Shown here in pieces: positions 1-64,000 of a DNA stretch of 64,000 nucleotides (within the stretch, counting starts at the first letter, position 1; the number at the start of each line of letters is the position of its first letter). The notes under the pieces are model-generated. The model ran no database searches and was not told the origin of the DNA. It was given only the letters and a program-made list of their open reading frames with translations. A program made the position numbers and the translations under genes. Origin of the DNA: Zancudomyces culisetae HAW-14-8 (taxonomy: Eukaryota > Fungi > Kickxellomycota); contig JBNJNM010000008.1 in the NCBI GenBank assembly GCA_052426225.1, forward strand, positions 682,001-746,000, written 5' to 3'.

Positions 1-966
1 ATGCATCGAAGGGAAAACATTGGTAATACCCGACATTCGAGACTGTGTACCGACCAAGCTAGCCTGTTGTTCGCGTAGATCGTTCCTGATTCCGAATGCC
101 TGACCTACTATAAAATCAGCCTCGTCAAGCGCAGCATCAATATGGATACGCTCGTCCATCAACAGTTGTTGCCCAGAGCTTGCTCCACTTTATGCGGTAT
201 AAATAAACGTTAGTAACATATTTTTTATCATTGTTATTATTCGTCCGCAAAAGTACAATACTTTTGTGTTAATGTTTCAATTATGTATACATGAACGGCT
301 TTACAAATAAAGCGTTTATCTCAAGAGAATTAATATAAATAGAGCTATTTTTAATTAATTACCTGCTAATCGTTGCACCACTCATCAAAGCATTGTGATC
401 CTTGAGTTTCCCGATTTTGATCTATTGTAAAAGGAAATTTTAAAAATGAATAAGAGTTAGACATTAATTAGTTTTTCTTTATATACTCAAATAAAAGATT
501 GCATGTGGCTACAGAAAAGGGAAAAGATTACCTGGTATTTTTTAAATGAAGTTCGGTATTCTTCGTATAAATCAGAATGCCGTTCTAGAGTTCTAGTTGT
601 GATTGCATTGCTTGAACCACTTGTAGGTGCGCTATTGTCTAGATCTTGCAACAATACTTCCAACTATATTTAGTGTTTAATCTTTAATACAAATATAAAA
701 AGGAAATATAGTTTTAAAGTGGTATGCATACAGGTAGCAAGATATCTCTAGAAAAAAAAAAACAATAAATTCCAAGTATATACCTTGTTCAAAGAATCAT
801 TTATTGCAGATTCCAGTTTCGTAACTGAGGTATTCCAAGCATCGGAATTTAGTTTCGAGGAGCTGTGATTGCTGGCAAAATTGGAATAGCTTGAAAGTAG
901 AGACTCCAGCTTTCTTTCAAAATCGACGGCATTGCTGGAAAGAGTATTCCAATCCTTTTTGCTCAT
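1..966 (-). CDS. GOS1: Golgi SNARE Gos1/GOSR1 (multi-exon; 3' end runs off the window start)
   Basis: The N-terminal exon reads MSKKDWNTLSSNAVDFERKLESLLSSYS. A later exon at ~1-188 reads ERIHIDAALDEADFIVGQAFGIRNDLREQQASLVGTQSRMSGITNVFPSM, a Qb-SNARE pattern like Gos1. GT-AG introns separate the exons. Confidence 0.8.
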
Positions 967-2222
967 TTTCCGGCTAGTTTTGAGTTCTTATTGTTGAGTA
1001 TTGGGAAAGGAGAGAATGAAGGAAAGAAAGGGTTGATAATTTTATTTTTAGAGATTGTTTTAACTGGGTAACAAACAAATTTAAATCCACGCAAAATCCT
1101 TCATGATTTTACTATATTTTTGCTTTTATTTTACCAAGTTTAAAGCCAGTTTGCTATAAACATATTTCGTCCACTTTATTAAAAAAAGGGGTGAAAAAGG
1201 AAGTAAAGTCAGAGGAAGGATGCAAAATAAAATTTATGTTGTTGTACTTCAGCAGCAGTATATTACTCAAGATAAATAAATGTACGTGTACTACTACCTT
1301 GTCCTGGATGAAAATGGCTCCAAAAGCTTAGGAATGGTAAGAAAAGACAAGGAAGGTGAAGCATATTTGGTAAAGTACCAATATTCACACATTGGTATTC
1401 CTGTAATGGCTCATTTTGGTTGTTTAACCTTTTCTAAAAAAAAATGAGAAAATATAAAGAAATGGGATTTGCCAAGCGTATTCGTGTTCTTAGCCATATA
1501 TGTTAAATTGTGCTTGAAAATCAACTCTACCTACAATATAAAATGCGGCAAGTGAAAATAGTAAATCCTGAAATAAATGTCTTGGCTTGCTCATAAACAG
1601 TTTCTTGGAAGAAGGAAGAGTATTACTGTATACTATACATTCGCATAATAACAACACAACATTTATATCTCGTCCAAGTATTACAGCCCAACACATGTGA
1701 TTCTTTTACTTGGTTTTCATCATCTTATCTCTTACTTTACAGTTTCGACCTCTCCCCCTCCTCCCTTCCCCCCCAAGATGCGAATGGGAATGTTTGGCAT
1801 TTGGGGTTTTTTTTGCCAATTTTTTCAATGTGAACTTTTTATTTGCTCTGGGTTCTGCAATTTAACAATTATTTACCTCAAAAGGTCCATTTAAACTAAA
1901 ATTAGCAAATAGTGAAGTTTTCATATTGACCCTAAATAATTAACACGTCAATTTATAAAATTGTATAAAACACACACAAAAAAAAAAGAAAAAGAAACGG
2001 AGCCTATAAAAAGCAAGACCAAATTCCTCCCCTCCCTCCCCCCCCGCTTCTAACCCTCATTCCCCTCCAATGATTGACATGTTTAATAAAGTGAAATTGC
2101 CAAAACTGTTGAAGTTGAGAATATAGAGTTTTTTATTTAGTAAACCCTGGGTTGATTTGGGTTAGGTATTAAGGCATCAACAACAAAGGTATCAAAGCCG
2201 AAAAAACACAAAAACGGTCAAG

Positions 2223-4177
2223 ATGATCATTTCAGTAGTACAGGATACAAAGACATTTAAAATAGAGATTCCAAATGAAATGGAATTGGAAAATTTACAG
2301 GCACTTATCGAAGCAGAAACGGGGATAGAGCCGCAAAATCAGAGGCTTTTGTTCAATAGTTATGAAAATAAAAGCGTTGAAATAGGTTTCGGTGCTGGTA
2401 GTAGTGGAGGCAGCTTTGGAGGCGTAACTGAATTATCAACAAATCCAACGAGCCATTCAAAAGTTGATGCAAAAAAGACATTGAAAGAATTGGGTATTGT
2501 TGGAGAAGATGTAGTGGTAGTACTGGAAAGATTCGATATGAAACCTAACTATAGTAATATAGGACTTGGTAGTGGGTCACAAATAATGGGAAATAAACGA
2601 ACAGCAAGCTATAACAACAATGTATACAGTAGCAGCAATCCATTTGTAAAAGGAGGAGCCAGTGGGTATAATACAACAGGGAGTGGCGAAATGTATGGTG
2701 GGCTTAATTACGGGTATCCACCAGGCCACGGTCATAATACAGGGGGGGATGCTAAGGCTAATCAAGATAATCCGGTGAATTCGATTACGAAATTTTTCAT
2801 GGAGAAGATTCCAAAGATGACAAAAAGACAAAATACTGAAGAGGTTCATAAATCTACAAGTACGAATAAAAGCACTCAAGTTTTACCTACAGGGGAAATT
2901 GAAACGATGAGAAGGAAAATACTTCAAGACAAGAGCTTTTCGAATAGTATAGCGCAGGTAAGTATGCACAAATTTAGTAACCGAGAGTAGATAATGTATT
3001 AGATAAAGAAAATAAAAGTAACTAGATCAATTAAAATTAAATATTTGATAAAAATTGATTTCAGGACAATCCAGAGCTGGTTGCGGCGGCAAAAAGCGAT
3101 CCAAAGAAGTTTGAGGAGCTAGTGAAAACGATTCAACAGAACCGATATAATCAAGAGCTTCAAAGTGCGATGGAGCAGGAGAGATTACATATGCTGCTTA
3201 ACGATCCGCTAAATGTTGAGGCACAAAGAAGGATAGAGAAGGCGATACAGATGGAGAATGTGCAGCGGAGTATGGAGGATGCGCTGGAACATAACCCAGA
3301 AAGTTTTGCGCGGGTGACGATGTTGTACATAAATGTGGAGGTGAACGGACATAGAATAAAAGCGTTTGTAGATTCGGGGGCACAGGTGACAATTATGAGT
3401 CCAGAGTGTGCGGAGAAATGTGGGCTGATGAGACTACTTGATGACCGGTTCCATGGGGTGGCAATGGGGGTTGGAACGGCCAAGATATTGGGCAGAATTC
3501 ACAATGCGACGATTAAACTGGGTAAAAAAAAGCAGCATCTTCTATGTTCATTTACAGTGATGGAGGGAATGACAGAAGCGAACGCAAATCCCAACATCAA
3601 TGCTAATGTGGGACAACATTCAACAAAGCAAGTAGAGATGTTGTTTGGGTTGGATATGTTGAGGCGATATTTAGCAATTATTGATTTGAAGAAAAACGCG
3701 TTAATTATCAATGATGAGGAAATTCCATTTTTGCACGAGTATGAAATGGCGGCGACTTCAAGTGAACCATCTCGACCACAAGAGTCGGTCCAATCATCAA
3801 CATCACAAAAATCACGAGAGCAGGAAACATTGATTCCTAGTTCTTCAGCTCCACCCGTTTTATCGCCAAATAGCAATTATAACAAAGGAAAGTATAGAGA
3901 GAAATATGACGAGGAGCTGATTACGCGGTTAATGTCACTAGCAGGTACACATATAAGCACAAATACAGACAATGGTGTTAACCCAGATATAAATACTGGT
4001 GCCGGTGCCGGTGTTGGTGTTGGTGCAAGTGTTGGAATGGGTGGGAATATGTACAAGAATAATACCGAGCAGAATAATGGCAATGGAGGGTTTAGTAGAG
4101 ACCAAGTGGTTAGAGCTTTAGATATGGCAAATGGTGATGCGGATTTGGCAGCAAGTATTTTGTTATCTTTTGATTAA
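2223..4177 (+). CDS. DDI1: DNA damage-inducible protein 1 (UBL, retroviral-like aspartic protease, UBA); intron 2958-3064
   Basis: N-terminal ubiquitin-like segment; HNPESFARVTMLYINVEVNGHRIKAFVDSGAQVTIMS with the catalytic DSG; C-terminal UBA-like GFSRDQVVRALDMANGDADLAASIL. The intron GTAAGT...TTTCAG joins the two ORFs in frame. Confidence 0.95.
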
Positions 4178-4338
4178 TTTGTTTAGTATTTCAATAATAA
4201 AAAATTTTATATATTAATATGGTTTATAGTGGGGGGGTTTTTTTTTGTTAATTACAATGAAAAAAAAAAGAAAGAGAATAGTAAAAAGAAAAAGAAAAAG
4301 AGAATAGGAAAAAGGGTTAGAAATAACAATCGATTAAA

Positions 4339-6984
4339 TTAGTTTACGAATTTGATTTGATTTTCAGATGAAGAATCTTGATTGGAAGAATGCTGTTGTT
4401 TCTGGAAAGACATCAAGTAGGAAACATCAGTACTGTACTTGATTTGGACAGTCCGTTTAATACGCAACATTTCTTTATAAGTAGACTCATTTCCATAATC
4501 TATTTCAAACTTGGACCACTTATCCCACAACGACGATCCAGATGTTTTTTCATTTCCACTTTCATTTTGACTAGCTTGTTCGTCAATTTTGCCAATGTGA
4601 GTATTAGAAGCACCATAAGCAAATAGTGCTCTAGCCCGATCAATTTCGCCAAATTTGGTTTCCAGATCGGCAAATTCCAAGACAAATCGAAGCAATTCAT
4701 ATTCATCAACTACAGATTCTATTGCTTGTTCATAAATCGGTCTAGTATATATATCACCCTTAAGCAAACTAGTCTTTGAAATATAGAATCTGTACATATC
4801 CGATAATAGATTTTTGTTGTTGCCATTTTCCATGAGCTGTCGTTGGTGCTGTACAAGATACTCACATGCACGTTCATATACCTTCAATGCATTTCCAATC
4901 AATCCATACTCTTCCTCATAACCTCCATACATTATATATATTGGTTTGCTGAATTGCACTGGACAGTTGACAAGCGCCTGCTCAAACAAATCCCTTGTCC
5001 TTTCAACTTTGCTACCTTTATATCGCTCAACAAACCGCCTCAAATATATATTCCACAACTCAAACGCCACAGGATATCCAAACACTGCTATTCCCTTTTC
5101 GTAGGTTCTGAATGCTTCTTCGTAGTACTGGTTGTCTATCAAGAAGTTTGCATAATTGACAATCACCTGGGGAGTTGCTACACGCAGCTGAATGACCCGT
5201 TCATATGCGGCCTTGATCTTTTCGTAGTTTCCGCTACTTTCTTCCAAATCCAAATACATCTGCCACACTGTTATTGATTTAAATACACGTTTTTGTGGTG
5301 AAATACTTTCATCCTTGTAGTCTACCCTGTCTATATCCCCTCCCTTTTCATTGTCTGCATCTTTTCCTCCTGAAATTCCACCTACTCGTGCCACTGGTGT
5401 AATCGCTCTTACTAACACCTGTTCTGCCTTTTCGTACTCCTCTTCTCGTATATACATCTCTGCATATTCACACCACACTCTTGCAAGTTCTCCAACTGTT
5501 TTATACCATACCTTTATTGCCCTTTCAAATACACCAATTGCTTTTTGCTTGTCTCCTCGGTCTTCATACATCCGGGCATACGCTAGCCACAAATCAGATA
5601 CTTGTCCATCATATGCCTTCCTAGGATGCACAATCTCGAGTGCTTCTTCGTAACATCCTTCAATATCTTCATCCCACTCCTTCTCTGCTCCCTCTCTCTT
5701 TTCCTTCTTTTCAAACAACTCAATCCTATCTTTCCATCCACTAACCATATTTGGATTCTGTTTCAGTCTTACTCTATTTACCAAAAACGCTCTACGCTCC
5801 ATGAGTTCTGAAAATCTTGCCAACTTTAGATCTATCGCCACTAGTTTATATTGGTCATCCCCATCCCCTTTTCCTTTTCCTTTTCCTTTTCCTTTTCCTT
5901 TTTCCACCTCCTTTGTTTCTCCTACCTCTGCCTCTTCCTCCAGTGCTCTGCTTAACATACTCTCCTCAAATGCTGCATACGTCTCAAACACCATTGTAAA
6001 ATCTCTTACCGTTATCACATTTTCCATTGCCTCTTCATATATTTCTTGGGCCCTCTCCATAAACCCTTGCGCTATATAATACCCCGCAATCGTTGTCCAC
6101 AGTTGTGCAGCCATATCCCCGTACCTTCTTATCCCATCTCGTAGGATTTTCTCCACCTCCATTCCTTTGATCTCTTCGGGATGTGCCCTTATTATATCTG
6201 CCAGCTGCATCCACAACCCATACTTATTCGCTACCATTTTTGTCGCAGCTCCATATTCTCCCCTTTTCCCCACTCCTACCTCTTCATCTATCGCCAAAAT
6301 TATCTGTTTAGCTGCCTCTTCGTATTTACCATTCTCTCTCAACATTTGAATATACTCTTCGATCCTTTCCGGATATATTTGAATATATCGTTTGTATATT
6401 ATCTCCTGCGTCTTTCCCCGAACCCTCCTTGCAAAAGCTGTGTACAGCCCCCACAGTCGCTCGTGTTGTGTTACTGCCAACGATTTCAAGGCTCTATCAA
6501 ATACCCTTCGCGTTTCAGTTACTTTTGGCTGTTTCATCATGAAATTTACATATTCTATCCATATTCTAGGCATCTAAAATTACATTATTTCGAGTTTACG
6601 TATTTATAGTTAGCTTTTTATAGTGTTAAAAGTTTTCAATCAAATTGATCAAATTATATTAAAATTTACCTTATGTAAGCAAATCAGTGCTCTTTCAAAC
6701 ACATAATTAACATCCGTATATCCTTCTTCATGTGTTAGCACACTCATCCCCTCCATCATCTTCATCCGGTACTGCAAATACCGCCTCCATACTTTATACG
6801 ATCCCGGAATGGCCTCGACTGCTCTTTCAAACAGAAGAATTACAGCCTTAACCTTATTTCGACTATTATCCTTGTTTTTGTGTTCTATATACTGCAACCA
6901 ACTTCTAACTGAGTATGGGTTGAGTTGGATTTCCCGTTCGAATCCTAAATCGTCCTCTTTGATTTCGATATCTTCGATCTCCAT
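4339..6984 (-). CDS. SYF1: Pre-mRNA splicing factor SYF1/XAB2 (HAT repeats); one intron ~6575-6669
   Basis: NPYSVRSWLQYIEHK, FERAVEAIPGSYKVWRRYL, HKMPRIWIEY across the intron, LKQNPNMVSGW, GEIDRARALF and GNESTYKEMLRIKRTVQ. Confidence 0.95.
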
Positions 6985-9900
6985 CTCTTTATCTACATTA
7001 ACTCCCCTGGTTAGTTCTTTATAAATTGGTTGGTATAGATATTGCAGAGTAAAAATAGGAAGCTAGGTATTGCCTATGATTGCAGGATGTTGTAGTTGAT
7101 TTGTATAACGCTAATTTCAAGATTATTCCCAACAAAAGTTTATTTTAAAAAAATAAAATAAAAAATATTAAATAACGCGAGAATAATCTAGGAGAATCAA
7201 TTACATTTTGGTTTTTTTTTATTCTATTTTATTTTTTTTATTTGCTTGTATCGAGGTTTAGTTTCCTCAAAATCACCCAATACTCCTATATATTGGCTAT
7301 ATTTTTCGAGCAAATAATTTTTTTTTTTTGAAAGTTTGCGGAATGCAAATTAAATAAAAAGTATAATTCTGAAATTGTATTGATATTTGGTATTCACTTG
7401 ATCTTTGAAAAAAGTTAAAGAAAATAGAAAGAGAAAAAAGAGAGAAATGTGTTAAACAAGTGCCTCCTTAGTTTAATACAAAAGTAGGAAAAATAATATC
7501 AAAATAAAAACACCTGGGGTTTACTCCTTTTGTGACTTGAATAGAATTTTACATTCTAGTACTTTAGATTACATAGACTACTTTTGGATCTGCTATACAA
7601 CATTTAAAGCTAATATCAAAATTGCGAGAAATGACAAGAATAAATGATACATGATGGATTGTATAGTGCCGATATAGGCAAGAAATATTATAACGTATAG
7701 TTCTAAAGCATCTATTTTACTTTTAAATCCTATTCGACACAGGTAAGGAAAGTCCTGGTAACCCCGATACCTATTTATAAGTTGGATTAGCTTTATTTTT
7801 AATAGTTTTTTTTTTACAAAAATTTGTATATTTGTAGCTTGTACAGATATGCGGGCATTCTAGACTCTATAGTCTATTTCTAGTACAGTATCTATAGGTG
7901 AACCGAGTTAGAGTAGAATATGTATCTTAGTGTATGATTTCAAATTATCACCAGTTGTTTCCAAACAAGCGTAGCTGTTGTTATATAATACCATTGTATT
8001 GCTGAACTTTGAACCATTTCGCATACATGCTTATCTTGCAGTATTGGTAAGCCGTAATATACAAAAAACATTTCGTTTACACGATTTGTGATACAAAGCG
8101 GTATCAGGTGGGAAAGAATTGAATTGTTTGTGTTTTACCACTACATCGTAACAGGTTCAAAAACATGAATTGAAAAGATCAAGGTAATTGATGTACTTAT
8201 TTATTTTTGTTCTTGCAATTACTAATTGTGTTTTTTTTGTTTATTATACGTACCCGTATTATACATAGGCTTATACTATATTTTATTGTACCAGTTTTGA
8301 CATTACATAAACGAGTTAGATGAACTAAAAGATGAAATGGCAGTGGAAAAATGTGTATTTTCTTGTTGATTGCTACAGTTACCTGCCTTTTTTTCAAAAC
8401 TCTTTTGCGGTTCCCTTGCATTTATAAAAAAAGCATTCTTTTGTGTAATCTAGATTATAAAATCATAAGAGATGTAAGGGCAATAAGAATCTAGAGCCCC
8501 CCTAAAATAGCATATTTTTTTGGTCTCCACATTTACATCTAGAATTTCTAGCACAGAATTGAAAAAATCAATTAAATCCATCAAAATTTGGACTGCTTTT
8601 GTTGGGGGAAAAAGTGGCGAGAGGGGGCGGGAGGAGGGGGTGAGAAAGAGAGAGAGATAGAAAATATAATAGTAGTAACAGTAAGCAAAGTACAAAATAT
8701 TTTTTTTATAACAAAGTTTGGTACAAACTATAGAATATATTGTTTGTGTGTAGCAATTTTACCTAAAAAAAAATTATAACCGGGCTTTCTTGAATAAACA
8801 GCCTTTCTGCTGTTTCCTCTATTTCTGTTTTTTTTTGAGCCGATAATATCCTAAATAAAGAGAAGCAGATTGTAAATACTATGTTGACGAGCTATTGCAA
8901 GATTGTAAAAGCACCTTGTTTCAAGTAAATTATAACTTTGATAGCTCATACACATTTGCCTACTAGCCTTTTTGTTATACATTTTTATTTCAAGATTTTG
9001 GCTATTGTTTGTTTTTATGAGCTTAAAGATTCCGGAGTAGAGATCTTGTAAAGAAAATGATACCTATTTGCCAAAAGGGTGAAAGAGCAATCTAGAAAAG
9101 AAAAGTGTTATTATGCACTCATCAACCTATTTTTATCAAGAGTATATAATTCTAGTTAATTATTTGAAGATAATGACAAATTTTTACCTCGTTGTTTCTC
9201 CAAACAGAAAAAAGATACATTGGGGAGATGATGTGCTTAAAGGGGGAAAAAAGGTGGTGTAGATATCTTGATTATTTATTTGTGTCTTTAATAATTTAAG
9301 ATTTTGGTGGTTTAATTAAGCAGTTTGTAATCGGTTTAAAAGGCCAATGAAGCAGAATATAAATATTGACATAATAGGGAAGAGGGAGGGGCGTGGTTGT
9401 AGGTAGTATCAATGAATTTTATGCTAATAATGGACAGAAAGCTCGAAGGTACGGAGAAATGTGGGAAGAAAGGGGAAGGTGATAACGGAGAAAGAAGAAA
9501 AAAAAATTGAGTGAGAGAGCGTGTGTGAGGGGGGGGGGGAAGTGAAAGATGAGTAGGAGCGCTTTACATAATCAAAACTGGTAAAAGCAATTAGCTAATT
9601 GACTACTGGAATGAATGGAACAAGCAGATTACAGCATAAGATTGAATTTCGGGATAAGGCGCATGGATGTGTCAAGCATTTGGAAGACTGCAAAAGATTA
9701 GTTTTGGGTATTAGTGCGAAAAATAGGGCATAAGTTCGCTTTATATAACTAGTTGCATAATCAATTGATGAAATGCCAACGTTATAACAAATCGGATAAA
9801 TGATACATTCATTTTTATTTATAATCTTCAAATATATATCCTTTTTTATTTATTTAGCTTGTAAATCTAAATAAAGCCATTTGTTCACTTTTATTTAGTA

Positions 9901-11517
9901 TTGCTAAATATTCTCAAGCTTGAGAAAATTCAATAGAGCGAAATAAAGTAATATAAAAAAAATTAATCAATTACAAACATATTTTGTAATTTTCTGGGTT
10001 GATGAGTTCTTATTACTCTAATAAAGGAGAGTGGCAAAAAGTGGGGGGGGGAAATTTGGGTAGATTATAGAGGTACGAGGAAGATTGAGAGTAAGAGCGA
10101 GAAAGAGGATGGGGGATTTCTACAAGGATGAGAAAAAAAAATTATAGGAAAATTATATGCTACAGTAATAATAATTCGTAACTACAAATTTTCTCTAGTT
10201 TCCCGATTTCGATTATTTTTTTTTTTTAGCTTATTCACTTCTATTTTGAATATACACGTCGATTCCAAAGACAAAAGTAATTGACTAAATCAAGAAAATA
10301 AAAAAGCTTTGGGTTTTGTAAAAGTAGCCAATAAACGACTTGTCAATAAAGGATTCCAATTATTCAAAGCAACGAAAATCAATAATTTTTTAGCTCCATA
10401 CATCACAACTGATTCATGTATACACTCATAAATCCAAAAAATAATAATTAGTATTTAGAAAGAAAGAAAAGTGAAAACAGAAAATCGTTTTTAGGGATAA
10501 ACCAACCCGTATCACTACTTGGTACAACATACTAACGCCGAGTTTGCACAACAATTGTTACTCGTAAAAATAAATATAATAAAATTAAAAAAAACTAAGC
10601 AAATTTATTCACACCATCAATAATCTGATGACTATTAGCCGGGTTTATTATCATATTCTGTCTATTATAAATCAGCTACATACCAGTATCCTCTATCCAA
10701 ATTTTAATAGAAAAGGGTTTCCATAAAACTATTTAAAAAAGAATTGGTGTTTTTTTTCTTTATTGGATTTCTCAATTTTACAAAACAGAAAAAGTTCATA
10801 CTATCACATATTGCATTTATTCCAAAATAGAGTAAAGTAGTACTCACCTATAAAAGTACTAAACAAAAAGGGGTTTATAAGCGTGTTGCTCCAACAGTGT
10901 TAAAAAGTCGTACTTTATTACAAGTATAACGTGGAGAAAAGATAGCTTTGGTTTTAAGTTGGGTAATTGATGATTTGGGTGTATATGATTTTAACATTTC
11001 ACAAATCATTACGGCTAAATCTGGAGCATTTTTGTATAAAACAGAGTATCGGAATACTATACTTCAAATACAATATTATAAGAACCCAAACAAAGGGGTC
11101 AGTAAAGGAGAAGGAAACACGGCGCGCGAGTACCAACATTTACTAGCAGCGAATGCAGAATACATGTCCCAGAACCTAAAGAACTGTAGTAAAGGGGTGT
11201 ATTAAACGAGTCAAAGGTTATATTTTGTCGATATACAAGGGAGAAAATACAAATACAAAGACTATACATATTGAAAAAATAGTGCTAGAGATAGCGATAC
11301 AAAGGGAATGTACTATTAATATATTAGCCGTAAAGAGGATAGACGGGAACAAAAACAACAGTTGGTTTTGAAGAAAATAACGAGAAAAAGCATTAGGTTA
11401 AGAATAATAGATATCTCAATTTGATTATCAACTGCCAATCTATTTCCTATAATCAAAATAATTAGAATAAAAGCAAGAGGCAGACTGTAAAAATACAACA
11501 AAAAAGATAAAAATAAA

Positions 11518-14500
11518 ATGACGTTTGCACGAGTCAATGTTGCGCTGAGAATAAGGCCATTATCAAAGAAGGAGACTGGTAGGGGAGATAAGTCATGTGT
11601 AAAAGTCATCCCAGGAACACAACAAGTGACAATTGGGGGAGACAGGTCGTTCACATTTGATAAAATATACTCAGCTAAGGATACACAGGCTCAAGTATAC
11701 GAAGAAAGTGTAAAACCAATGATTGAACGATTTCTCGAGGGGTATAATGCAACAGTGATGGCATATGGTCAAACAAGCAGTGGAAAAACGTATAGTATGG
11801 GGACAGGTGCAGAGGTAGGAGAAAAAGAAATAGAGAAGGGTATTGTTCCACGGGCATTTCAGAATATAGTAGAGGAACTGGAAAATAGAAAGAATCGGCA
11901 AAAGGGGTTTACTTATAATATGGAGGTGTCGTTTATAGAGTTGTATAATGAAGAAGTGTTTAATTTACTGGATACGCAAGAAAACAGCAACAAGATTCAA
12001 AAAATAGTATATGGAAAGGGAACAGGTAAATCCAAGTCAAAAGAAACTAGTGGAACAAAAAATAGAGTCGAGGAGAATGGAATAAAGATGGACAAGGTAC
12101 GAGGTAGTGCAGGGGGGCTATGGACAAATATTAGAAGGAACAGAGTTGATAGTGAAGAGGAGATGATAAATTTACTGAAATTAGGAGGAGCAAATCGAAC
12201 AACGGGGGCAACAGACATGAATGCGAATTCATCAAGATCACACGCAATATATACAGTAGTAGTGGAACAAATAACACAAGAAACAGAGAGTGATAGTAGA
12301 ACAAAGACAAGAATAGTTTCCAAGATTCATTTTGTGGATTTGGCAGGATCAGAAAGAATCAAACAGACCAACGCAATGGGAAGCCGAGTGAAGGAGGGAA
12401 TTAGCATAAACTCTGGATTGTTGGCATTGGGCAATGTAATCAGTTCATTAGGAGATGCGTTAAAAAGACAGCTACATATTCCATATAGAAACAGTAAACT
12501 TACACGGCTATTGGAAGATTCATTGGGAGGTAATTCCATGACATTGATGCTGGCATGCATAACCGAGACGGAAAAAAACTATTCTGAGACATTGTCTACA
12601 TTAAGGTACGCAAATAGAGCCAGGAATATTAAGAATAAGGTTGTTGTTGGGTTAAGCACAATCCGTGACGAAGTTGGTAGTGCTAACAGTGGTATAAACG
12701 AGGAAGAAGGTGGAGGGAAGGGTGTAGACGATAATCGGAATAGAAACAAGCGCAGTAATAGTGGTGGCAATGAAAATAAGGTGGCGACGAAAACCCAGAA
12801 AGGAACCAGCAATATTGAAAGCGAATCGCTAAAGGTGGCGATGTTAAAGGAGCAAATAGTGATGTATGAATCAGAGTTGAAGAGAATGGAGGAGTTGTTT
12901 ATAAAGGCAGTGAAGTATTCACAGGGAGCCATTAATGGTAGCATTTCTGGTAATGGTAATGGTAACGGTATTGGTATTGGTATTGGTAGTACTAGTGGTA
13001 GTGGTAGTGGTAGTACTAGTGCGATTTTGGAGAATATGACAGAAAAGTCCAACTATAGCAACAGTATTTGTGGAAGTGTTAGTAGCCTAACGCCTTCTAC
13101 ATCGGATATAGGTGGAACAAGTGGTACAAGTACTTCCAAACTGAAAAAGAGAAGATCAAGTGTAGCATCTATGATTTCCAGAGTAGGATCCTTGTCATCA
13201 TTGTATCATAAAATTAAGGGTGGAAGTAGTCACAATAAAGGTGATCGTAGTACAATTACTTCACCTGTAGCTGAACCTACAATTGATTATGAAGAGTCAA
13301 AAGAAAGAGAAAGAGAAAGAGAAAAACAAGTGGAAATGGAAAATAGCGACAACTATAACAATACTGTCAGCGAGAATGGAAATACAAATGTAAAAAAATT
13401 AGAGGAAACCAATACGAACGAGGAAATAGAAAAGCCAGTAGTATCCGAAGAAGGAGGAGAAGAAGGAGCAGGAGCAGGAGCAGGACGAAAAGAAGTGGAA
13501 GAAAAAAAGGCAAATACAGTAACTATTGATGAAGAGAGTAAATGGAGAGATATACTGGGAATAATCAGCTCTCAGCGAAGAGAGTATTTGTTAAAGATTA
13601 GAGATTTACAAAACAAAAACAGAAAACAAACTGCATTGCTAGCCAATCTTCAAGATTCACTACATAGCAAAGTGGAGGAATCCGAAAGAAATGCCAAAGC
13701 AGCAATAGCAGCAGCAGCAGCAAAAACAGGAGCAACAGCAACAGCAACAGCATCAGAATCTTCGGTATTCTCATCAGGAATAAATAGGAAAGCAGAGTTT
13801 ACAAAGACATCAACAGGAATTCAAATGAAAAAGATAGAACTGGTAATGGGTATTTTGGAAAATAAGATTGATAACCGGGTTGGAGCAAGCAAGTTATATA
13901 GTGATCGAGACGAACTAATGAAGAAGCAAAACTCAATGATAGACAAACAAAACGGATTGCTATTACAATTGGAGAGTGCGGGAGCAAATAAACAAATACA
14001 AGATCAGGTAGAGTTGATAGATGCCGAGTTGGATTACATTGAATTGAAAATTAAGCAGGTTGAGAATGAGCTGGCAGATTTGATTTTGGCAGAAAATGGG
14101 AATTATAATCCAACTTTGGTGGAAAACGGAGTTAAAATCATGTCGTTGGTAGATGATAACATTGACAAACTCAACAAAAACGATATCTACAGATTATTTA
14201 TGGGAAACAACACCAACACGAACACCAAAAATGACCACAACAAAGAGCAATCTGTAGTACATATACTAAACAACCGAGAAATGGTCCATTTGGTCTATCT
14301 TATTTCCCAGTTGGTTTTGGATAACCAACTCCAAATAAACTCATTATCCTCAACAAACGAACAACTAAAATCTGAAATCACTACTTTACAAAAGACACTT
14401 TCTGCAATGCGAAAGATCACCGCCAATGTAGCATCAATGTACGGAAGAGAAGTCGAATCCAGAGCAAGTTATATTACCAATAGCAGTACTTCTGTTGGGT

Positions 14501-16905
14501 ATATTGCCATGTCTCCCTCCCAATCCAATCGTAGTCTTGCTAGTATTAACAACATTAACAACATTAATAGCTATACCTATAATGCTAGTAATTTAACTCG
14601 TAACCTTTCAACAGCAACAGCAACGGCAACAGCAACAGCAACAACAGGAAATCCAAACATGTCATTTCCAGATGCTTCTTTTTTGAAAAAACAGTTATTG
14701 GCGCAACCACACTCACCTTCACCTTCATCCTCACCCTCACCCTCACCTACCACAAATACAACCACAACCGCAACCACAAATACACCTGCACCCACCTCTA
14801 TTAATACATCAAGCGGTATCAAAAAACCAACTCCCCTATATTATATTGGAAACCCAAACAGAAACAGCCTCCAAAAGAGATCTTCGGCAATCCGACTAAG
14901 CTCACTAATGGGAAAACCACCTGCCAGTCCCAATACTCTCCATTCCCCACTAAATTCAACTTTGTCACTTAATGGTCTTCGTATTTCTGACAACTCTACA
15001 ATCACAAGTGTTCGAGTCAATGGATTACGAAAATACGAATCAAGTAGCAGTTTGAATAAACGTTTTAGTCGTCAAACTCCTGTCTCTTTCAACTTAGCCT
15101 CTCCTAATCCCTCTGATCCTTATGATCCTCTTGGTTTTTCGGCTGTTGCAACTAACTCTCTATTCAGCAATAATGCCTCTCCAAATCTTGGACTCAGAGG
15201 TATCACTACTTCCCCCAATAAATCTCGTTTACGTAGTTTTATTCACTCTGCTATCCTTGGTACTACTACTTCTCCCTCCATTTTTAACCTCCAACCTCAT
15301 CGTCTCCAACACTCCCAATCAAACATAAACACCCACCATTCTTCTCATAAACTTAACAACCCTCAATTACTTTCATATGCTTCTCCTACTTCATCTCAAC
15401 TAAACACACATTCTCTTCAACGTTCTACATCTCTTTTCAACGGCAAACCCCTCTTACAAGCCCTTAATCTTAACCCTAGCTCCAATCTCAATCTTAATCC
15501 CAATTCTAATCCCAATTATATCACCAATTCTAATTCTTCAAAACGTATATATTCCCAATCATTTTCAAACCCTACTGCTCATCCCTCTCATCTTACTACT
15601 GCTACTGCTACTAGTACTAATAACAACGTAACTCGTGACTATTCAAATAAATTAATCAACTCTAATAATCACAACCACACCTATAAAAACCATGAAGATG
15701 ATTCCACCCCCCTATTTCTACTTCCTTATGATCGAAATGATGGTTTGGAGACAATAACACCAATAACCTCCATTGCCAATAACTACCAACAAGAACAACA
15801 ACAACAAAAACAGCCTATTACCATCACTACCACAACGACGACAACAACTATGACAACAACTGCTGACACTTCTGTTGCTGATCACATTACACTTGGTGAA
15901 AACATTACCCTCAAAAAATCATACAATAAGCACGATGCCTATTTGCGACTACAGGGCTTTTCAACCGAATCTACCGATAAAAACACTCTCTTCCACCGCT
16001 CCAATAGTTTTGAACTATTAGAATCTTTTCCATACCCACCTAGTACTCATTCGGCTTCAACAGCTCCAACCCCCAATTCAAATTTCACCACCAATAATGA
16101 ATTTGCCTCCGATTCCAAATATATTTCTTTAAACGCTACCGTACTCGAAAACAGTAACAATGCAAATAACTCTACTGCTGATAATAATAACAACAATAAC
16201 AATAACAAAAATAAAAATAATAACAGTATCCGTCAAAGTGTAAATCTAACTTCAAAATTAAATTATAACTCTAATGACATTTCGTCCTGCTACGACAACA
16301 CGAATAGCGCTACTTCAAGCAGCAATGGTAGCAATAGCAGTGGTAGCGTTGATATTAACAACTCCTTTGACATTTCCGCTCAACAAAGACCTCTAAGTTA
16401 CTTGGTAACTGATTGCAACTTTAGTCTGATTTCCTCATCTTCTTCATCAGAGACTTCTGTCACAACCAGGTCACGTACCCGAACGAGCAGTATCCGATCG
16501 CTTAATCAGTTTTTGGATACCAATACCAATGCTGATAATAGTTATAATCAAGACGTTGGCCAAATCCATCGTCGCGAAAGTCTTCCCAATTCAACCATCG
16601 AGCCTAGATCTCTTCATAACGCTTCTAGTGAAAACAATTTAATGTTGTTAATGCGTGCAAGTGCTGAAATCAATGTTGACATCAATGATATTATGGGCTA
16701 CGCTATCCAAAACCAAATTTCAGTTACAAACCAAAATATGGATATGGGTATGGGTATGGATATAGACCCAGATAAAGATCCAATTACCGATATCGCAGTC
16801 ACTCGTAGTGTTGCAAATGACCTTGCTACCCGTGATAGACCTACTTCTATCGAGCTGAATTCGAAATTTGGTCTTGTTCATAGAAAATCTATCAAATCAC
16901 GTTAA
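11518..16905 (+). CDS. Kinesin-4 family motor (KIF4/KIF21/KIF27-like) with coiled coil and long low-complexity tail
   Basis: P-loop GQTSSGKT, switch I NANSSRSHA, switch II FVDLAGSE, HIPYRNSKLTRLL and ETLSTLRYANRARNIKNK. RVKEGISINSGLLALGNVISSLGD is typical of kinesin-4. Intronless, 1795 aa. Confidence 0.9.
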   Translation: MTFARVNVALRIRPLSKKETGRGDKSCVKVIPGTQQVTIGGDRSFTFDKIYSAKDTQAQVYEESVKPMIERFLEGYNATVMAYGQTSSGKTYSMGTGAEVGEKEIEKGIVPRAFQNIVEELENRKNRQKGFTYNMEVSFIELYNEEVFNLLDTQENSNKIQKIVYGKGTGKSKSKETSGTKNRVEENGIKMDKVRGSAGGLWTNIRRNRVDSEEEMINLLKLGGANRTTGATDMNANSSRSHAIYTVVVEQITQETESDSRTKTRIVSKIHFVDLAGSERIKQTNAMGSRVKEGISINSGLLALGNVISSLGDALKRQLHIPYRNSKLTRLLEDSLGGNSMTLMLACITETEKNYSETLSTLRYANRARNIKNKVVVGLSTIRDEVGSANSGINEEEGGGKGVDDNRNRNKRSNSGGNENKVATKTQKGTSNIESESLKVAMLKEQIVMYESELKRMEELFIKAVKYSQGAINGSISGNGNGNGIGIGIGSTSGSGSGSTSAILENMTEKSNYSNSICGSVSSLTPSTSDIGGTSGTSTSKLKKRRSSVASMISRVGSLSSLYHKIKGGSSHNKGDRSTITSPVAEPTIDYEESKEREREREKQVEMENSDNYNNTVSENGNTNVKKLEETNTNEEIEKPVVSEEGGEEGAGAGAGRKEVEEKKANTVTIDEESKWRDILGIISSQRREYLLKIRDLQNKNRKQTALLANLQDSLHSKVEESERNAKAAIAAAAAKTGATATATASESSVFSSGINRKAEFTKTSTGIQMKKIELVMGILENKIDNRVGASKLYSDRDELMKKQNSMIDKQNGLLLQLESAGANKQIQDQVELIDAELDYIELKIKQVENELADLILAENGNYNPTLVENGVKIMSLVDDNIDKLNKNDIYRLFMGNNTNTNTKNDHNKEQSVVHILNNREMVHLVYLISQLVLDNQLQINSLSSTNEQLKSEITTLQKTLSAMRKITANVASMYGREVESRASYITNSSTSVGYIAMSPSQSNRSLASINNINNINSYTYNASNLTRNLSTATATATATATTGNPNMSFPDASFLKKQLLAQPHSPSPSSSPSPSPTTNTTTTATTNTPAPTSINTSSGIKKPTPLYYIGNPNRNSLQKRSSAIRLSSLMGKPPASPNTLHSPLNSTLSLNGLRISDNSTITSVRVNGLRKYESSSSLNKRFSRQTPVSFNLASPNPSDPYDPLGFSAVATNSLFSNNASPNLGLRGITTSPNKSRLRSFIHSAILGTTTSPSIFNLQPHRLQHSQSNINTHHSSHKLNNPQLLSYASPTSSQLNTHSLQRSTSLFNGKPLLQALNLNPSSNLNLNPNSNPNYITNSNSSKRIYSQSFSNPTAHPSHLTTATATSTNNNVTRDYSNKLINSNNHNHTYKNHEDDSTPLFLLPYDRNDGLETITPITSIANNYQQEQQQQKQPITITTTTTTTTMTTTADTSVADHITLGENITLKKSYNKHDAYLRLQGFSTESTDKNTLFHRSNSFELLESFPYPPSTHSASTAPTPNSNFTTNNEFASDSKYISLNATVLENSNNANNSTADNNNNNNNNKNKNNNSIRQSVNLTSKLNYNSNDISSCYDNTNSATSSSNGSNSSGSVDINNSFDISAQQRPLSYLVTDCNFSLISSSSSSETSVTTRSRTRTSSIRSLNQFLDTNTNADNSYNQDVGQIHRRESLPNSTIEPRSLHNASSENNLMLLMRASAEINVDINDIMGYAIQNQISVTNQNMDMGMGMDIDPDKDPITDIAVTRSVANDLATRDRPTSIELNSKFGLVHRKSIKSR

Positions 16906-18711
16906 ATTTACCTTTTGCATCTATTTGCATCTGCATCTTTTGCATCATCTTTTTTTTTTTTTTTTTGCATTCTTGTACCTTTTAGTCATATCTCAACTAT
17001 TATTTAGCCTCACGAATACTTTTTCCTTTTATTTTTCTTTTAGCATTATTCATTTCTTTTCGATTCATAAAAATAGGCTTGTAAACTTTTTCTACTCATA
17101 AAAACTATATTTTTTATGTCTCTTTCTCTTTCTCTTTCTCTTTCCACAAAGTGTATTGCACTACCAGAAACGTTTTGCATTTTTTTGGTAACAGCTGAAC
17201 AAAAACTTTTGAGCTCATAAATATTGGAATAGGGGAATGCCTAGCAATTCAGAAATTGTACTATAAACAGTATACTCCAAAGCTATTTGATGTATAGTGT
17301 ATGGTGGATAGAGGATAGTGGGTATCCTATAGGTTTTTTATCTGCCTTTTGTGAGTTTTATTTAATAAATCGAGTTTATAAAAATAAAAAATAATAAAAA
17401 CACATCATCATTACTCAGATGTTCCCAAACACAATAATGCAAATCGGAATTTTCTTTAGTTTCTCATTGTTTAAGCAACAGCGAATATTGATGATGAATA
17501 CGGAATACTCAAACATAACATTCAATTTTTAACCGAACCATAATAAAACATTGGCGGAAAAATGTGAATCTGGATCCCCCCAAAAGTTACTATTAAAATA
17601 CCGCCAATAGTTTGATTGATATACATGTTGTTGTCTTTGGATGCATGCTTTTCGCTTTCCGCTTTTCGTTTTTGGTTTTTTGTTTTTGGTTCTAAAATAA
17701 CAATTGTTATAAAACTGGATTAAACTATCATGTTATTAAGTAAACCAGGCATACCTTCGATGTAAAAATATATTTTACACCATAATAGCTGTTGTGTTGG
17801 GTTTTGAAATATGACTATTATTACCCCATTTGCTTTATCGCAAGATACCTTTTGTAATTTAAACAGCGTAAATTTTTTGCTGGCCAAAGAGTTTATCATT
17901 TGAGTTTTGCTGCTCATTTATTGAGTAATAACTATTTTTCATAGACACGTTGGCGTTTTCTTGAGGGGGAAAAGGAAGAGGAAGATCTAGATAAAGTCAC
18001 ATTGGACCCTGTATTGAACGCTATGTTTAGTGTCTAATCTAGAAACATCTACTTTTTGTTGCAAGTGGACGTGTCTGAACTAATGATAATAGCCACAGTT
18101 TACTTTTCATTTCATAACCGTCATCACTTTTCATAGTTTGAGCATTTTTAAAATGAAATAGCGTCCAAGTAGCATTGTACAAAACACTGTGGTCTTTTAA
18201 CTCATTAAATGATAATTAAAGTGGATTTTTATTTAAGAGCCGTAGATTAAAGAAAATTATTATTAAAACAACACCAAGATTGTGAGAGTGGATGGGTAAA
18301 ATCAACACAAAAAATAAGATTATCGCCACATTAGCTCATTATTACAAATTTATTATTAATATATCAATTATGATGAGAATTTTTTACATATTCAAAAAAG
18401 CGCAATTTATAAAATCAACATATACACTCCCAGAAACGTTAGATATAATAGGCACTAATACCTGATACACGTATCTAAAAAGTAAAAAAATGCTCAATTC
18501 AAAATTAAAAGGGATTTTCTAAGCTACTTGCTTCAGATCACATTCGAGTAAGACAACTTTTACTCGATGCTCTTGAAAGCTAGGGTATTTTCACCTTTCT
18601 AAAATTAGAACACCCTTACAACACTCTGTTAAAAATGCTACAAACTCGACTGTTTAATAGCGCTCCGAGAATATTATAGAAGAAGAAGTATGAAGGGAAA
18701 GGAGGATAAGA

Positions 18712-18718
18712 TATAAAA
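18712..18718 (+). promoter_or_regulatory. Candidate TATA box of the Tyr-rich secreted peptide gene
   Basis: TATAAAA about 170 nt upstream of ATG 18882, followed by an A/C-rich leader. Confidence 0.4.
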
Positions 18719-18881
18719 TGTTCAAAAGAAAACGTTGAGAGTAAAACTTTCTTTAAATATCAAAACAAAACAATACAAAACAATATAATACAAAAGCTAT
18801 CATTCCGATTTCCATTAGCATTAGTATATATCATTATTGCATTAGCTAACCTAAAATTTATTTAAAATCAAGTATCCAAAA

Positions 18882-19298
18882 ATGGTAAAGTCAACACTCG
18901 CACTCCTCACAGCCACAGTTGCCACATTGTCAGTAAATGCTGCAGCTAACCCAAGATCAAGATTAGCTGCTGGTTCTATGCAGCCACGAGTAGAACAGGT
19001 TCACGACCTTGGGAGATTTCCTCCACCTGCTCGTCCTGCTTTTAACAGACGCTTTGCTGCACCAGCTTACCGCAAGCGCGCTGAAGAAGAAGAGGATGTT
19101 CCAGTTGATGATTCTGCATCAGCCCAAGACGGTGCTGCTCAAGCTCAAGATGGTTCCGCCCAAAACTTTGATGCCCTAACAAATGGCAGTGACGAATTAG
19201 ATATAACCAATGACCGTTTCTGGTTTGGGTATTATAAATACCCATACTATAATTATGGATACTACAAATACCCATATTATAGTGGATATTACTGGTAA
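18882..19298 (+). CDS. Small secreted prepro-protein with Tyr-rich C-terminal repeat
   Basis: A-rich ATG context (CAAAAATG), hydrophobic signal peptide, RR and RKR basic sites, an acidic spacer and the tail FWFGYYKYPYYNYGYYKYPYYSGYYW. GC is elevated over the flanks. Confidence 0.8.
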   Translation: MVKSTLALLTATVATLSVNAAANPRSRLAAGSMQPRVEQVHDLGRFPPPARPAFNRRFAAPAYRKRAEEEEDVPVDDSASAQDGAAQAQDGSAQNFDALTNGSDELDITNDRFWFGYYKYPYYNYGYYKYPYYSGYYW

Positions 19299-19808
19299 TC
19301 TGCGATTTCTGAAAGTGCTTTTTACTTTATTTAGCCTTAGTACTTATGTTTATGATCAAGTTTTAGTGTTTTTTAAGCAAATAAAATCAAATAAGTTCAT
19401 ATAACTTTGCATAACCACCTTTCTCATGTGTTAGAAATGGTCGGTATAACACAGAACCTATGGTATTAGAAAACAGAGTGACCTTGTACACGTTAGCCTT
19501 TTTTTCTACGTAATAACTACTTTGGATTTACAAAAGAAACAAACAGTATCTTTAAATCTATGTCTGGTGAGTATGAGGTTCATAGTGAGCTAATGATAAC
19601 TTGAATTGATTGATACTGTGTAGGATTTTTTTTTATTGCTTGTCATTCATTTTACAATTCAATTTTAAAAGGCAAAAATAAAAACAAATGCAAAGTGTTT
19701 TTAGAAAGTCAAAATAAACAATTCAATGCTCTTATTTTATTAGTAATTTTTATTAAACATCTTTTATTAGCAAATAAACAAAAGATTAGGAAATAAATAA
19801 GACAAGAA

Positions 19809-20212
19809 ATGTTGACGCTTGGTAATCTTCTCTATGCCATAATTCTGTTTATTAACAGCGTGGTAATCCTCAACGAACAACGGTTTCTTGCCCGTATTGG
19901 TTGGTCCCAGCAAAATGTCATGATGGACTATAACAATTCCAACAGTACCAAAAACAAGATTATTAACTTGATTAGCGCGACCCGAACCGTTCTCAAGAGT
20001 AAGTCTTTCCTTTTAGCACACAAAAGATTCTTTCTATTGTTTTGATTTATAACAAAATGTGTATCCGCGAGTGGATTTGAGTGTGTGTTAATCTTGCAAT
20101 TCCCTTTTTGCTTTTTTTTTACCTTTTGGTCTAAATATTCTCGTTGTTTGTTATAGTTCCCCTAATAGTTGTAAATACCACACTGATTCTATATTCTCTG
20201 ATTCTTGGATAA
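19809..20212 (+). CDS. YOS1: Yos1/IER3IP1 ER-Golgi transport protein; intron ~19999-20156
   Basis: LGNLLYAIILFINSVVILNEQRFLARIGW...KNKIINLISATRTVLK, spliced to IPLIVVNTTLILYSLILG*. Confidence 0.9.
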
Positions 20213-20357
20213 AGCCATCTGATGCTAAAATACCATTCTATTTCAATTCTAAATACGAAAACAGCAAAAAATAAAGGAGAAAAGAACAACAGTCTATCTT
20301 GTATAAAAAGAAAAAAAAATCAAACCGAATTCTATCATAATTAACTATACTCAGCAA

Positions 20358-23300
20358 CTAAAGCCTACTCGTTAATATAATCTCAATTTCGTTAATGATA
20401 TTTACCAACAAACTAAAATCGGTTGAGCTGGATTTCAAATATTGATCCTGCTTGACACCAGTATAATTTCTTTGTTGGGATTTGTTTAGATTATTAGCGT
20501 TAATACTTGGAGAATTTACATTAGAGTCTATAGTACCACCAGCACTATTAGTACTATTAGTAATCCCATTACCGTTATAATAAATTTCCATAATCCAACT
20601 TTTCAGTTCAGTGACCAAATTAGCTCTTAGTAAATCCACAACAGCTCCATCATGGCAAAGAAGACCTATCCCATATGCCAGTACCAACTCCAGGACACCC
20701 TTAAGCATAATATTGATAATGTGGACCAGAATGAGTACGCCAAGTTGTTGCTCCATTTGTTGCTCAATGTTGACAGTTGGGTTTATTTTCACCGAATACA
20801 CAACTGTCTTTGGGTATATTTCATGACGCTCAGTAAATAGCTTGTCAATGTTATTTAGTATAAGTAACAAGGACGCATCCTCGTTTCTAGCATTCCCTGG
20901 ATTGCTACTACCACCAACACCGCCAACACTAGCAGCAGCGGCGGCAGCACTATTGAGATTACTGATGCTGGTGGTGATGCTCTTTGTTGACCCCGTTATT
21001 GATTTCAATCTCTCGTTATACAAGAACGAACGACTTTTTTCCATCATCATAGCATTCGCTGCCATTATTGGCGACGAATAGCTTGCTTGTGACAATCCAG
21101 TCTCGGTGGTTATTGTTGGTGATCGATTGTACATCATTTTAGTGCCAACATTCATATTGGACAGCGTTCGACTAACTGGAATCATATTGTTGGGCGATTG
21201 AGTTTGTTGGCTCGAGTTTCTTAGCTGATAAAATCCAGGGCTTTTTAATGCTATTGCCCCTGAAGTTGAGACTGGTGGTGATTTAACCATTTCACTTTTA
21301 TTTCCTATCAATAACAATTCACGCTGCTGTGCTTCATGTACCCTGGTTTCATATTCGTTAATTACACTGGAGGTTCTTCCAACGAGTCCTTCTCTGTTGC
21401 TTTGCTGATGACTATTACTCTCCCCAAAGACAGTTAATACCAAGTATTCCAACACATGGAAGTAGGTTCGCAGTTTAAATAGATTTTTAGAGGTATCTGC
21501 AGCTAAGCCTAAACCTGATCCCGCGTCCAAACTCTGCAGTCGTAAGATTTCAGCTTCAATACTGTAGTAGTAGTAAAAGTTTGCCATCTCGTTACCCACC
21601 GTCTTTACAAATACCATCAGTATTTCATCCACACATTTCCTGTACAACACTGTCAAACTATCTTCATCGTACTTTAACACATCTAGCTCTGCCTTCTGTT
21701 CGTTCCTACCTTGTACATCACCTGTTTTCTTGGGATATATATTCAATGTTGCAAACAATTCCATACTATGACCACTACTACCATTGTTGCTATTGACTAT
21801 GTCTTTAGATTTTATTGATTGCTGGCATATCAGATATACATTTTTGATTATTCGCGCCTCCAATTTCATCAGAAACCTCGCAAGAATCAATAGGTTGGCT
21901 GGATTACTATAACACTGGGCGTTGGTTTTGGACATTTTTCCCGTCCCAACAACCTTATGATGATTGCTGCTCTTTACTTCTGAGGATTTATTCACACCAT
22001 TCGCTTTATCTTTCTGTTTTTCACCTATCTCTGCACTGTTAATATGCACACTATTAATATTCAATGCCTTATATATAGATTGTGGAACCCATTCCCTAAA
22101 AAACTTGTCCAGCATTCCATTCAGCATCTGAATCGCTATTTTTTGATAGTTTCCTTGCCCATTGTTCTCATAAAAGCGCATGATTATGCCCACTATGGGA
22201 ATAAACTCTAGCTGTATGTTGTGGATTAACTCCTTTTCCAACTCCCTAACCACTTGTTTCGCGTCAATCTTCTCATCCTCTTTCCCAAGAACCATGTTAT
22301 ACATTAGTCGGAGTCCCCATTCCGACCCCTCCTCCAACTCTCCATCTGCTTTTTCTTGTTTTCGTTCTTGTTTTTGGCTCCCATACGTACTATTACCAGC
22401 AGCGCTTCCTTTGGCTTTATACATCACGTTGTCAAAGTACAACATCAAAGTGTCTAGCACTTTAACCAGGCGTCTACTCATCATCGACTCGTACTGGTTC
22501 CGTACCGTTCGTCCAATTTTACCCTTTAATCCTCCATATTTCAGCAAAATAGGATACTCCTGCATCTCTGTTATAACTTCGTTAAGAACTACAAGCGACC
22601 TACTCTCTTCTCCCTCCCCTTCCTGCCACAATCTCTTTTCCAGTTTCTTTTCGTCATACAACTGTTCCAATTCCTCACAAAACGTTGAAAATCTATGCTG
22701 TGCATCAACCACCGCTTCACGAGTCATAATTTGCCATCCACTCACCATTCTTGAATCTACTTTCTCTTCCTGATCACCAGCTTCGAGCTCATGTCGTCCT
22801 CCAATCTGTTCGTCCTCGTCACCCAAGAGTCCGCTGCTTTTTGGTGGTGAAAACTGATTCAAAAATCCTTCAATCACTGTATTCCAATCCTTTAAATATG
22901 CCTTTCCTTCTCTTGGAGATTTTTTCTTCATTCGGTTATACTGATTCTCTATGTACTCCTTGTACATAGTACTGGCCCCACCTGTAGATATCTGAATCAA
23001 CAGTTTTGAACAATCCACTGCCTCCTCAACAGTACTTCCCTCGTCTCTCCACCGCCTCCACAGCTCCCGTTCTACTTGATCCACCAGTTTCTCCACTTTT
23101 ATTATCCCCTCTTTTCCAACTTTTCCATACCGAGAAAGTAGCGGTTGGGTTCGCGCCCACAACTCAGCTGCTGCTTTATAATTCCCTTCTGCCACGCTTG
23201 CATGTAGTTTTTCTGGTAAATCCATAACCATTTGCACCTCAGACACGAATTTTTGCTCTTTTTCCAAACCCAACAATTCTTCTTTCCCAGGTCTCAATTC

Positions 23301-24106
23301 GCTTTCTATGTGTTTGCTCTTCCTGCTGATTTCCTCCATCCGGGATTTAATGTATTCCATTCTTTTCCCCATATCTTGCGCACTTTTTCGCATTTTCCCC
23401 AATGTATCCGTTGCCCCAATAAACTTCCCATAGTTTTCATATACTATCGTTTTCATTTCGCTTTCCAATTTCTGAATATCTATCAAATTTATTTCCAGAA
23501 TCGGTATTTGCGTTTATTATACCATTATATGTTACTGGATATTGTACAAATACTTCTCAGTGTTATAAATGTAAATTTATTTGAAAAGAATACTATACCT
23601 TTGTTGAAGCTATTTACTTGGGATAATACCTCTGCGGTGTTCTTTTCCGCCAATACACCCGCAATATATCTTTTCCACTCAAACTTTTCACTGTCTACTT
23701 TTATCACAAATTGATTTTAGTTATGTCTATAAAATGGTAACGCTCTCTATAGCTAGAAATAATAGGTCAATTGGTACTTGCCCAAGTTTAATTTATCTGA
23801 TTCCGGATTCCTTTTCTCGACTATATTGCAGTAACAATGATTTGGTTATTTCTGGATACTTTTCGATGCACTTTCTTATACTCTACTCTTTAAAGAACAT
23901 AGAAACTACACTCTGAATTGCCGCAGCCCAGTGCTATAAAAGCCTGGCTCACCCTTACCTTGCGCTCTTTCGTTTTTACCCGTCTCATTCTTTTTTTGGC
24001 TTCCATGAGTTTCGGAATAAAAATCCTTTAACATTGTCCTAGCAGCCCTCTTAGACAACATTGTTTGTGCATCTCCACCGAACTTCGGTGTACCACTCTC
24101 GCTCAT
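20358..24106 (-). CDS. VPS51: GARP/EARP complex subunit Vps51 (3 exons)
   Basis: RAARTMLKDFY (exon 1), DSEKFEWKRYI (exon 2) and DIQKLESEMKTIVYENYGKFIGATDTLGKM (exon 3) match the Vps51 N-terminal signature. Confidence 0.85.
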
Positions 24107-24566
24107 TTTCTCTTTGCCTTGATAATCTTACACTTCGTTTTTTTTTGTTCCTGCTTTTAGTTTTTGCAATTGTGTTGAGTTTTTGAATTCTTTTCTGCTT
24201 TCGATCAATTCGAGATTACTTCTTTGTACTTTTGGATATTTGTATAATGTATTTCTGTTTCGTAGGTTTTATTACTCTTTTTTAGTTGGCAAAGCTTGGT
24301 AGCACTACTTTTTGCCGATTTTGTGGTTGAGATGCCAACCTGCTATTTACACTTGTTTTGCTAGCCAATTAGCGAATTTAGCGAAAACTATTCTGGGTTT
24401 TCACCAATACACTTATGGAACAATTTTTTATTGATATTTTACAGATATGCTGAAACTATAAAAAGAAAAAAGCACTATAGTTACCAATATGTTGGCGTAG
24501 GTTTGTGAAAAGCTGCAGTATAAAGGTAAAGCTACGTGTAAACGAATGCTTCCAAAGCAGATCTAA

Positions 24567-26284
24567 TTACACGTCTTTGTCCACCACAGTTATTTTTTTG
24601 ATGTTTGCGTAGTACACAGGCGCAAAAGCATCATCTGAGTGTGTGATTACCTCCCAGTCATCTCTATTTAGTTATTTATACAAGTTCATGGTTCAGTTAT
24701 TGAGTTTTAGTGGGCATGTGATGACTCTTTCCTTCTGAATCAAAACATAAATATACAGGAATGATTAAGCAATCCATATACGAATAGCACCAGACAACAT
24801 AGCTCCATACTCGGACAACCTGCTATTTTATAGAGTAGAACTACATGTATAAACAGGACCCGCTCTCTTACATTATCAATTTCTTCTTGTATAATGGACA
24901 ATCCAGTGTGAAAGATTCGAACTCACCCCCCTCCCCACATATATGGGCGCCATACTTTTTGTTCTATTTTTTTTTAGGTACAAAGTTCAAGCATGTAACA
25001 CAGATGAAAGACGAACACCCGACATAAAATTCGTTAAAAATCGTAACTACATAACATTTAAATTACCAGTTCAACCAGCTTTGGTCGCATTTCTGAAAGC
25101 GTTTTGCATAAATCATTTTTACCCAGCCCTATTTGGTCCAAAAAAAAAGTTTAAAGTACGAGAAGTTGTACAATAACTGCGGTGTATTAAGGTACCTGGC
25201 TTCCAGAGGTACTCAATTCAGATACCACAAACAATAAATAATAAAAAAAGATATAGAGGAGTATGACATACCTATCGATGCGACTTTTATGAGTACTGCA
25301 CACATTCTGCTATCAATCATTTCATCCAACAACTCCAGCTGATCTCTGTTCCATAGATATGCTAGCATCTGCAGTCCTAAACGGTCGCATCTAAAAAACC
25401 GATATTTACAAATTTATCACTCATTTTTTTGGTTATCTATGCTCCAAGAGTCCACTTTTCTTGTGAAGTTGAGTACAATAATATCAAAACTAGAGCTTTA
25501 ATCGCTATTCAGTCCCATTAACCTCTGTTTTGGTGATAAAAAATATCATAGAAACCCCAGTCAAAGGTCAAAAACTAACAGAAAAAACTCTTTTAAATAA
25601 AACAAATATAATAATTAATAAAAACTTTCATGTTTCTTACATATTTTGAACTCTGTTTGCTTGATATGTGGAAAGAATTGCTCCAACTGAAACACCACCG
25701 ATATCAGGATGTTCTTTAAGCACATTCTTCAATAGCTCGTAGACACTTTCCGCCTCATCGTTAATCGTCTCTGTATACTCGAGTTCCTGGTTTATTGGCT
25801 TGCCTTTGATTTCGACTTGGTAGAGAGGGAGTTCCATACATTCAGCAATGTATCTTACCATACTTTGACCAACCGTCTGATACATAAAACTATCTGTCTC
25901 ACCTATTAAACAGAATTATTTTATCATTATCTTTAGTGTTCAATTGTATTTTATTTTATATGAAAAGTACGATTTCTGAGAAATACCTTCTTTATCTGGC
26001 TTTGCATTAGCAAGTGCAACGATTGTATGCCCATTTTCCACGCATTTTAGCATGTTAAACACACTGTCCTTTCCACCACTATTTCGTGCATTTGCTTATC
26101 TGGTTAGTTTTTGAATTCGGGTATAAGGTTGTATGGCCTTTATTGAGTTAAAGCTACTCGAAGCACAGCCTATTTGAACTTTGGAAACTCTGAGAATTGC
26201 AGTCGTGTGTAGCTTGCGTGGTGAGTTTGTTTCGTATTTTAAATAAAAATTTGTTTCATACCTTACCAGGGCTACTACCTTCAT
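24567..26284 (-). CDS. DPH6: Diphthine-ammonia ligase, short form (~250 aa, 7 exons)
   Basis: Spliced MKVVALVS|[66 protein letters not shown] and [11 protein letters not shown]...VDKDV*. Confidence 0.9.
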
Positions 26285-26646
26285 TTTCAAGTATCTTAAG
26301 TTGAGAATCTGCTGAGGTCGATTTACGGTTTTTAACTTCAAGGCTAGTGAATTTTAGTCACAACAGAAATACCTGTCTCTTTCTCTCTTCAATCAAATTT
26401 GATTGAGCAAAAAAAATTTTGAAACTGTATTCCATTTTGGTTTAGCAGGGCTTGGAACTAATTTGTCAAGTTTTGAGCTGATACAAATCACATAGAACGC
26501 AGGTTTACTGAATCTTGCACTTGTATTATTGAAGTAAGCTAGAAACAACGTGGTATTCGTCTAAAAACTAAAAATAAAAAGAAAAGAACCAAACAAGCTG
26601 AAAACCATATATCTGGAATCCCATCAAAACGCAAGAAAGAAAAAGC

Positions 26647-28710
26647 TTAAAGCTTGGATGAGCCAGAAGGTCCCTTGAGTGTAGGACCAATGTACTTGTC
26701 AAAGAAGCTCTTACGAATAGCATCACCAGTTCCGTCTCTGTTTAGTGGCTCCTCCAAGGCTCTGGCCATGTAATCTTCGTAAACTTTTCCATCCTCTCTA
26801 CCCAAGCTTGAATTAAGAGTTTCGTCTGGAACCTTCAGTGCATCAACTAGAGGGACGGCAATGGTTCTTGCTGCCTTGATGCTATTCAAGTATTCTGTGT
26901 TCAATGCTTCAATGAGTTCGCGGGTAACTGAGGCTTCCTTTGGCAGGGCGTAAAGCTCACCAGTATTTCTAGTCAGGAAAGACAAGGCGGAGATGCAATA
27001 CATTGCATCCAGGGCTGGTCTCAGTGGAGAATTTGCAGGAAGTTTTTCAATGTGTTTGCCAAAGTACAGGCAAACAATGAATTCAGCATGGGCAGTACAA
27101 ACTGTTTGAGCGGTAACAAGGAAATCTTCAAATGGTCTTTTTTCAACATAAACTTTGGTGGCAAGCTGTTGAACCATTACAGCAAATCTGTATGCAAGAA
27201 TATCAAGAAGGAGTTGCTTGCTCTTGACAATTTCTGATGGGGATCTATTGGCCCAGGTATACAACTGTGCGGCAGATAGACGGTTACCCTTATTGTAGTA
27301 GCGGGTAAGAGCGTTTGAGGTATCGTTTACACCAACGGATTCACCACAGGCAATGGAGTTTGCTGTTTTGATCAAATATCTAACTGTTTGCTGAGCCAAC
27401 ATATAGTTGTCACCCTCCCAGATAATATTTGGATAGTTATCTGCAAAGTACTCATTTAATCCTGAAAATTGAGAAAATCCGTGTCCACCACACAAATGGC
27501 GGCAAGTATCTACCCCGTAAATGGCGGTTTCTGATGACCATCTCTTCAAGCCACAGCTAGATGCGTGCATTTCCTTCAACAGACTAAAGTCACCTTCTTC
27601 GATGGCTGACATACATCGCTCATATTGTTCGCGGAACTCATGAGCCATTCCCAACAATGCGTATGTCTTTGCAACTAATGGAATAACACGGTATTGTACA
27701 ATACCATAATCCAATACAGGTGACTCTGGTTTTCCTGCTTCGCCAAACTGACGTCTTACAGATGCATATCTGACTGCAACAGTGACAGCTTTAGCGAGTA
27801 CGTGACCCATTCCTGCGGCAATACTAGTTCGTACCTGGACCATGGTACTGTAAGTAATTCTTGGATCTATTCCTTTTGGCCGAGTCACCTTTCCATCCCT
27901 TGAAACTTGAATGTATCTTTGGAGCAAGTTAAACCTTGGCACTCTTACCTTATCCAAAGACAAGAATCCGTTGTCCATTGTGTTAAAACCAAACTTGGGA
28001 CCAATATCACCCACATGAACACCTGGGAATGGCTTATGATCCTCCATTGATCTGATGGGGACAATCAATGGGAATACACCGATATGCTTGCCCTTGACGT
28101 AAAGTTGTGCCATAACAATGGCATGAGTGGCACCAACGCCCAATGTTCCTATCCACCACTTTGTAGCTGTCAAGGTTGGCATATTGAGCTCAAACTCATC
28201 AGTTTCTTCTATGAATGTTGCTGTTGTCTCTATTCCGCGAACATTGGAACCGTGTCCCATTTCAGTTTGAGCATAGCATCCAATAATTCTGTAATCCAAT
28301 GTAGGTTCAAGGAATGCCTTCTTTTGCTCTGCGTTACACTGATTTTCCAACGTTGTGGTAAACATGCTACGAGACAGTGAGTATGGGAGAGGTATTCCCA
28401 AAATCTGTGTAATTGCGCTAAATTCATCCTTTGTTATTTTTTTCTCTCTGAAAAGCTGAACCAACCTGAGCTCAATTTTGTATGCATGATCAAATTTTTC
28501 AACTCTGCTCAAGTTGTAAAAATCTCTCAAGTCGAATATCTCTGGCTCAGCACGAATAACCTGAAGTGCCTTTTCTCTCATCCTGGAGTAGCTATCTCCA
28601 TTGATAAAGACATCCATTTCACTGCCCGGAAAATTGGCCTTTTTTCTCTCCTGAGCCAGTGAGTATGCAGTGTTTGGCTCTGACTGTTTCAAATGTGTTG
28701 GAAATCTCAT
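26647..28710 (-). CDS. ACOX: Peroxisomal acyl-CoA oxidase (intronless)
   Basis: GCYAQTEMGHGSNVRGIETTA, KWWIG, GDIGPKFG, CGGHGF, WEGDN (catalytic Glu) and a C-terminal PTS1 (-SKL). Confidence 0.95.
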   Translation of the reverse strand: MRFPTHLKQSEPNTAYSLAQERKKANFPGSEMDVFINGDSYSRMREKALQVIRAEPEIFDLRDFYNLSRVEKFDHAYKIELRLVQLFREKKITKDEFSAITQILGIPLPYSLSRSMFTTTLENQCNAEQKKAFLEPTLDYRIIGCYAQTEMGHGSNVRGIETTATFIEETDEFELNMPTLTATKWWIGTLGVGATHAIVMAQLYVKGKHIGVFPLIVPIRSMEDHKPFPGVHVGDIGPKFGFNTMDNGFLSLDKVRVPRFNLLQRYIQVSRDGKVTRPKGIDPRITYSTMVQVRTSIAAGMGHVLAKAVTVAVRYASVRRQFGEAGKPESPVLDYGIVQYRVIPLVAKTYALLGMAHEFREQYERCMSAIEEGDFSLLKEMHASSCGLKRWSSETAIYGVDTCRHLCGGHGFSQFSGLNEYFADNYPNIIWEGDNYMLAQQTVRYLIKTANSIACGESVGVNDTSNALTRYYNKGNRLSAAQLYTWANRSPSEIVKSKQLLLDILAYRFAVMVQQLATKVYVEKRPFEDFLVTAQTVCTAHAEFIVCLYFGKHIEKLPANSPLRPALDAMYCISALSFLTRNTGELYALPKEASVTRELIEALNTEYLNSIKAARTIAVPLVDALKVPDETLNSSLGREDGKVYEDYMARALEEPLNRDGTGDAIRKSFFDKYIGPTLKGPSGSSKL

Positions 28711-31700
28711 TTTTGCTTTTTTTTAGTTTATGCCTTGAATACCCGTGTATTTTTTGCGTTGTTTAATAACCCTCAAAGTGACCTTTTTTGTAATTATATA
28801 TTGTTAGCGTCAATATTCAGATATACGATTTTTGTATGAAGGGTTTGGTGGAATAACTTGAGGCTTTTATATGGCACTGCTTTCTTAATTTATTGCTTAT
28901 TTTGTTTTATGTTGGTTCCTGCACATTCTGGTTTGAATTTCTACAAAGTGTGCCTTATTCGATGCACATTCACATAATTATTTTACAAAAACGATACTAA
29001 AGCCGAACTCTGATTTTGTTTCACATGTGAAGAATTGGTCAATCCGCTTTTTTTTTTCTGTGCCCATTTACCAAACAACATTGCGTCGAAATTGAGCGGC
29101 AGCTTATGCTAAATTGTATCTTCCATTATTTAAGTGTATTTTCTCGTTTTTAAACGAATCAAAAAATATCAGGAAATGGCGGAAGTCTGGTTGTGTTTGA
29201 GGGTAATATGAAATGTTTGCAAGATAAAAGAAAACACTAAATGTGTCTATCAAAACCTAAAACTGTTTTGAAAGAAAAGAAAAAAGGAAAGAAATTCCTT
29301 TGTTTCTGTTCTGACAAAAATCCGCATCAGTCGTACCACAAAAAAACGCATCAAATATCCTTTTGATGCATCGAACAGCAACAAAACCAATTGAACATGA
29401 CCCCTGAGATTTATGGATCCTAAAGTTGTTGGTTGTCTACAGCTTAAAAATGCCAGTAGACTATATAGCCAAACCAGTTAAGTTTAAACTACTTGGACAC
29501 TGGTGTCACCGTAGCTGGGTTGCTGCAGTTTCTTGCAAAAAAGGAAAAAGAGTCGTTTTTTTTTGTGCTTCACTCAAAAATGGCACAGAGAAGTAAATCG
29601 ATATGACTAGGATTTTCCCTTTATCACGTGCTTAGAATAAATAATAGAGACCATGTGAGAAAGTAGGCTCTGGCCCTCCAAGCAACCTAGTGGTGGTATA
29701 CTTTTTGACTATAGCCAGAATATGACATTCTTTGGTTTGTTATATTGGTATCCCCAATTCTTCAAGTTGAGCCAACTCGTTTATTTTGTACCATTTATCA
29801 TAGCTTCCCCGTAGCCTGGATGTAACGCCATAAGGCCATTGCTTAACTCGTTTCAAAATGCATAAAGTTATTTTTGGTGGAATGGCAACTTGTACATGCA
29901 GAAAATTACATGTGAAAACCGATTTTGAAGTATGGCGTGAGCTTTGGGTTTTTGTTTTAGAAAAATATTTGGTCCTATGCATTTATTTTTTTATTTTTTT
30001 TGTCATATGCGTTTGTTATTGTAATTTTATAACATTTTTTTATCTGCTTATACGTAAGTTGTTTCAGCTAATTGAATGTAAAAAAAAAGAGGAATTGTAA
30101 GTGGGTTGCACTTTGCACAAAAGCTATATGAATAGCAAAGTACACTGGAAAACCTGTTAGTGAGAGTTTCGGCCTTTGTAGCTTTGAATAGTTGGATATA
30201 AAACAGTGGATACATATAATTGAACGTTGAGGGGGGGTGATTGTCAAAAATTTAGACGCTTCCCTACACCAACATGTAGTAAATAGTTTAGAAAAAAAAT
30301 AAAGGCCAGTTCAACAGCGTTCTAGTAAATACAACGCCACTTACATTTAGGCTTATGAGGTTCACCCCCTCCTCTCCCTCCCTTTCCGATATATGCTGTA
30401 CCGATACCTTGCATTTTTTTTAAAAAAATTTAAAAACATAATGATTTCGCCAGTTTCTGACTTGGTAAACCTCACTCTTGACATTAAAAAAAAATGAGAG
30501 CCAAGGAGTAAAGTTAAATCAAGACTATTACTGATATTTCAAAACTTCAGTACTTGTTAACATTTTTCAGTATTATGCGTGATAGAATAGTGACCTAGCC
30601 CATATCATGAAACTATGAGCTCAGTTTGCCATATTAATACCTACCTGTACTGCGACTCAATTCGTGAATTTAGCACAGTGCAAATGTTTGAGCATCTTCA
30701 TCGTGAATAAGGTTTTGAAAGATTCATGAGGATTCGATTTGAATATTGTTATGTTGGCTGTCCTGATTTGTATTACACACTAATAAGATCCACAGCCGGA
30801 ATGGGGCCATAGATATTCCAAAACGTGTAATGAGTAGAATTCCATTTACACGTTGCATAACTCTCGTTTCTTGTGTGTGATTTCCAACTATAAGCTAAAA
30901 GTTGCAATTACACTCCTATATCTTTTTTTAAAGCAAACGTAATTTAACTACCAAGAAGCGCACCACGTGATAGGTTTGTGCTAACCGGAACTGTGGCAGA
31001 ATTTGCATTCTGCTCACTGTATAACCACAGATCATGGAAATTTTGTACAATGTTAAACAAAGTGTATCATAGCTACCAGAGATCGCTACAAGAGACAAAA
31101 CGGGTTTAGGTGAAACCCTGCCACTCTGTTCATACCCACCAATATTATAGACCTCAGCACTACTCACCTATGGTGTTACAAACGCTGGTATTATAAGGTA
31201 GATATTTGAAAGTACATAAAGGGTAGAGTATCTGCTTTGTATTTATATTTGTAAGCGTTATTAACTTTTTGGGTTTCAACACGCTTGTCAAACTTGCATC
31301 TTCAAAATATTATTTTAACTCTTTTTAGATGTCAAACTGACCCGGATAGATTTGGGACAAAGATATATCTGCAAAAGCAAGTATTGATAGTAGCATAGGA
31401 TGTACCACATCACTGCTTGGTGTAGTTTGATTCCATTGTTAATAGCGAGCCTCCCCTTTCCTTTCCCCTCTCTTGGGTTATTCACAAGCATTTATACATA
31501 CCAAATAAAAAAATGTACTGAAACAGACCTAAGTATAGAATGCAAAGTATGCAGCAGCACACGTGCACTACGCGCTAAAAAGGGCATGGGCTAGGTCGCT
31601 TTCAGAAACTTGTGAATTATGTTCAACCAGCAAAGCAAATACAACCTGCTCTATTATATGTGGGGGTTTTTGTTTAAAATAGTTAATTTCAAAGTATTTT

Positions 31701-32327
31701 ATACTAAATTGATTGGTGAAAAGTTAAGATTTTGCTTTTTAGAAAAAAAAAAGTTATAATTGAGCCAACTGTTTCTGACCACAGGTAGGAGATTCGCTGG
31801 AATAAAAATAGGAGAATTAATAAAAAAAACAAAACAAAACAAAACGTTCTGTAACACTACGTGATTAACTTGCAAATGAAAAAACTGGCAATTTCACCAT
31901 ATAGGAAACAGGAGCATTATAATTGTAAACAATATATTAGCCAATTTTACAAATCCATGAAGCTAAATAAATAAAAATAACGTAATCGATAGTTTGATTT
32001 ATTTTGATTTTCAAAATTGCAAAGTATTAGAATTAGAATGAGTGGAAGTCAATCTATAAAAAATAAAAGCTAAACAGGTGGATTAAACATTTTTCAATAT
32101 ATTTAACATGTTTTTTGGTAGAATTGAAATTTAATCGCTGCAAGTGGACTAGCGATATATTTAGATAAACCGAAACCCAGACTTATTTACAACTAAAATT
32201 AATCAACCGGTGTTTCTATTGGAATGCCGCAAACACACGTAAAAGGTGTTGAACACAAAGAATTTAGGTAAATTGGTTGAGCAGTTTTGTAGCTGGATGG
32301 TTTGCTCTGCAAATTAGCAGAAAACAT

Positions 32328-32404
32328 TACAGATCATAGAGTACAGATTACAAATTGCAGAATACAGAATACAAACTACGTACTGCATACTGCATACTAC
32401 ATTA
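32328..32404. repeat. Degenerate 7-bp tandem repeat, ~11 units
   Basis: tacagat catagag tacagat tacaaat tgcagaa tacagaa tacaaac tacgtac tgcatac tgcatac tacatta. Confidence 0.7.
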
Positions 32405-33267
32405 AAGAGTTTCTTCGTCAGCTTCCTAGAGTAAAGCTACCAGTCTTTAAAAAGCAACAAAAAAAAACATATGTATATCTACTTTTACTTTGCTAAGCAG
32501 TTCACAAAACAGCAGCAATATAAGCGGAATATAGAATTTTCCTCAACTAACGCCGAAAAGATTTGTCACCACACTCAATTCCCAGTCACCTTTAAAGCAA
32601 ATAGCCAACGCTACAGGGTAGATAACATACATAAAATCTGTAAGAATAGAATATAAAGGTATTCATATAAAGGTGGGATACAGACTTGGAGAGTAATAAG
32701 ACTAAGTGTTGGTTTGCGTATATAAACAACTGGCAAATTAGAAAGAGACTAATATTGTTTCTTTTACCACCTAGGATAATACATGAACGAGTAAATGTAT
32801 AGTATATAAAAAATAAATATACAGAAGAGGGCTTTAATTCGGATAGCGAAGCACTAAAAATAATTTTTGAGAAAAGTAGTCACAATAATTTCAATTCCAT
32901 ATTGACATTTTGTTTGTGAGAAAGATACAGTTGGTAAAGTGTACTGAGTATATATTCACTTTTCCGATAAGAGTATTATAAAAAAGGGAAAATTCAACTA
33001 GATCGAATTTGTAACATACAAAAAATATCGATAAAGCTTTGATACACAGTACCACCTTATTACTAAGAGTTGTTCATTTTTACTAAAAACAGAAAAACTA
33101 CTTTACGGAAAGAGATAAAAAGTAGCTCTTTCAACATCAAAGAAGAAAAAATAGGGAAAGTAAAGAAAAGCATATAGATAGATTCGCTGATTCTATTCAT
33201 CACATAACCCTTTGAGAAATATACATACCCGCAACATCGAGCTTGTGAAACAAAAAACACATAAAAT

Positions 33268-35631
33268 ATGCAAAGTATGATCGATAAACATATCAAACAA
33301 GAAATTGGTTTTAATCGGGAGGAGACCAAGTCGATGGTTAGATACATGTACATACGCAACCATGGGATAGAGGGCTTACCATCATTTTCAGGCGATGAAA
33401 AGGAAGATGGAGCAGAATGGTTAGAGTTGTTTGAGGATTACGCCATGAAAAATGGATGGATAGACAAATCTTATGAAGCAAAGAATGATACTTTAACAGA
33501 ACCCGAAGACCAAGCATCAAAAAACTCGTTGCTTATGGAAAAACTAAAAGAAAAGCTAAGAGGTGAGGCAAGGAAATGGCTAGAGACCAGGGACAATCAG
33601 TGTATCTCCACCTGGCGGGAATTCGCACAAGAGTTTTTGGAGGCATTTGGAGGAGCGTTACATTGGACAGACGCAATTAAAGAATTGGCATTGTTAGACT
33701 ATGAAGAGAGCGGCAAAGGTTCGGCGTATGTGTTGGGACAGAGGTACTTAAAGCTCTGGAGAAGAACCAAATATGAAGATATGGGACAAGAGCTATATAT
33801 CTCAATGTACATGGCACGGCTACCAAACGAGATTCAACGGAAACTTGTAGATAATGAGTATACAGATCTTAAAAACCTCATAATGGACGCTGAGGAGTGT
33901 GAAAACGAGAGCATTCCACAAAGTACAGGATTGCGCGAAAAGGGAATTTGTAGAGATGTCACTGGTTACACTACCGAAAGGTCTGCCATGCAAGAGCCAG
34001 GCTTTGATGGTGGGAATGACGAAATGAGTATACAAGAGAGCACATACACAGATTTAGATAAACAGTTTGGACACATGCACATCAATGAAGCAGTTAAACT
34101 AGATCTCAGAGGGATGGCTAGGGATGTAAATGTGAATGTTGGTCGACCAAGCCTCGATAATTATACACGTCAGCCCGAAGACAGGTATTCGTTCAGCAAT
34201 TATACCAATAAAAATGATCGTAAAGATGTGTCAGCTTTTGAGTATTCTCGGGGCTACCCTGCTAAGGGTTACAGGAACTCACCAGACATGAATGACGATG
34301 ATTCTAGATATCATAATCGTGGCGTAACCAGCTATACCACTCGAACATATGGACAACAGGGGAGTTCTGAAAGAGGTGGGTTGGTTGGATTTTATCAAAA
34401 CCCACAGGAAAAGCAAAAGTACAAGAATCGACATGCAACGTCTAATTTTTCTAACCATGCGAACCGTCGGGATACAGGAGGAAGTGAAAGAGGATACTCG
34501 TTTTTAGAAAGAAATGGGTCCAAAAGGGGTACAAATCCATACTTTACAGAGTCCAAAAATAATTATAGACAAAGCTCTGGCCCTAATGGAGGGGGGTGTA
34601 TTAATAACAGTTTTAACTCAGAAAGTGTTCATGGAGCGAACTTTGGAACCAGATTCAGTATTGACTCTGAACAAAAGAGAACAAGTATAGAGGAAAACGA
34701 ATCCATGGGTCCAAAAAGAAGCAATAGCGGAACAGATAAGAGTTTATTTGACCATCTCAACACAAGGGTGTTTGTAAAATCTGCAAGTGGTGCTAAAAAC
34801 ATCATGTCAGGGGGTATCGGTGGTAATAGTAGCAGTGGAAGTAGCAGAGCTAGCACCTATTTTGGTACTGGTAATACAAAGGACGTGTCAATGGACTTTT
34901 ACAACCAGCAAATCAGTTTGCTAGTTGGAGCATCTAGTGGAGGCGATTTTAGGACTACTAGTACCAGCAGAGCCACGTTTATGAACGGAACTGATAGAAA
35001 TAGTTGTGATGCCTTTTTATTCAAAAATGAGGATAATAATGTTAAGGAGCTAACAAGGGAGCTTGACGGAGATAAACAAAAAGACCTGTCCGCAAATGGA
35101 CCTAAATATAGCAATAGAAGCAGTAGCAGCAGTGCAAGTAGTGATACATTATACTACTCTAACAGCAATAGACAACAAATTCCTACATTTGTAAATAGCA
35201 ACGACGGGCTTGTATCACAATCCACTGCAGTTACCTTGACAAAAGCAAATGAGAACGTAGAAGGCCGATTTGGCACAAATGACTCTTTTTCTACGGATGC
35301 AAGAAAGATGAGTTTTGTTGAAGGTGCCGAGTTTCCTGAAAACACAATGATTTGTGCGTTTTGCAAACAGATTGGCCATCATATCAAAACATGTCCGCAT
35401 CCTAGGTGTAAAGCTAGTGTCCTCTATCCTGGAAACAAAAATAACAGTGCACACAACAGGTCACAGCCTTTGAATAGAACGAATAATAGCATTTCTAACC
35501 AGTACACTTTGCGAAAACCTAGTATTCACGATCGTTTTAATGGCAGTAGATTTACTGATAGCCTGAACATGGGTACCTTTAATCGCAACCAACCCCCACC
35601 CTTTATCGAAAGATCGACATCCTACTACTAA
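33268..35631 (+). CDS. Stand-alone Ty3/gypsy-type Gag-like protein (capsid-like domain plus CCHC zinc knuckle), probably domesticated
   Basis: Capsid-like motifs in aa ~33-212: LPSFSGDEKEDGAEWLELFEDYAMKNGW, KLRGEARKWLE..TWREFAQEFLEAF and YMARLPNEIQRKL..DLKNLIMDAEECE. CX2CX4HX4C knuckle CAFCKQIGHHIKTC at 35353-35394. No protease, RT or integrase follows. Confidence 0.75.
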   Translation: MQSMIDKHIKQEIGFNREETKSMVRYMYIRNHGIEGLPSFSGDEKEDGAEWLELFEDYAMKNGWIDKSYEAKNDTLTEPEDQASKNSLLMEKLKEKLRGEARKWLETRDNQCISTWREFAQEFLEAFGGALHWTDAIKELALLDYEESGKGSAYVLGQRYLKLWRRTKYEDMGQELYISMYMARLPNEIQRKLVDNEYTDLKNLIMDAEECENESIPQSTGLREKGICRDVTGYTTERSAMQEPGFDGGNDEMSIQESTYTDLDKQFGHMHINEAVKLDLRGMARDVNVNVGRPSLDNYTRQPEDRYSFSNYTNKNDRKDVSAFEYSRGYPAKGYRNSPDMNDDDSRYHNRGVTSYTTRTYGQQGSSERGGLVGFYQNPQEKQKYKNRHATSNFSNHANRRDTGGSERGYSFLERNGSKRGTNPYFTESKNNYRQSSGPNGGGCINNSFNSESVHGANFGTRFSIDSEQKRTSIEENESMGPKRSNSGTDKSLFDHLNTRVFVKSASGAKNIMSGGIGGNSSSGSSRASTYFGTGNTKDVSMDFYNQQISLLVGASSGGDFRTTSTSRATFMNGTDRNSCDAFLFKNEDNNVKELTRELDGDKQKDLSANGPKYSNRSSSSSASSDTLYYSNSNRQQIPTFVNSNDGLVSQSTAVTLTKANENVEGRFGTNDSFSTDARKMSFVEGAEFPENTMICAFCKQIGHHIKTCPHPRCKASVLYPGNKNNSAHNRSQPLNRTNNSISNQYTLRKPSIHDRFNGSRFTDSLNMGTFNRNQPPPFIERSTSYY

Positions 35632-35901
35632 AATGCCACGCCAAATATGTCACTAATATGTTTACTGTTGTTCTGTACTAACAACGCTCCTCTAACCTCT
35701 ATCTTCTTCCTTCATTCTCTCATTCTTTCGTCATGTTATCTTTTTTTTTATTGTTTTTTTATTGTGGTGTACTTTAGAGAATACACAGAACTCAGCTCAT
35801 AGTTTGTTCGTTTTTTTGTTGTTTTTTGATTCAAAATATGTACCAACTAAAAAGGCTATTTTCTTCGTTTAGAAAAAAATGGTGTAAAAAATTGAAACGG
35901 G

Positions 35902-38229
35902 TTACACAAAATGAAAGATGCTCTGAACCCCATTATATATTATTTGCTTTGTCTCTGGAATATAGTGATGTGTAGTGAGCTTGATGGCCTCTTGAGCGAC
36001 TAGGCCCCCCATTACCGCCGCAATACTATGTACTTGAGCTCCTCCAGATCTAACAAACTCGTTAAAAACTTGAGCATAAGCTTTTTTCTCATTTAAGGTA
36101 GTTATCAACGACTCCATGTTGATATATTCATCGGAAGAAACCAGTCCAGAGAATGACTGGATGAGTAAGCAGTCGAAAATAGCCCGGAATCTTTGTCTGT
36201 CCTTCAAGAGTACATTTTTGTCTTGCTTAACTTCACCAGGGTATCGATGATATATACTTTTAAATAGCAAAGCTCCCTGTAGTGCCACTGCGGCCATCTC
36301 ACCTATACCAAGCTTGTCAATCGCATCCTCCTCATCGCTTTGATCTTCGTAATGCAAATCTGTTTGATCAGCACCGAATTGCTCAGTATGACGATTATTT
36401 TCATGTTCCTTTATAACTGCTATGACCTTAGGGTCTACTTCAAATTTGTTTGCGTTAATCACGCTGATATTTCTACAGTTTTTGCAAAACACCTCCGCTT
36501 GTTCAAAAGAAATAGCCAGCTCTTCCGCGTGTTCTGCCTTCTCCGTCTGGTTCATATTTGCCAGGATTTTCAAAACATAACTGTACACAGCTTTTGCATC
36601 CACTCTAGCCTTTTCTTTGTATACTTTTTGGATTTCAACATATCTCTTTGTATCTGAAAACATATCAGGAAGAGTACCCACTAGTGGAAGCTTCCGTGAT
36701 CCCTCATCTTGGTTTTCAAGAAACATCTTCAGAGCCTTTACCAGAATCCAAAACACTTTGTTCTATAGCGCATACCAAAACGTTGAGAAAAACCACCAGA
36801 AACATCATAAACAAGATATTTTTAAACAGGAGAATATATTTGAACTTACGTATATTTTGGTTTGTGTATCTGCTAAATTTACTGCATCAGCCATATTAAG
36901 GATTTCTACTATGTGTTCAGGGATTTTATACTCTGTAATAAGCCTTAGAACATTATTCTCTGCTTCCTCGTAATTTTGGCGATCAAAAGTTCCCTTAGCC
37001 TCCTTGATCTGAGCTGCAAACTCCTTTTTCTGCTTGAATGTTTGTGGGATATTGCCTCCGTTCTAGTTAAAACAAAGATAACATGGTTTTAGATCCGGTC
37101 TTACAAAAGAAAAGTACATCCAGCAACCAATAATCGATGGGTTATTTTAAACATTTCAAATGGAAAGCCATAAATTATTTACCTTTGATTTCCATTCAGC
37201 AATGAACTTGATCAATAAAACCAGGTATGGAACATGACTATGTTCCATTTCGTCAAGTGCACTCAGATCCACAGAGTCTACGTATTCTGATAACTCTGCA
37301 AAGGGATCGCATATCCTCAGATCGTCGATTTCTTCGCTATGGCTTTCAATGACTATTTCAAGCAAAATAATACGTAAGATTATACAGTATTAGACTCAAA
37401 AGTGGATAGTATATTTAAAACTAAAGGATCCAAGGATTTGTTACCGCAATGTTCAGGGATAAACGACTTGGAAAATCCAAAAAACCCGTTTGTTTGGCAA
37501 TTAATTAACGGAATCCTTCGTTTGGTGCATTTGACGCCGACTTTTTCAACCGTAATCATATCGAAATTACAAGAAAGTACTAAATCGTACCCGGAAAACG
37601 TATTTTTCTCTTGGTTAATATACTCAAAGACGTCCTATCCCCATTGTTCAAATTATTAGTTCTAAGAACAAGCATATCTGATATTTCATATAAATATAAT
37701 AGTATAAGGAAATGGAGACCTACGCAATGCATGCCCTGGCCAATTACGGAGGGATTCAGTTGACAAACATTCCTCGCAATCGTTTCTGCCAAGCTTTTTC
37801 CAACATCATCCCTTGCTACAAAATAGTTTGTAGCTACATCGTTGCTGGTAACAATTGACGAATCTACAATCAGAAATTCTCCTATGCCTACATTTGCACA
37901 ATTTATATACACATGTACATATGCATTCTACATTAATAATGTGTTATTAAATAAAATCACACACAAATACGACAAGGGAAACTATGTAGATTTTAAGTGT
38001 TACCAGTAAGTACAAGATTTTTTAAAACCTCAGAGCCCAACAGTCCAGAACCCAAAACCAAAACTTTGCTATTATATAACTGCCTTTGACCAGATAGATC
38101 CCATAAACTAGTAAAAAAGCACAAACAAACAAACAAGCTTTGTCAGAGTTATTTACACAACATATTGTTAAAACCGACTTACCGGATTTGTCTGTCATAT
38201 CTATCAACTCTTATGTCTTCAGACTTCAT
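35902..38229 (-). CDS. NAE1: NEDD8-activating enzyme E1 regulatory subunit (APPBP1/ULA1), multi-exon
   Basis: Spliced MKSEDIRVDRYDRQIR|LWDLSGQ, GSEVLKNLVLTG, DLRICDPF, EHSHVPYLVLL, LPLVGTLPDMFSDT and GGLVAQEAIKLTTHHYIP. Confidence 0.9.
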
Positions 38230-38668
38230 TTTTTTATTCGGATATGATGACATTTAGAAAAGAATATAGTTTCCCACAATTTTTCTATGCTAGTTCATGG
38301 AACAGAATTTTTTTTTTTTTAGAAAAAAGAGCAGCTTTGAGTGTGTTAGTGTCTGTTTCTGTTTCTATTTCCTCTTTTTGCTATCTGCCTTTGTGTGTTT
38401 AAATACGAATTCTAGAATATTTTGGTATTTCATTTACTGCGGAAACTCAAAATTAAATCAATACCCGTAAATCAATTCCAACTTTATGATTACTAAAATA
38501 ATTGCATGATTAGTTAGCACTGAAACCTAAAAAAAAAGAGAACAAAGGAAAACTTTTTAATTTATTTTTTTATAGTTTGATTTGGTTTATTAAACTGTCA
38601 TTGTTAATATTAAGCATTGGTAGCTACAAAAATAAACACAAGTAAACAGAGCCTTAAATATCCTTGAG

Positions 38669-39719
38669 ATGAGCTTTGGTCAGGTAAGCCCTCATATAAT
38701 ACGCCAATATGATGATCTGGGAAACTTGAAAACACATTCAATGAATAAAAATAGATTGTAATTGGGCCGCCTGGGTCAGGAAAAACTACATACTGTTATG
38801 GAATGTATCAATTTTTGAACGCGTTAAACAGGTATGGTGGAATGAGATATGTAGTTATCAATATTTACATCTACAGTGGAATCAAAATTTGATATTAAAA
38901 TTTGTGAAATGTTATAGGAAAACAATAATAATAAACATGGATCCAGCCAACGAAAAAGTCCCATATAAAAGTGACATCGACATTAACGAATTAATCAATA
39001 TCGACGATGTACAAGAGGAGTACGGTTTGGGACCAAATGGATCGCTCATGTACTGTATGGAATATTTGGAAAACAATATTTCTTGGCTATTGGAGAAACT
39101 CGAGAAGTATATCAAAGAGGAGTATTATTTGCTTTTTGATTTTCCAGGCCAAATCGAGTTTTTTACGCACCATGATTCGGTACAAAAAATAATCAAAGTG
39201 CTGGAAAAGGCAAAGATAAGATTGGCGTGTGTAAACTTGGTGGATTCAGTGTATTGTGGAGATGCCAGCAAATATATATCAGTTTTATTAATGACGCTAA
39301 CGACAATGATGAAAATGGAACTACCACAAATCAATGTGCTGTCAAAGATAGATAAAATCGAGAGTATGGGGAAACTAGGGTTTAATTTGGAGTATTACAC
39401 TCAAGTTATGGATCTTGAATACCTTTTGCAGCATCTGAATGCAACAACAAAGAACAGCAAATACTACAAGCTAAACCAACAAATGTGCGAGTTGGTGGAG
39501 GACTATGGAATGGTAGGATTTCAGGTGCTCAACGTGGAGGATAAGGAGCTGATGGCAGACCTAGTCAAAGAAGTTGACAAGGCGAATGGATACATCTACG
39601 GGGCGTTGGAAGGGGAGGGAAATGAAGAACAGGTGCTGAATGTGATGAGCAAAGCGGACGAGATGATTGGGGAGCGGGACAGAGAAGTGCAAGAAAGATA
39701 TGGAATAGGTAGGGATTGA
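38669..39719 (+). CDS. GPN2: GPN-loop GTPase 2 (2 introns)
   Basis: Spliced MSFGQ|[48 protein letters not shown] and INVLSKID. Confidence 0.92.
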
Positions 39720-39746
39720 GTGTGGAGTTGAAGAAAAAGAGGCTTC

Positions 39747-42733
39747 TTACATGCGGAAAACGCCAAACTCGCTGGACTTGGAGATGGGAGAGTAGTTTAG
39801 GCAAGCAGCAAGGGAAAGGCCCAACACAGACCTAGTGTGCTTGGGGTCGATGACACCATCATCCCACAGACGAGCTGATGAGTAGTATGGACTTCCTTCA
39901 TGTTCGTACTTGGCAACAATGTCGGCTTTGAAGCGGTCAAGATCAGCTTGTGGCCAGGACTTGCCAGAACGGGCTAGATTGTCGAGTCTGACTTGGGCCA
40001 ACACGTTTGCAGCCTGTTCGCCTCCCATCACCGAGATTCTGCTGTTTGGCCACATGTAAAGCATTCGAGGCGAGTAGGCACGGCCACACATTCCGTAGTT
40101 TCCTGCACCAAAGCTACCTCCGATAAGCACAGTTAGTTTGGGAACTTGAGCGCAAGACACAGCGGTGACCAGCTTTGCACCGTTTTTGGCTATTCCGGTG
40201 GCTTCGGCGTCTTTTCCTACCATGAATCCAGTGATGTTTTGCAAAAACACTAGTGGAATGCCTCTCTTTGAACACAGTTGAATAAAATGTGCGCCCTTCA
40301 GCGCAGACTCTGAAAATAGAATTCCATTGTTGGCAATAATACCTACAGGGTATCCGTGGATATGGGCAAACCCGGTCACCAGAGTAGTCCCGTAGTATTC
40401 CTTGAATTCCATGAACCGACTTCCATCAACTATTCTGGCAATGATTTGTCTTGAGTCTATCATTTTTCTTAAATTGTCACCTACGATCCCACCAATCTCG
40501 TCTGCGCTGTATAGTGGCTCCTCTATCTTTTCCTGAACACCAACCTTCTTGATGTTTAGTGTGGATACTATGTTTCGAGCAATACTCAATGCGTGGGCGT
40601 CGTTTTGAGCATAATGATCCGTTACTCCTGATCGTTTACCTGTTTGTTGTTATTTTTACCAAATCAATTTCCTTTTTTTAGACTTTTGTTTATTTCCAGA
40701 TAGATGTAGAATCGCTAGTTTTAACTTTTTATCAAAGAACTTTCACGTTATAACTTTACTTACAATGAAGATCTGCTCCTCCCAATTCTTCTGCAGTTAC
40801 AACTTCGCCTGTTGCTGCTTTTACCAATGGTGGTCCTCCCAAAAACACTGTCCCTTGGTTCCTTACTATGACACTTTCGTCTGCCATTGCTGGAACATAT
40901 GCGCCTCCCGCCGTACATGAGCCCAACACTACTGCTATTTGCGGTATTCCCTGTGCCGACATTGTTGCCTTTTTTTACATATATACCATTTCATTATTTT
41001 AGTTTTGTAATTTTTAAGCGTTTATTTGTTTTTACTATTATTATTATCATTATTATTATTATTAAATTATTGCTTGTCATGTTTCAGTAGTTACCTGGTT
41101 GTAAAATATCCTTCCAAAATGCTCTCTATCTGGAAACACCTCTCCCTGATGCGGCAGATTAGCCCCACCTGAATCAACTATTTACATGTTCATTTTTGTC
41201 AATGTTTGGATTACCTTTTTATTTCGCTCCATACACTGTCGACTCGTACAACACACATTCACTTGTTCATGTCACTTTGATAATTCCATATTAATTGCTG
41301 ATTACTTACCCAGGTAGATACATGGCAGTTTGTTCTCTTTTGCTATTTCCTGTGCTCTCAGATGTTTCTTGACTAAAATAAACACATATTTTTGTACAAA
41401 CAGTTAAGCGCTGCTCACACACTTTACTTTCCATATTCAATGCTTGTGCAATTTACCTGTTATGGGATAGTATGTTCCTCCCTAATCAGTCATATATATA
41501 ATATGGACATAAAAGTTAGAAAATAGTACGTTAATCATTCCAGCTTTATATCCATTAGGCGCGTATCTAGATCCTTGAGATTTACAACTTGGAAAGAATA
41601 AACCAAAAAATGAAACAGGAATGGTAAAAAGAAAAGAAAAAGAAAAAGAAAAGCAATAACCATACATACCTTCACTGTAGGATCATTACATACAATCATA
41701 CACTCAACCCTATTTTACAATCAGGCATTCATCAATCTGTTTGTCATGAAAAATTTCATTTTTATTTTAACGCCAAAACCGTTCAAAATATAAACCTACC
41801 TACTGACTCTTCCTATTCCTGTGATAATTCCTCCTCCTGGTATATCTTCATCGTATAGTTTATATCCGGCCAGCTGCGAAAATTCCAAAAAAGGTGATCT
41901 ATTATAATTTTAATTGTAAGTGCATGTAGTGTGTTAGTTCACCAAGTCCAAGGATCACCACTAGTTATTATAGCCCTTCTCGAGAAATTTGGCAATATTT
42001 AAAACCTTTCTTACCCAACATCCAGTAGTCGATTAACTCTAATGTTATTCGAAATATGAAAAAATGGTGTTAGCTCATGATACTTCAATGCGGCTAGATA
42101 AAAGCGCGCCTGCTACTTAAATGTACAATTCACATCAAACAGCGTAGCCATGTGTTTTTATTACAATATCTTGAATGAAAGAAATACCTTTCTCTGGGCA
42201 ACAATTTATTCCTCGACAAATGCTTTGCAATGGCCTTCTCACCTCCACCTATTATTTATTTTTTATTGATAAAGTGCGTCGAGGTAAGTATTTGCGACGA
42301 GAACAAACGCCTACTCTCGGCTCCAACTACAACTGTAGCCGAAACGCAATTTTGTATCTAACGCTGGTGTATCTGCTTTGTACTAACTCTTTTGGTAAGT
42401 ATAACTTGCCTTTGGAAATATTCTCAATGTTTTTGTTCAACTCTCCAACCAATGCTTCCATTTTTTGTCTGTTTTCCTATATTAATTAGGCCATTGAGTA
42501 CATAAAAAGTGGGTTCAATCATACTCCAACCTTCAAATCACTGGATATAAAAGTACCTTAAATTCCTTTGACCTAACATCCACTGTGTTTGGAATTACTG
42601 TAGAATCTGCATCGGAAACATATCCAATAGTCCGTATTCCACCACCACTCAAGGCCCATGAATTTCTATGCAGACTCGTTCTCAGCAACTGATTCCTTTT
42701 CAAGAGGTTGGTTGAAATCCTTAGACTGTTCAT
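39747..42733 (-). CDS. MCCC2: 3-methylcrotonyl-CoA carboxylase beta subunit, mitochondrial (~11 exons)
   Basis: Arg-rich presequence; exons [30 protein letters not shown]|GGTYYPIT|[43 protein letters not shown] and FGVFRM*. Confidence 0.95.
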
Positions 42734-43743
42734 TTTTGTGTTTTTCTTGTTTTTCTCTCTTTTCTTGTTTTCTTTTTGTGCTTGTGCTTGTGCTTATTAT
42801 CTCTGTAGTCTGGTACTTTATAATTAGTTTCGTTATCTGTAGCTATATAATATATATATATATATATGTACTATATAAATTAATAATATTCTGCTTTTCG
42901 ACTTTATATTTACGCAGTTTTAAGTGTGAAACTATTAATGGTCATGAAGCCTTGTTTATCTTTTGACTTCGTTTATTTATTTTCCGGTTTTAGTGGCTTT
43001 GCACTCACATTCATGGATTTCCTAATAAAGCGGGGCTACATCTACTTGCTACACCTGAGCTAAAATTACAAATACCCCCCAATTCATTTGAAATCCAGCA
43101 AATTAAGCAATAATGACAGAGGTTGGATGAATGGATGAATGAATGGATGGATGGGTCAAAGCTTCTCCAATAATTTTACCAATCCCTAATATTTTGATTA
43201 GGAAATTTACCTGAATCCTTAAAACCAAAAAAAAAAAACATTTAGTATACACTTCAACCGCTAAGGAAAGAAAAAAAGATTAAACGCATTTTATTAATGT
43301 ATTGTAAGAATACCAACATAAACTAATCAAGGGTCTTGTTCTTTTATGCTCTTCTTTTCCAATACTGCATCGAATGGAACTATGTACAATGTATATGAAC
43401 GATGCAGTGAAAATATTTCTAATTATATGACTAGGCTGCAGGGGCTACGATCCGGGCACGTTGGTAACTTGGCGCTTTAAAGTTACTTTTGTAATATACC
43501 TGCAGGTCTTTTAGCAAACCTATCCTGGGCTTGTGAATTAAATGTGTTTTTTACCATTTCCTATATCATCATTTTAGCTTATGCTATTTCTTTGGTGGAT
43601 TTTATGAGTGTAAAAATAAAACGCATCTCCTCAAATGTATAGCGTAGCTTATATAAATACAACCTTTGAAAAAATGGGACATGTTTCCGACAAGCATTCA
43701 AACCTACAATGCGGCCTTTTTGAGTTTGTGTTTAAATAGGACT

Positions 43744-43832
43744 AAAATCAAAAACAAAAACAAAAACAAAAACAAAGATATAGAGAAAGAGAAAGAGAAA
43801 ATCATGGCACTGATAGTGATAGTGATAGTGAT
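43744..43832. repeat. Compound hexamer microsatellite
   Basis: (aaaaac)n, then (gagaaa)n, then (tgatag)n. Confidence 0.7.
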
Positions 43833-44654
43833 TGATCAGTCTTTTATATACGACAAGCCATCTTTGTGTACAGCTAGGCTACAGGCAGATACATTTGAAG
43901 TTTCACAGTTTGTTTTATATTAAATACGCACTTAGAATTGGTATTTTTAGTACCATGCCGCTGTAATTTCTTATTCACCAACCGTATACAGCTATGATTG
44001 CAACTTTTACACACCTCGACTGGGCATATAAAGAGCTGAACAAACTATTTTATCAATACTTCTCTTCACTGCTTATATCGAGTTTCTATTCATTTATTCA
44101 TTCTCTGGCTTTTTTCGTTTTATTCTGAGGTCAGAATGTGTGTAAATAAGTGCGAATGTTCACAAATAAAATCCAAATATTCCAATTAAAAAAATGACCG
44201 CGTTTTTTTTATTTTATTCAAACTGCTGTTTTCAATTACTCGCCAATAGTTTTCTGATACGCAACTAAATAAAATTGTGGATTCTTGAGGATTCCATTTC
44301 AATTTCCACGTTAAATTCAAACTGAGAATACATAAAAATATAAAATAAATACGACTATACAAACTTAAGAATTAGGATTGGTGTCGACAATTGTTTAAAA
44401 ACTTAGAGCAAGGTAAATGTCTTCCTATACTATACATTATATTATTTACCAACTATTTGCTTGTATCTTACGTTTACAACTTTATGATATTAAGCTTTTA
44501 TTTTGGCAACAAAACTAATTGATAAGTTCAATTCGTTTATATCCCTAGTCAACTCACATCCTTTTCTAACAAACTCCAATAATTTTTTGAATATTTAAAG
44601 GGAAAGTCATTTCAAAGGCCAGAATCAGCACTTATCTTTTTATACCACACAAAA

Positions 44655-45095
44655 ATGAGCAGCACAAGTTCCGAAAAAATGAACGAGGAATCATCTACAC
44701 TCATCAACAGATCAAAGGCTTCGACATCAAGGACGCCAGAACGGGAAGTGAAAAAGACTTCACGCAAAACTGGAAGTTCTAGGACATTTATGAAATTGTA
44801 CACCGAAGACTCGCCCGGTTTGAAAGTGTAAGTTCTGTTCCGATAAAATAAATTATTTTGTGCTCAGCTTCCTGGCTTTAAATCTTATAGTAAAATTACG
44901 GCTACCATATAAATTGGGAAAACAAGCACTTTTTTTGTAGATTTTACCTATTTGACAATATATTGCACACATCCTAATCCTTATACTCTGTATGAATGCA
45001 CAAATAGCGATCCTGTTGTATTAACGGTCATGTGTCTGGTGTTTATTGCGTCTGTCTTTCTTTTGCACCTATACGGAAAATTCATTAGAGGGTAA
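44655..45095 (+). CDS. SEC61B: Protein translocon subunit Sec61 beta; intron ~44828-45007
   Basis: TFMKLYTEDSPGLKV|DPVVLTVMCLVFIASVFLLHLYGKFIRG*. Not in the ORF track because of the intron. Confidence 0.92.
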
Positions 45096-45298
45096 AGCCA
45101 TCCTCAGGATATTGGCACTGTTAAGACCACTTGCCATTTGTGTATTCTTCACCACCAAACTGGCAAAAAACTATATCCATGTCTATACTTAACGTCGTTT
45201 TTTCTTTTGTTTATTAATAATACATGTAAAAACTGTGCTCTATGATTTTCTTTTTACAGAGACAATATATGATATTTCAATACACAGGCGTGTCCAAA

Positions 45299-46328
45299 CT
45301 AGCCCATTCCTGTCCATGATAGAGTATTGCAGCAGATTTTTCCAAGTTTTGGGTTCAAGTAGCATAAAAGCCTATTTTTTTTTACACCAGTACCCACCCT
45401 CCCAAGAGCAATCAGGTCCATGCTGCTAATGGCGTCATTGTAACCCACCAAGGTTGCTATGTAGTTGGAATGGTATCTCATAGGATCACCTATTTTATTT
45501 TTTTGTGGTATACGTTGTTTTTTATAACTGATTTTATAATGCAATTCATCAGGATTGCAAGGCCAGAATTAAATTCAGGATAGTCATGCTACTGCTTTTT
45601 ACATCCCAAACGAAAGATAGCCATGGTAGCTTACCTGGGTACACAAGAAAGTCTCCTCCAAACTTAAGTCCGGCTGTCAGATAGTATCCCCTTGCCCTCA
45701 GCTCCTTAAATAACTCAAGTTTCAATCTTTGATTTTCATTTCGTGGCCAGGTCCATCCATCCTGAGCATTTTCATTGTCAATACTATCAGAAGCCAGTGT
45801 GGCGCTTGCATTTAATCCGCCAAATACTAATTCGTCCGTAATCTTGGTGTTTAAAATGCTATTTCTTGTTGTCTCCACGTCGATCACTCCTAATATATAT
45901 ATTTAGAAAATTTGATTTTTTAGTTTTTTGGATTGATAAGCAAAATGGCAAGTACATTTATTCGAAAAATTGTAGATTTCTCAAAGAAACCTCAGATAAT
46001 TACCTTCTTCTATTAATATGGTCACCTCTTCAGGCATCAGCACTAAAGGCAACCCCAGAAATGTGTTTTGCATGGGTTTTTGAGGTAGTGATCCTACTAG
46101 CCCACCAACAATCCGATACTTTTTTCGCAAAACCTCGACATCTAAATTTGGGTTTTTTTTTTGCTTCTTGTTAGGAATAAAATTCAATAGTAACTGTCTC
46201 TGTGCATGGCATACAAGTCAAGTAAAAAACGCATGATTGATATATCTAGACTCACCCTTTGGATCCCACACATATCCGTTATCCTTTGATATGATAACTT
46301 TGATTTTTTCTTTTGATGTATCATCCAT
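45299..46328 (-). CDS. SEN34: tRNA-splicing endonuclease catalytic subunit Sen34 (4 exons)
   Basis: LRKKYRIVGGLVGSLPQKPMQNTFLGLPLVLMPEEV, GYYLTAGLKFGGDFLVYPG|DPMRYHS and GRVGTGVKK, giving the Tyr/His/Lys catalytic triad. Confidence 0.92.
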
Positions 46329-46555
46329 TTCGTCATAAACGCAACAATCAAACAATGAATCTAAACATACTCTTGTAAATCGCTGGGTTTTCCAAAAAAT
46401 TGGAAATACAAAAGCCCTAGTATACACTTTGAATTCAAGGCTCAAAACAGAAGTCACAAAGGCTTATCTCCAAATCGATTGGTTTGTGGTGAAAGAGACA
46501 AGTTTTAACAACTTTTTTTAATTTGTGTGGAGTTTGATGCGTTCTTTTAATTTTG

Positions 46556-46586
46556 GGTCTGATAGCTTGGTCTGATAGCTTGGTCT
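46556..46586. repeat. 13-bp direct duplication in the SEN34/SAM50 divergent promoter
   Basis: ggtctgatagctt x2 followed by ggtct. Confidence 0.8.
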
Positions 46587-46847
46587 AAAATCTGGGCAAT
46601 TTAAAGAAAAAAGCTCAATTATTTTTTTTTATCAACACATAAATAGTACAGGTAATTTTATCTTTGATTTGGCTTTTTTCAGAAAACTCTTATTTATTGA
46701 GCTTTGAATTTCAAAGCAAAAACATACAGCTAGTCAATAGAACCAAACAAGAGAGTGCCACACGTATAGCTAAATACTTTGTTTTTGAATAACTATCACA
46801 ATACTCTTGGAATCAGCAAAGTAGAAATCTGAATAGAGCTGACAAAG

Positions 46848-48883
46848 ATGCGCGTGTATACATCTAATGACAAGATTGACGATGATCTCTTCTTATCCAG
46901 AGGACTGGTTGAAGAGGTTCAACAGGAACCGAATGTATGTTGTGTTTTAGCTTTATTAATTAGCATAGTTTTTTAAACTGGTGTCACCAAATGTGAGATT
47001 AACTTTTTTGTTTGTGTGTTGTCTCTGTATTATTTCATGCAACCCATATCATATTTTTATCATACCCCACCCTCTACCTTTTTCTTACTTAAAAGCATCA
47101 CAAAAACTCTATTAAAAAAAAATAGGTTAATAGCGAAAAAGGGATAGTTGTAGATTCATTGTCGGTTAATGGATTAAGTAAGGTCCGGTCAGGTGTGCTA
47201 AATGGTGTAATTGATGGGGTTCTACGGGCAAAAACTATACACGAGTTGGCGTTAGAAGCGAACCAGGCCGCAGCACGGCTTAAACAGTTAGATATTGCAG
47301 AAGACGTCGAAGTTTTTATATACAATTCTTCTAGTGGCCACAACTACAAAAGTGGTGCAGTGGGAACCGAAGTTTTATTCGAATGCCAAGATAAAAAAAG
47401 AAAAATGATTAGAACAGGAACATCTATTAGCCAAGGGCATATTAAAGGGGTAAGAGATGTGTTGATATTTTCTTACCAGTTTTAATCGTGCCTGTAGCCC
47501 AATTTTGGGCTAGTCTTTGCAAACGTTTTTTATAATTAATAATTATATTTTAACTAACACAACAAAGGGACTATTCGGGAAAATTCGAAACGTTTTTGGT
47601 GGAGGTGAATACCTAGAAGCATCCTATAGTGTTGGAAATAGAAATGGAACGGCAATTCAAGGGAGATTTACCACACCGATCAACGGCAATCCATTCAGAT
47701 TATTTGATCTGAACGTATTCCAGGATTCCAATGACTTTACTCAAAGCAGTAGCTATAGAGAAGTTGCGCGAGGAATCAATCTCTCTTTAAAGGTAAATTA
47801 CTGGTTGTGTTTATAGTTTTGCTTTAAGCGATATGTGTTTCTATTTCTTGGTATTAATTGTACATCCGTAAAACTACTAATCTATATTTGGCTCATGTAG
47901 AAAATTGGGATAGGCAAGAACCACGAGTTTAACTATACTTATTCTTGGAGGAATATCTGTGATCTCGGAAACAAAGCATCACAAAGGTATGTTATAAAAA
48001 TCAACTTGTCTACATTAATTGGTTTGTAGCGGAAAATTGACATTTCTATTTGTTCATATAGCATAAGAGAGGAAGCTGGGAATCACGTGAAATCGTCACT
48101 TTCATATTTATATTCCCGGGATACTATCAGTTTACACCCTGAACCATCAGGTGGACATCTATTCAAACTATTCACGGAATACGCTGGCTTCGGTGGCGTT
48201 AACTTTCACAAGACACAACTTGACAGTGCTCTTGAGCTTCCGCTGGGAAGAGGGTGGTATGTAGATTTAATTGCTCGTGGAGGGCTGGCGATTCCGATTA
48301 GAAATAGCAAAATAGGAATTTCGGATAGGTTTTTCTTGGGCGGCTCGACTTCACTAAGGGGCTACCAATATCGAGGTGTAGGACCAATGGACCACAAGGA
48401 TAGTTTGGGTGGAAACATTTTTGGTGCTTTGAGTTTAACTCTGCTTGGACCTGTACCTTCTGTTGAAACAAAGAGATTAAAATCTCAGCTTTGGATCAAT
48501 GGAGGCCAGCTGGCACTATGGGAAAACAGTAAGTTATTTTTTTCTAGACAGTTCTTCTATGTCACCCATTACTCCCTATTTTTGATTGATTTGGTATTGG
48601 TACCTTGCGGAATTGGTTCTTTAATTTTCTATAAAAAAATGTTAAAAAAGCGGATAAGAAAAAAAAAGCTAAAACGATCAAATAAACTAAAATAGATAAA
48701 CCATCAATGGAGCTAGTCAAAAGGTCGTTTAGCCGCCCTAGTGTATCTACAGGGGTGGGCCTCTTGTACCAGTTTGGCGCGATTAGGTTGGAGCTTAACT
48801 ATTGCTTACCCATTTCTGTAACAAGTACAGACAAGCTGAACCCCGGATTCCAGTTTGGTCTGGGAATAAATTACGGACAATGA
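46848..48883 (+). CDS. SAM50: Mitochondrial SAM complex core subunit Sam50 (Omp85 family), multi-exon
   Basis: POTRA-like segment, RNVFGGGEYLEASYS, IREEAGNHVKSSL, DRFFLGGSTSLRGYQYRGVGP and last exon RLELNYCLPI...FQFGLGINYGQ*. Confidence 0.88.
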
Positions 48884-48900
48884 TTATACTTGTGGCTAAC

Positions 48901-49912
48901 CTAGCGGGTATTTTCTCTGACTTTCTTTTTATATTGCATTGGGCTTATGTGCTCGCCAGCTTTCTGTGACCATACTCCCTTTTTTTGGAGTCTATGTGAT
49001 TTTATACATTGTATCATTTTTATATATTCAGATCGATGTATAATAGACTACTATTAATAAAACGATACATACTTTGCTGTTTCCTGTAATCTCAGAAAGG
49101 TGTCTTTTTTCCCTTGATATTGCGCCCCACCTCCTGTGTATACTTCGGCCAATCCCTCTTTTAATAGCTTTTCTGATAAATCCTTTTTTATGAAATACCA
49201 TTTGTGGTAATACACCGCACATACCAACCTTTGGTACTGGTCTTTACTCAAGGGCACCAATGTCACCTTTTTATTCATCAGTAGTTTCTGAACAAATTCC
49301 TTTGATTCTTTGGCAAATGGTTGCTCTGGATTTCCAAAGTGCCCCATTTCTGGCGCATCAACACCATACACTCTTATCAGCATCGAGTGTTCTGATAGCT
49401 TCAGCTTTGGTCCACCAGTACTTTTTTTTCTTCGCTCGCCTTCTGATTTACCCGACCATGGGCCGCTCAGTTTTTCGATCTCCTCTTTATATTTGGGATT
49501 AAAACTAAATGTAGGGGTATGGTAAAATCTTATTGTATCTCCATCGGCAACATTAACTACGGTTCCACGAAGTTTAGAATTTTTCAAATATTTGTCTGGT
49601 AGTTCCTGTGAGGTGCGGTATCTCTTAAATTTGTACATTTCCAAATACTTTACCAACAAGATGATTCCTGTTGCTAGTACTAACTTCACAAAGAGCTTCA
49701 CTTTCTCTCTATCGAGATCGTTGTTCAGATCCTATGTTAATTTTAATTAAATTCTTTATAACTCTTGGTAGTATGTTCCACTATGTATCGTGTTCGCTTT
49801 TTTTTTATCGGCCATACAGGATGTTTTTCTTTAAAAAATTGGTACTAGTATCCTGGATACTTACTTGTTCTGTATGGAACAGGTTAAGTCTGAAAAATGG
49901 AACCCTATGCAT
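48901..49912 (-). CDS. LCL3: LCL3-type staphylococcal (SNase) endonuclease with N-terminal TM segment; first exon/start uncertain
   Basis: VADGDTIRFYHTP, IRVYGVDAPEMGHFGNPEQPF, DQYQRLV, LLKEGLAEVY; spliced last exon KKGVWSQ...ISPMQYKKK*. Confidence 0.85.
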
Positions 49913-51837
49913 AGATGCTACATAGGCAAATAGTATGCATAACGTATCTCTTGAGAAACAAAGTTAAATAGGCATTGAGAAACGAGTTTGCGCTTCAAAT
50001 AGTAATTTGTTTGGCAGTTTATGCACATTGAAAACCACGTTTAGCAAAAAACTGACCCGTTGATTTTTTTTGTGCTTCTGAGTGGAGAAATTTAGCTGCG
50101 ATCTTTATTTTTCTCAGTTCAAGCTACAACCCAATTTGGCAGAACCAATAAAACACTGACCAATAGCGTTGTTCAATTTCGCGAAAACATTGCAATTAAA
50201 AACGATGCTTTCCTTGCATTGTTTCCTTGAAACTTGACTCTTAACTTTCTCCCAAACTTAGTATTCTCAGTCAAATGAGCATGTAGCAACACTGGGCAAA
50301 GAGTTTAAGGCTTAAGCATGGAACACATAAGAATCAACACCAAACACGACAATATCCGCCTGCTTCATCTCTAGAAGATTTTGAAAAATTTACAATGTAA
50401 ATAGGGTGAATTTCTAGGGTGGGAAATTTTTTTCCTGAACGGATAAAACACTTGTTTTGCCATTTGAAGCATATAACAAACTTAATAGAACCTCTTTATC
50501 AGTATTATTATCCGCTGAAATACAAGTAATGCTACTTGGGGTGTACTAAAAACGTTTAAATAAAATAAAATAAAATAAAATAAAACACCACGATTACCTA
50601 CTGTACCCAGCAAAGCCCACACCCTTTACTCACTATCTTACAGTTCACACTTGCTCTTTCAGTCAATATCGTACTAAAAACTCAACATTGCTAGCTTTGT
50701 TGTTTTTTAAAAGACTTTGTTTCCAAATTCGAACTCGGATCCGGGTTTTTCTGTAGCAATACGGCCACAAGCGTGTAGGTATTATAACATTAGTCATCAG
50801 ATTACCGGTCTACAAGCATCACCTATTCTTCCTATCGATGAAATGATGCGTGACCCTAGCTATTATTGTGGTAGCAGATGGGTGGTATCAGTATGAGTTT
50901 TTTTTTGTCTATTTCTGCATGTGGTAACTAATGCTTGGGTTGGGATCGACTCAAACTGCCAATTCACAAATATTTAGCCCCCTCATCTCCATTTTAAACT
51001 ATTATAAGCCTTAGTGTCCATATAATTAAACGATACATTGTGCTTGACTTCAAAATATGTTAAAATACCTGAGGATAAGTCATGCATTTATTTTGCAACC
51101 TCATAAACGAAAGAAGTTTATTGTTTTGAGAATCCCACTGATATTTATCCCGTATTTTAACATCTACTGTTAAATGCCTGCTACCCCCCTGTCGTTTCTA
51201 ACAGTCTCTACAATGTGATGGGCTTTTAAGGATATTGTTCAAAAAACCTTGCAATTGAATAGTAGTGAAAACACATGGTTAATATCAGGTAAAACAGTAG
51301 AGTTTAGCCAAATGATTTCATGGTATTGTTGAAAGTAATAAATATGGTACGACATTGGGAAAATAACCACCAAAATTCGGATTATGACTCCGGTTCTTGT
51401 GAATGTTAAAGTCACCAATAAGTGAGCATGAATGAGTGTATGCGTTTGTAATACAGATACATATGTTGGGAATATGCCAAGTCTGTGTATAACTTGGTGG
51501 TAGTCGTATGTTATTGACTTTTTCATCAACATAAGCTTCCCACTTTCATGTTTAGAGCTTTATGGTTGAATTTATCACCCAATTCTCTGATATTAATAAC
51601 AAGTACATAGTCTTATTTCAAGTTTATACACTCTATATTTAACTGAATCTGCATACTGCTATTCTGCTAGGGGTAAAAGTTGGAACTATGGATAATGATT
51701 TGTTGATTGCAAAAGGTGGATCAACCCTACCCTCACTGGAGCTTTGGGGGTAAAATGAAAATTAGAGGTTATCGATTTCTACCTGTTTCGCTTTTGTTTT
51801 AAATTTAATATGTTCGAGTTTTAATGTATATCCCAAC

Positions 51838-51902
51838 TCTAAAACAAACATCTAAAACAAACATCTAAAACAAATGTCTAAAACAAATGTCTAAAACAAA
51901 AA
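51838..51902. repeat. 13-bp minisatellite, 5 units
   Basis: tctaaaacaaa(ca/ca/tg/tg/aa) x5. Confidence 0.9.
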
Positions 51903-54900
51903 TTTCCAATTCCTCAAAATAAAATAAAACAGGTTCTTTTTTTGTGCGGATGTTGGTGGATTGGACCACTGCCGGTGTAAAGAATCCATATAAAATACAC
52001 GTTCTGCTGTACCCACTCCTTCTAAAAATAACACAATCTAACTGAGCGTGGTTTTGCAAGGAGTACAAGAACGGGGCGGAATCGAGGTAGGATGAAGCAA
52101 ATTTCCACATTCATATATACTTGGGTCTGGATGCATATTGTTTTATTTACATTTAGCTATGTGATGACCATTCATCGGAGAGGTCCCTATACTTCACAAG
52201 TATTTATAGGTTATAATGAATTCTTTGATAACTGCGAACCGCAATTAGCTCCAAATATTAGAGTATCAGTGTTTAGCCTGTATTACATATTTTGACATCA
52301 ACATACCTCTTAAAAAATCCTATAGGTACGTGCTTAGGTTAGTGCTACTGGGCTTCTAGAACTTGCACCGTAGTTGGTTGGTGAAACACATTTTAATGTT
52401 ATCTAGATTATGTTTAACTACTCTAAATAGACTGAGTTTTGTTGGTATATACCCAATATATTTATTTGTGGTGTTGCAATGCTAATAACCAAAGAGCAAA
52501 GAACAAAAATTGTGGAAAAGTCTGAACTGAAATAGACGGGACTCTCGGTAAGAAGGGACAGATTAGCATTTTTAAATACATTTTGTTATCGTTGGGGGAG
52601 GATGGCAATTAGCTTAGTAGATAAACCAGGGGAATATAACAAATTACAAGCAATATGGCTTTGTATACTAATCAAACATTACAATATCTCCGTTCTAACC
52701 TATGAGTCGAGTAGTTAGAGCAAATGAAGACGGGGTTTTTCCACGCTCAAATACTTGCCAATTTGGGTTAACGGTTATAATGCTGCTTAGTGCCCATTTA
52801 TTAACGTATTTGATAAAACGTGATGGGATGTATACAGCTTATAAACCAATAGAGCATACTTTTAATGTACTTGAAACCACTGTATATAATATCTTATGTT
52901 TTTCATTGCCGGACAATCAAGTGGGTCGTACTGGTTCTTGAAGAACTCCAGAAATTTGCATTTCTTCCTCCCCAACTCTTTTGCAGCTTTTGCATTATTG
53001 TGGAGCCAATGTGTTTTTAACGTACTTTGTTGTACCACCTAGGTTCACGTGTCTTGATTGAAGTTACACAATTAATTTGCCTTTGCATTTGAAGCCCTGT
53101 GATTATATAAGAGCAAGAAATTTTTTTGTTGCGTTTATTTTAGCTGCGATGTTTGAAGCAGCCTGATCTTTTTTTTCTAAAAACCTGATTTGGTTGTATC
53201 ACTAAATAAAGAGTCACAGCGTTCATGTGGGTTACACAAAATTAAGTCTATTTTAAACGCAATGAACAAAAAGAAGGAGATAGATTAACGAAACAAGTTG
53301 GTATATTGAAGGACAAAGATAAAAAATCAGTTATCCACTCAGCTAAATAAGAGTTTTGCTTTGAAATAGATTGTTATGTCTAAAAACGGCATTTCTTTTG
53401 TTTTTTATAATAATGATAAACCTCACATAAAATAGATGTAGTCTAGTTGGTTATTTAATGACCATGTTCGGTTTGCTTATTAAATTGTATATCTAAGTAT
53501 TTGGTACGTATAATATTATATGCTACTCGTTCTGGGCAGATAAAAAAAGTACTGTATTATACAGACTAATATTCTTGTAGTTTATTTGTCGTATTGTCTG
53601 GTATTTAAACCAAAAAGTACCACAATATTGTGAATATTTTTAAGATGGTTGTTATACTTGCTCTGTATGAACCAAAACAAATGTCAAACCGTGATGTGAC
53701 ATGATTGGAACAAGAGAGGAGAAAAGATCTTCACATGGTGGTACCACTTCACCTCTATTGATTTTGTTTTGTTGATTATCATAGCTTGATAAAATTAAGA
53801 CTGTTTTTAATTCATTTCTTTTATTTCCAAGAATATATTAGAGCATGTGGTATACGTATGACTAACTTGTTCCCAGTTTGGGAAATAGGTCGCAGTAGCA
53901 ACTGCTGACTAGAAATTGCGAGGAAAAGAACCCAGCTCCTTGGATCTTTTTTTGTGCAAATTTTGAGCTAATCTGACCAACATGATCAGCCTTATGCCAG
54001 CCTGAGTCTTGACTTTATGCATTCTGAAGGCTTTTTTTTAATATAGCGTTCACCTCTAAGTTGCTTTAAAAAATCGATGGCCATCAATAAAACTAAACAA
54101 AAGCTAGACCGCTGTAACATTTGCATAACTTCAAGCAGTTTGATTAGCGATACTTAGACAAAATCTGTTTCGGTATTTAATACACTCATCCCACAAATCA
54201 AGGCCAAACCTATTTAGATTATGAATACCAATATCGAAAAACTTGTGTTTTACTTCAATATTTCGCTACCATGATAACGCATACTCATCTTTTTTCTTTT
54301 TGGCAAAGTTTATTGGAGAAAAAATTTGCAGGCGTCAAATATCCGAACAAATTATCTGGTAATTAACTTTTATTTGACAAAAATGTTGCAGGCTGGAAGG
54401 ACAATGAACCTGCATTCATCAAAAAAAAAAAAGAAAACAGTTCAAGGTTTTTCATTTTTGCTTCATTTTCATTTTTTCATGCTTTTCTGAAATTAAATGG
54501 TTTAGTTTACGTAAAGGAAATGTGAGCAGATTTTCAAGAAAAGTGTACAGGTTTCCTACAACCTGAAACCCGAGACAACAAAACCAAAACGAAACAAAGG
54601 TAGCAAGGTCTTGCAGTTTGAGTTTGGGGAAGCAGAGTGTACAAAAATAGGGGTTTGGTTTTTTTTTTCATGCTGTTTTAATGTTCCAAAACCGAATAAT
54701 GGAGGAGGGGGTTAGAACAAAACACTGTGATATTTTTGGGACATAAATTAAATGCGATTTTGTTCAGTTTTGATTTGCTTTTCATAAAATTATAGATAGA
54801 CTAAATTGGAGGAGGAGGAGAAGAGGATCCTACACCTGGCTCCATGAATCGAGAGCTTTCTATTGGAAAATTTCCATTTTTCAACCCCTCATTTAAAATT

Positions 54901-55725
54901 TTAATATTGCATTTTTTAATGCTATTCACAGAAAAAAAATTTTTTTTCAGTAATTAACGAAAAAGAAAATCACGAATGTATTTTGTTTTATAAATAGAAT
55001 TACAAAAAGAAAAATAGGAAATAACAAATTGCCATTGTGTTGCTACCTCACATGGAATATTATTTGAAATAGCCCAGGATTGATCAAAGCAAACGAGGGA
55101 CAAGTTGGTCAACTTGAAGATTTATCTAAATATAAACAGCCAGTTTTTTTTCATGTGGTTTTAGAAAAATACAAGACTACAGTATACTGTGTTTGCAACA
55201 GCTCTTATCATAATAGCATTTCCAGTGTTATTACATAAGCGGGAGAATCAATATACTAGACAGTGGTAACTCGGGTGGTCCTTTTGAAGGTATTACACTC
55301 TGATTTATTATATAATTTGACCTAAGCGATAAATCAATATATTTTTTTTTCGCCAATGAAAATAGTAACAATATTTAATCTTACCTAACAGCAGAGTTAA
55401 AACATTACGAAAAAAAAAGGAGACTTTAGTGGGTTTCAAGTATATCAGAAGTCAAGGTAGTGTTTAAATAAAACGTCGTATGTCGGCACCAACTTTTCTT
55501 TAAATATACACCTCCTTGATTCCATGAGTTTTTCCTAAACTAGAGGTTTCGAAGAAAAAGTGCCAACCTCATTGTAGTATTCTAAAGGTATTGTCATAAC
55601 ACCACGAGCATAGGTAGCATACAAGAAGAGTGCAGAGTATCCTGGCTAATAAGAGGAAAACACAAGCAAGCAGTATTGTAATATTATATCACTGGAAACA
55701 CAAAAACAAAGACTAATAGCCTAAA

Positions 55726-55947
55726 ATGAACGCCTGTCCTACCTGTGGATTTAGAACAGACTCTATAAACATGTATTTTGATCACCTCAACTTTGACCCA
55801 ACACATGCAAAGCTGGAGTATCAAAAAAACCTCATAGAAAAGTATAGAGCGAATGTTTCACAGTATCACACACAGTTGGGGTTCGAGAGGCCAGTATTTG
55901 GGCTTGACAAGCCAGTTTCGTTTCGATTTAGGTCGAGACCTAGCTAA
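55726..55947 (+). CDS. 73-aa orphan protein with an N-terminal C2H2-like motif
   Basis: CPTC-x12-H-x6-H, ATG in a CTAAAATG context, ORF more GC-rich than its flanks. Confidence 0.5.
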   Translation: MNACPTCGFRTDSINMYFDHLNFDPTHAKLEYQKNLIEKYRANVSQYHTQLGFERPVFGLDKPVSFRFRSRPS

Positions 55948-56362
55948 TCGAAGAATTTAAATCACATACGAGAACATACTGGACAAACGAAAATCTGTAT
56001 GTGATAAGCCATCTACTTTGGTGGTTATCGCAACCCTTTATGGTTTGGTTTGGTTTGGTTTACTATGAATACCAGAATGACTTTTATTCTCGAGTTAGGG
56101 TTTTGTTAATGTATTTTTTATAAATTTATTCTGTTTTATATTGTATTTTCAATCGGTTCGCCGACTTTAGGCTAAAAATATACTCACTAAAGATATTTTT
56201 TGAAACGAGACAAATGTCATGAAGATATGAGTATATATAAATTACAAATCTCCCCTAAAATCCCACTTCAAGACACGCTCTTGCTTCGTTGGATTGAAAA
56301 ACCGCCAACCCGAAAAAGGGCAGCTGAATGTAGAGAACAGGACGGATATTTTTTTTTGTTTT

Positions 56363-57826
56363 TTAAAAAAACACGCTTTTTGCATCAGATACAGTGGATG
56401 TTCCTGGACAGTATGGGCACTTGAAACGGCTTCCAGTTGACAAAGATGGTCTCGCAGAACCCGCCAGTTTCTCCAAACTTTCCTTACAGATTACGTGGCC
56501 ACACGGCAGCATCATAGGTGGGTTCAGCTCGGTCGATTGTTCTTTGCTTACTGGACATGCAAAGACAGAATGGAAGCAGAGGTTATCAGGTAGTTGAATC
56601 TCAGCAGCCAGCTCTGTTTGAGTTGACCAGTCCGCTTTTTTATCACGCATTAGCTGAGACATCTTGGATATTACAGGCAGAGCGATGACCCCTGCATCTG
56701 ATATTATTGCTAACGGTGGATTCAAGGGGAGCCCCGACAATACACAAAAGGCCTGACTGAATTGGTGAATCAGTAACTTCCATGAATGACTAGTGAAAAG
56801 ATCTTTGTATGGCGAGTCTGCCAACCGTTTTGCGTATACAAGCGCACCCATCAGCTTTCGTGTCTCTGCAGCATATGGGTGTGGTTCCATTTCTGATGTG
56901 GGTGGTTCTCCTTCTGTTGCATCTTGGTATGTAGATGACCTTGCTGTAATTGCTGTTGGCTTAAGATACTTCGAAAGATGTTTTGTTGAATATACACACG
57001 CTTCTCGTGTTTTTCCTTCATATAAATACATCAAATACTTGTGTTTGTGTAATTCAAATTCCAGTTTGAGTCCATATTTCTCTAGTTCTTTTTGATGCTG
57101 TTTAACCCAGTGAAAAGCCGAGTTCAGCTGGTGTTCTTCCAGCTCGTTGACTATGTCTCGTAATTGTTTGAACTGCTTCTTGAACTCTGGTGTTATATCT
57201 ACCTTTGCTTCTCGTATAAACTCTTCTGCAATCGCAAACTTCCCATTTCGCAAAAAGTGCATCGCCACTTGCTTGTCAATTATTCCTGGTCGTTTATCAA
57301 AAGGACTTTCATCTTGGCTTATTGTATTTAAATCCATTTTGAACACCTATTATGTTCCAGATTATAGCACGATATTTGGTTTGTTCTTTCAATATAAACA
57401 CCAACACAATCTGTCAAAATAAAATAAAAAACTACCTTATCAAGCGCCTTTCCCTGCTTAGACACATTTTGATATAACTCTCGATGTTTGTGCTTTAGGC
57501 CTTCTAACGTGGTCGCAGTGTTTTTTTCTAGTTCCTGTAAATCTGGTCCATCTATATTATCATTTTCACCTTTAGGTTTAGGCCATTTAAAAAAATGTTT
57601 TGTATATGGCCCCAGTTTCTGGCGATTTCCCAGTTATTAAATGGTATACCATTTATCACCTGTGTTCGCATGTAGATGAACACTAACACTTACCACCTCC
57701 CTGCTGTTTTAACCTTTTCGCCTCTTGAACTTTGTTTATCAGCGCATCGATAGTATTTTCACAGTATGCTCTAGCGTCATTTTGAACCTTTAGCAATCTT
57801 ATGTTTTCCTTCAAGATAACGTCCAT
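56363..57826 (-). CDS. RMD5: GID/CTLH E3 ligase subunit Rmd5/RMND5 (3 exons)
   Basis: LisH/CTLH-like VAMHFLRNGKFAIAEEF and degenerate RING FHSVFACPVSKEQSTELNPPMMLPCGHVICKESL...FKCPYCP. The upstream exon starts MDVILKEN at 57826. Confidence 0.9.
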
Positions 57827-58969
57827 ACCTTTGTACAATTTTGTCGCCTGCGTTTCAATTTAAAAAACGTCTAATTCTAATGAACAGAGCTTGAATCCTT
57901 TTCTTTAATTAAACTTTGTGCTTTTGGCTTTTTATTTGTGTTAATAAACCGCTTTTTTTCCAAAGCCCCAATAATAGCCAGCATTTTATTTGCTGGTTCT
58001 GGGCTCTGGTTTTACGACCCAGTGGATTGTTTATTGGAGGAGAGAAAACCAGAGAGAACTTCTCAGTTATTCAATTTGCACCTTTCCTTTACTCGTAAAT
58101 GTTTACAATTGCACTCCGCTTCTAAAAATTGGATGCAGAAAATAATTGCAAAAAAAAAGCTCCACCTTCTCCCAAAAATATTAATTGTAATACTCTGGGT
58201 AAAGTATGCTGACTAATACTCGCACCCCCAGAAAAAACCACAAGTGATGGGAAGAGGAAGAAAAATATAAAAACAAAAGTATACTTGTAACGTCTGGAAA
58301 CGTGTTTATCTCATTCTCCCATTTCATTTTCCTGTTCCTCAGTTGTATAGGTTGGGGGGGGGTGTCATCTATTGTTAGTGCATGTGGTTACATACTCCTA
58401 ACCCAGAAATGTTGCATTTTTCATGCTGTTTAAAACATCTATTTTTAGCAAAAGGTTGTGGGTTTGCAGATAAGATCCTAGTATGTGTCCTATTTTCATA
58501 TACTCTGCCAGGCTATTATTTACATGGAAAGTAAAAAATGTATTTTGCAGAAAAGAATTTATTTTAAAATGCTTCACGTCTTCCAAGCTCCATTCCCCTC
58601 ATTGAAAGCACAACAAGTAATTAGCACTCCAAAAAGTTGACTATTGCAGTTCTCATTAAAAAGTGAACCCAAACGCAGAAAATTACAACTTCGTTAAGGT
58701 ATACATATTTTGAACATAGTATATCCAAAGTTACCAGGCAACTTCTTGTGCGCAATGTAGATATCGTTTTGTGTCTTATTTTTCGTTGGCCAATTCTGGG
58801 CAAACAGCTAAAACGAATAAAAATACAAAAATAGATAAAAGAGAATGTTATACCATACTCAGGGCTAGCTTATAGTGAGGGTGTTGCAGCAAAATAAAAA
58901 ATAAAAAAGTCTTTAAACGAAACAATTATACTTTGTTCTTTTGGGTGTTAAGCAGGCCTTTCCGTACTA

Positions 58970-61024
58970 TCATATCTGTTCCGATATCAAGGAGTATAAA
59001 TCTATAGCTTCTCTTATACTTGTGTTTGACAAGCAAAATGATGAAAGTTCAATCTTGAAATCTGGTACACTGATTATATTCCTCATTATTAAGGTTTTAA
59101 ATAATACACACGTCTATTAAAATGTAGCCAGTTAAGCATTTGGTTATTTTCTGTTAAAAAATTTTCTGCATTGATTCCCGCTAACAGGTGAAATCAGATA
59201 CTCAAAAGCATTAATTGTAAATATTGCCGATATCTATACAAACGCGATAAAAATACATTCAAAATTTTTTTTACCATTTTAGCGTGATAGTCACGAACAT
59301 TTCGTATTGACTCATTTTTTCTGCATAGAGATTCGGTGGCATTGAGGTATTTATAAAACGTCTCTGTACTTATATCCTCAATTCTTGCAAAAAAGAGCTC
59401 AATAATTCTATTATGAGATAATGTGTTGCTTAGACCAACCAATAGGCCCTGGAGTGTCCTAATTGGTATGTTTTATAGAGTCATACTTGAATATCAAGGT
59501 CTAAGATATACACTCTTATATATAGATGCATCTATAAACATATACATAATCCAATATGCCATGCAATAAATTTATGGGCCGTTGTAAAAAGTAGATGTGT
59601 GTACTGTTACCTGTTGAAGGTTTTTTTATCAAGGTGCCTTTTACAAATGACTGTTAATAACTCAAAGCAATTTTCAAGATAAAGACCAGATTTATCACAA
59701 AATGGAGCAAATAATACACTAAAGTCCTTAACAAGATCAAGTAGCTTGGCCGTTTTCTATAATATTATATCGTTTTTCAAATACGTATCATTCCCAGTTC
59801 ACCAACACTGAAAAAGCCCAGTCATATATAATAGCTACGATTATATCCTTCAAAAAATAGTTACATTTTGTTTAGATAATGTGATTGGCCCCAACATGGA
59901 AAGTTCTAGCGTATTCATCACCAGTTTTCTGGCAAAATTTTCGTCTGAGGTCAATGTCTATTTTATTTTTGTTGGTATCTCAATCATATTCTAGCTATTC
60001 AAGCCCTGGTATCAAATTAAAGATAGAGTATATAATATATAATATGAGAACAGTGCAACAAACCTTGATAGAGTTTGCAACAGAATCGGTCCACACACTC
60101 TCCAAGTCAACTATATTATCCATAAAAGCCACCTATTATATTTATAAAAATATAATATAATACAGATCAAGTCAAGCCTGAAGCACTGAGGTTTATTGAT
60201 CATGCTAGGAACAAACTTCAAAATACGCACGTTTTCGTCGATTTCCTCAGCACAATTGTCAGATTTCTTATATACAGGGTTTTTCTTCTCGTGGAGATTA
60301 TCCGGGTATAATAAAATATTATCCAGTAGCTGGATAGCTTTGCTTTTTTCAATCTAGCTCAGATAGATAGAAAAATAACATATTTTGTATTAGAAATAGT
60401 AGTAGTTGATAGTAGTAGTAGTAGCAGCAGGATATACCGTAAAACCTTAATATATTTCAGGAGCTTACTTTTTTTAGTCTCATTATATCAAGCCGTGTTG
60501 CAAATATTTTCAAAATTTTGGTATTTTCTGCATTTGTAGCGCACTTATTAAGCGATTCATTAATTATATCCATCATCGGAATTGATAAAGCATCCTGTTT
60601 GACCAATTCCTCGTTTCCAAGTTTATGGATAATGTATATTTGGATAATAGCTATGCACAGCTTCTCTTTGGTTTTTTCGTACTCCATTTCGTATCCGTCC
60701 TAATATAAAAAAAAGTGTTGTCTGTGTGTTTTATCAAACAAAAAGTATCCTGAATAGCACTTGCTCTTAAACGGTAAATACGACACGCGTTCAAACTAAT
60801 AAAACCTCAAGAACAAACTCTACAGCGTGCAAAAATAGGTCAGATATGTATTTTATTTCGTATACCTTGTGTGCCAGCTGGGTTAGATGCGATTCGAATT
60901 CCGAGTATGTATCTAGCAGGTATTTTATCTTTTTTCCGCCTGTGTTAGCACGCTTGCAAATCTCCAAGTAGATGTTTCCTAGCGTTAATTCTAACATTCC
61001 TTTTGGAATGCTTTTGAATTCCAT
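58970..61024 (-). CDS. CNOT11: Divergent CCR4-NOT subunit 11 (CNOT11/C2orf29)-like protein, ~8 exons
   Basis: The manually spliced C-terminus ETFYKYLNATESLCRKNESIRNVRDYHAKM|TCVLFKTLIMRNIISVPDFKIELSSFCLSNTSIREAIDLYSLI resembles the conserved CNOT11 C-terminal motif (recalled as CVFLQSLIRNKII..DLFIEVQAFC.EFSRIREA..LF). Confidence 0.65.
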
Positions 61025-61587
61025 TCTGTGTTAGCATTCGGTAGACTATTTCATGTGTTTTTTTTTGTTAATTTAATCAAAGTAATGTGGAGTTTGATTA
61101 TTTTTTAAGATTGTTAAACGTGGAAAAATTAATATGTATTTTGGGATTTTCTGGTAATTTATTCAGTTAAAAATAATAACAGTAATAAGCGGCCTTAGCG
61201 GCAAAATCGGACGCAGCTAGCTAGCATTATAAGAAATAACAAAGTTCTTTTTAGTAATATTGCAACTATCTTTTGATATATGAATGGTGATAAACCACTA
61301 CTATACTCACCATGTATTTCCTAATGAATGTGGTGCTGTCTCTGGAATAATTTTGAAACTTCGTAATATTACACCTACATGTGGTTTCTTACCAGCTGTA
61401 CTGTTTTTCATCTCATCATCAGAAATTCTAGTAGGTTGGTGATGTTTAATACATATTTCACATTTTTTTATGTTCCGATTCCATGCAAAAAGCGCAAAAG
61501 GGTACACTTTTAAATACAAACAAAAGATTACAAAGCTAAATAAAATATGGAAGGTGAGGATATAGCAAGAAAAAAATACACCAAGTT

Positions 61588-62842
61588 TCACACATCAAAA
61601 TGTGATATTAGCTTGTCTATCCCCGAAAAAGTCTGGGTAGATTTAATAAAGTCATCGCTTCGTGTTAGTTTTTCGATTTGGGAGGAGACTGAGCTGATCT
61701 GGTTTAATTGTGCCTGAATACGAGTTAGGTTATCTGCCATTTCTTGTGCTATTTCAACAAAAAATAAAGTTATAAATACCACTATTACAGAAGAAGAAAA
61801 AATACTAAGCTTACGTGAAATACCGGAGCCGTCACTTTGAGAATTTTCTGATACAAGGTTTATTTGTTTTAGTGCTTGGTCTAAATCCCTTAGAGCCTTC
61901 ACCTGGTGCTCAAGCTCCGAAAGTGTATTTTCTAATGTTACTCCAAGCTGCTTCTCCTGATATACATTATAGAATGTTAGTTGTCAGTATTAATAGCAAA
62001 TTATATATTTCTCAATATATATATATATATTCCAATCAACTGAATGATCAGTCTAGTGGACAGAGTATCTATGAATAGACAAATTGTGAATACCTTATAC
62101 AAGTCCTTATAAACTTCAACCAGTTCTTGAACTTTTTCATTGCTATCCACTCCGTTTTCGCTCACTGCATGTTTCTGTTTGTTATTTATTAGATTATTAT
62201 TATGTTAAGCTATGATTGGTAACCGTGTTTGTTTCATCGTGTGATAAGTTAAAGAAAGATCGTATGCGATTAACAATGAAAACTCGAATGGTTGCCACTA
62301 CAAGTAGGCTGGTATGGTACTAGCGAGAATGCTTACATTAGAGTACGGAAATTCAATGTATTTTTCTAAACCATCGGGAATGTTGAAAATGTTTCGTAGG
62401 GCATACAGTTCAAAGTGATCAAATGCATTGTCTACGCTATGTTCTAGCAGAGTTTCCAATTCATGAATAGCCTATATTTGAATTTCAAGCTAAAATGTTA
62501 TTTATATTTTTTGTTTCAGAGATAATATTAAGGCAAAAGGTGTACCTTATCCGTTTCTTCGCTTACTCCCAATTGGCTCTCGATACGTGTTTTAAGTTCA
62601 TTTGTAAGTTGATATATGGAATCGTTCGCCGAGTTTGTTATTTCGTCAATGAAATTGATTGGGATAAATTCAAAATGCTCTACAACTTTTTCTATGATCG
62701 ACTGGTTTGGTGGGTATTTTACCCTGAATTTCTTTTTGGCTTGATCCCTCTGATCAATCCTTCTAAATGAATCACCTATAGTTTGTTCAGGGGAAACCGA
62801 ATTTTCACTGATTGTTTGACTATATTCTTCGTGGCCATCCAT
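61588..62842 (-). CDS. MIS12: Kinetochore MIND complex subunit Mis12/Mtw1 (5 exons)
   Basis: VVEHFEFIPINFIDEITNSANDSIY and AIHELETLLEHSVDNAFDHFELYALRNIFNIP are the two Mis12 signature blocks; coiled-coil C-terminus. Confidence 0.88.
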
Positions 62843-63471
62843 CTTTTCTTGCTGATATTTCTTATCTTTCCCTTTTTTTTCCAATGGTAAATTCGGGCCA
62901 AGATTTTTTATTTAACAGTTACTATATTTTTGCAATATCTTTGTTTTAGAGCTTCATCTTACAAGAAATAAAATAAAATAAAATAAAATGTAGCAGGTTA
63001 AGCAGTTTTTCTTGTTTTCGGCATTTTATCGATTATTTCATTGGATGCTTTTATTGACAATTTTTTTTTGCTGATGTACATAATCCTAAGCCAAATAACC
63101 ACTTAAATGTATAATAAAAAAATTAGCCCATTGCTTGTACAGCATTAGTGATAGACCAGGAAATGGGCCACATTGCGAGTCTATACCTCAACATCGACCA
63201 TGCTTATTGTCTTGGAAGGTTAGACTGTTGGAATCCCCTATCTTTAACATCGGTGGTTGACCTCTTATACCACCCCGTTCAATAAAAGCAATTTTTCCGT
63301 TAGCTTCTTATATGAACAGGTTGCGTGTAACATGTATGTATGCTTTTAAAAAAAACAAAAAAACTCAACTGAATACTTTTACAAAAATACCATAAAGCCA
63401 ATCCTTTGACGCTAAAAGTTCACACGTATAGAAAACTTGGCGTCTATATTATAACAAAAAAATGGTGCTCT

Positions 63472-64000
63472 CTATTTAACAATACTTGCTACCGAGTCTA
63501 GCTCGCCCAGCAGCAACGATTTATCAGAGCTGGCAGAAAGCAAGATAGGCTGCTTTGGATGAAAATCGACTTGATTTACTGTTCCTTTATGGCCAGGAAG
63601 TCTATATACAATCTCTCCTGTTCTCACATTCCAAATATTAATGTATCGATCGGCGCCACCGCAAGCAACCCGAGTTTCATCCTTAGAAAATGCAGGCCTG
63701 ACTAAGTTGGTGCCAAACCCAAGAGGTGCTCCAACAAAAACCCGTTCACATCGAGTAGGGATAGAGCAGAATGGTCTAGTATCCCATAAACGCACTTGTG
63801 AATCCATAGAATTGGAGAGAAGATGATTTCCTGTGGACTCCGCAATACAAAGCCCCGTAACGGTATCAGTATGCCCTTCAAGCGTATACACTAGCGAATT
63901 GTTTCTCGTGTCCCAGGCGCAGATTTTGTTGTCAACAGAGCCTGTATAAAGTATATCTCCTGTAAGCGAATAGCACACTGATGTAACTGGATATTTATAT
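63472..64000 (-). CDS. SNRNP40: U5 snRNP 40-kDa WD40 protein (5' part beyond the window end)
   Basis: GHTDTVTGL, LLSNSMDSQVRLWDTRPF, YRLPGHKGTVNQVDFHPKQPILLSASSDKSLLLGEL. Confidence 0.9.
   Translation of the reverse strand, partial: YKYPVTSVCYSLTGDILYTGSVDNKICAWDTRNNSLVYTLEGHTDTVTGLCIAESTGNHLLSNSMDSQVRLWDTRPFCSIPTRCERVFVGAPLGFGTNLVRPAFSKDETRVACGGADRYINIWNVRTGEIVYRLPGHKGTVNQVDFHPKQPILLSASSDKSLLLGELDSVASIVK

Follow-up and report, generated by a model that had tools for sequence, protein, structure and literature searches.

Co-option of gag genes is well studied in animals, where Arc, PEG10 and PNMA are examples. Only three co-opted gag genes have been reported in fungi, the single-copy Crtg12, Crtg13 and Crtg14, all of them from Dikarya and derived from Ty1/Copia or Bel-Pao elements; their conservation reaches above the family level and is accompanied by data on synteny and expression (Wang & Han 2021, PMC8321522). 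The locus considered here lies in a 64-kb stretch of DNA (the window) from Zancudomyces culisetae, a member of the Zoopagomycota (Harpellales), and holds a 787-codon ORF that resembles Crtg12-14 in being a fungal gene apparently derived from an LTR-retrotransposon gag, but differs from them in being Ty3/gypsy-like and in having been found in Z. culisetae only.

Ty3 itself has gag followed by pol between flanking LTRs, with NC placed after CA via a short spacer. Like yeast Ty3 Gag3, the Z. culisetae protein matches the Ty3_capsid profile, though below its cut-off, and has a single CCHC knuckle C-terminal to the capsid-like (CA-like) domain, but here there is no pol and there are no LTRs, and the knuckle lies about 480 residues beyond the CA-like domain, a spacing atypical of Gag. 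With Arc and dArc1, the animal genes derived from Ty3/gypsy gag, it shares the state of a stand-alone gag-like gene at a host locus, without pol or LTRs; Arc is also its best PDB match, over the end of the N-lobe and the C-lobe, and Arc_capsid_dom gives a sub-threshold match as well. The similarity to Arc is weak, however (E ~5e-3), the 450-aa low-complexity insertion is found in the fungal protein alone, and the predicted fungal protein has a zinc knuckle, which mammalian Arc is not known to have. PEG10 and some of the RTL (SIRH) and PNMA proteins also have a capsid-like domain followed by a CCHC knuckle, but none of them was matched in the PDB search at E<=10, and the fungal ORF differs further in having no protease remnant or frameshift ORF and in coming from the fungi, where it arose independently.

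The ORF and its modules

The preliminary description of this DNA had reported an uninterrupted, intronless ORF of 787 codons, and its translation, from an ATG and with no internal stop, bears this out; the open frame runs for 2.4 kb at 41% G+C. The features of the ORF and its surroundings are collected in Table 1.

Table 1. Features of the ORF locus, with positions numbered from the first letter of the window.
Feature	Position	Strand	Basis or remark
Neighbouring peroxisomal acyl-CoA oxidase (ACOX)	26647..28710	-	Protein the same in both versions of the locus
Gene-less region from ORF to divergent acyl-CoA oxidase, 4557 bp	28711..33267		ORF, Pfam, Rfam and tRNA scans
Intact intronless ORF, 787 codons	33268..35631	+	Public allele OMH79944.1, 0 indels relative to the window
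Capsid (CA)-like core, predicted all-helical, aa 36-216	33373..33915	+	Ty3_capsid, Arc_capsid_dom and PDB Arc matches
Top profile match, Retrotrans_gag (PF03732), aa 95-180	33550..33807	+	Profile positions 5-90 of 97
Low-complexity linker, ~450 aa, aa 231-680	33958..35307	+	Composition
Single CCHC zinc knuckle of retroviral spacing, CX2CX4HX4C, aa 696-709	35353..35394	+	Pattern match, zf-CCHC
Basic C-terminal tail, aa 710-787	35395..35628	+	Segment aa 681-787 has pI 9.6
3' gap to convergent NAE1 stop, 270 bp	35632..35901		Too small for pol or an LTR
Neighbouring last-exon ORF of NEDD8-activating enzyme regulatory subunit (NAE1/ULA1)	35902..36756	-	E=5e-23

All of the Gag-type motifs quoted earlier were recovered from the translation at the places given for them: LPSFSG at aa 37-42, EWLELFEDYAMKNGW at aa 50-64, LRGEARKW at aa 97-104, TWREF at aa 115-119 and RLPNEIQRKL at about aa 184-193. 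The CA-like core is acidic and opens with a P-x-F-x-G...W-L...F-E motif, an N-terminal P-x-F-x-G ... W/F-L motif being of the Ty3/gypsy Gag type; its hallmark L-R-G-x-A-x-x-W ... T-W-x-E-F occupies aa 97-119. The linker that follows has an excess of S, N, G, T and R (serine at 14%, asparagine and glycine at 10% each; GRAVY -1.12; pI 8.6), gave no family in the Pfam scan, and is probably disordered; for a Gag, a linker of this length between the CA-like core and the knuckle is unusual. The previously noted knuckle proved to be the one match to its pattern in the ORF, against a chance expectation of 2.2e-5 for this composition, and 0 of 20,000 shuffled sequences had one. The zf-CCHC profile (PF00098) aligned to it over its full length (profile 2-18 of 18; E=0.11), and the UniRef name of the public allele is "CCHC-type domain-containing protein". 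Codon usage and GC3 also match those of host genes (RSCU r=0.82), but codon usage was set aside as evidence for a gene because intergenic DNA (0.77) and an off-frame reading (0.71) score nearly as high.

Profile, fold and database searches

A profile search had been proposed as a check of the Gag call, and it brought up the anticipated families, with the best of them just short of its threshold. Gag-family profiles were compared with aa 25-240. Retrotrans_gag gave E=1.2e-4 in a domain-only Pfam scan, its 22.7 bits falling short of the gathering cut-off, 24.1; Ty3_capsid (PF19259) aligned to aa 94-211 (profile 53-170 of 198; E=2.3e-3; 17.8 bits against 29.1) and Arc_capsid_dom (PF21395) to aa 91-125 (E=5e-3; 17.3 bits against 27). 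Capsid families account for three of the top four Pfam matches; the E-values of the three are significant and they agree with one another, but none reaches its curated cut-off. In a sequence search of the PDB, the four best matches were all to Arc, the best at E=5.5e-3 over aa 89-196, and the Pfam and PDB alignments fall in one register, with aa 90-130 aligned where the Arc N-lobe ends and aa 131-196 aligned to the C-lobe. LprI, an unrelated helical family, matched overlapping residues at E=9e-4, which indicates that helical and charged composition inflates weak matches here.

AF2 models of aa 1-230 and aa 36-218, made from single-sequence input, were all-helical and of low confidence (pLDDT 42 and 48), and a Foldseek comparison with the PDB gave nothing at E<1. 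The entry ranked at the top by Foldseek was Arc, at E=1.5, which is not counted as evidence.

The capsid reading of the preliminary description is thus partly supported, by the consistency of the top matches and by the knuckle, but not by any score above a curated cut-off nor by a confident fold. Since three related capsid families and Arc come out on top, in a consistent register and with the knuckle downstream, the ORF is probably Gag-derived and of the Ty3/gypsy type.

Word-indexed searches with the whole protein and with the N-terminal domain found no relatives, and an exhaustive phmmer search with aa 1-230 against 1.84 billion representatives gave 0 matches at E<=1e-3. That set also missed the public allele: through a clustering artefact, the representative of its 90% cluster is a 51-aa Logan peptide unrelated to it, so that the protein-database negatives are correspondingly weaker. 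Prokaryotic genomes, metagenomes and viral contigs were also scanned by pattern and gave no relatives, and the exact-protein look-up returned the genome record only. With no close relative in the collections searched, the ORF appears to lie far from any sampled Gag, and yet it keeps its 2.4-kb frame open.

The locus, its neighbours and its two versions

As had been described, the ORF stands alone between housekeeping genes. The identity of NAE1 comes from its last-exon ORF and was assigned by similarity to human NAE1/APPBP1; the gap to its convergent stop, earlier put at about 270 bp, is exactly that, and contains a (CCTCTAA)n microsatellite whose length differs between the two versions of the locus discussed below. 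The 4.5-kb region behind the gene also proved to be non-coding by every scan applied: it has no ORF of more than 98 aa, its 28 small ORFs carry no Pfam domain, Rfam family and tRNA searches of it were empty, and no gene is called there in the public annotation. No retroelement remnant was detectable in it, and the idea of hidden pol or LTR remnants was rejected; presumably it houses the promoter. No RNA genes were found in the flanks of the ORF. A 177-bp upstream indel was considered as a transposon and rejected, being unique sequence without a transposon signature.

The claim that neither pol nor LTRs accompany the ORF likewise held: a repeat search of the flanks, as had been suggested, found no LTR-like direct repeats of at least 20 nt between 27 and 38 kb of the window, and the window has neither a second copy of the ORF nor a tRNA gene, while its large ORFs include no RT, RNase H or integrase. 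The layout of an intact LTR retrotransposon, gag then pol with flanking LTRs, is absent from the ORF locus.

The public counterpart of the locus, from which OMH79944.1 ("hypothetical protein AX774_g6636", Zancudomyces culisetae) derives, is 98.4-99.0% identical to the window, giving two versions for comparison. The ORF is at the same locus in both and has 787 codons in each, with 25 nucleotide differences and 0 indels; the indel rate of the flanking intergenic DNA predicts 6.4 (P=0.0017), though that rate, coming from AT-rich DNA, overstates what coding-like sequence should show. The ORF has 1.06% substitutions and its flanks have 1.63-2.2%, the 4.56-kb region having 1.63% and 11 indels. Eleven of the changes in the ORF are synonymous and 14 non-synonymous. 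The dN/dS check, proposed for related species and made here between the two versions, gave 0.32 under an equal-rates model (p=0.006; the neighbouring Vps51-like gene has a similar 0.26); under a transition-weighted neutral model (kappa ~5.4), omega is ~0.5 and the synonymous excess over the 25 differences has p=0.063. The CA-like core and the knuckle are free of replacements (0 of 14; P=0.014), whereas 3 of the 11 synonymous changes lie in the core, and the linker holds 10 of the 14. The direction is that of purifying selection on the ORF, for which these 25 differences are suggestive.

The ~45 kb sampled from further Z. culisetae contigs contained neither a similar sequence nor any retrotransposon for comparison. 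The species has ~3.0 Mb of retroelements, mostly absent from the Illumina assembly behind the database proteome; since they are under-represented in the annotated proteome, the missing database paralogues say little on copy number. The ACOX-gag-NAE1 order proposed as a synteny check was not seen at the ACOX-anchored loci of Smittium megazygosporum, S. simulii and Furculomyces boomerangus, where other neighbours and no gag-like sequence are found, a weak test in that ACOX is multi-copy and the orthology of these loci unsure. No orthologue of the ORF outside Z. culisetae was found in the collections searched.

Origin and possible role

Taken together, the evidence tips somewhat towards the ORF being a single-locus Ty3/gypsy (Metaviridae) gag descendant that has lost pol and LTRs and is maintained intact by Z. 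culisetae. Some room is left for a relic without host function, a truncated remnant of an LTR retrotransposon specific to the lineage: a deletion or incomplete insertion would have spared gag alone, and the relic would be too young for its frame to have closed. In favour of this, the genome is rich in retroelements (~3 Mb) that are under-represented in its annotated proteome, other Harpellales yielded no orthologue, and the selection signal from substitutions becomes marginal once mutation is modelled realistically. Such a relic is nevertheless unlikely, given a locus without LTR, pol remnant or repeats, a whole frame kept in two versions 1-2% apart with no indel or stop, replacements that avoid the structured domains, no similar sequence in the ~45 kb of other contigs, and a 450-aa CA-NC linker atypical of a recently active element. 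Selection on the element itself could also hold the frame open if this gag belonged to a retroelement, non-autonomous or gag-only, that is still mobilised in trans, with terminal repeats too short or diverged to detect; that is highly improbable, as there are no terminal repeats of at least 20 nt within 5 kb on either side, the insertion site is common to both versions, and the 3' end lies within 270 bp of that of NAE1.

It is quite unlikely that the protein has no Gag ancestry at all and is instead a CCHC RNA-binding protein specific to this lineage and evolving fast, with a helical N-terminal domain that is Gag-like by chance or composition. The sub-threshold capsid matches, the like score of LprI, the exhaustive phmmer search with neither a Gag nor any other relative at E<=1e-3, the absence of fold support from AF2 and Foldseek, and the fact that ordinary host proteins also carry CCHC knuckles would all suit such a protein; on the other side, three capsid models built independently, and the Arc sequences from crystal structures, all converge on one set of residues in one order, the hallmark G-x-A-x-x-W ... 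T-W-x-E-F is matched, and capsid-then-knuckle is the order of Gag.

If the ORF is a retained gag descendant, its ancestral LTR retrotransposon would have lost protease, RT, RNase H, integrase and both LTRs, while two Gag modules were kept: the CA-like core and the CCHC knuckle in a basic tail (aa 696-787). Retention by the host is plausible. Of the co-option put forward in the preliminary description, what stands is a frame kept in two versions, a dN/dS of 0.32-0.5 and replacements that avoid the structured parts; this is suggestive, leaving domestication a candidate rather than proven. The CA-like core may self-associate, and the knuckle, basic tail and R/G/Y-rich linker may bind nucleic acid, so that the protein would form RNA-protein assemblies, either capsid-like shells or condensates, which in the cell might package RNA or disturb the assembly of the genome's abundant active retroelements. 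A restricting action could resemble that of Ty1 p22, which is encoded inside Ty1, or of mouse Fv1, which comes from ERV-L gag, through co-assembly that poisons the capsids of active elements. One possibility, which we put forward tentatively and consider rather doubtful, is that the host uses the CA-like core, the knuckle and the long prion-like linker for RNA particles or condensates serving RNA packaging or transfer, or retroelement restriction, and that this is the first fungal case of exaptation of a Ty3/gypsy-type gag, in a symbiont of insect guts from the early-diverging Harpellales.

The ORF is a well-founded candidate, not a demonstrated domestication. Were it a true case, it would take gag exaptation to another fungal phylum and another class of element, and would represent a new architecture, with ~450 low-complexity residues between capsid and knuckle. 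Z. culisetae is a culturable dweller of the mosquito larval gut, which makes the question of capsids or condensates experimentally approachable, and RNA-seq for it exists (PMC12611240).

The gag-like ORF and its setting

Translation of the forward strand gave the single open frame claimed in the preliminary description, with every capsid-type motif string quoted there at its place and exactly one CX2CX4HX4C knuckle. With 9 Cys and 15 His in the protein, 2.2e-5 such knuckles would be expected by chance at its composition, and 20,000 shuffled sequences yielded none. The ORF, like the other coding regions, is richer in G+C (0.40-0.44) than its flanks (0.31-0.35). Its capsid-to-nucleocapsid order matches that of Gag; so long a linker is not typical of Gag. 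The public record (LSSK01001356.1) annotates it as the gene for OMH79944.1 ("hypothetical protein AX774_g6636"), which UniRef names "CCHC-type domain-containing protein"; a literature search found no paper mentioning it.

Features of the gag-like ORF and its surroundings (aa, residues of the ORF product; other positions are those of the window)
Feature	Position	Strand	Description
Gag-like ORF	33268..35631	+	ATG start, 787 codons, uninterrupted
N-terminal part	aa 1-230	+	acidic, helical, pI 4.9
Linker	aa 231-680	+	~450 residues, rich in S, N, G, T, R; GRAVY -1.1
Basic tail	aa 681-787	+	pI 9.6; bears knuckle
Knuckle	aa 696-709	+	CX2CX4HX4C
Retrotrans_gag, whole protein	aa 95-155		E=5.7e-4, 20.5 bits (cut-off 24.1)
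Ty3_capsid, whole protein	aa 94-210		E=0.023, 14.6 bits (cut-off 29.1)
Arc in PDB (all four best matches), whole protein	aa 89-196		best E=0.048, 15.4 bits
Retrotrans_gag, aa 25-240	aa 95-180		profile 5-90 of 97; E=1.2e-4, 22.7 bits (cut-off 24.1)
Ty3_capsid, aa 25-240	aa 94-211		profile 53-170 of 198; E=2.3e-3, 17.8 bits (cut-off 29.1)
Arc_capsid_dom, aa 25-240	aa 91-125		E=5.1e-3, 17.3 bits (cut-off 27)
Arc in PDB, aa 25-240	aa 89-196		E=5.5e-3, 19.7 bits
LprI (lysozyme inhibitor)	33451-33615 (aa 62-116)		sub-threshold; E=9e-4 on domain alone
Ddi1-type gene	2223-4177	+	two adjacent ORFs; ubiquitin-like domain and retropepsin-type aspartyl protease (Asp_protease, E=7e-44)
Upstream interval	28711-33267		4.56 kb, gene-less

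The 270-bp spacing between the stops of the ORF and of the convergent NAE1 gene was also as described, the last-exon ORF of the latter, which was the part searched, matching human NAE1/APPBP1 (E=5e-23). Upstream, across 4557 bp, lies an intronless acyl-CoA oxidase gene (ACOX) in divergent orientation. The interval between them is long for such a gene-dense window and no feature was detected in it: it holds no ORF longer than 98 aa and no Rfam family or tRNA, none of its 28 small ORFs has a Pfam domain, and the public annotation calls no gene there. The described setting among housekeeping genes holds, the window's other large ORFs being ordinary genes (kinesin, Vps51-like, Syf1, Ddi1, GPN GTPase, carboxyltransferase, CTLH-RING, Sam50 and an SNase-domain protein); none of them encodes a reverse transcriptase, RNase H or integrase. 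Nor are there direct repeats of at least 20 nt that could be LTRs within 27-38 kb, in agreement with the earlier reading, or a second copy of the ORF in the window at the protein or DNA level. The locus has a solo gag-like gene among host genes, with a knuckle after the capsid-like region; it clearly fails as an intact retrotransposon. The Ddi1-type gene, whose product has a retroviral-protease fold, is itself an ancient host gene, ordinary in eukaryotes, and bears no relation to the gag-like ORF.

Evidence for Gag ancestry

The Gag assignment of the preliminary description stands in part: three capsid profiles and Arc align in one register, but every capsid-family match falls below its curated Pfam threshold, and LprI scores comparably. 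In that common register, aa 90-130 align with the last part of the Arc N-lobe, aa 131-196 with its C-lobe, and the hallmark G-x-A-x-x-W ... T-W-x-E-F segment lies within the matched stretch. PF00098 (zf-CCHC) covers the knuckle over its whole 18-position profile (E=0.11). The LprI match, which overlaps the capsid-like region, is most likely a false positive from helical composition; that an unrelated helical family reaches such a value indicates that the charged, helical composition inflates weak scores of this size here. AlphaFold2 without homologues gave all-helical models of low confidence (pLDDT 42 for aa 1-230, 48 for aa 36-218), with which Foldseek found nothing below E=1 in the PDB. Three capsid models built separately agree with one another and with the Arc sequences, and the protein has a P-x-F-x-G motif near its N terminus and a knuckle of retroviral type further downstream; taken together, these make descent from Gag probable. 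Its affinity, as judged from these matches, is with Ty3/gypsy (Metaviridae); there were no Copia- or Bel-type gag families among the Pfam results.

Relatives, known cases and possible roles

Zancudomyces culisetae belongs to the Harpellales (Kickxellomycotina, Zoopagomycota) and lives in the gut of insect larvae. No relatives were found with the whole protein, with aa 1-230 against a word-indexed database, by exhaustive phmmer of aa 1-230 against 1.84 billion representatives (E<=1e-3), or by pattern scans of prokaryotic genomes, metagenomes and viral contigs. The homology searches likewise missed the 98%-identical OMH79944.1, because the representative of its 90% cluster, a 51-aa peptide derived from short-read assemblies, is unrelated to it, a clustering artefact hiding one protein. 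That peptide lies on ~3-kb Logan contigs (L007-L014) from about ten ERR1473xxxx runs, which have no similarity to the gag-like gene or the window. With 1.8 billion sequences, an E of 1e-3 corresponds by our estimate to a little over 40 bits, a score that an orthologue evolving fast and sharing 25-30% identity might not reach. Three other Z. culisetae contigs (~45 kb) held no gag-like sequence or retroelement. Retroelements occupy 3.03 Mb of the HiFi assembly of this species and 0.41 Mb of the Illumina assembly (2025 long-read genome, PMC12611240), so that the annotated proteome under-samples them.

The ACOX-gag-NAE1 synteny that had been proposed as a check was followed through ACOX. In Smittium megazygosporum, S. 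simulii and Furculomyces boomerangus the loci reached in this way differ in their neighbours and show no coding potential of a gag-like kind; their orthology is uncertain since ACOX is multi-copy, which makes it a poor anchor. There are at least four paralogues in Z. culisetae and at least five in Furculomyces, and a head-to-head pair in S. simulii (L005 3499-12158); the window's ACOX has its best cross-species matches, at ~65% identity, in Furculomyces and Smittium.

By analogy with Gag biology, the capsid-like core would self-associate, and nucleic acid would be bound by the knuckle and basic tail, and perhaps also by the linker, which is rich in R, G and Y, together giving RNA-protein assemblies. 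Such assemblies may be closed capsids, as with Arc or PEG10, or condensates, or the protein may act as a dominant-negative factor that restricts the genome's retroelements in the manner of Ty1 p22 or Fv1. A eukaryote-wide survey counted 14 events of gag co-option, three of them fungal, all in Dikarya and from Ty1/Copia or Bel-Pao elements (PMC8321522); the present ORF differs in its apparent Ty3/gypsy affinity and in its place in Harpellales, and our search of the later literature found no report of a Ty3/gypsy-type co-opted gag in fungi. It is a candidate member of an established kind: a good lead for gag exaptation or Harpellales biology, and no surprise in kind.

Possible constraint between two versions of the locus

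Window positions 18558-38498 are 98.4-99.0% identical to LSSK01001356.1 (GCA_001969505.1), with 20 indels over 20 kb and an identical ACOX protein. These are two independently evolving versions of the locus, the window coming from another isolate, haplotype or duplicated region, and signs of constraint were sought between them.

Divergence between the window and the public record
Region	Substitutions	Indels	Syn:non-syn	dN/dS
Gag-like ORF	1.06% (25 nt)	0	11:14	0.32
Upstream intergenic	1.63%	11		
3' gap	2.2%	2		
Vps51-like gene	0.58%	0	9:9	0.26
ACOX	0.34%	0	7:0	0
NAE1 last-exon ORF	0.7%	0	6:0	0

The preliminary description had proposed dN/dS as a means of recognizing a transposon relic; the strength of the signal depends on the mutation model. 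Under equal rates the synonymous excess in the ORF is significant (binomial p=0.006); since transitions dominate (transitions:transversions 20:5 in the ORF, 54:20 in intergenic DNA), the neutral expectation was recomputed with kappa=5.4, under which omega is ~0.5 and p=0.063. Where the changes fall carries more weight. All 14 replacements are outside both the capsid-like core (aa 36-216) and the knuckle region (aa 690-715), for which P=0.014 under uniform placement, and 10 of them are in the low-complexity linker. Of the 11 synonymous changes, 3 are within the core. The flanking rate predicts 6.4 indels within the ORF (P=0.0017 for none). An old neutral relic would not be expected to keep a 2.4-kb frame open at 41% G+C despite its distance from every sampled Gag. 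The 25 differences suggest, though not conclusively, that the gene is constrained and its linker tolerant of change.

The upstream interval is the most diverged part of the 20 kb compared, apart from the 3' gap. At window position 31320, in the upstream intergenic DNA, the public record has a 177-bp segment that the window lacks; this segment is unique sequence, without match in the other loci compared and without inverted or direct repeats at its junctions. In the 3' flank, a (CCTCTAA)n microsatellite (35688-35702), probably in a 3' UTR shared by the convergent genes or between them, has five more units (35 bp) in the public record than in the window.
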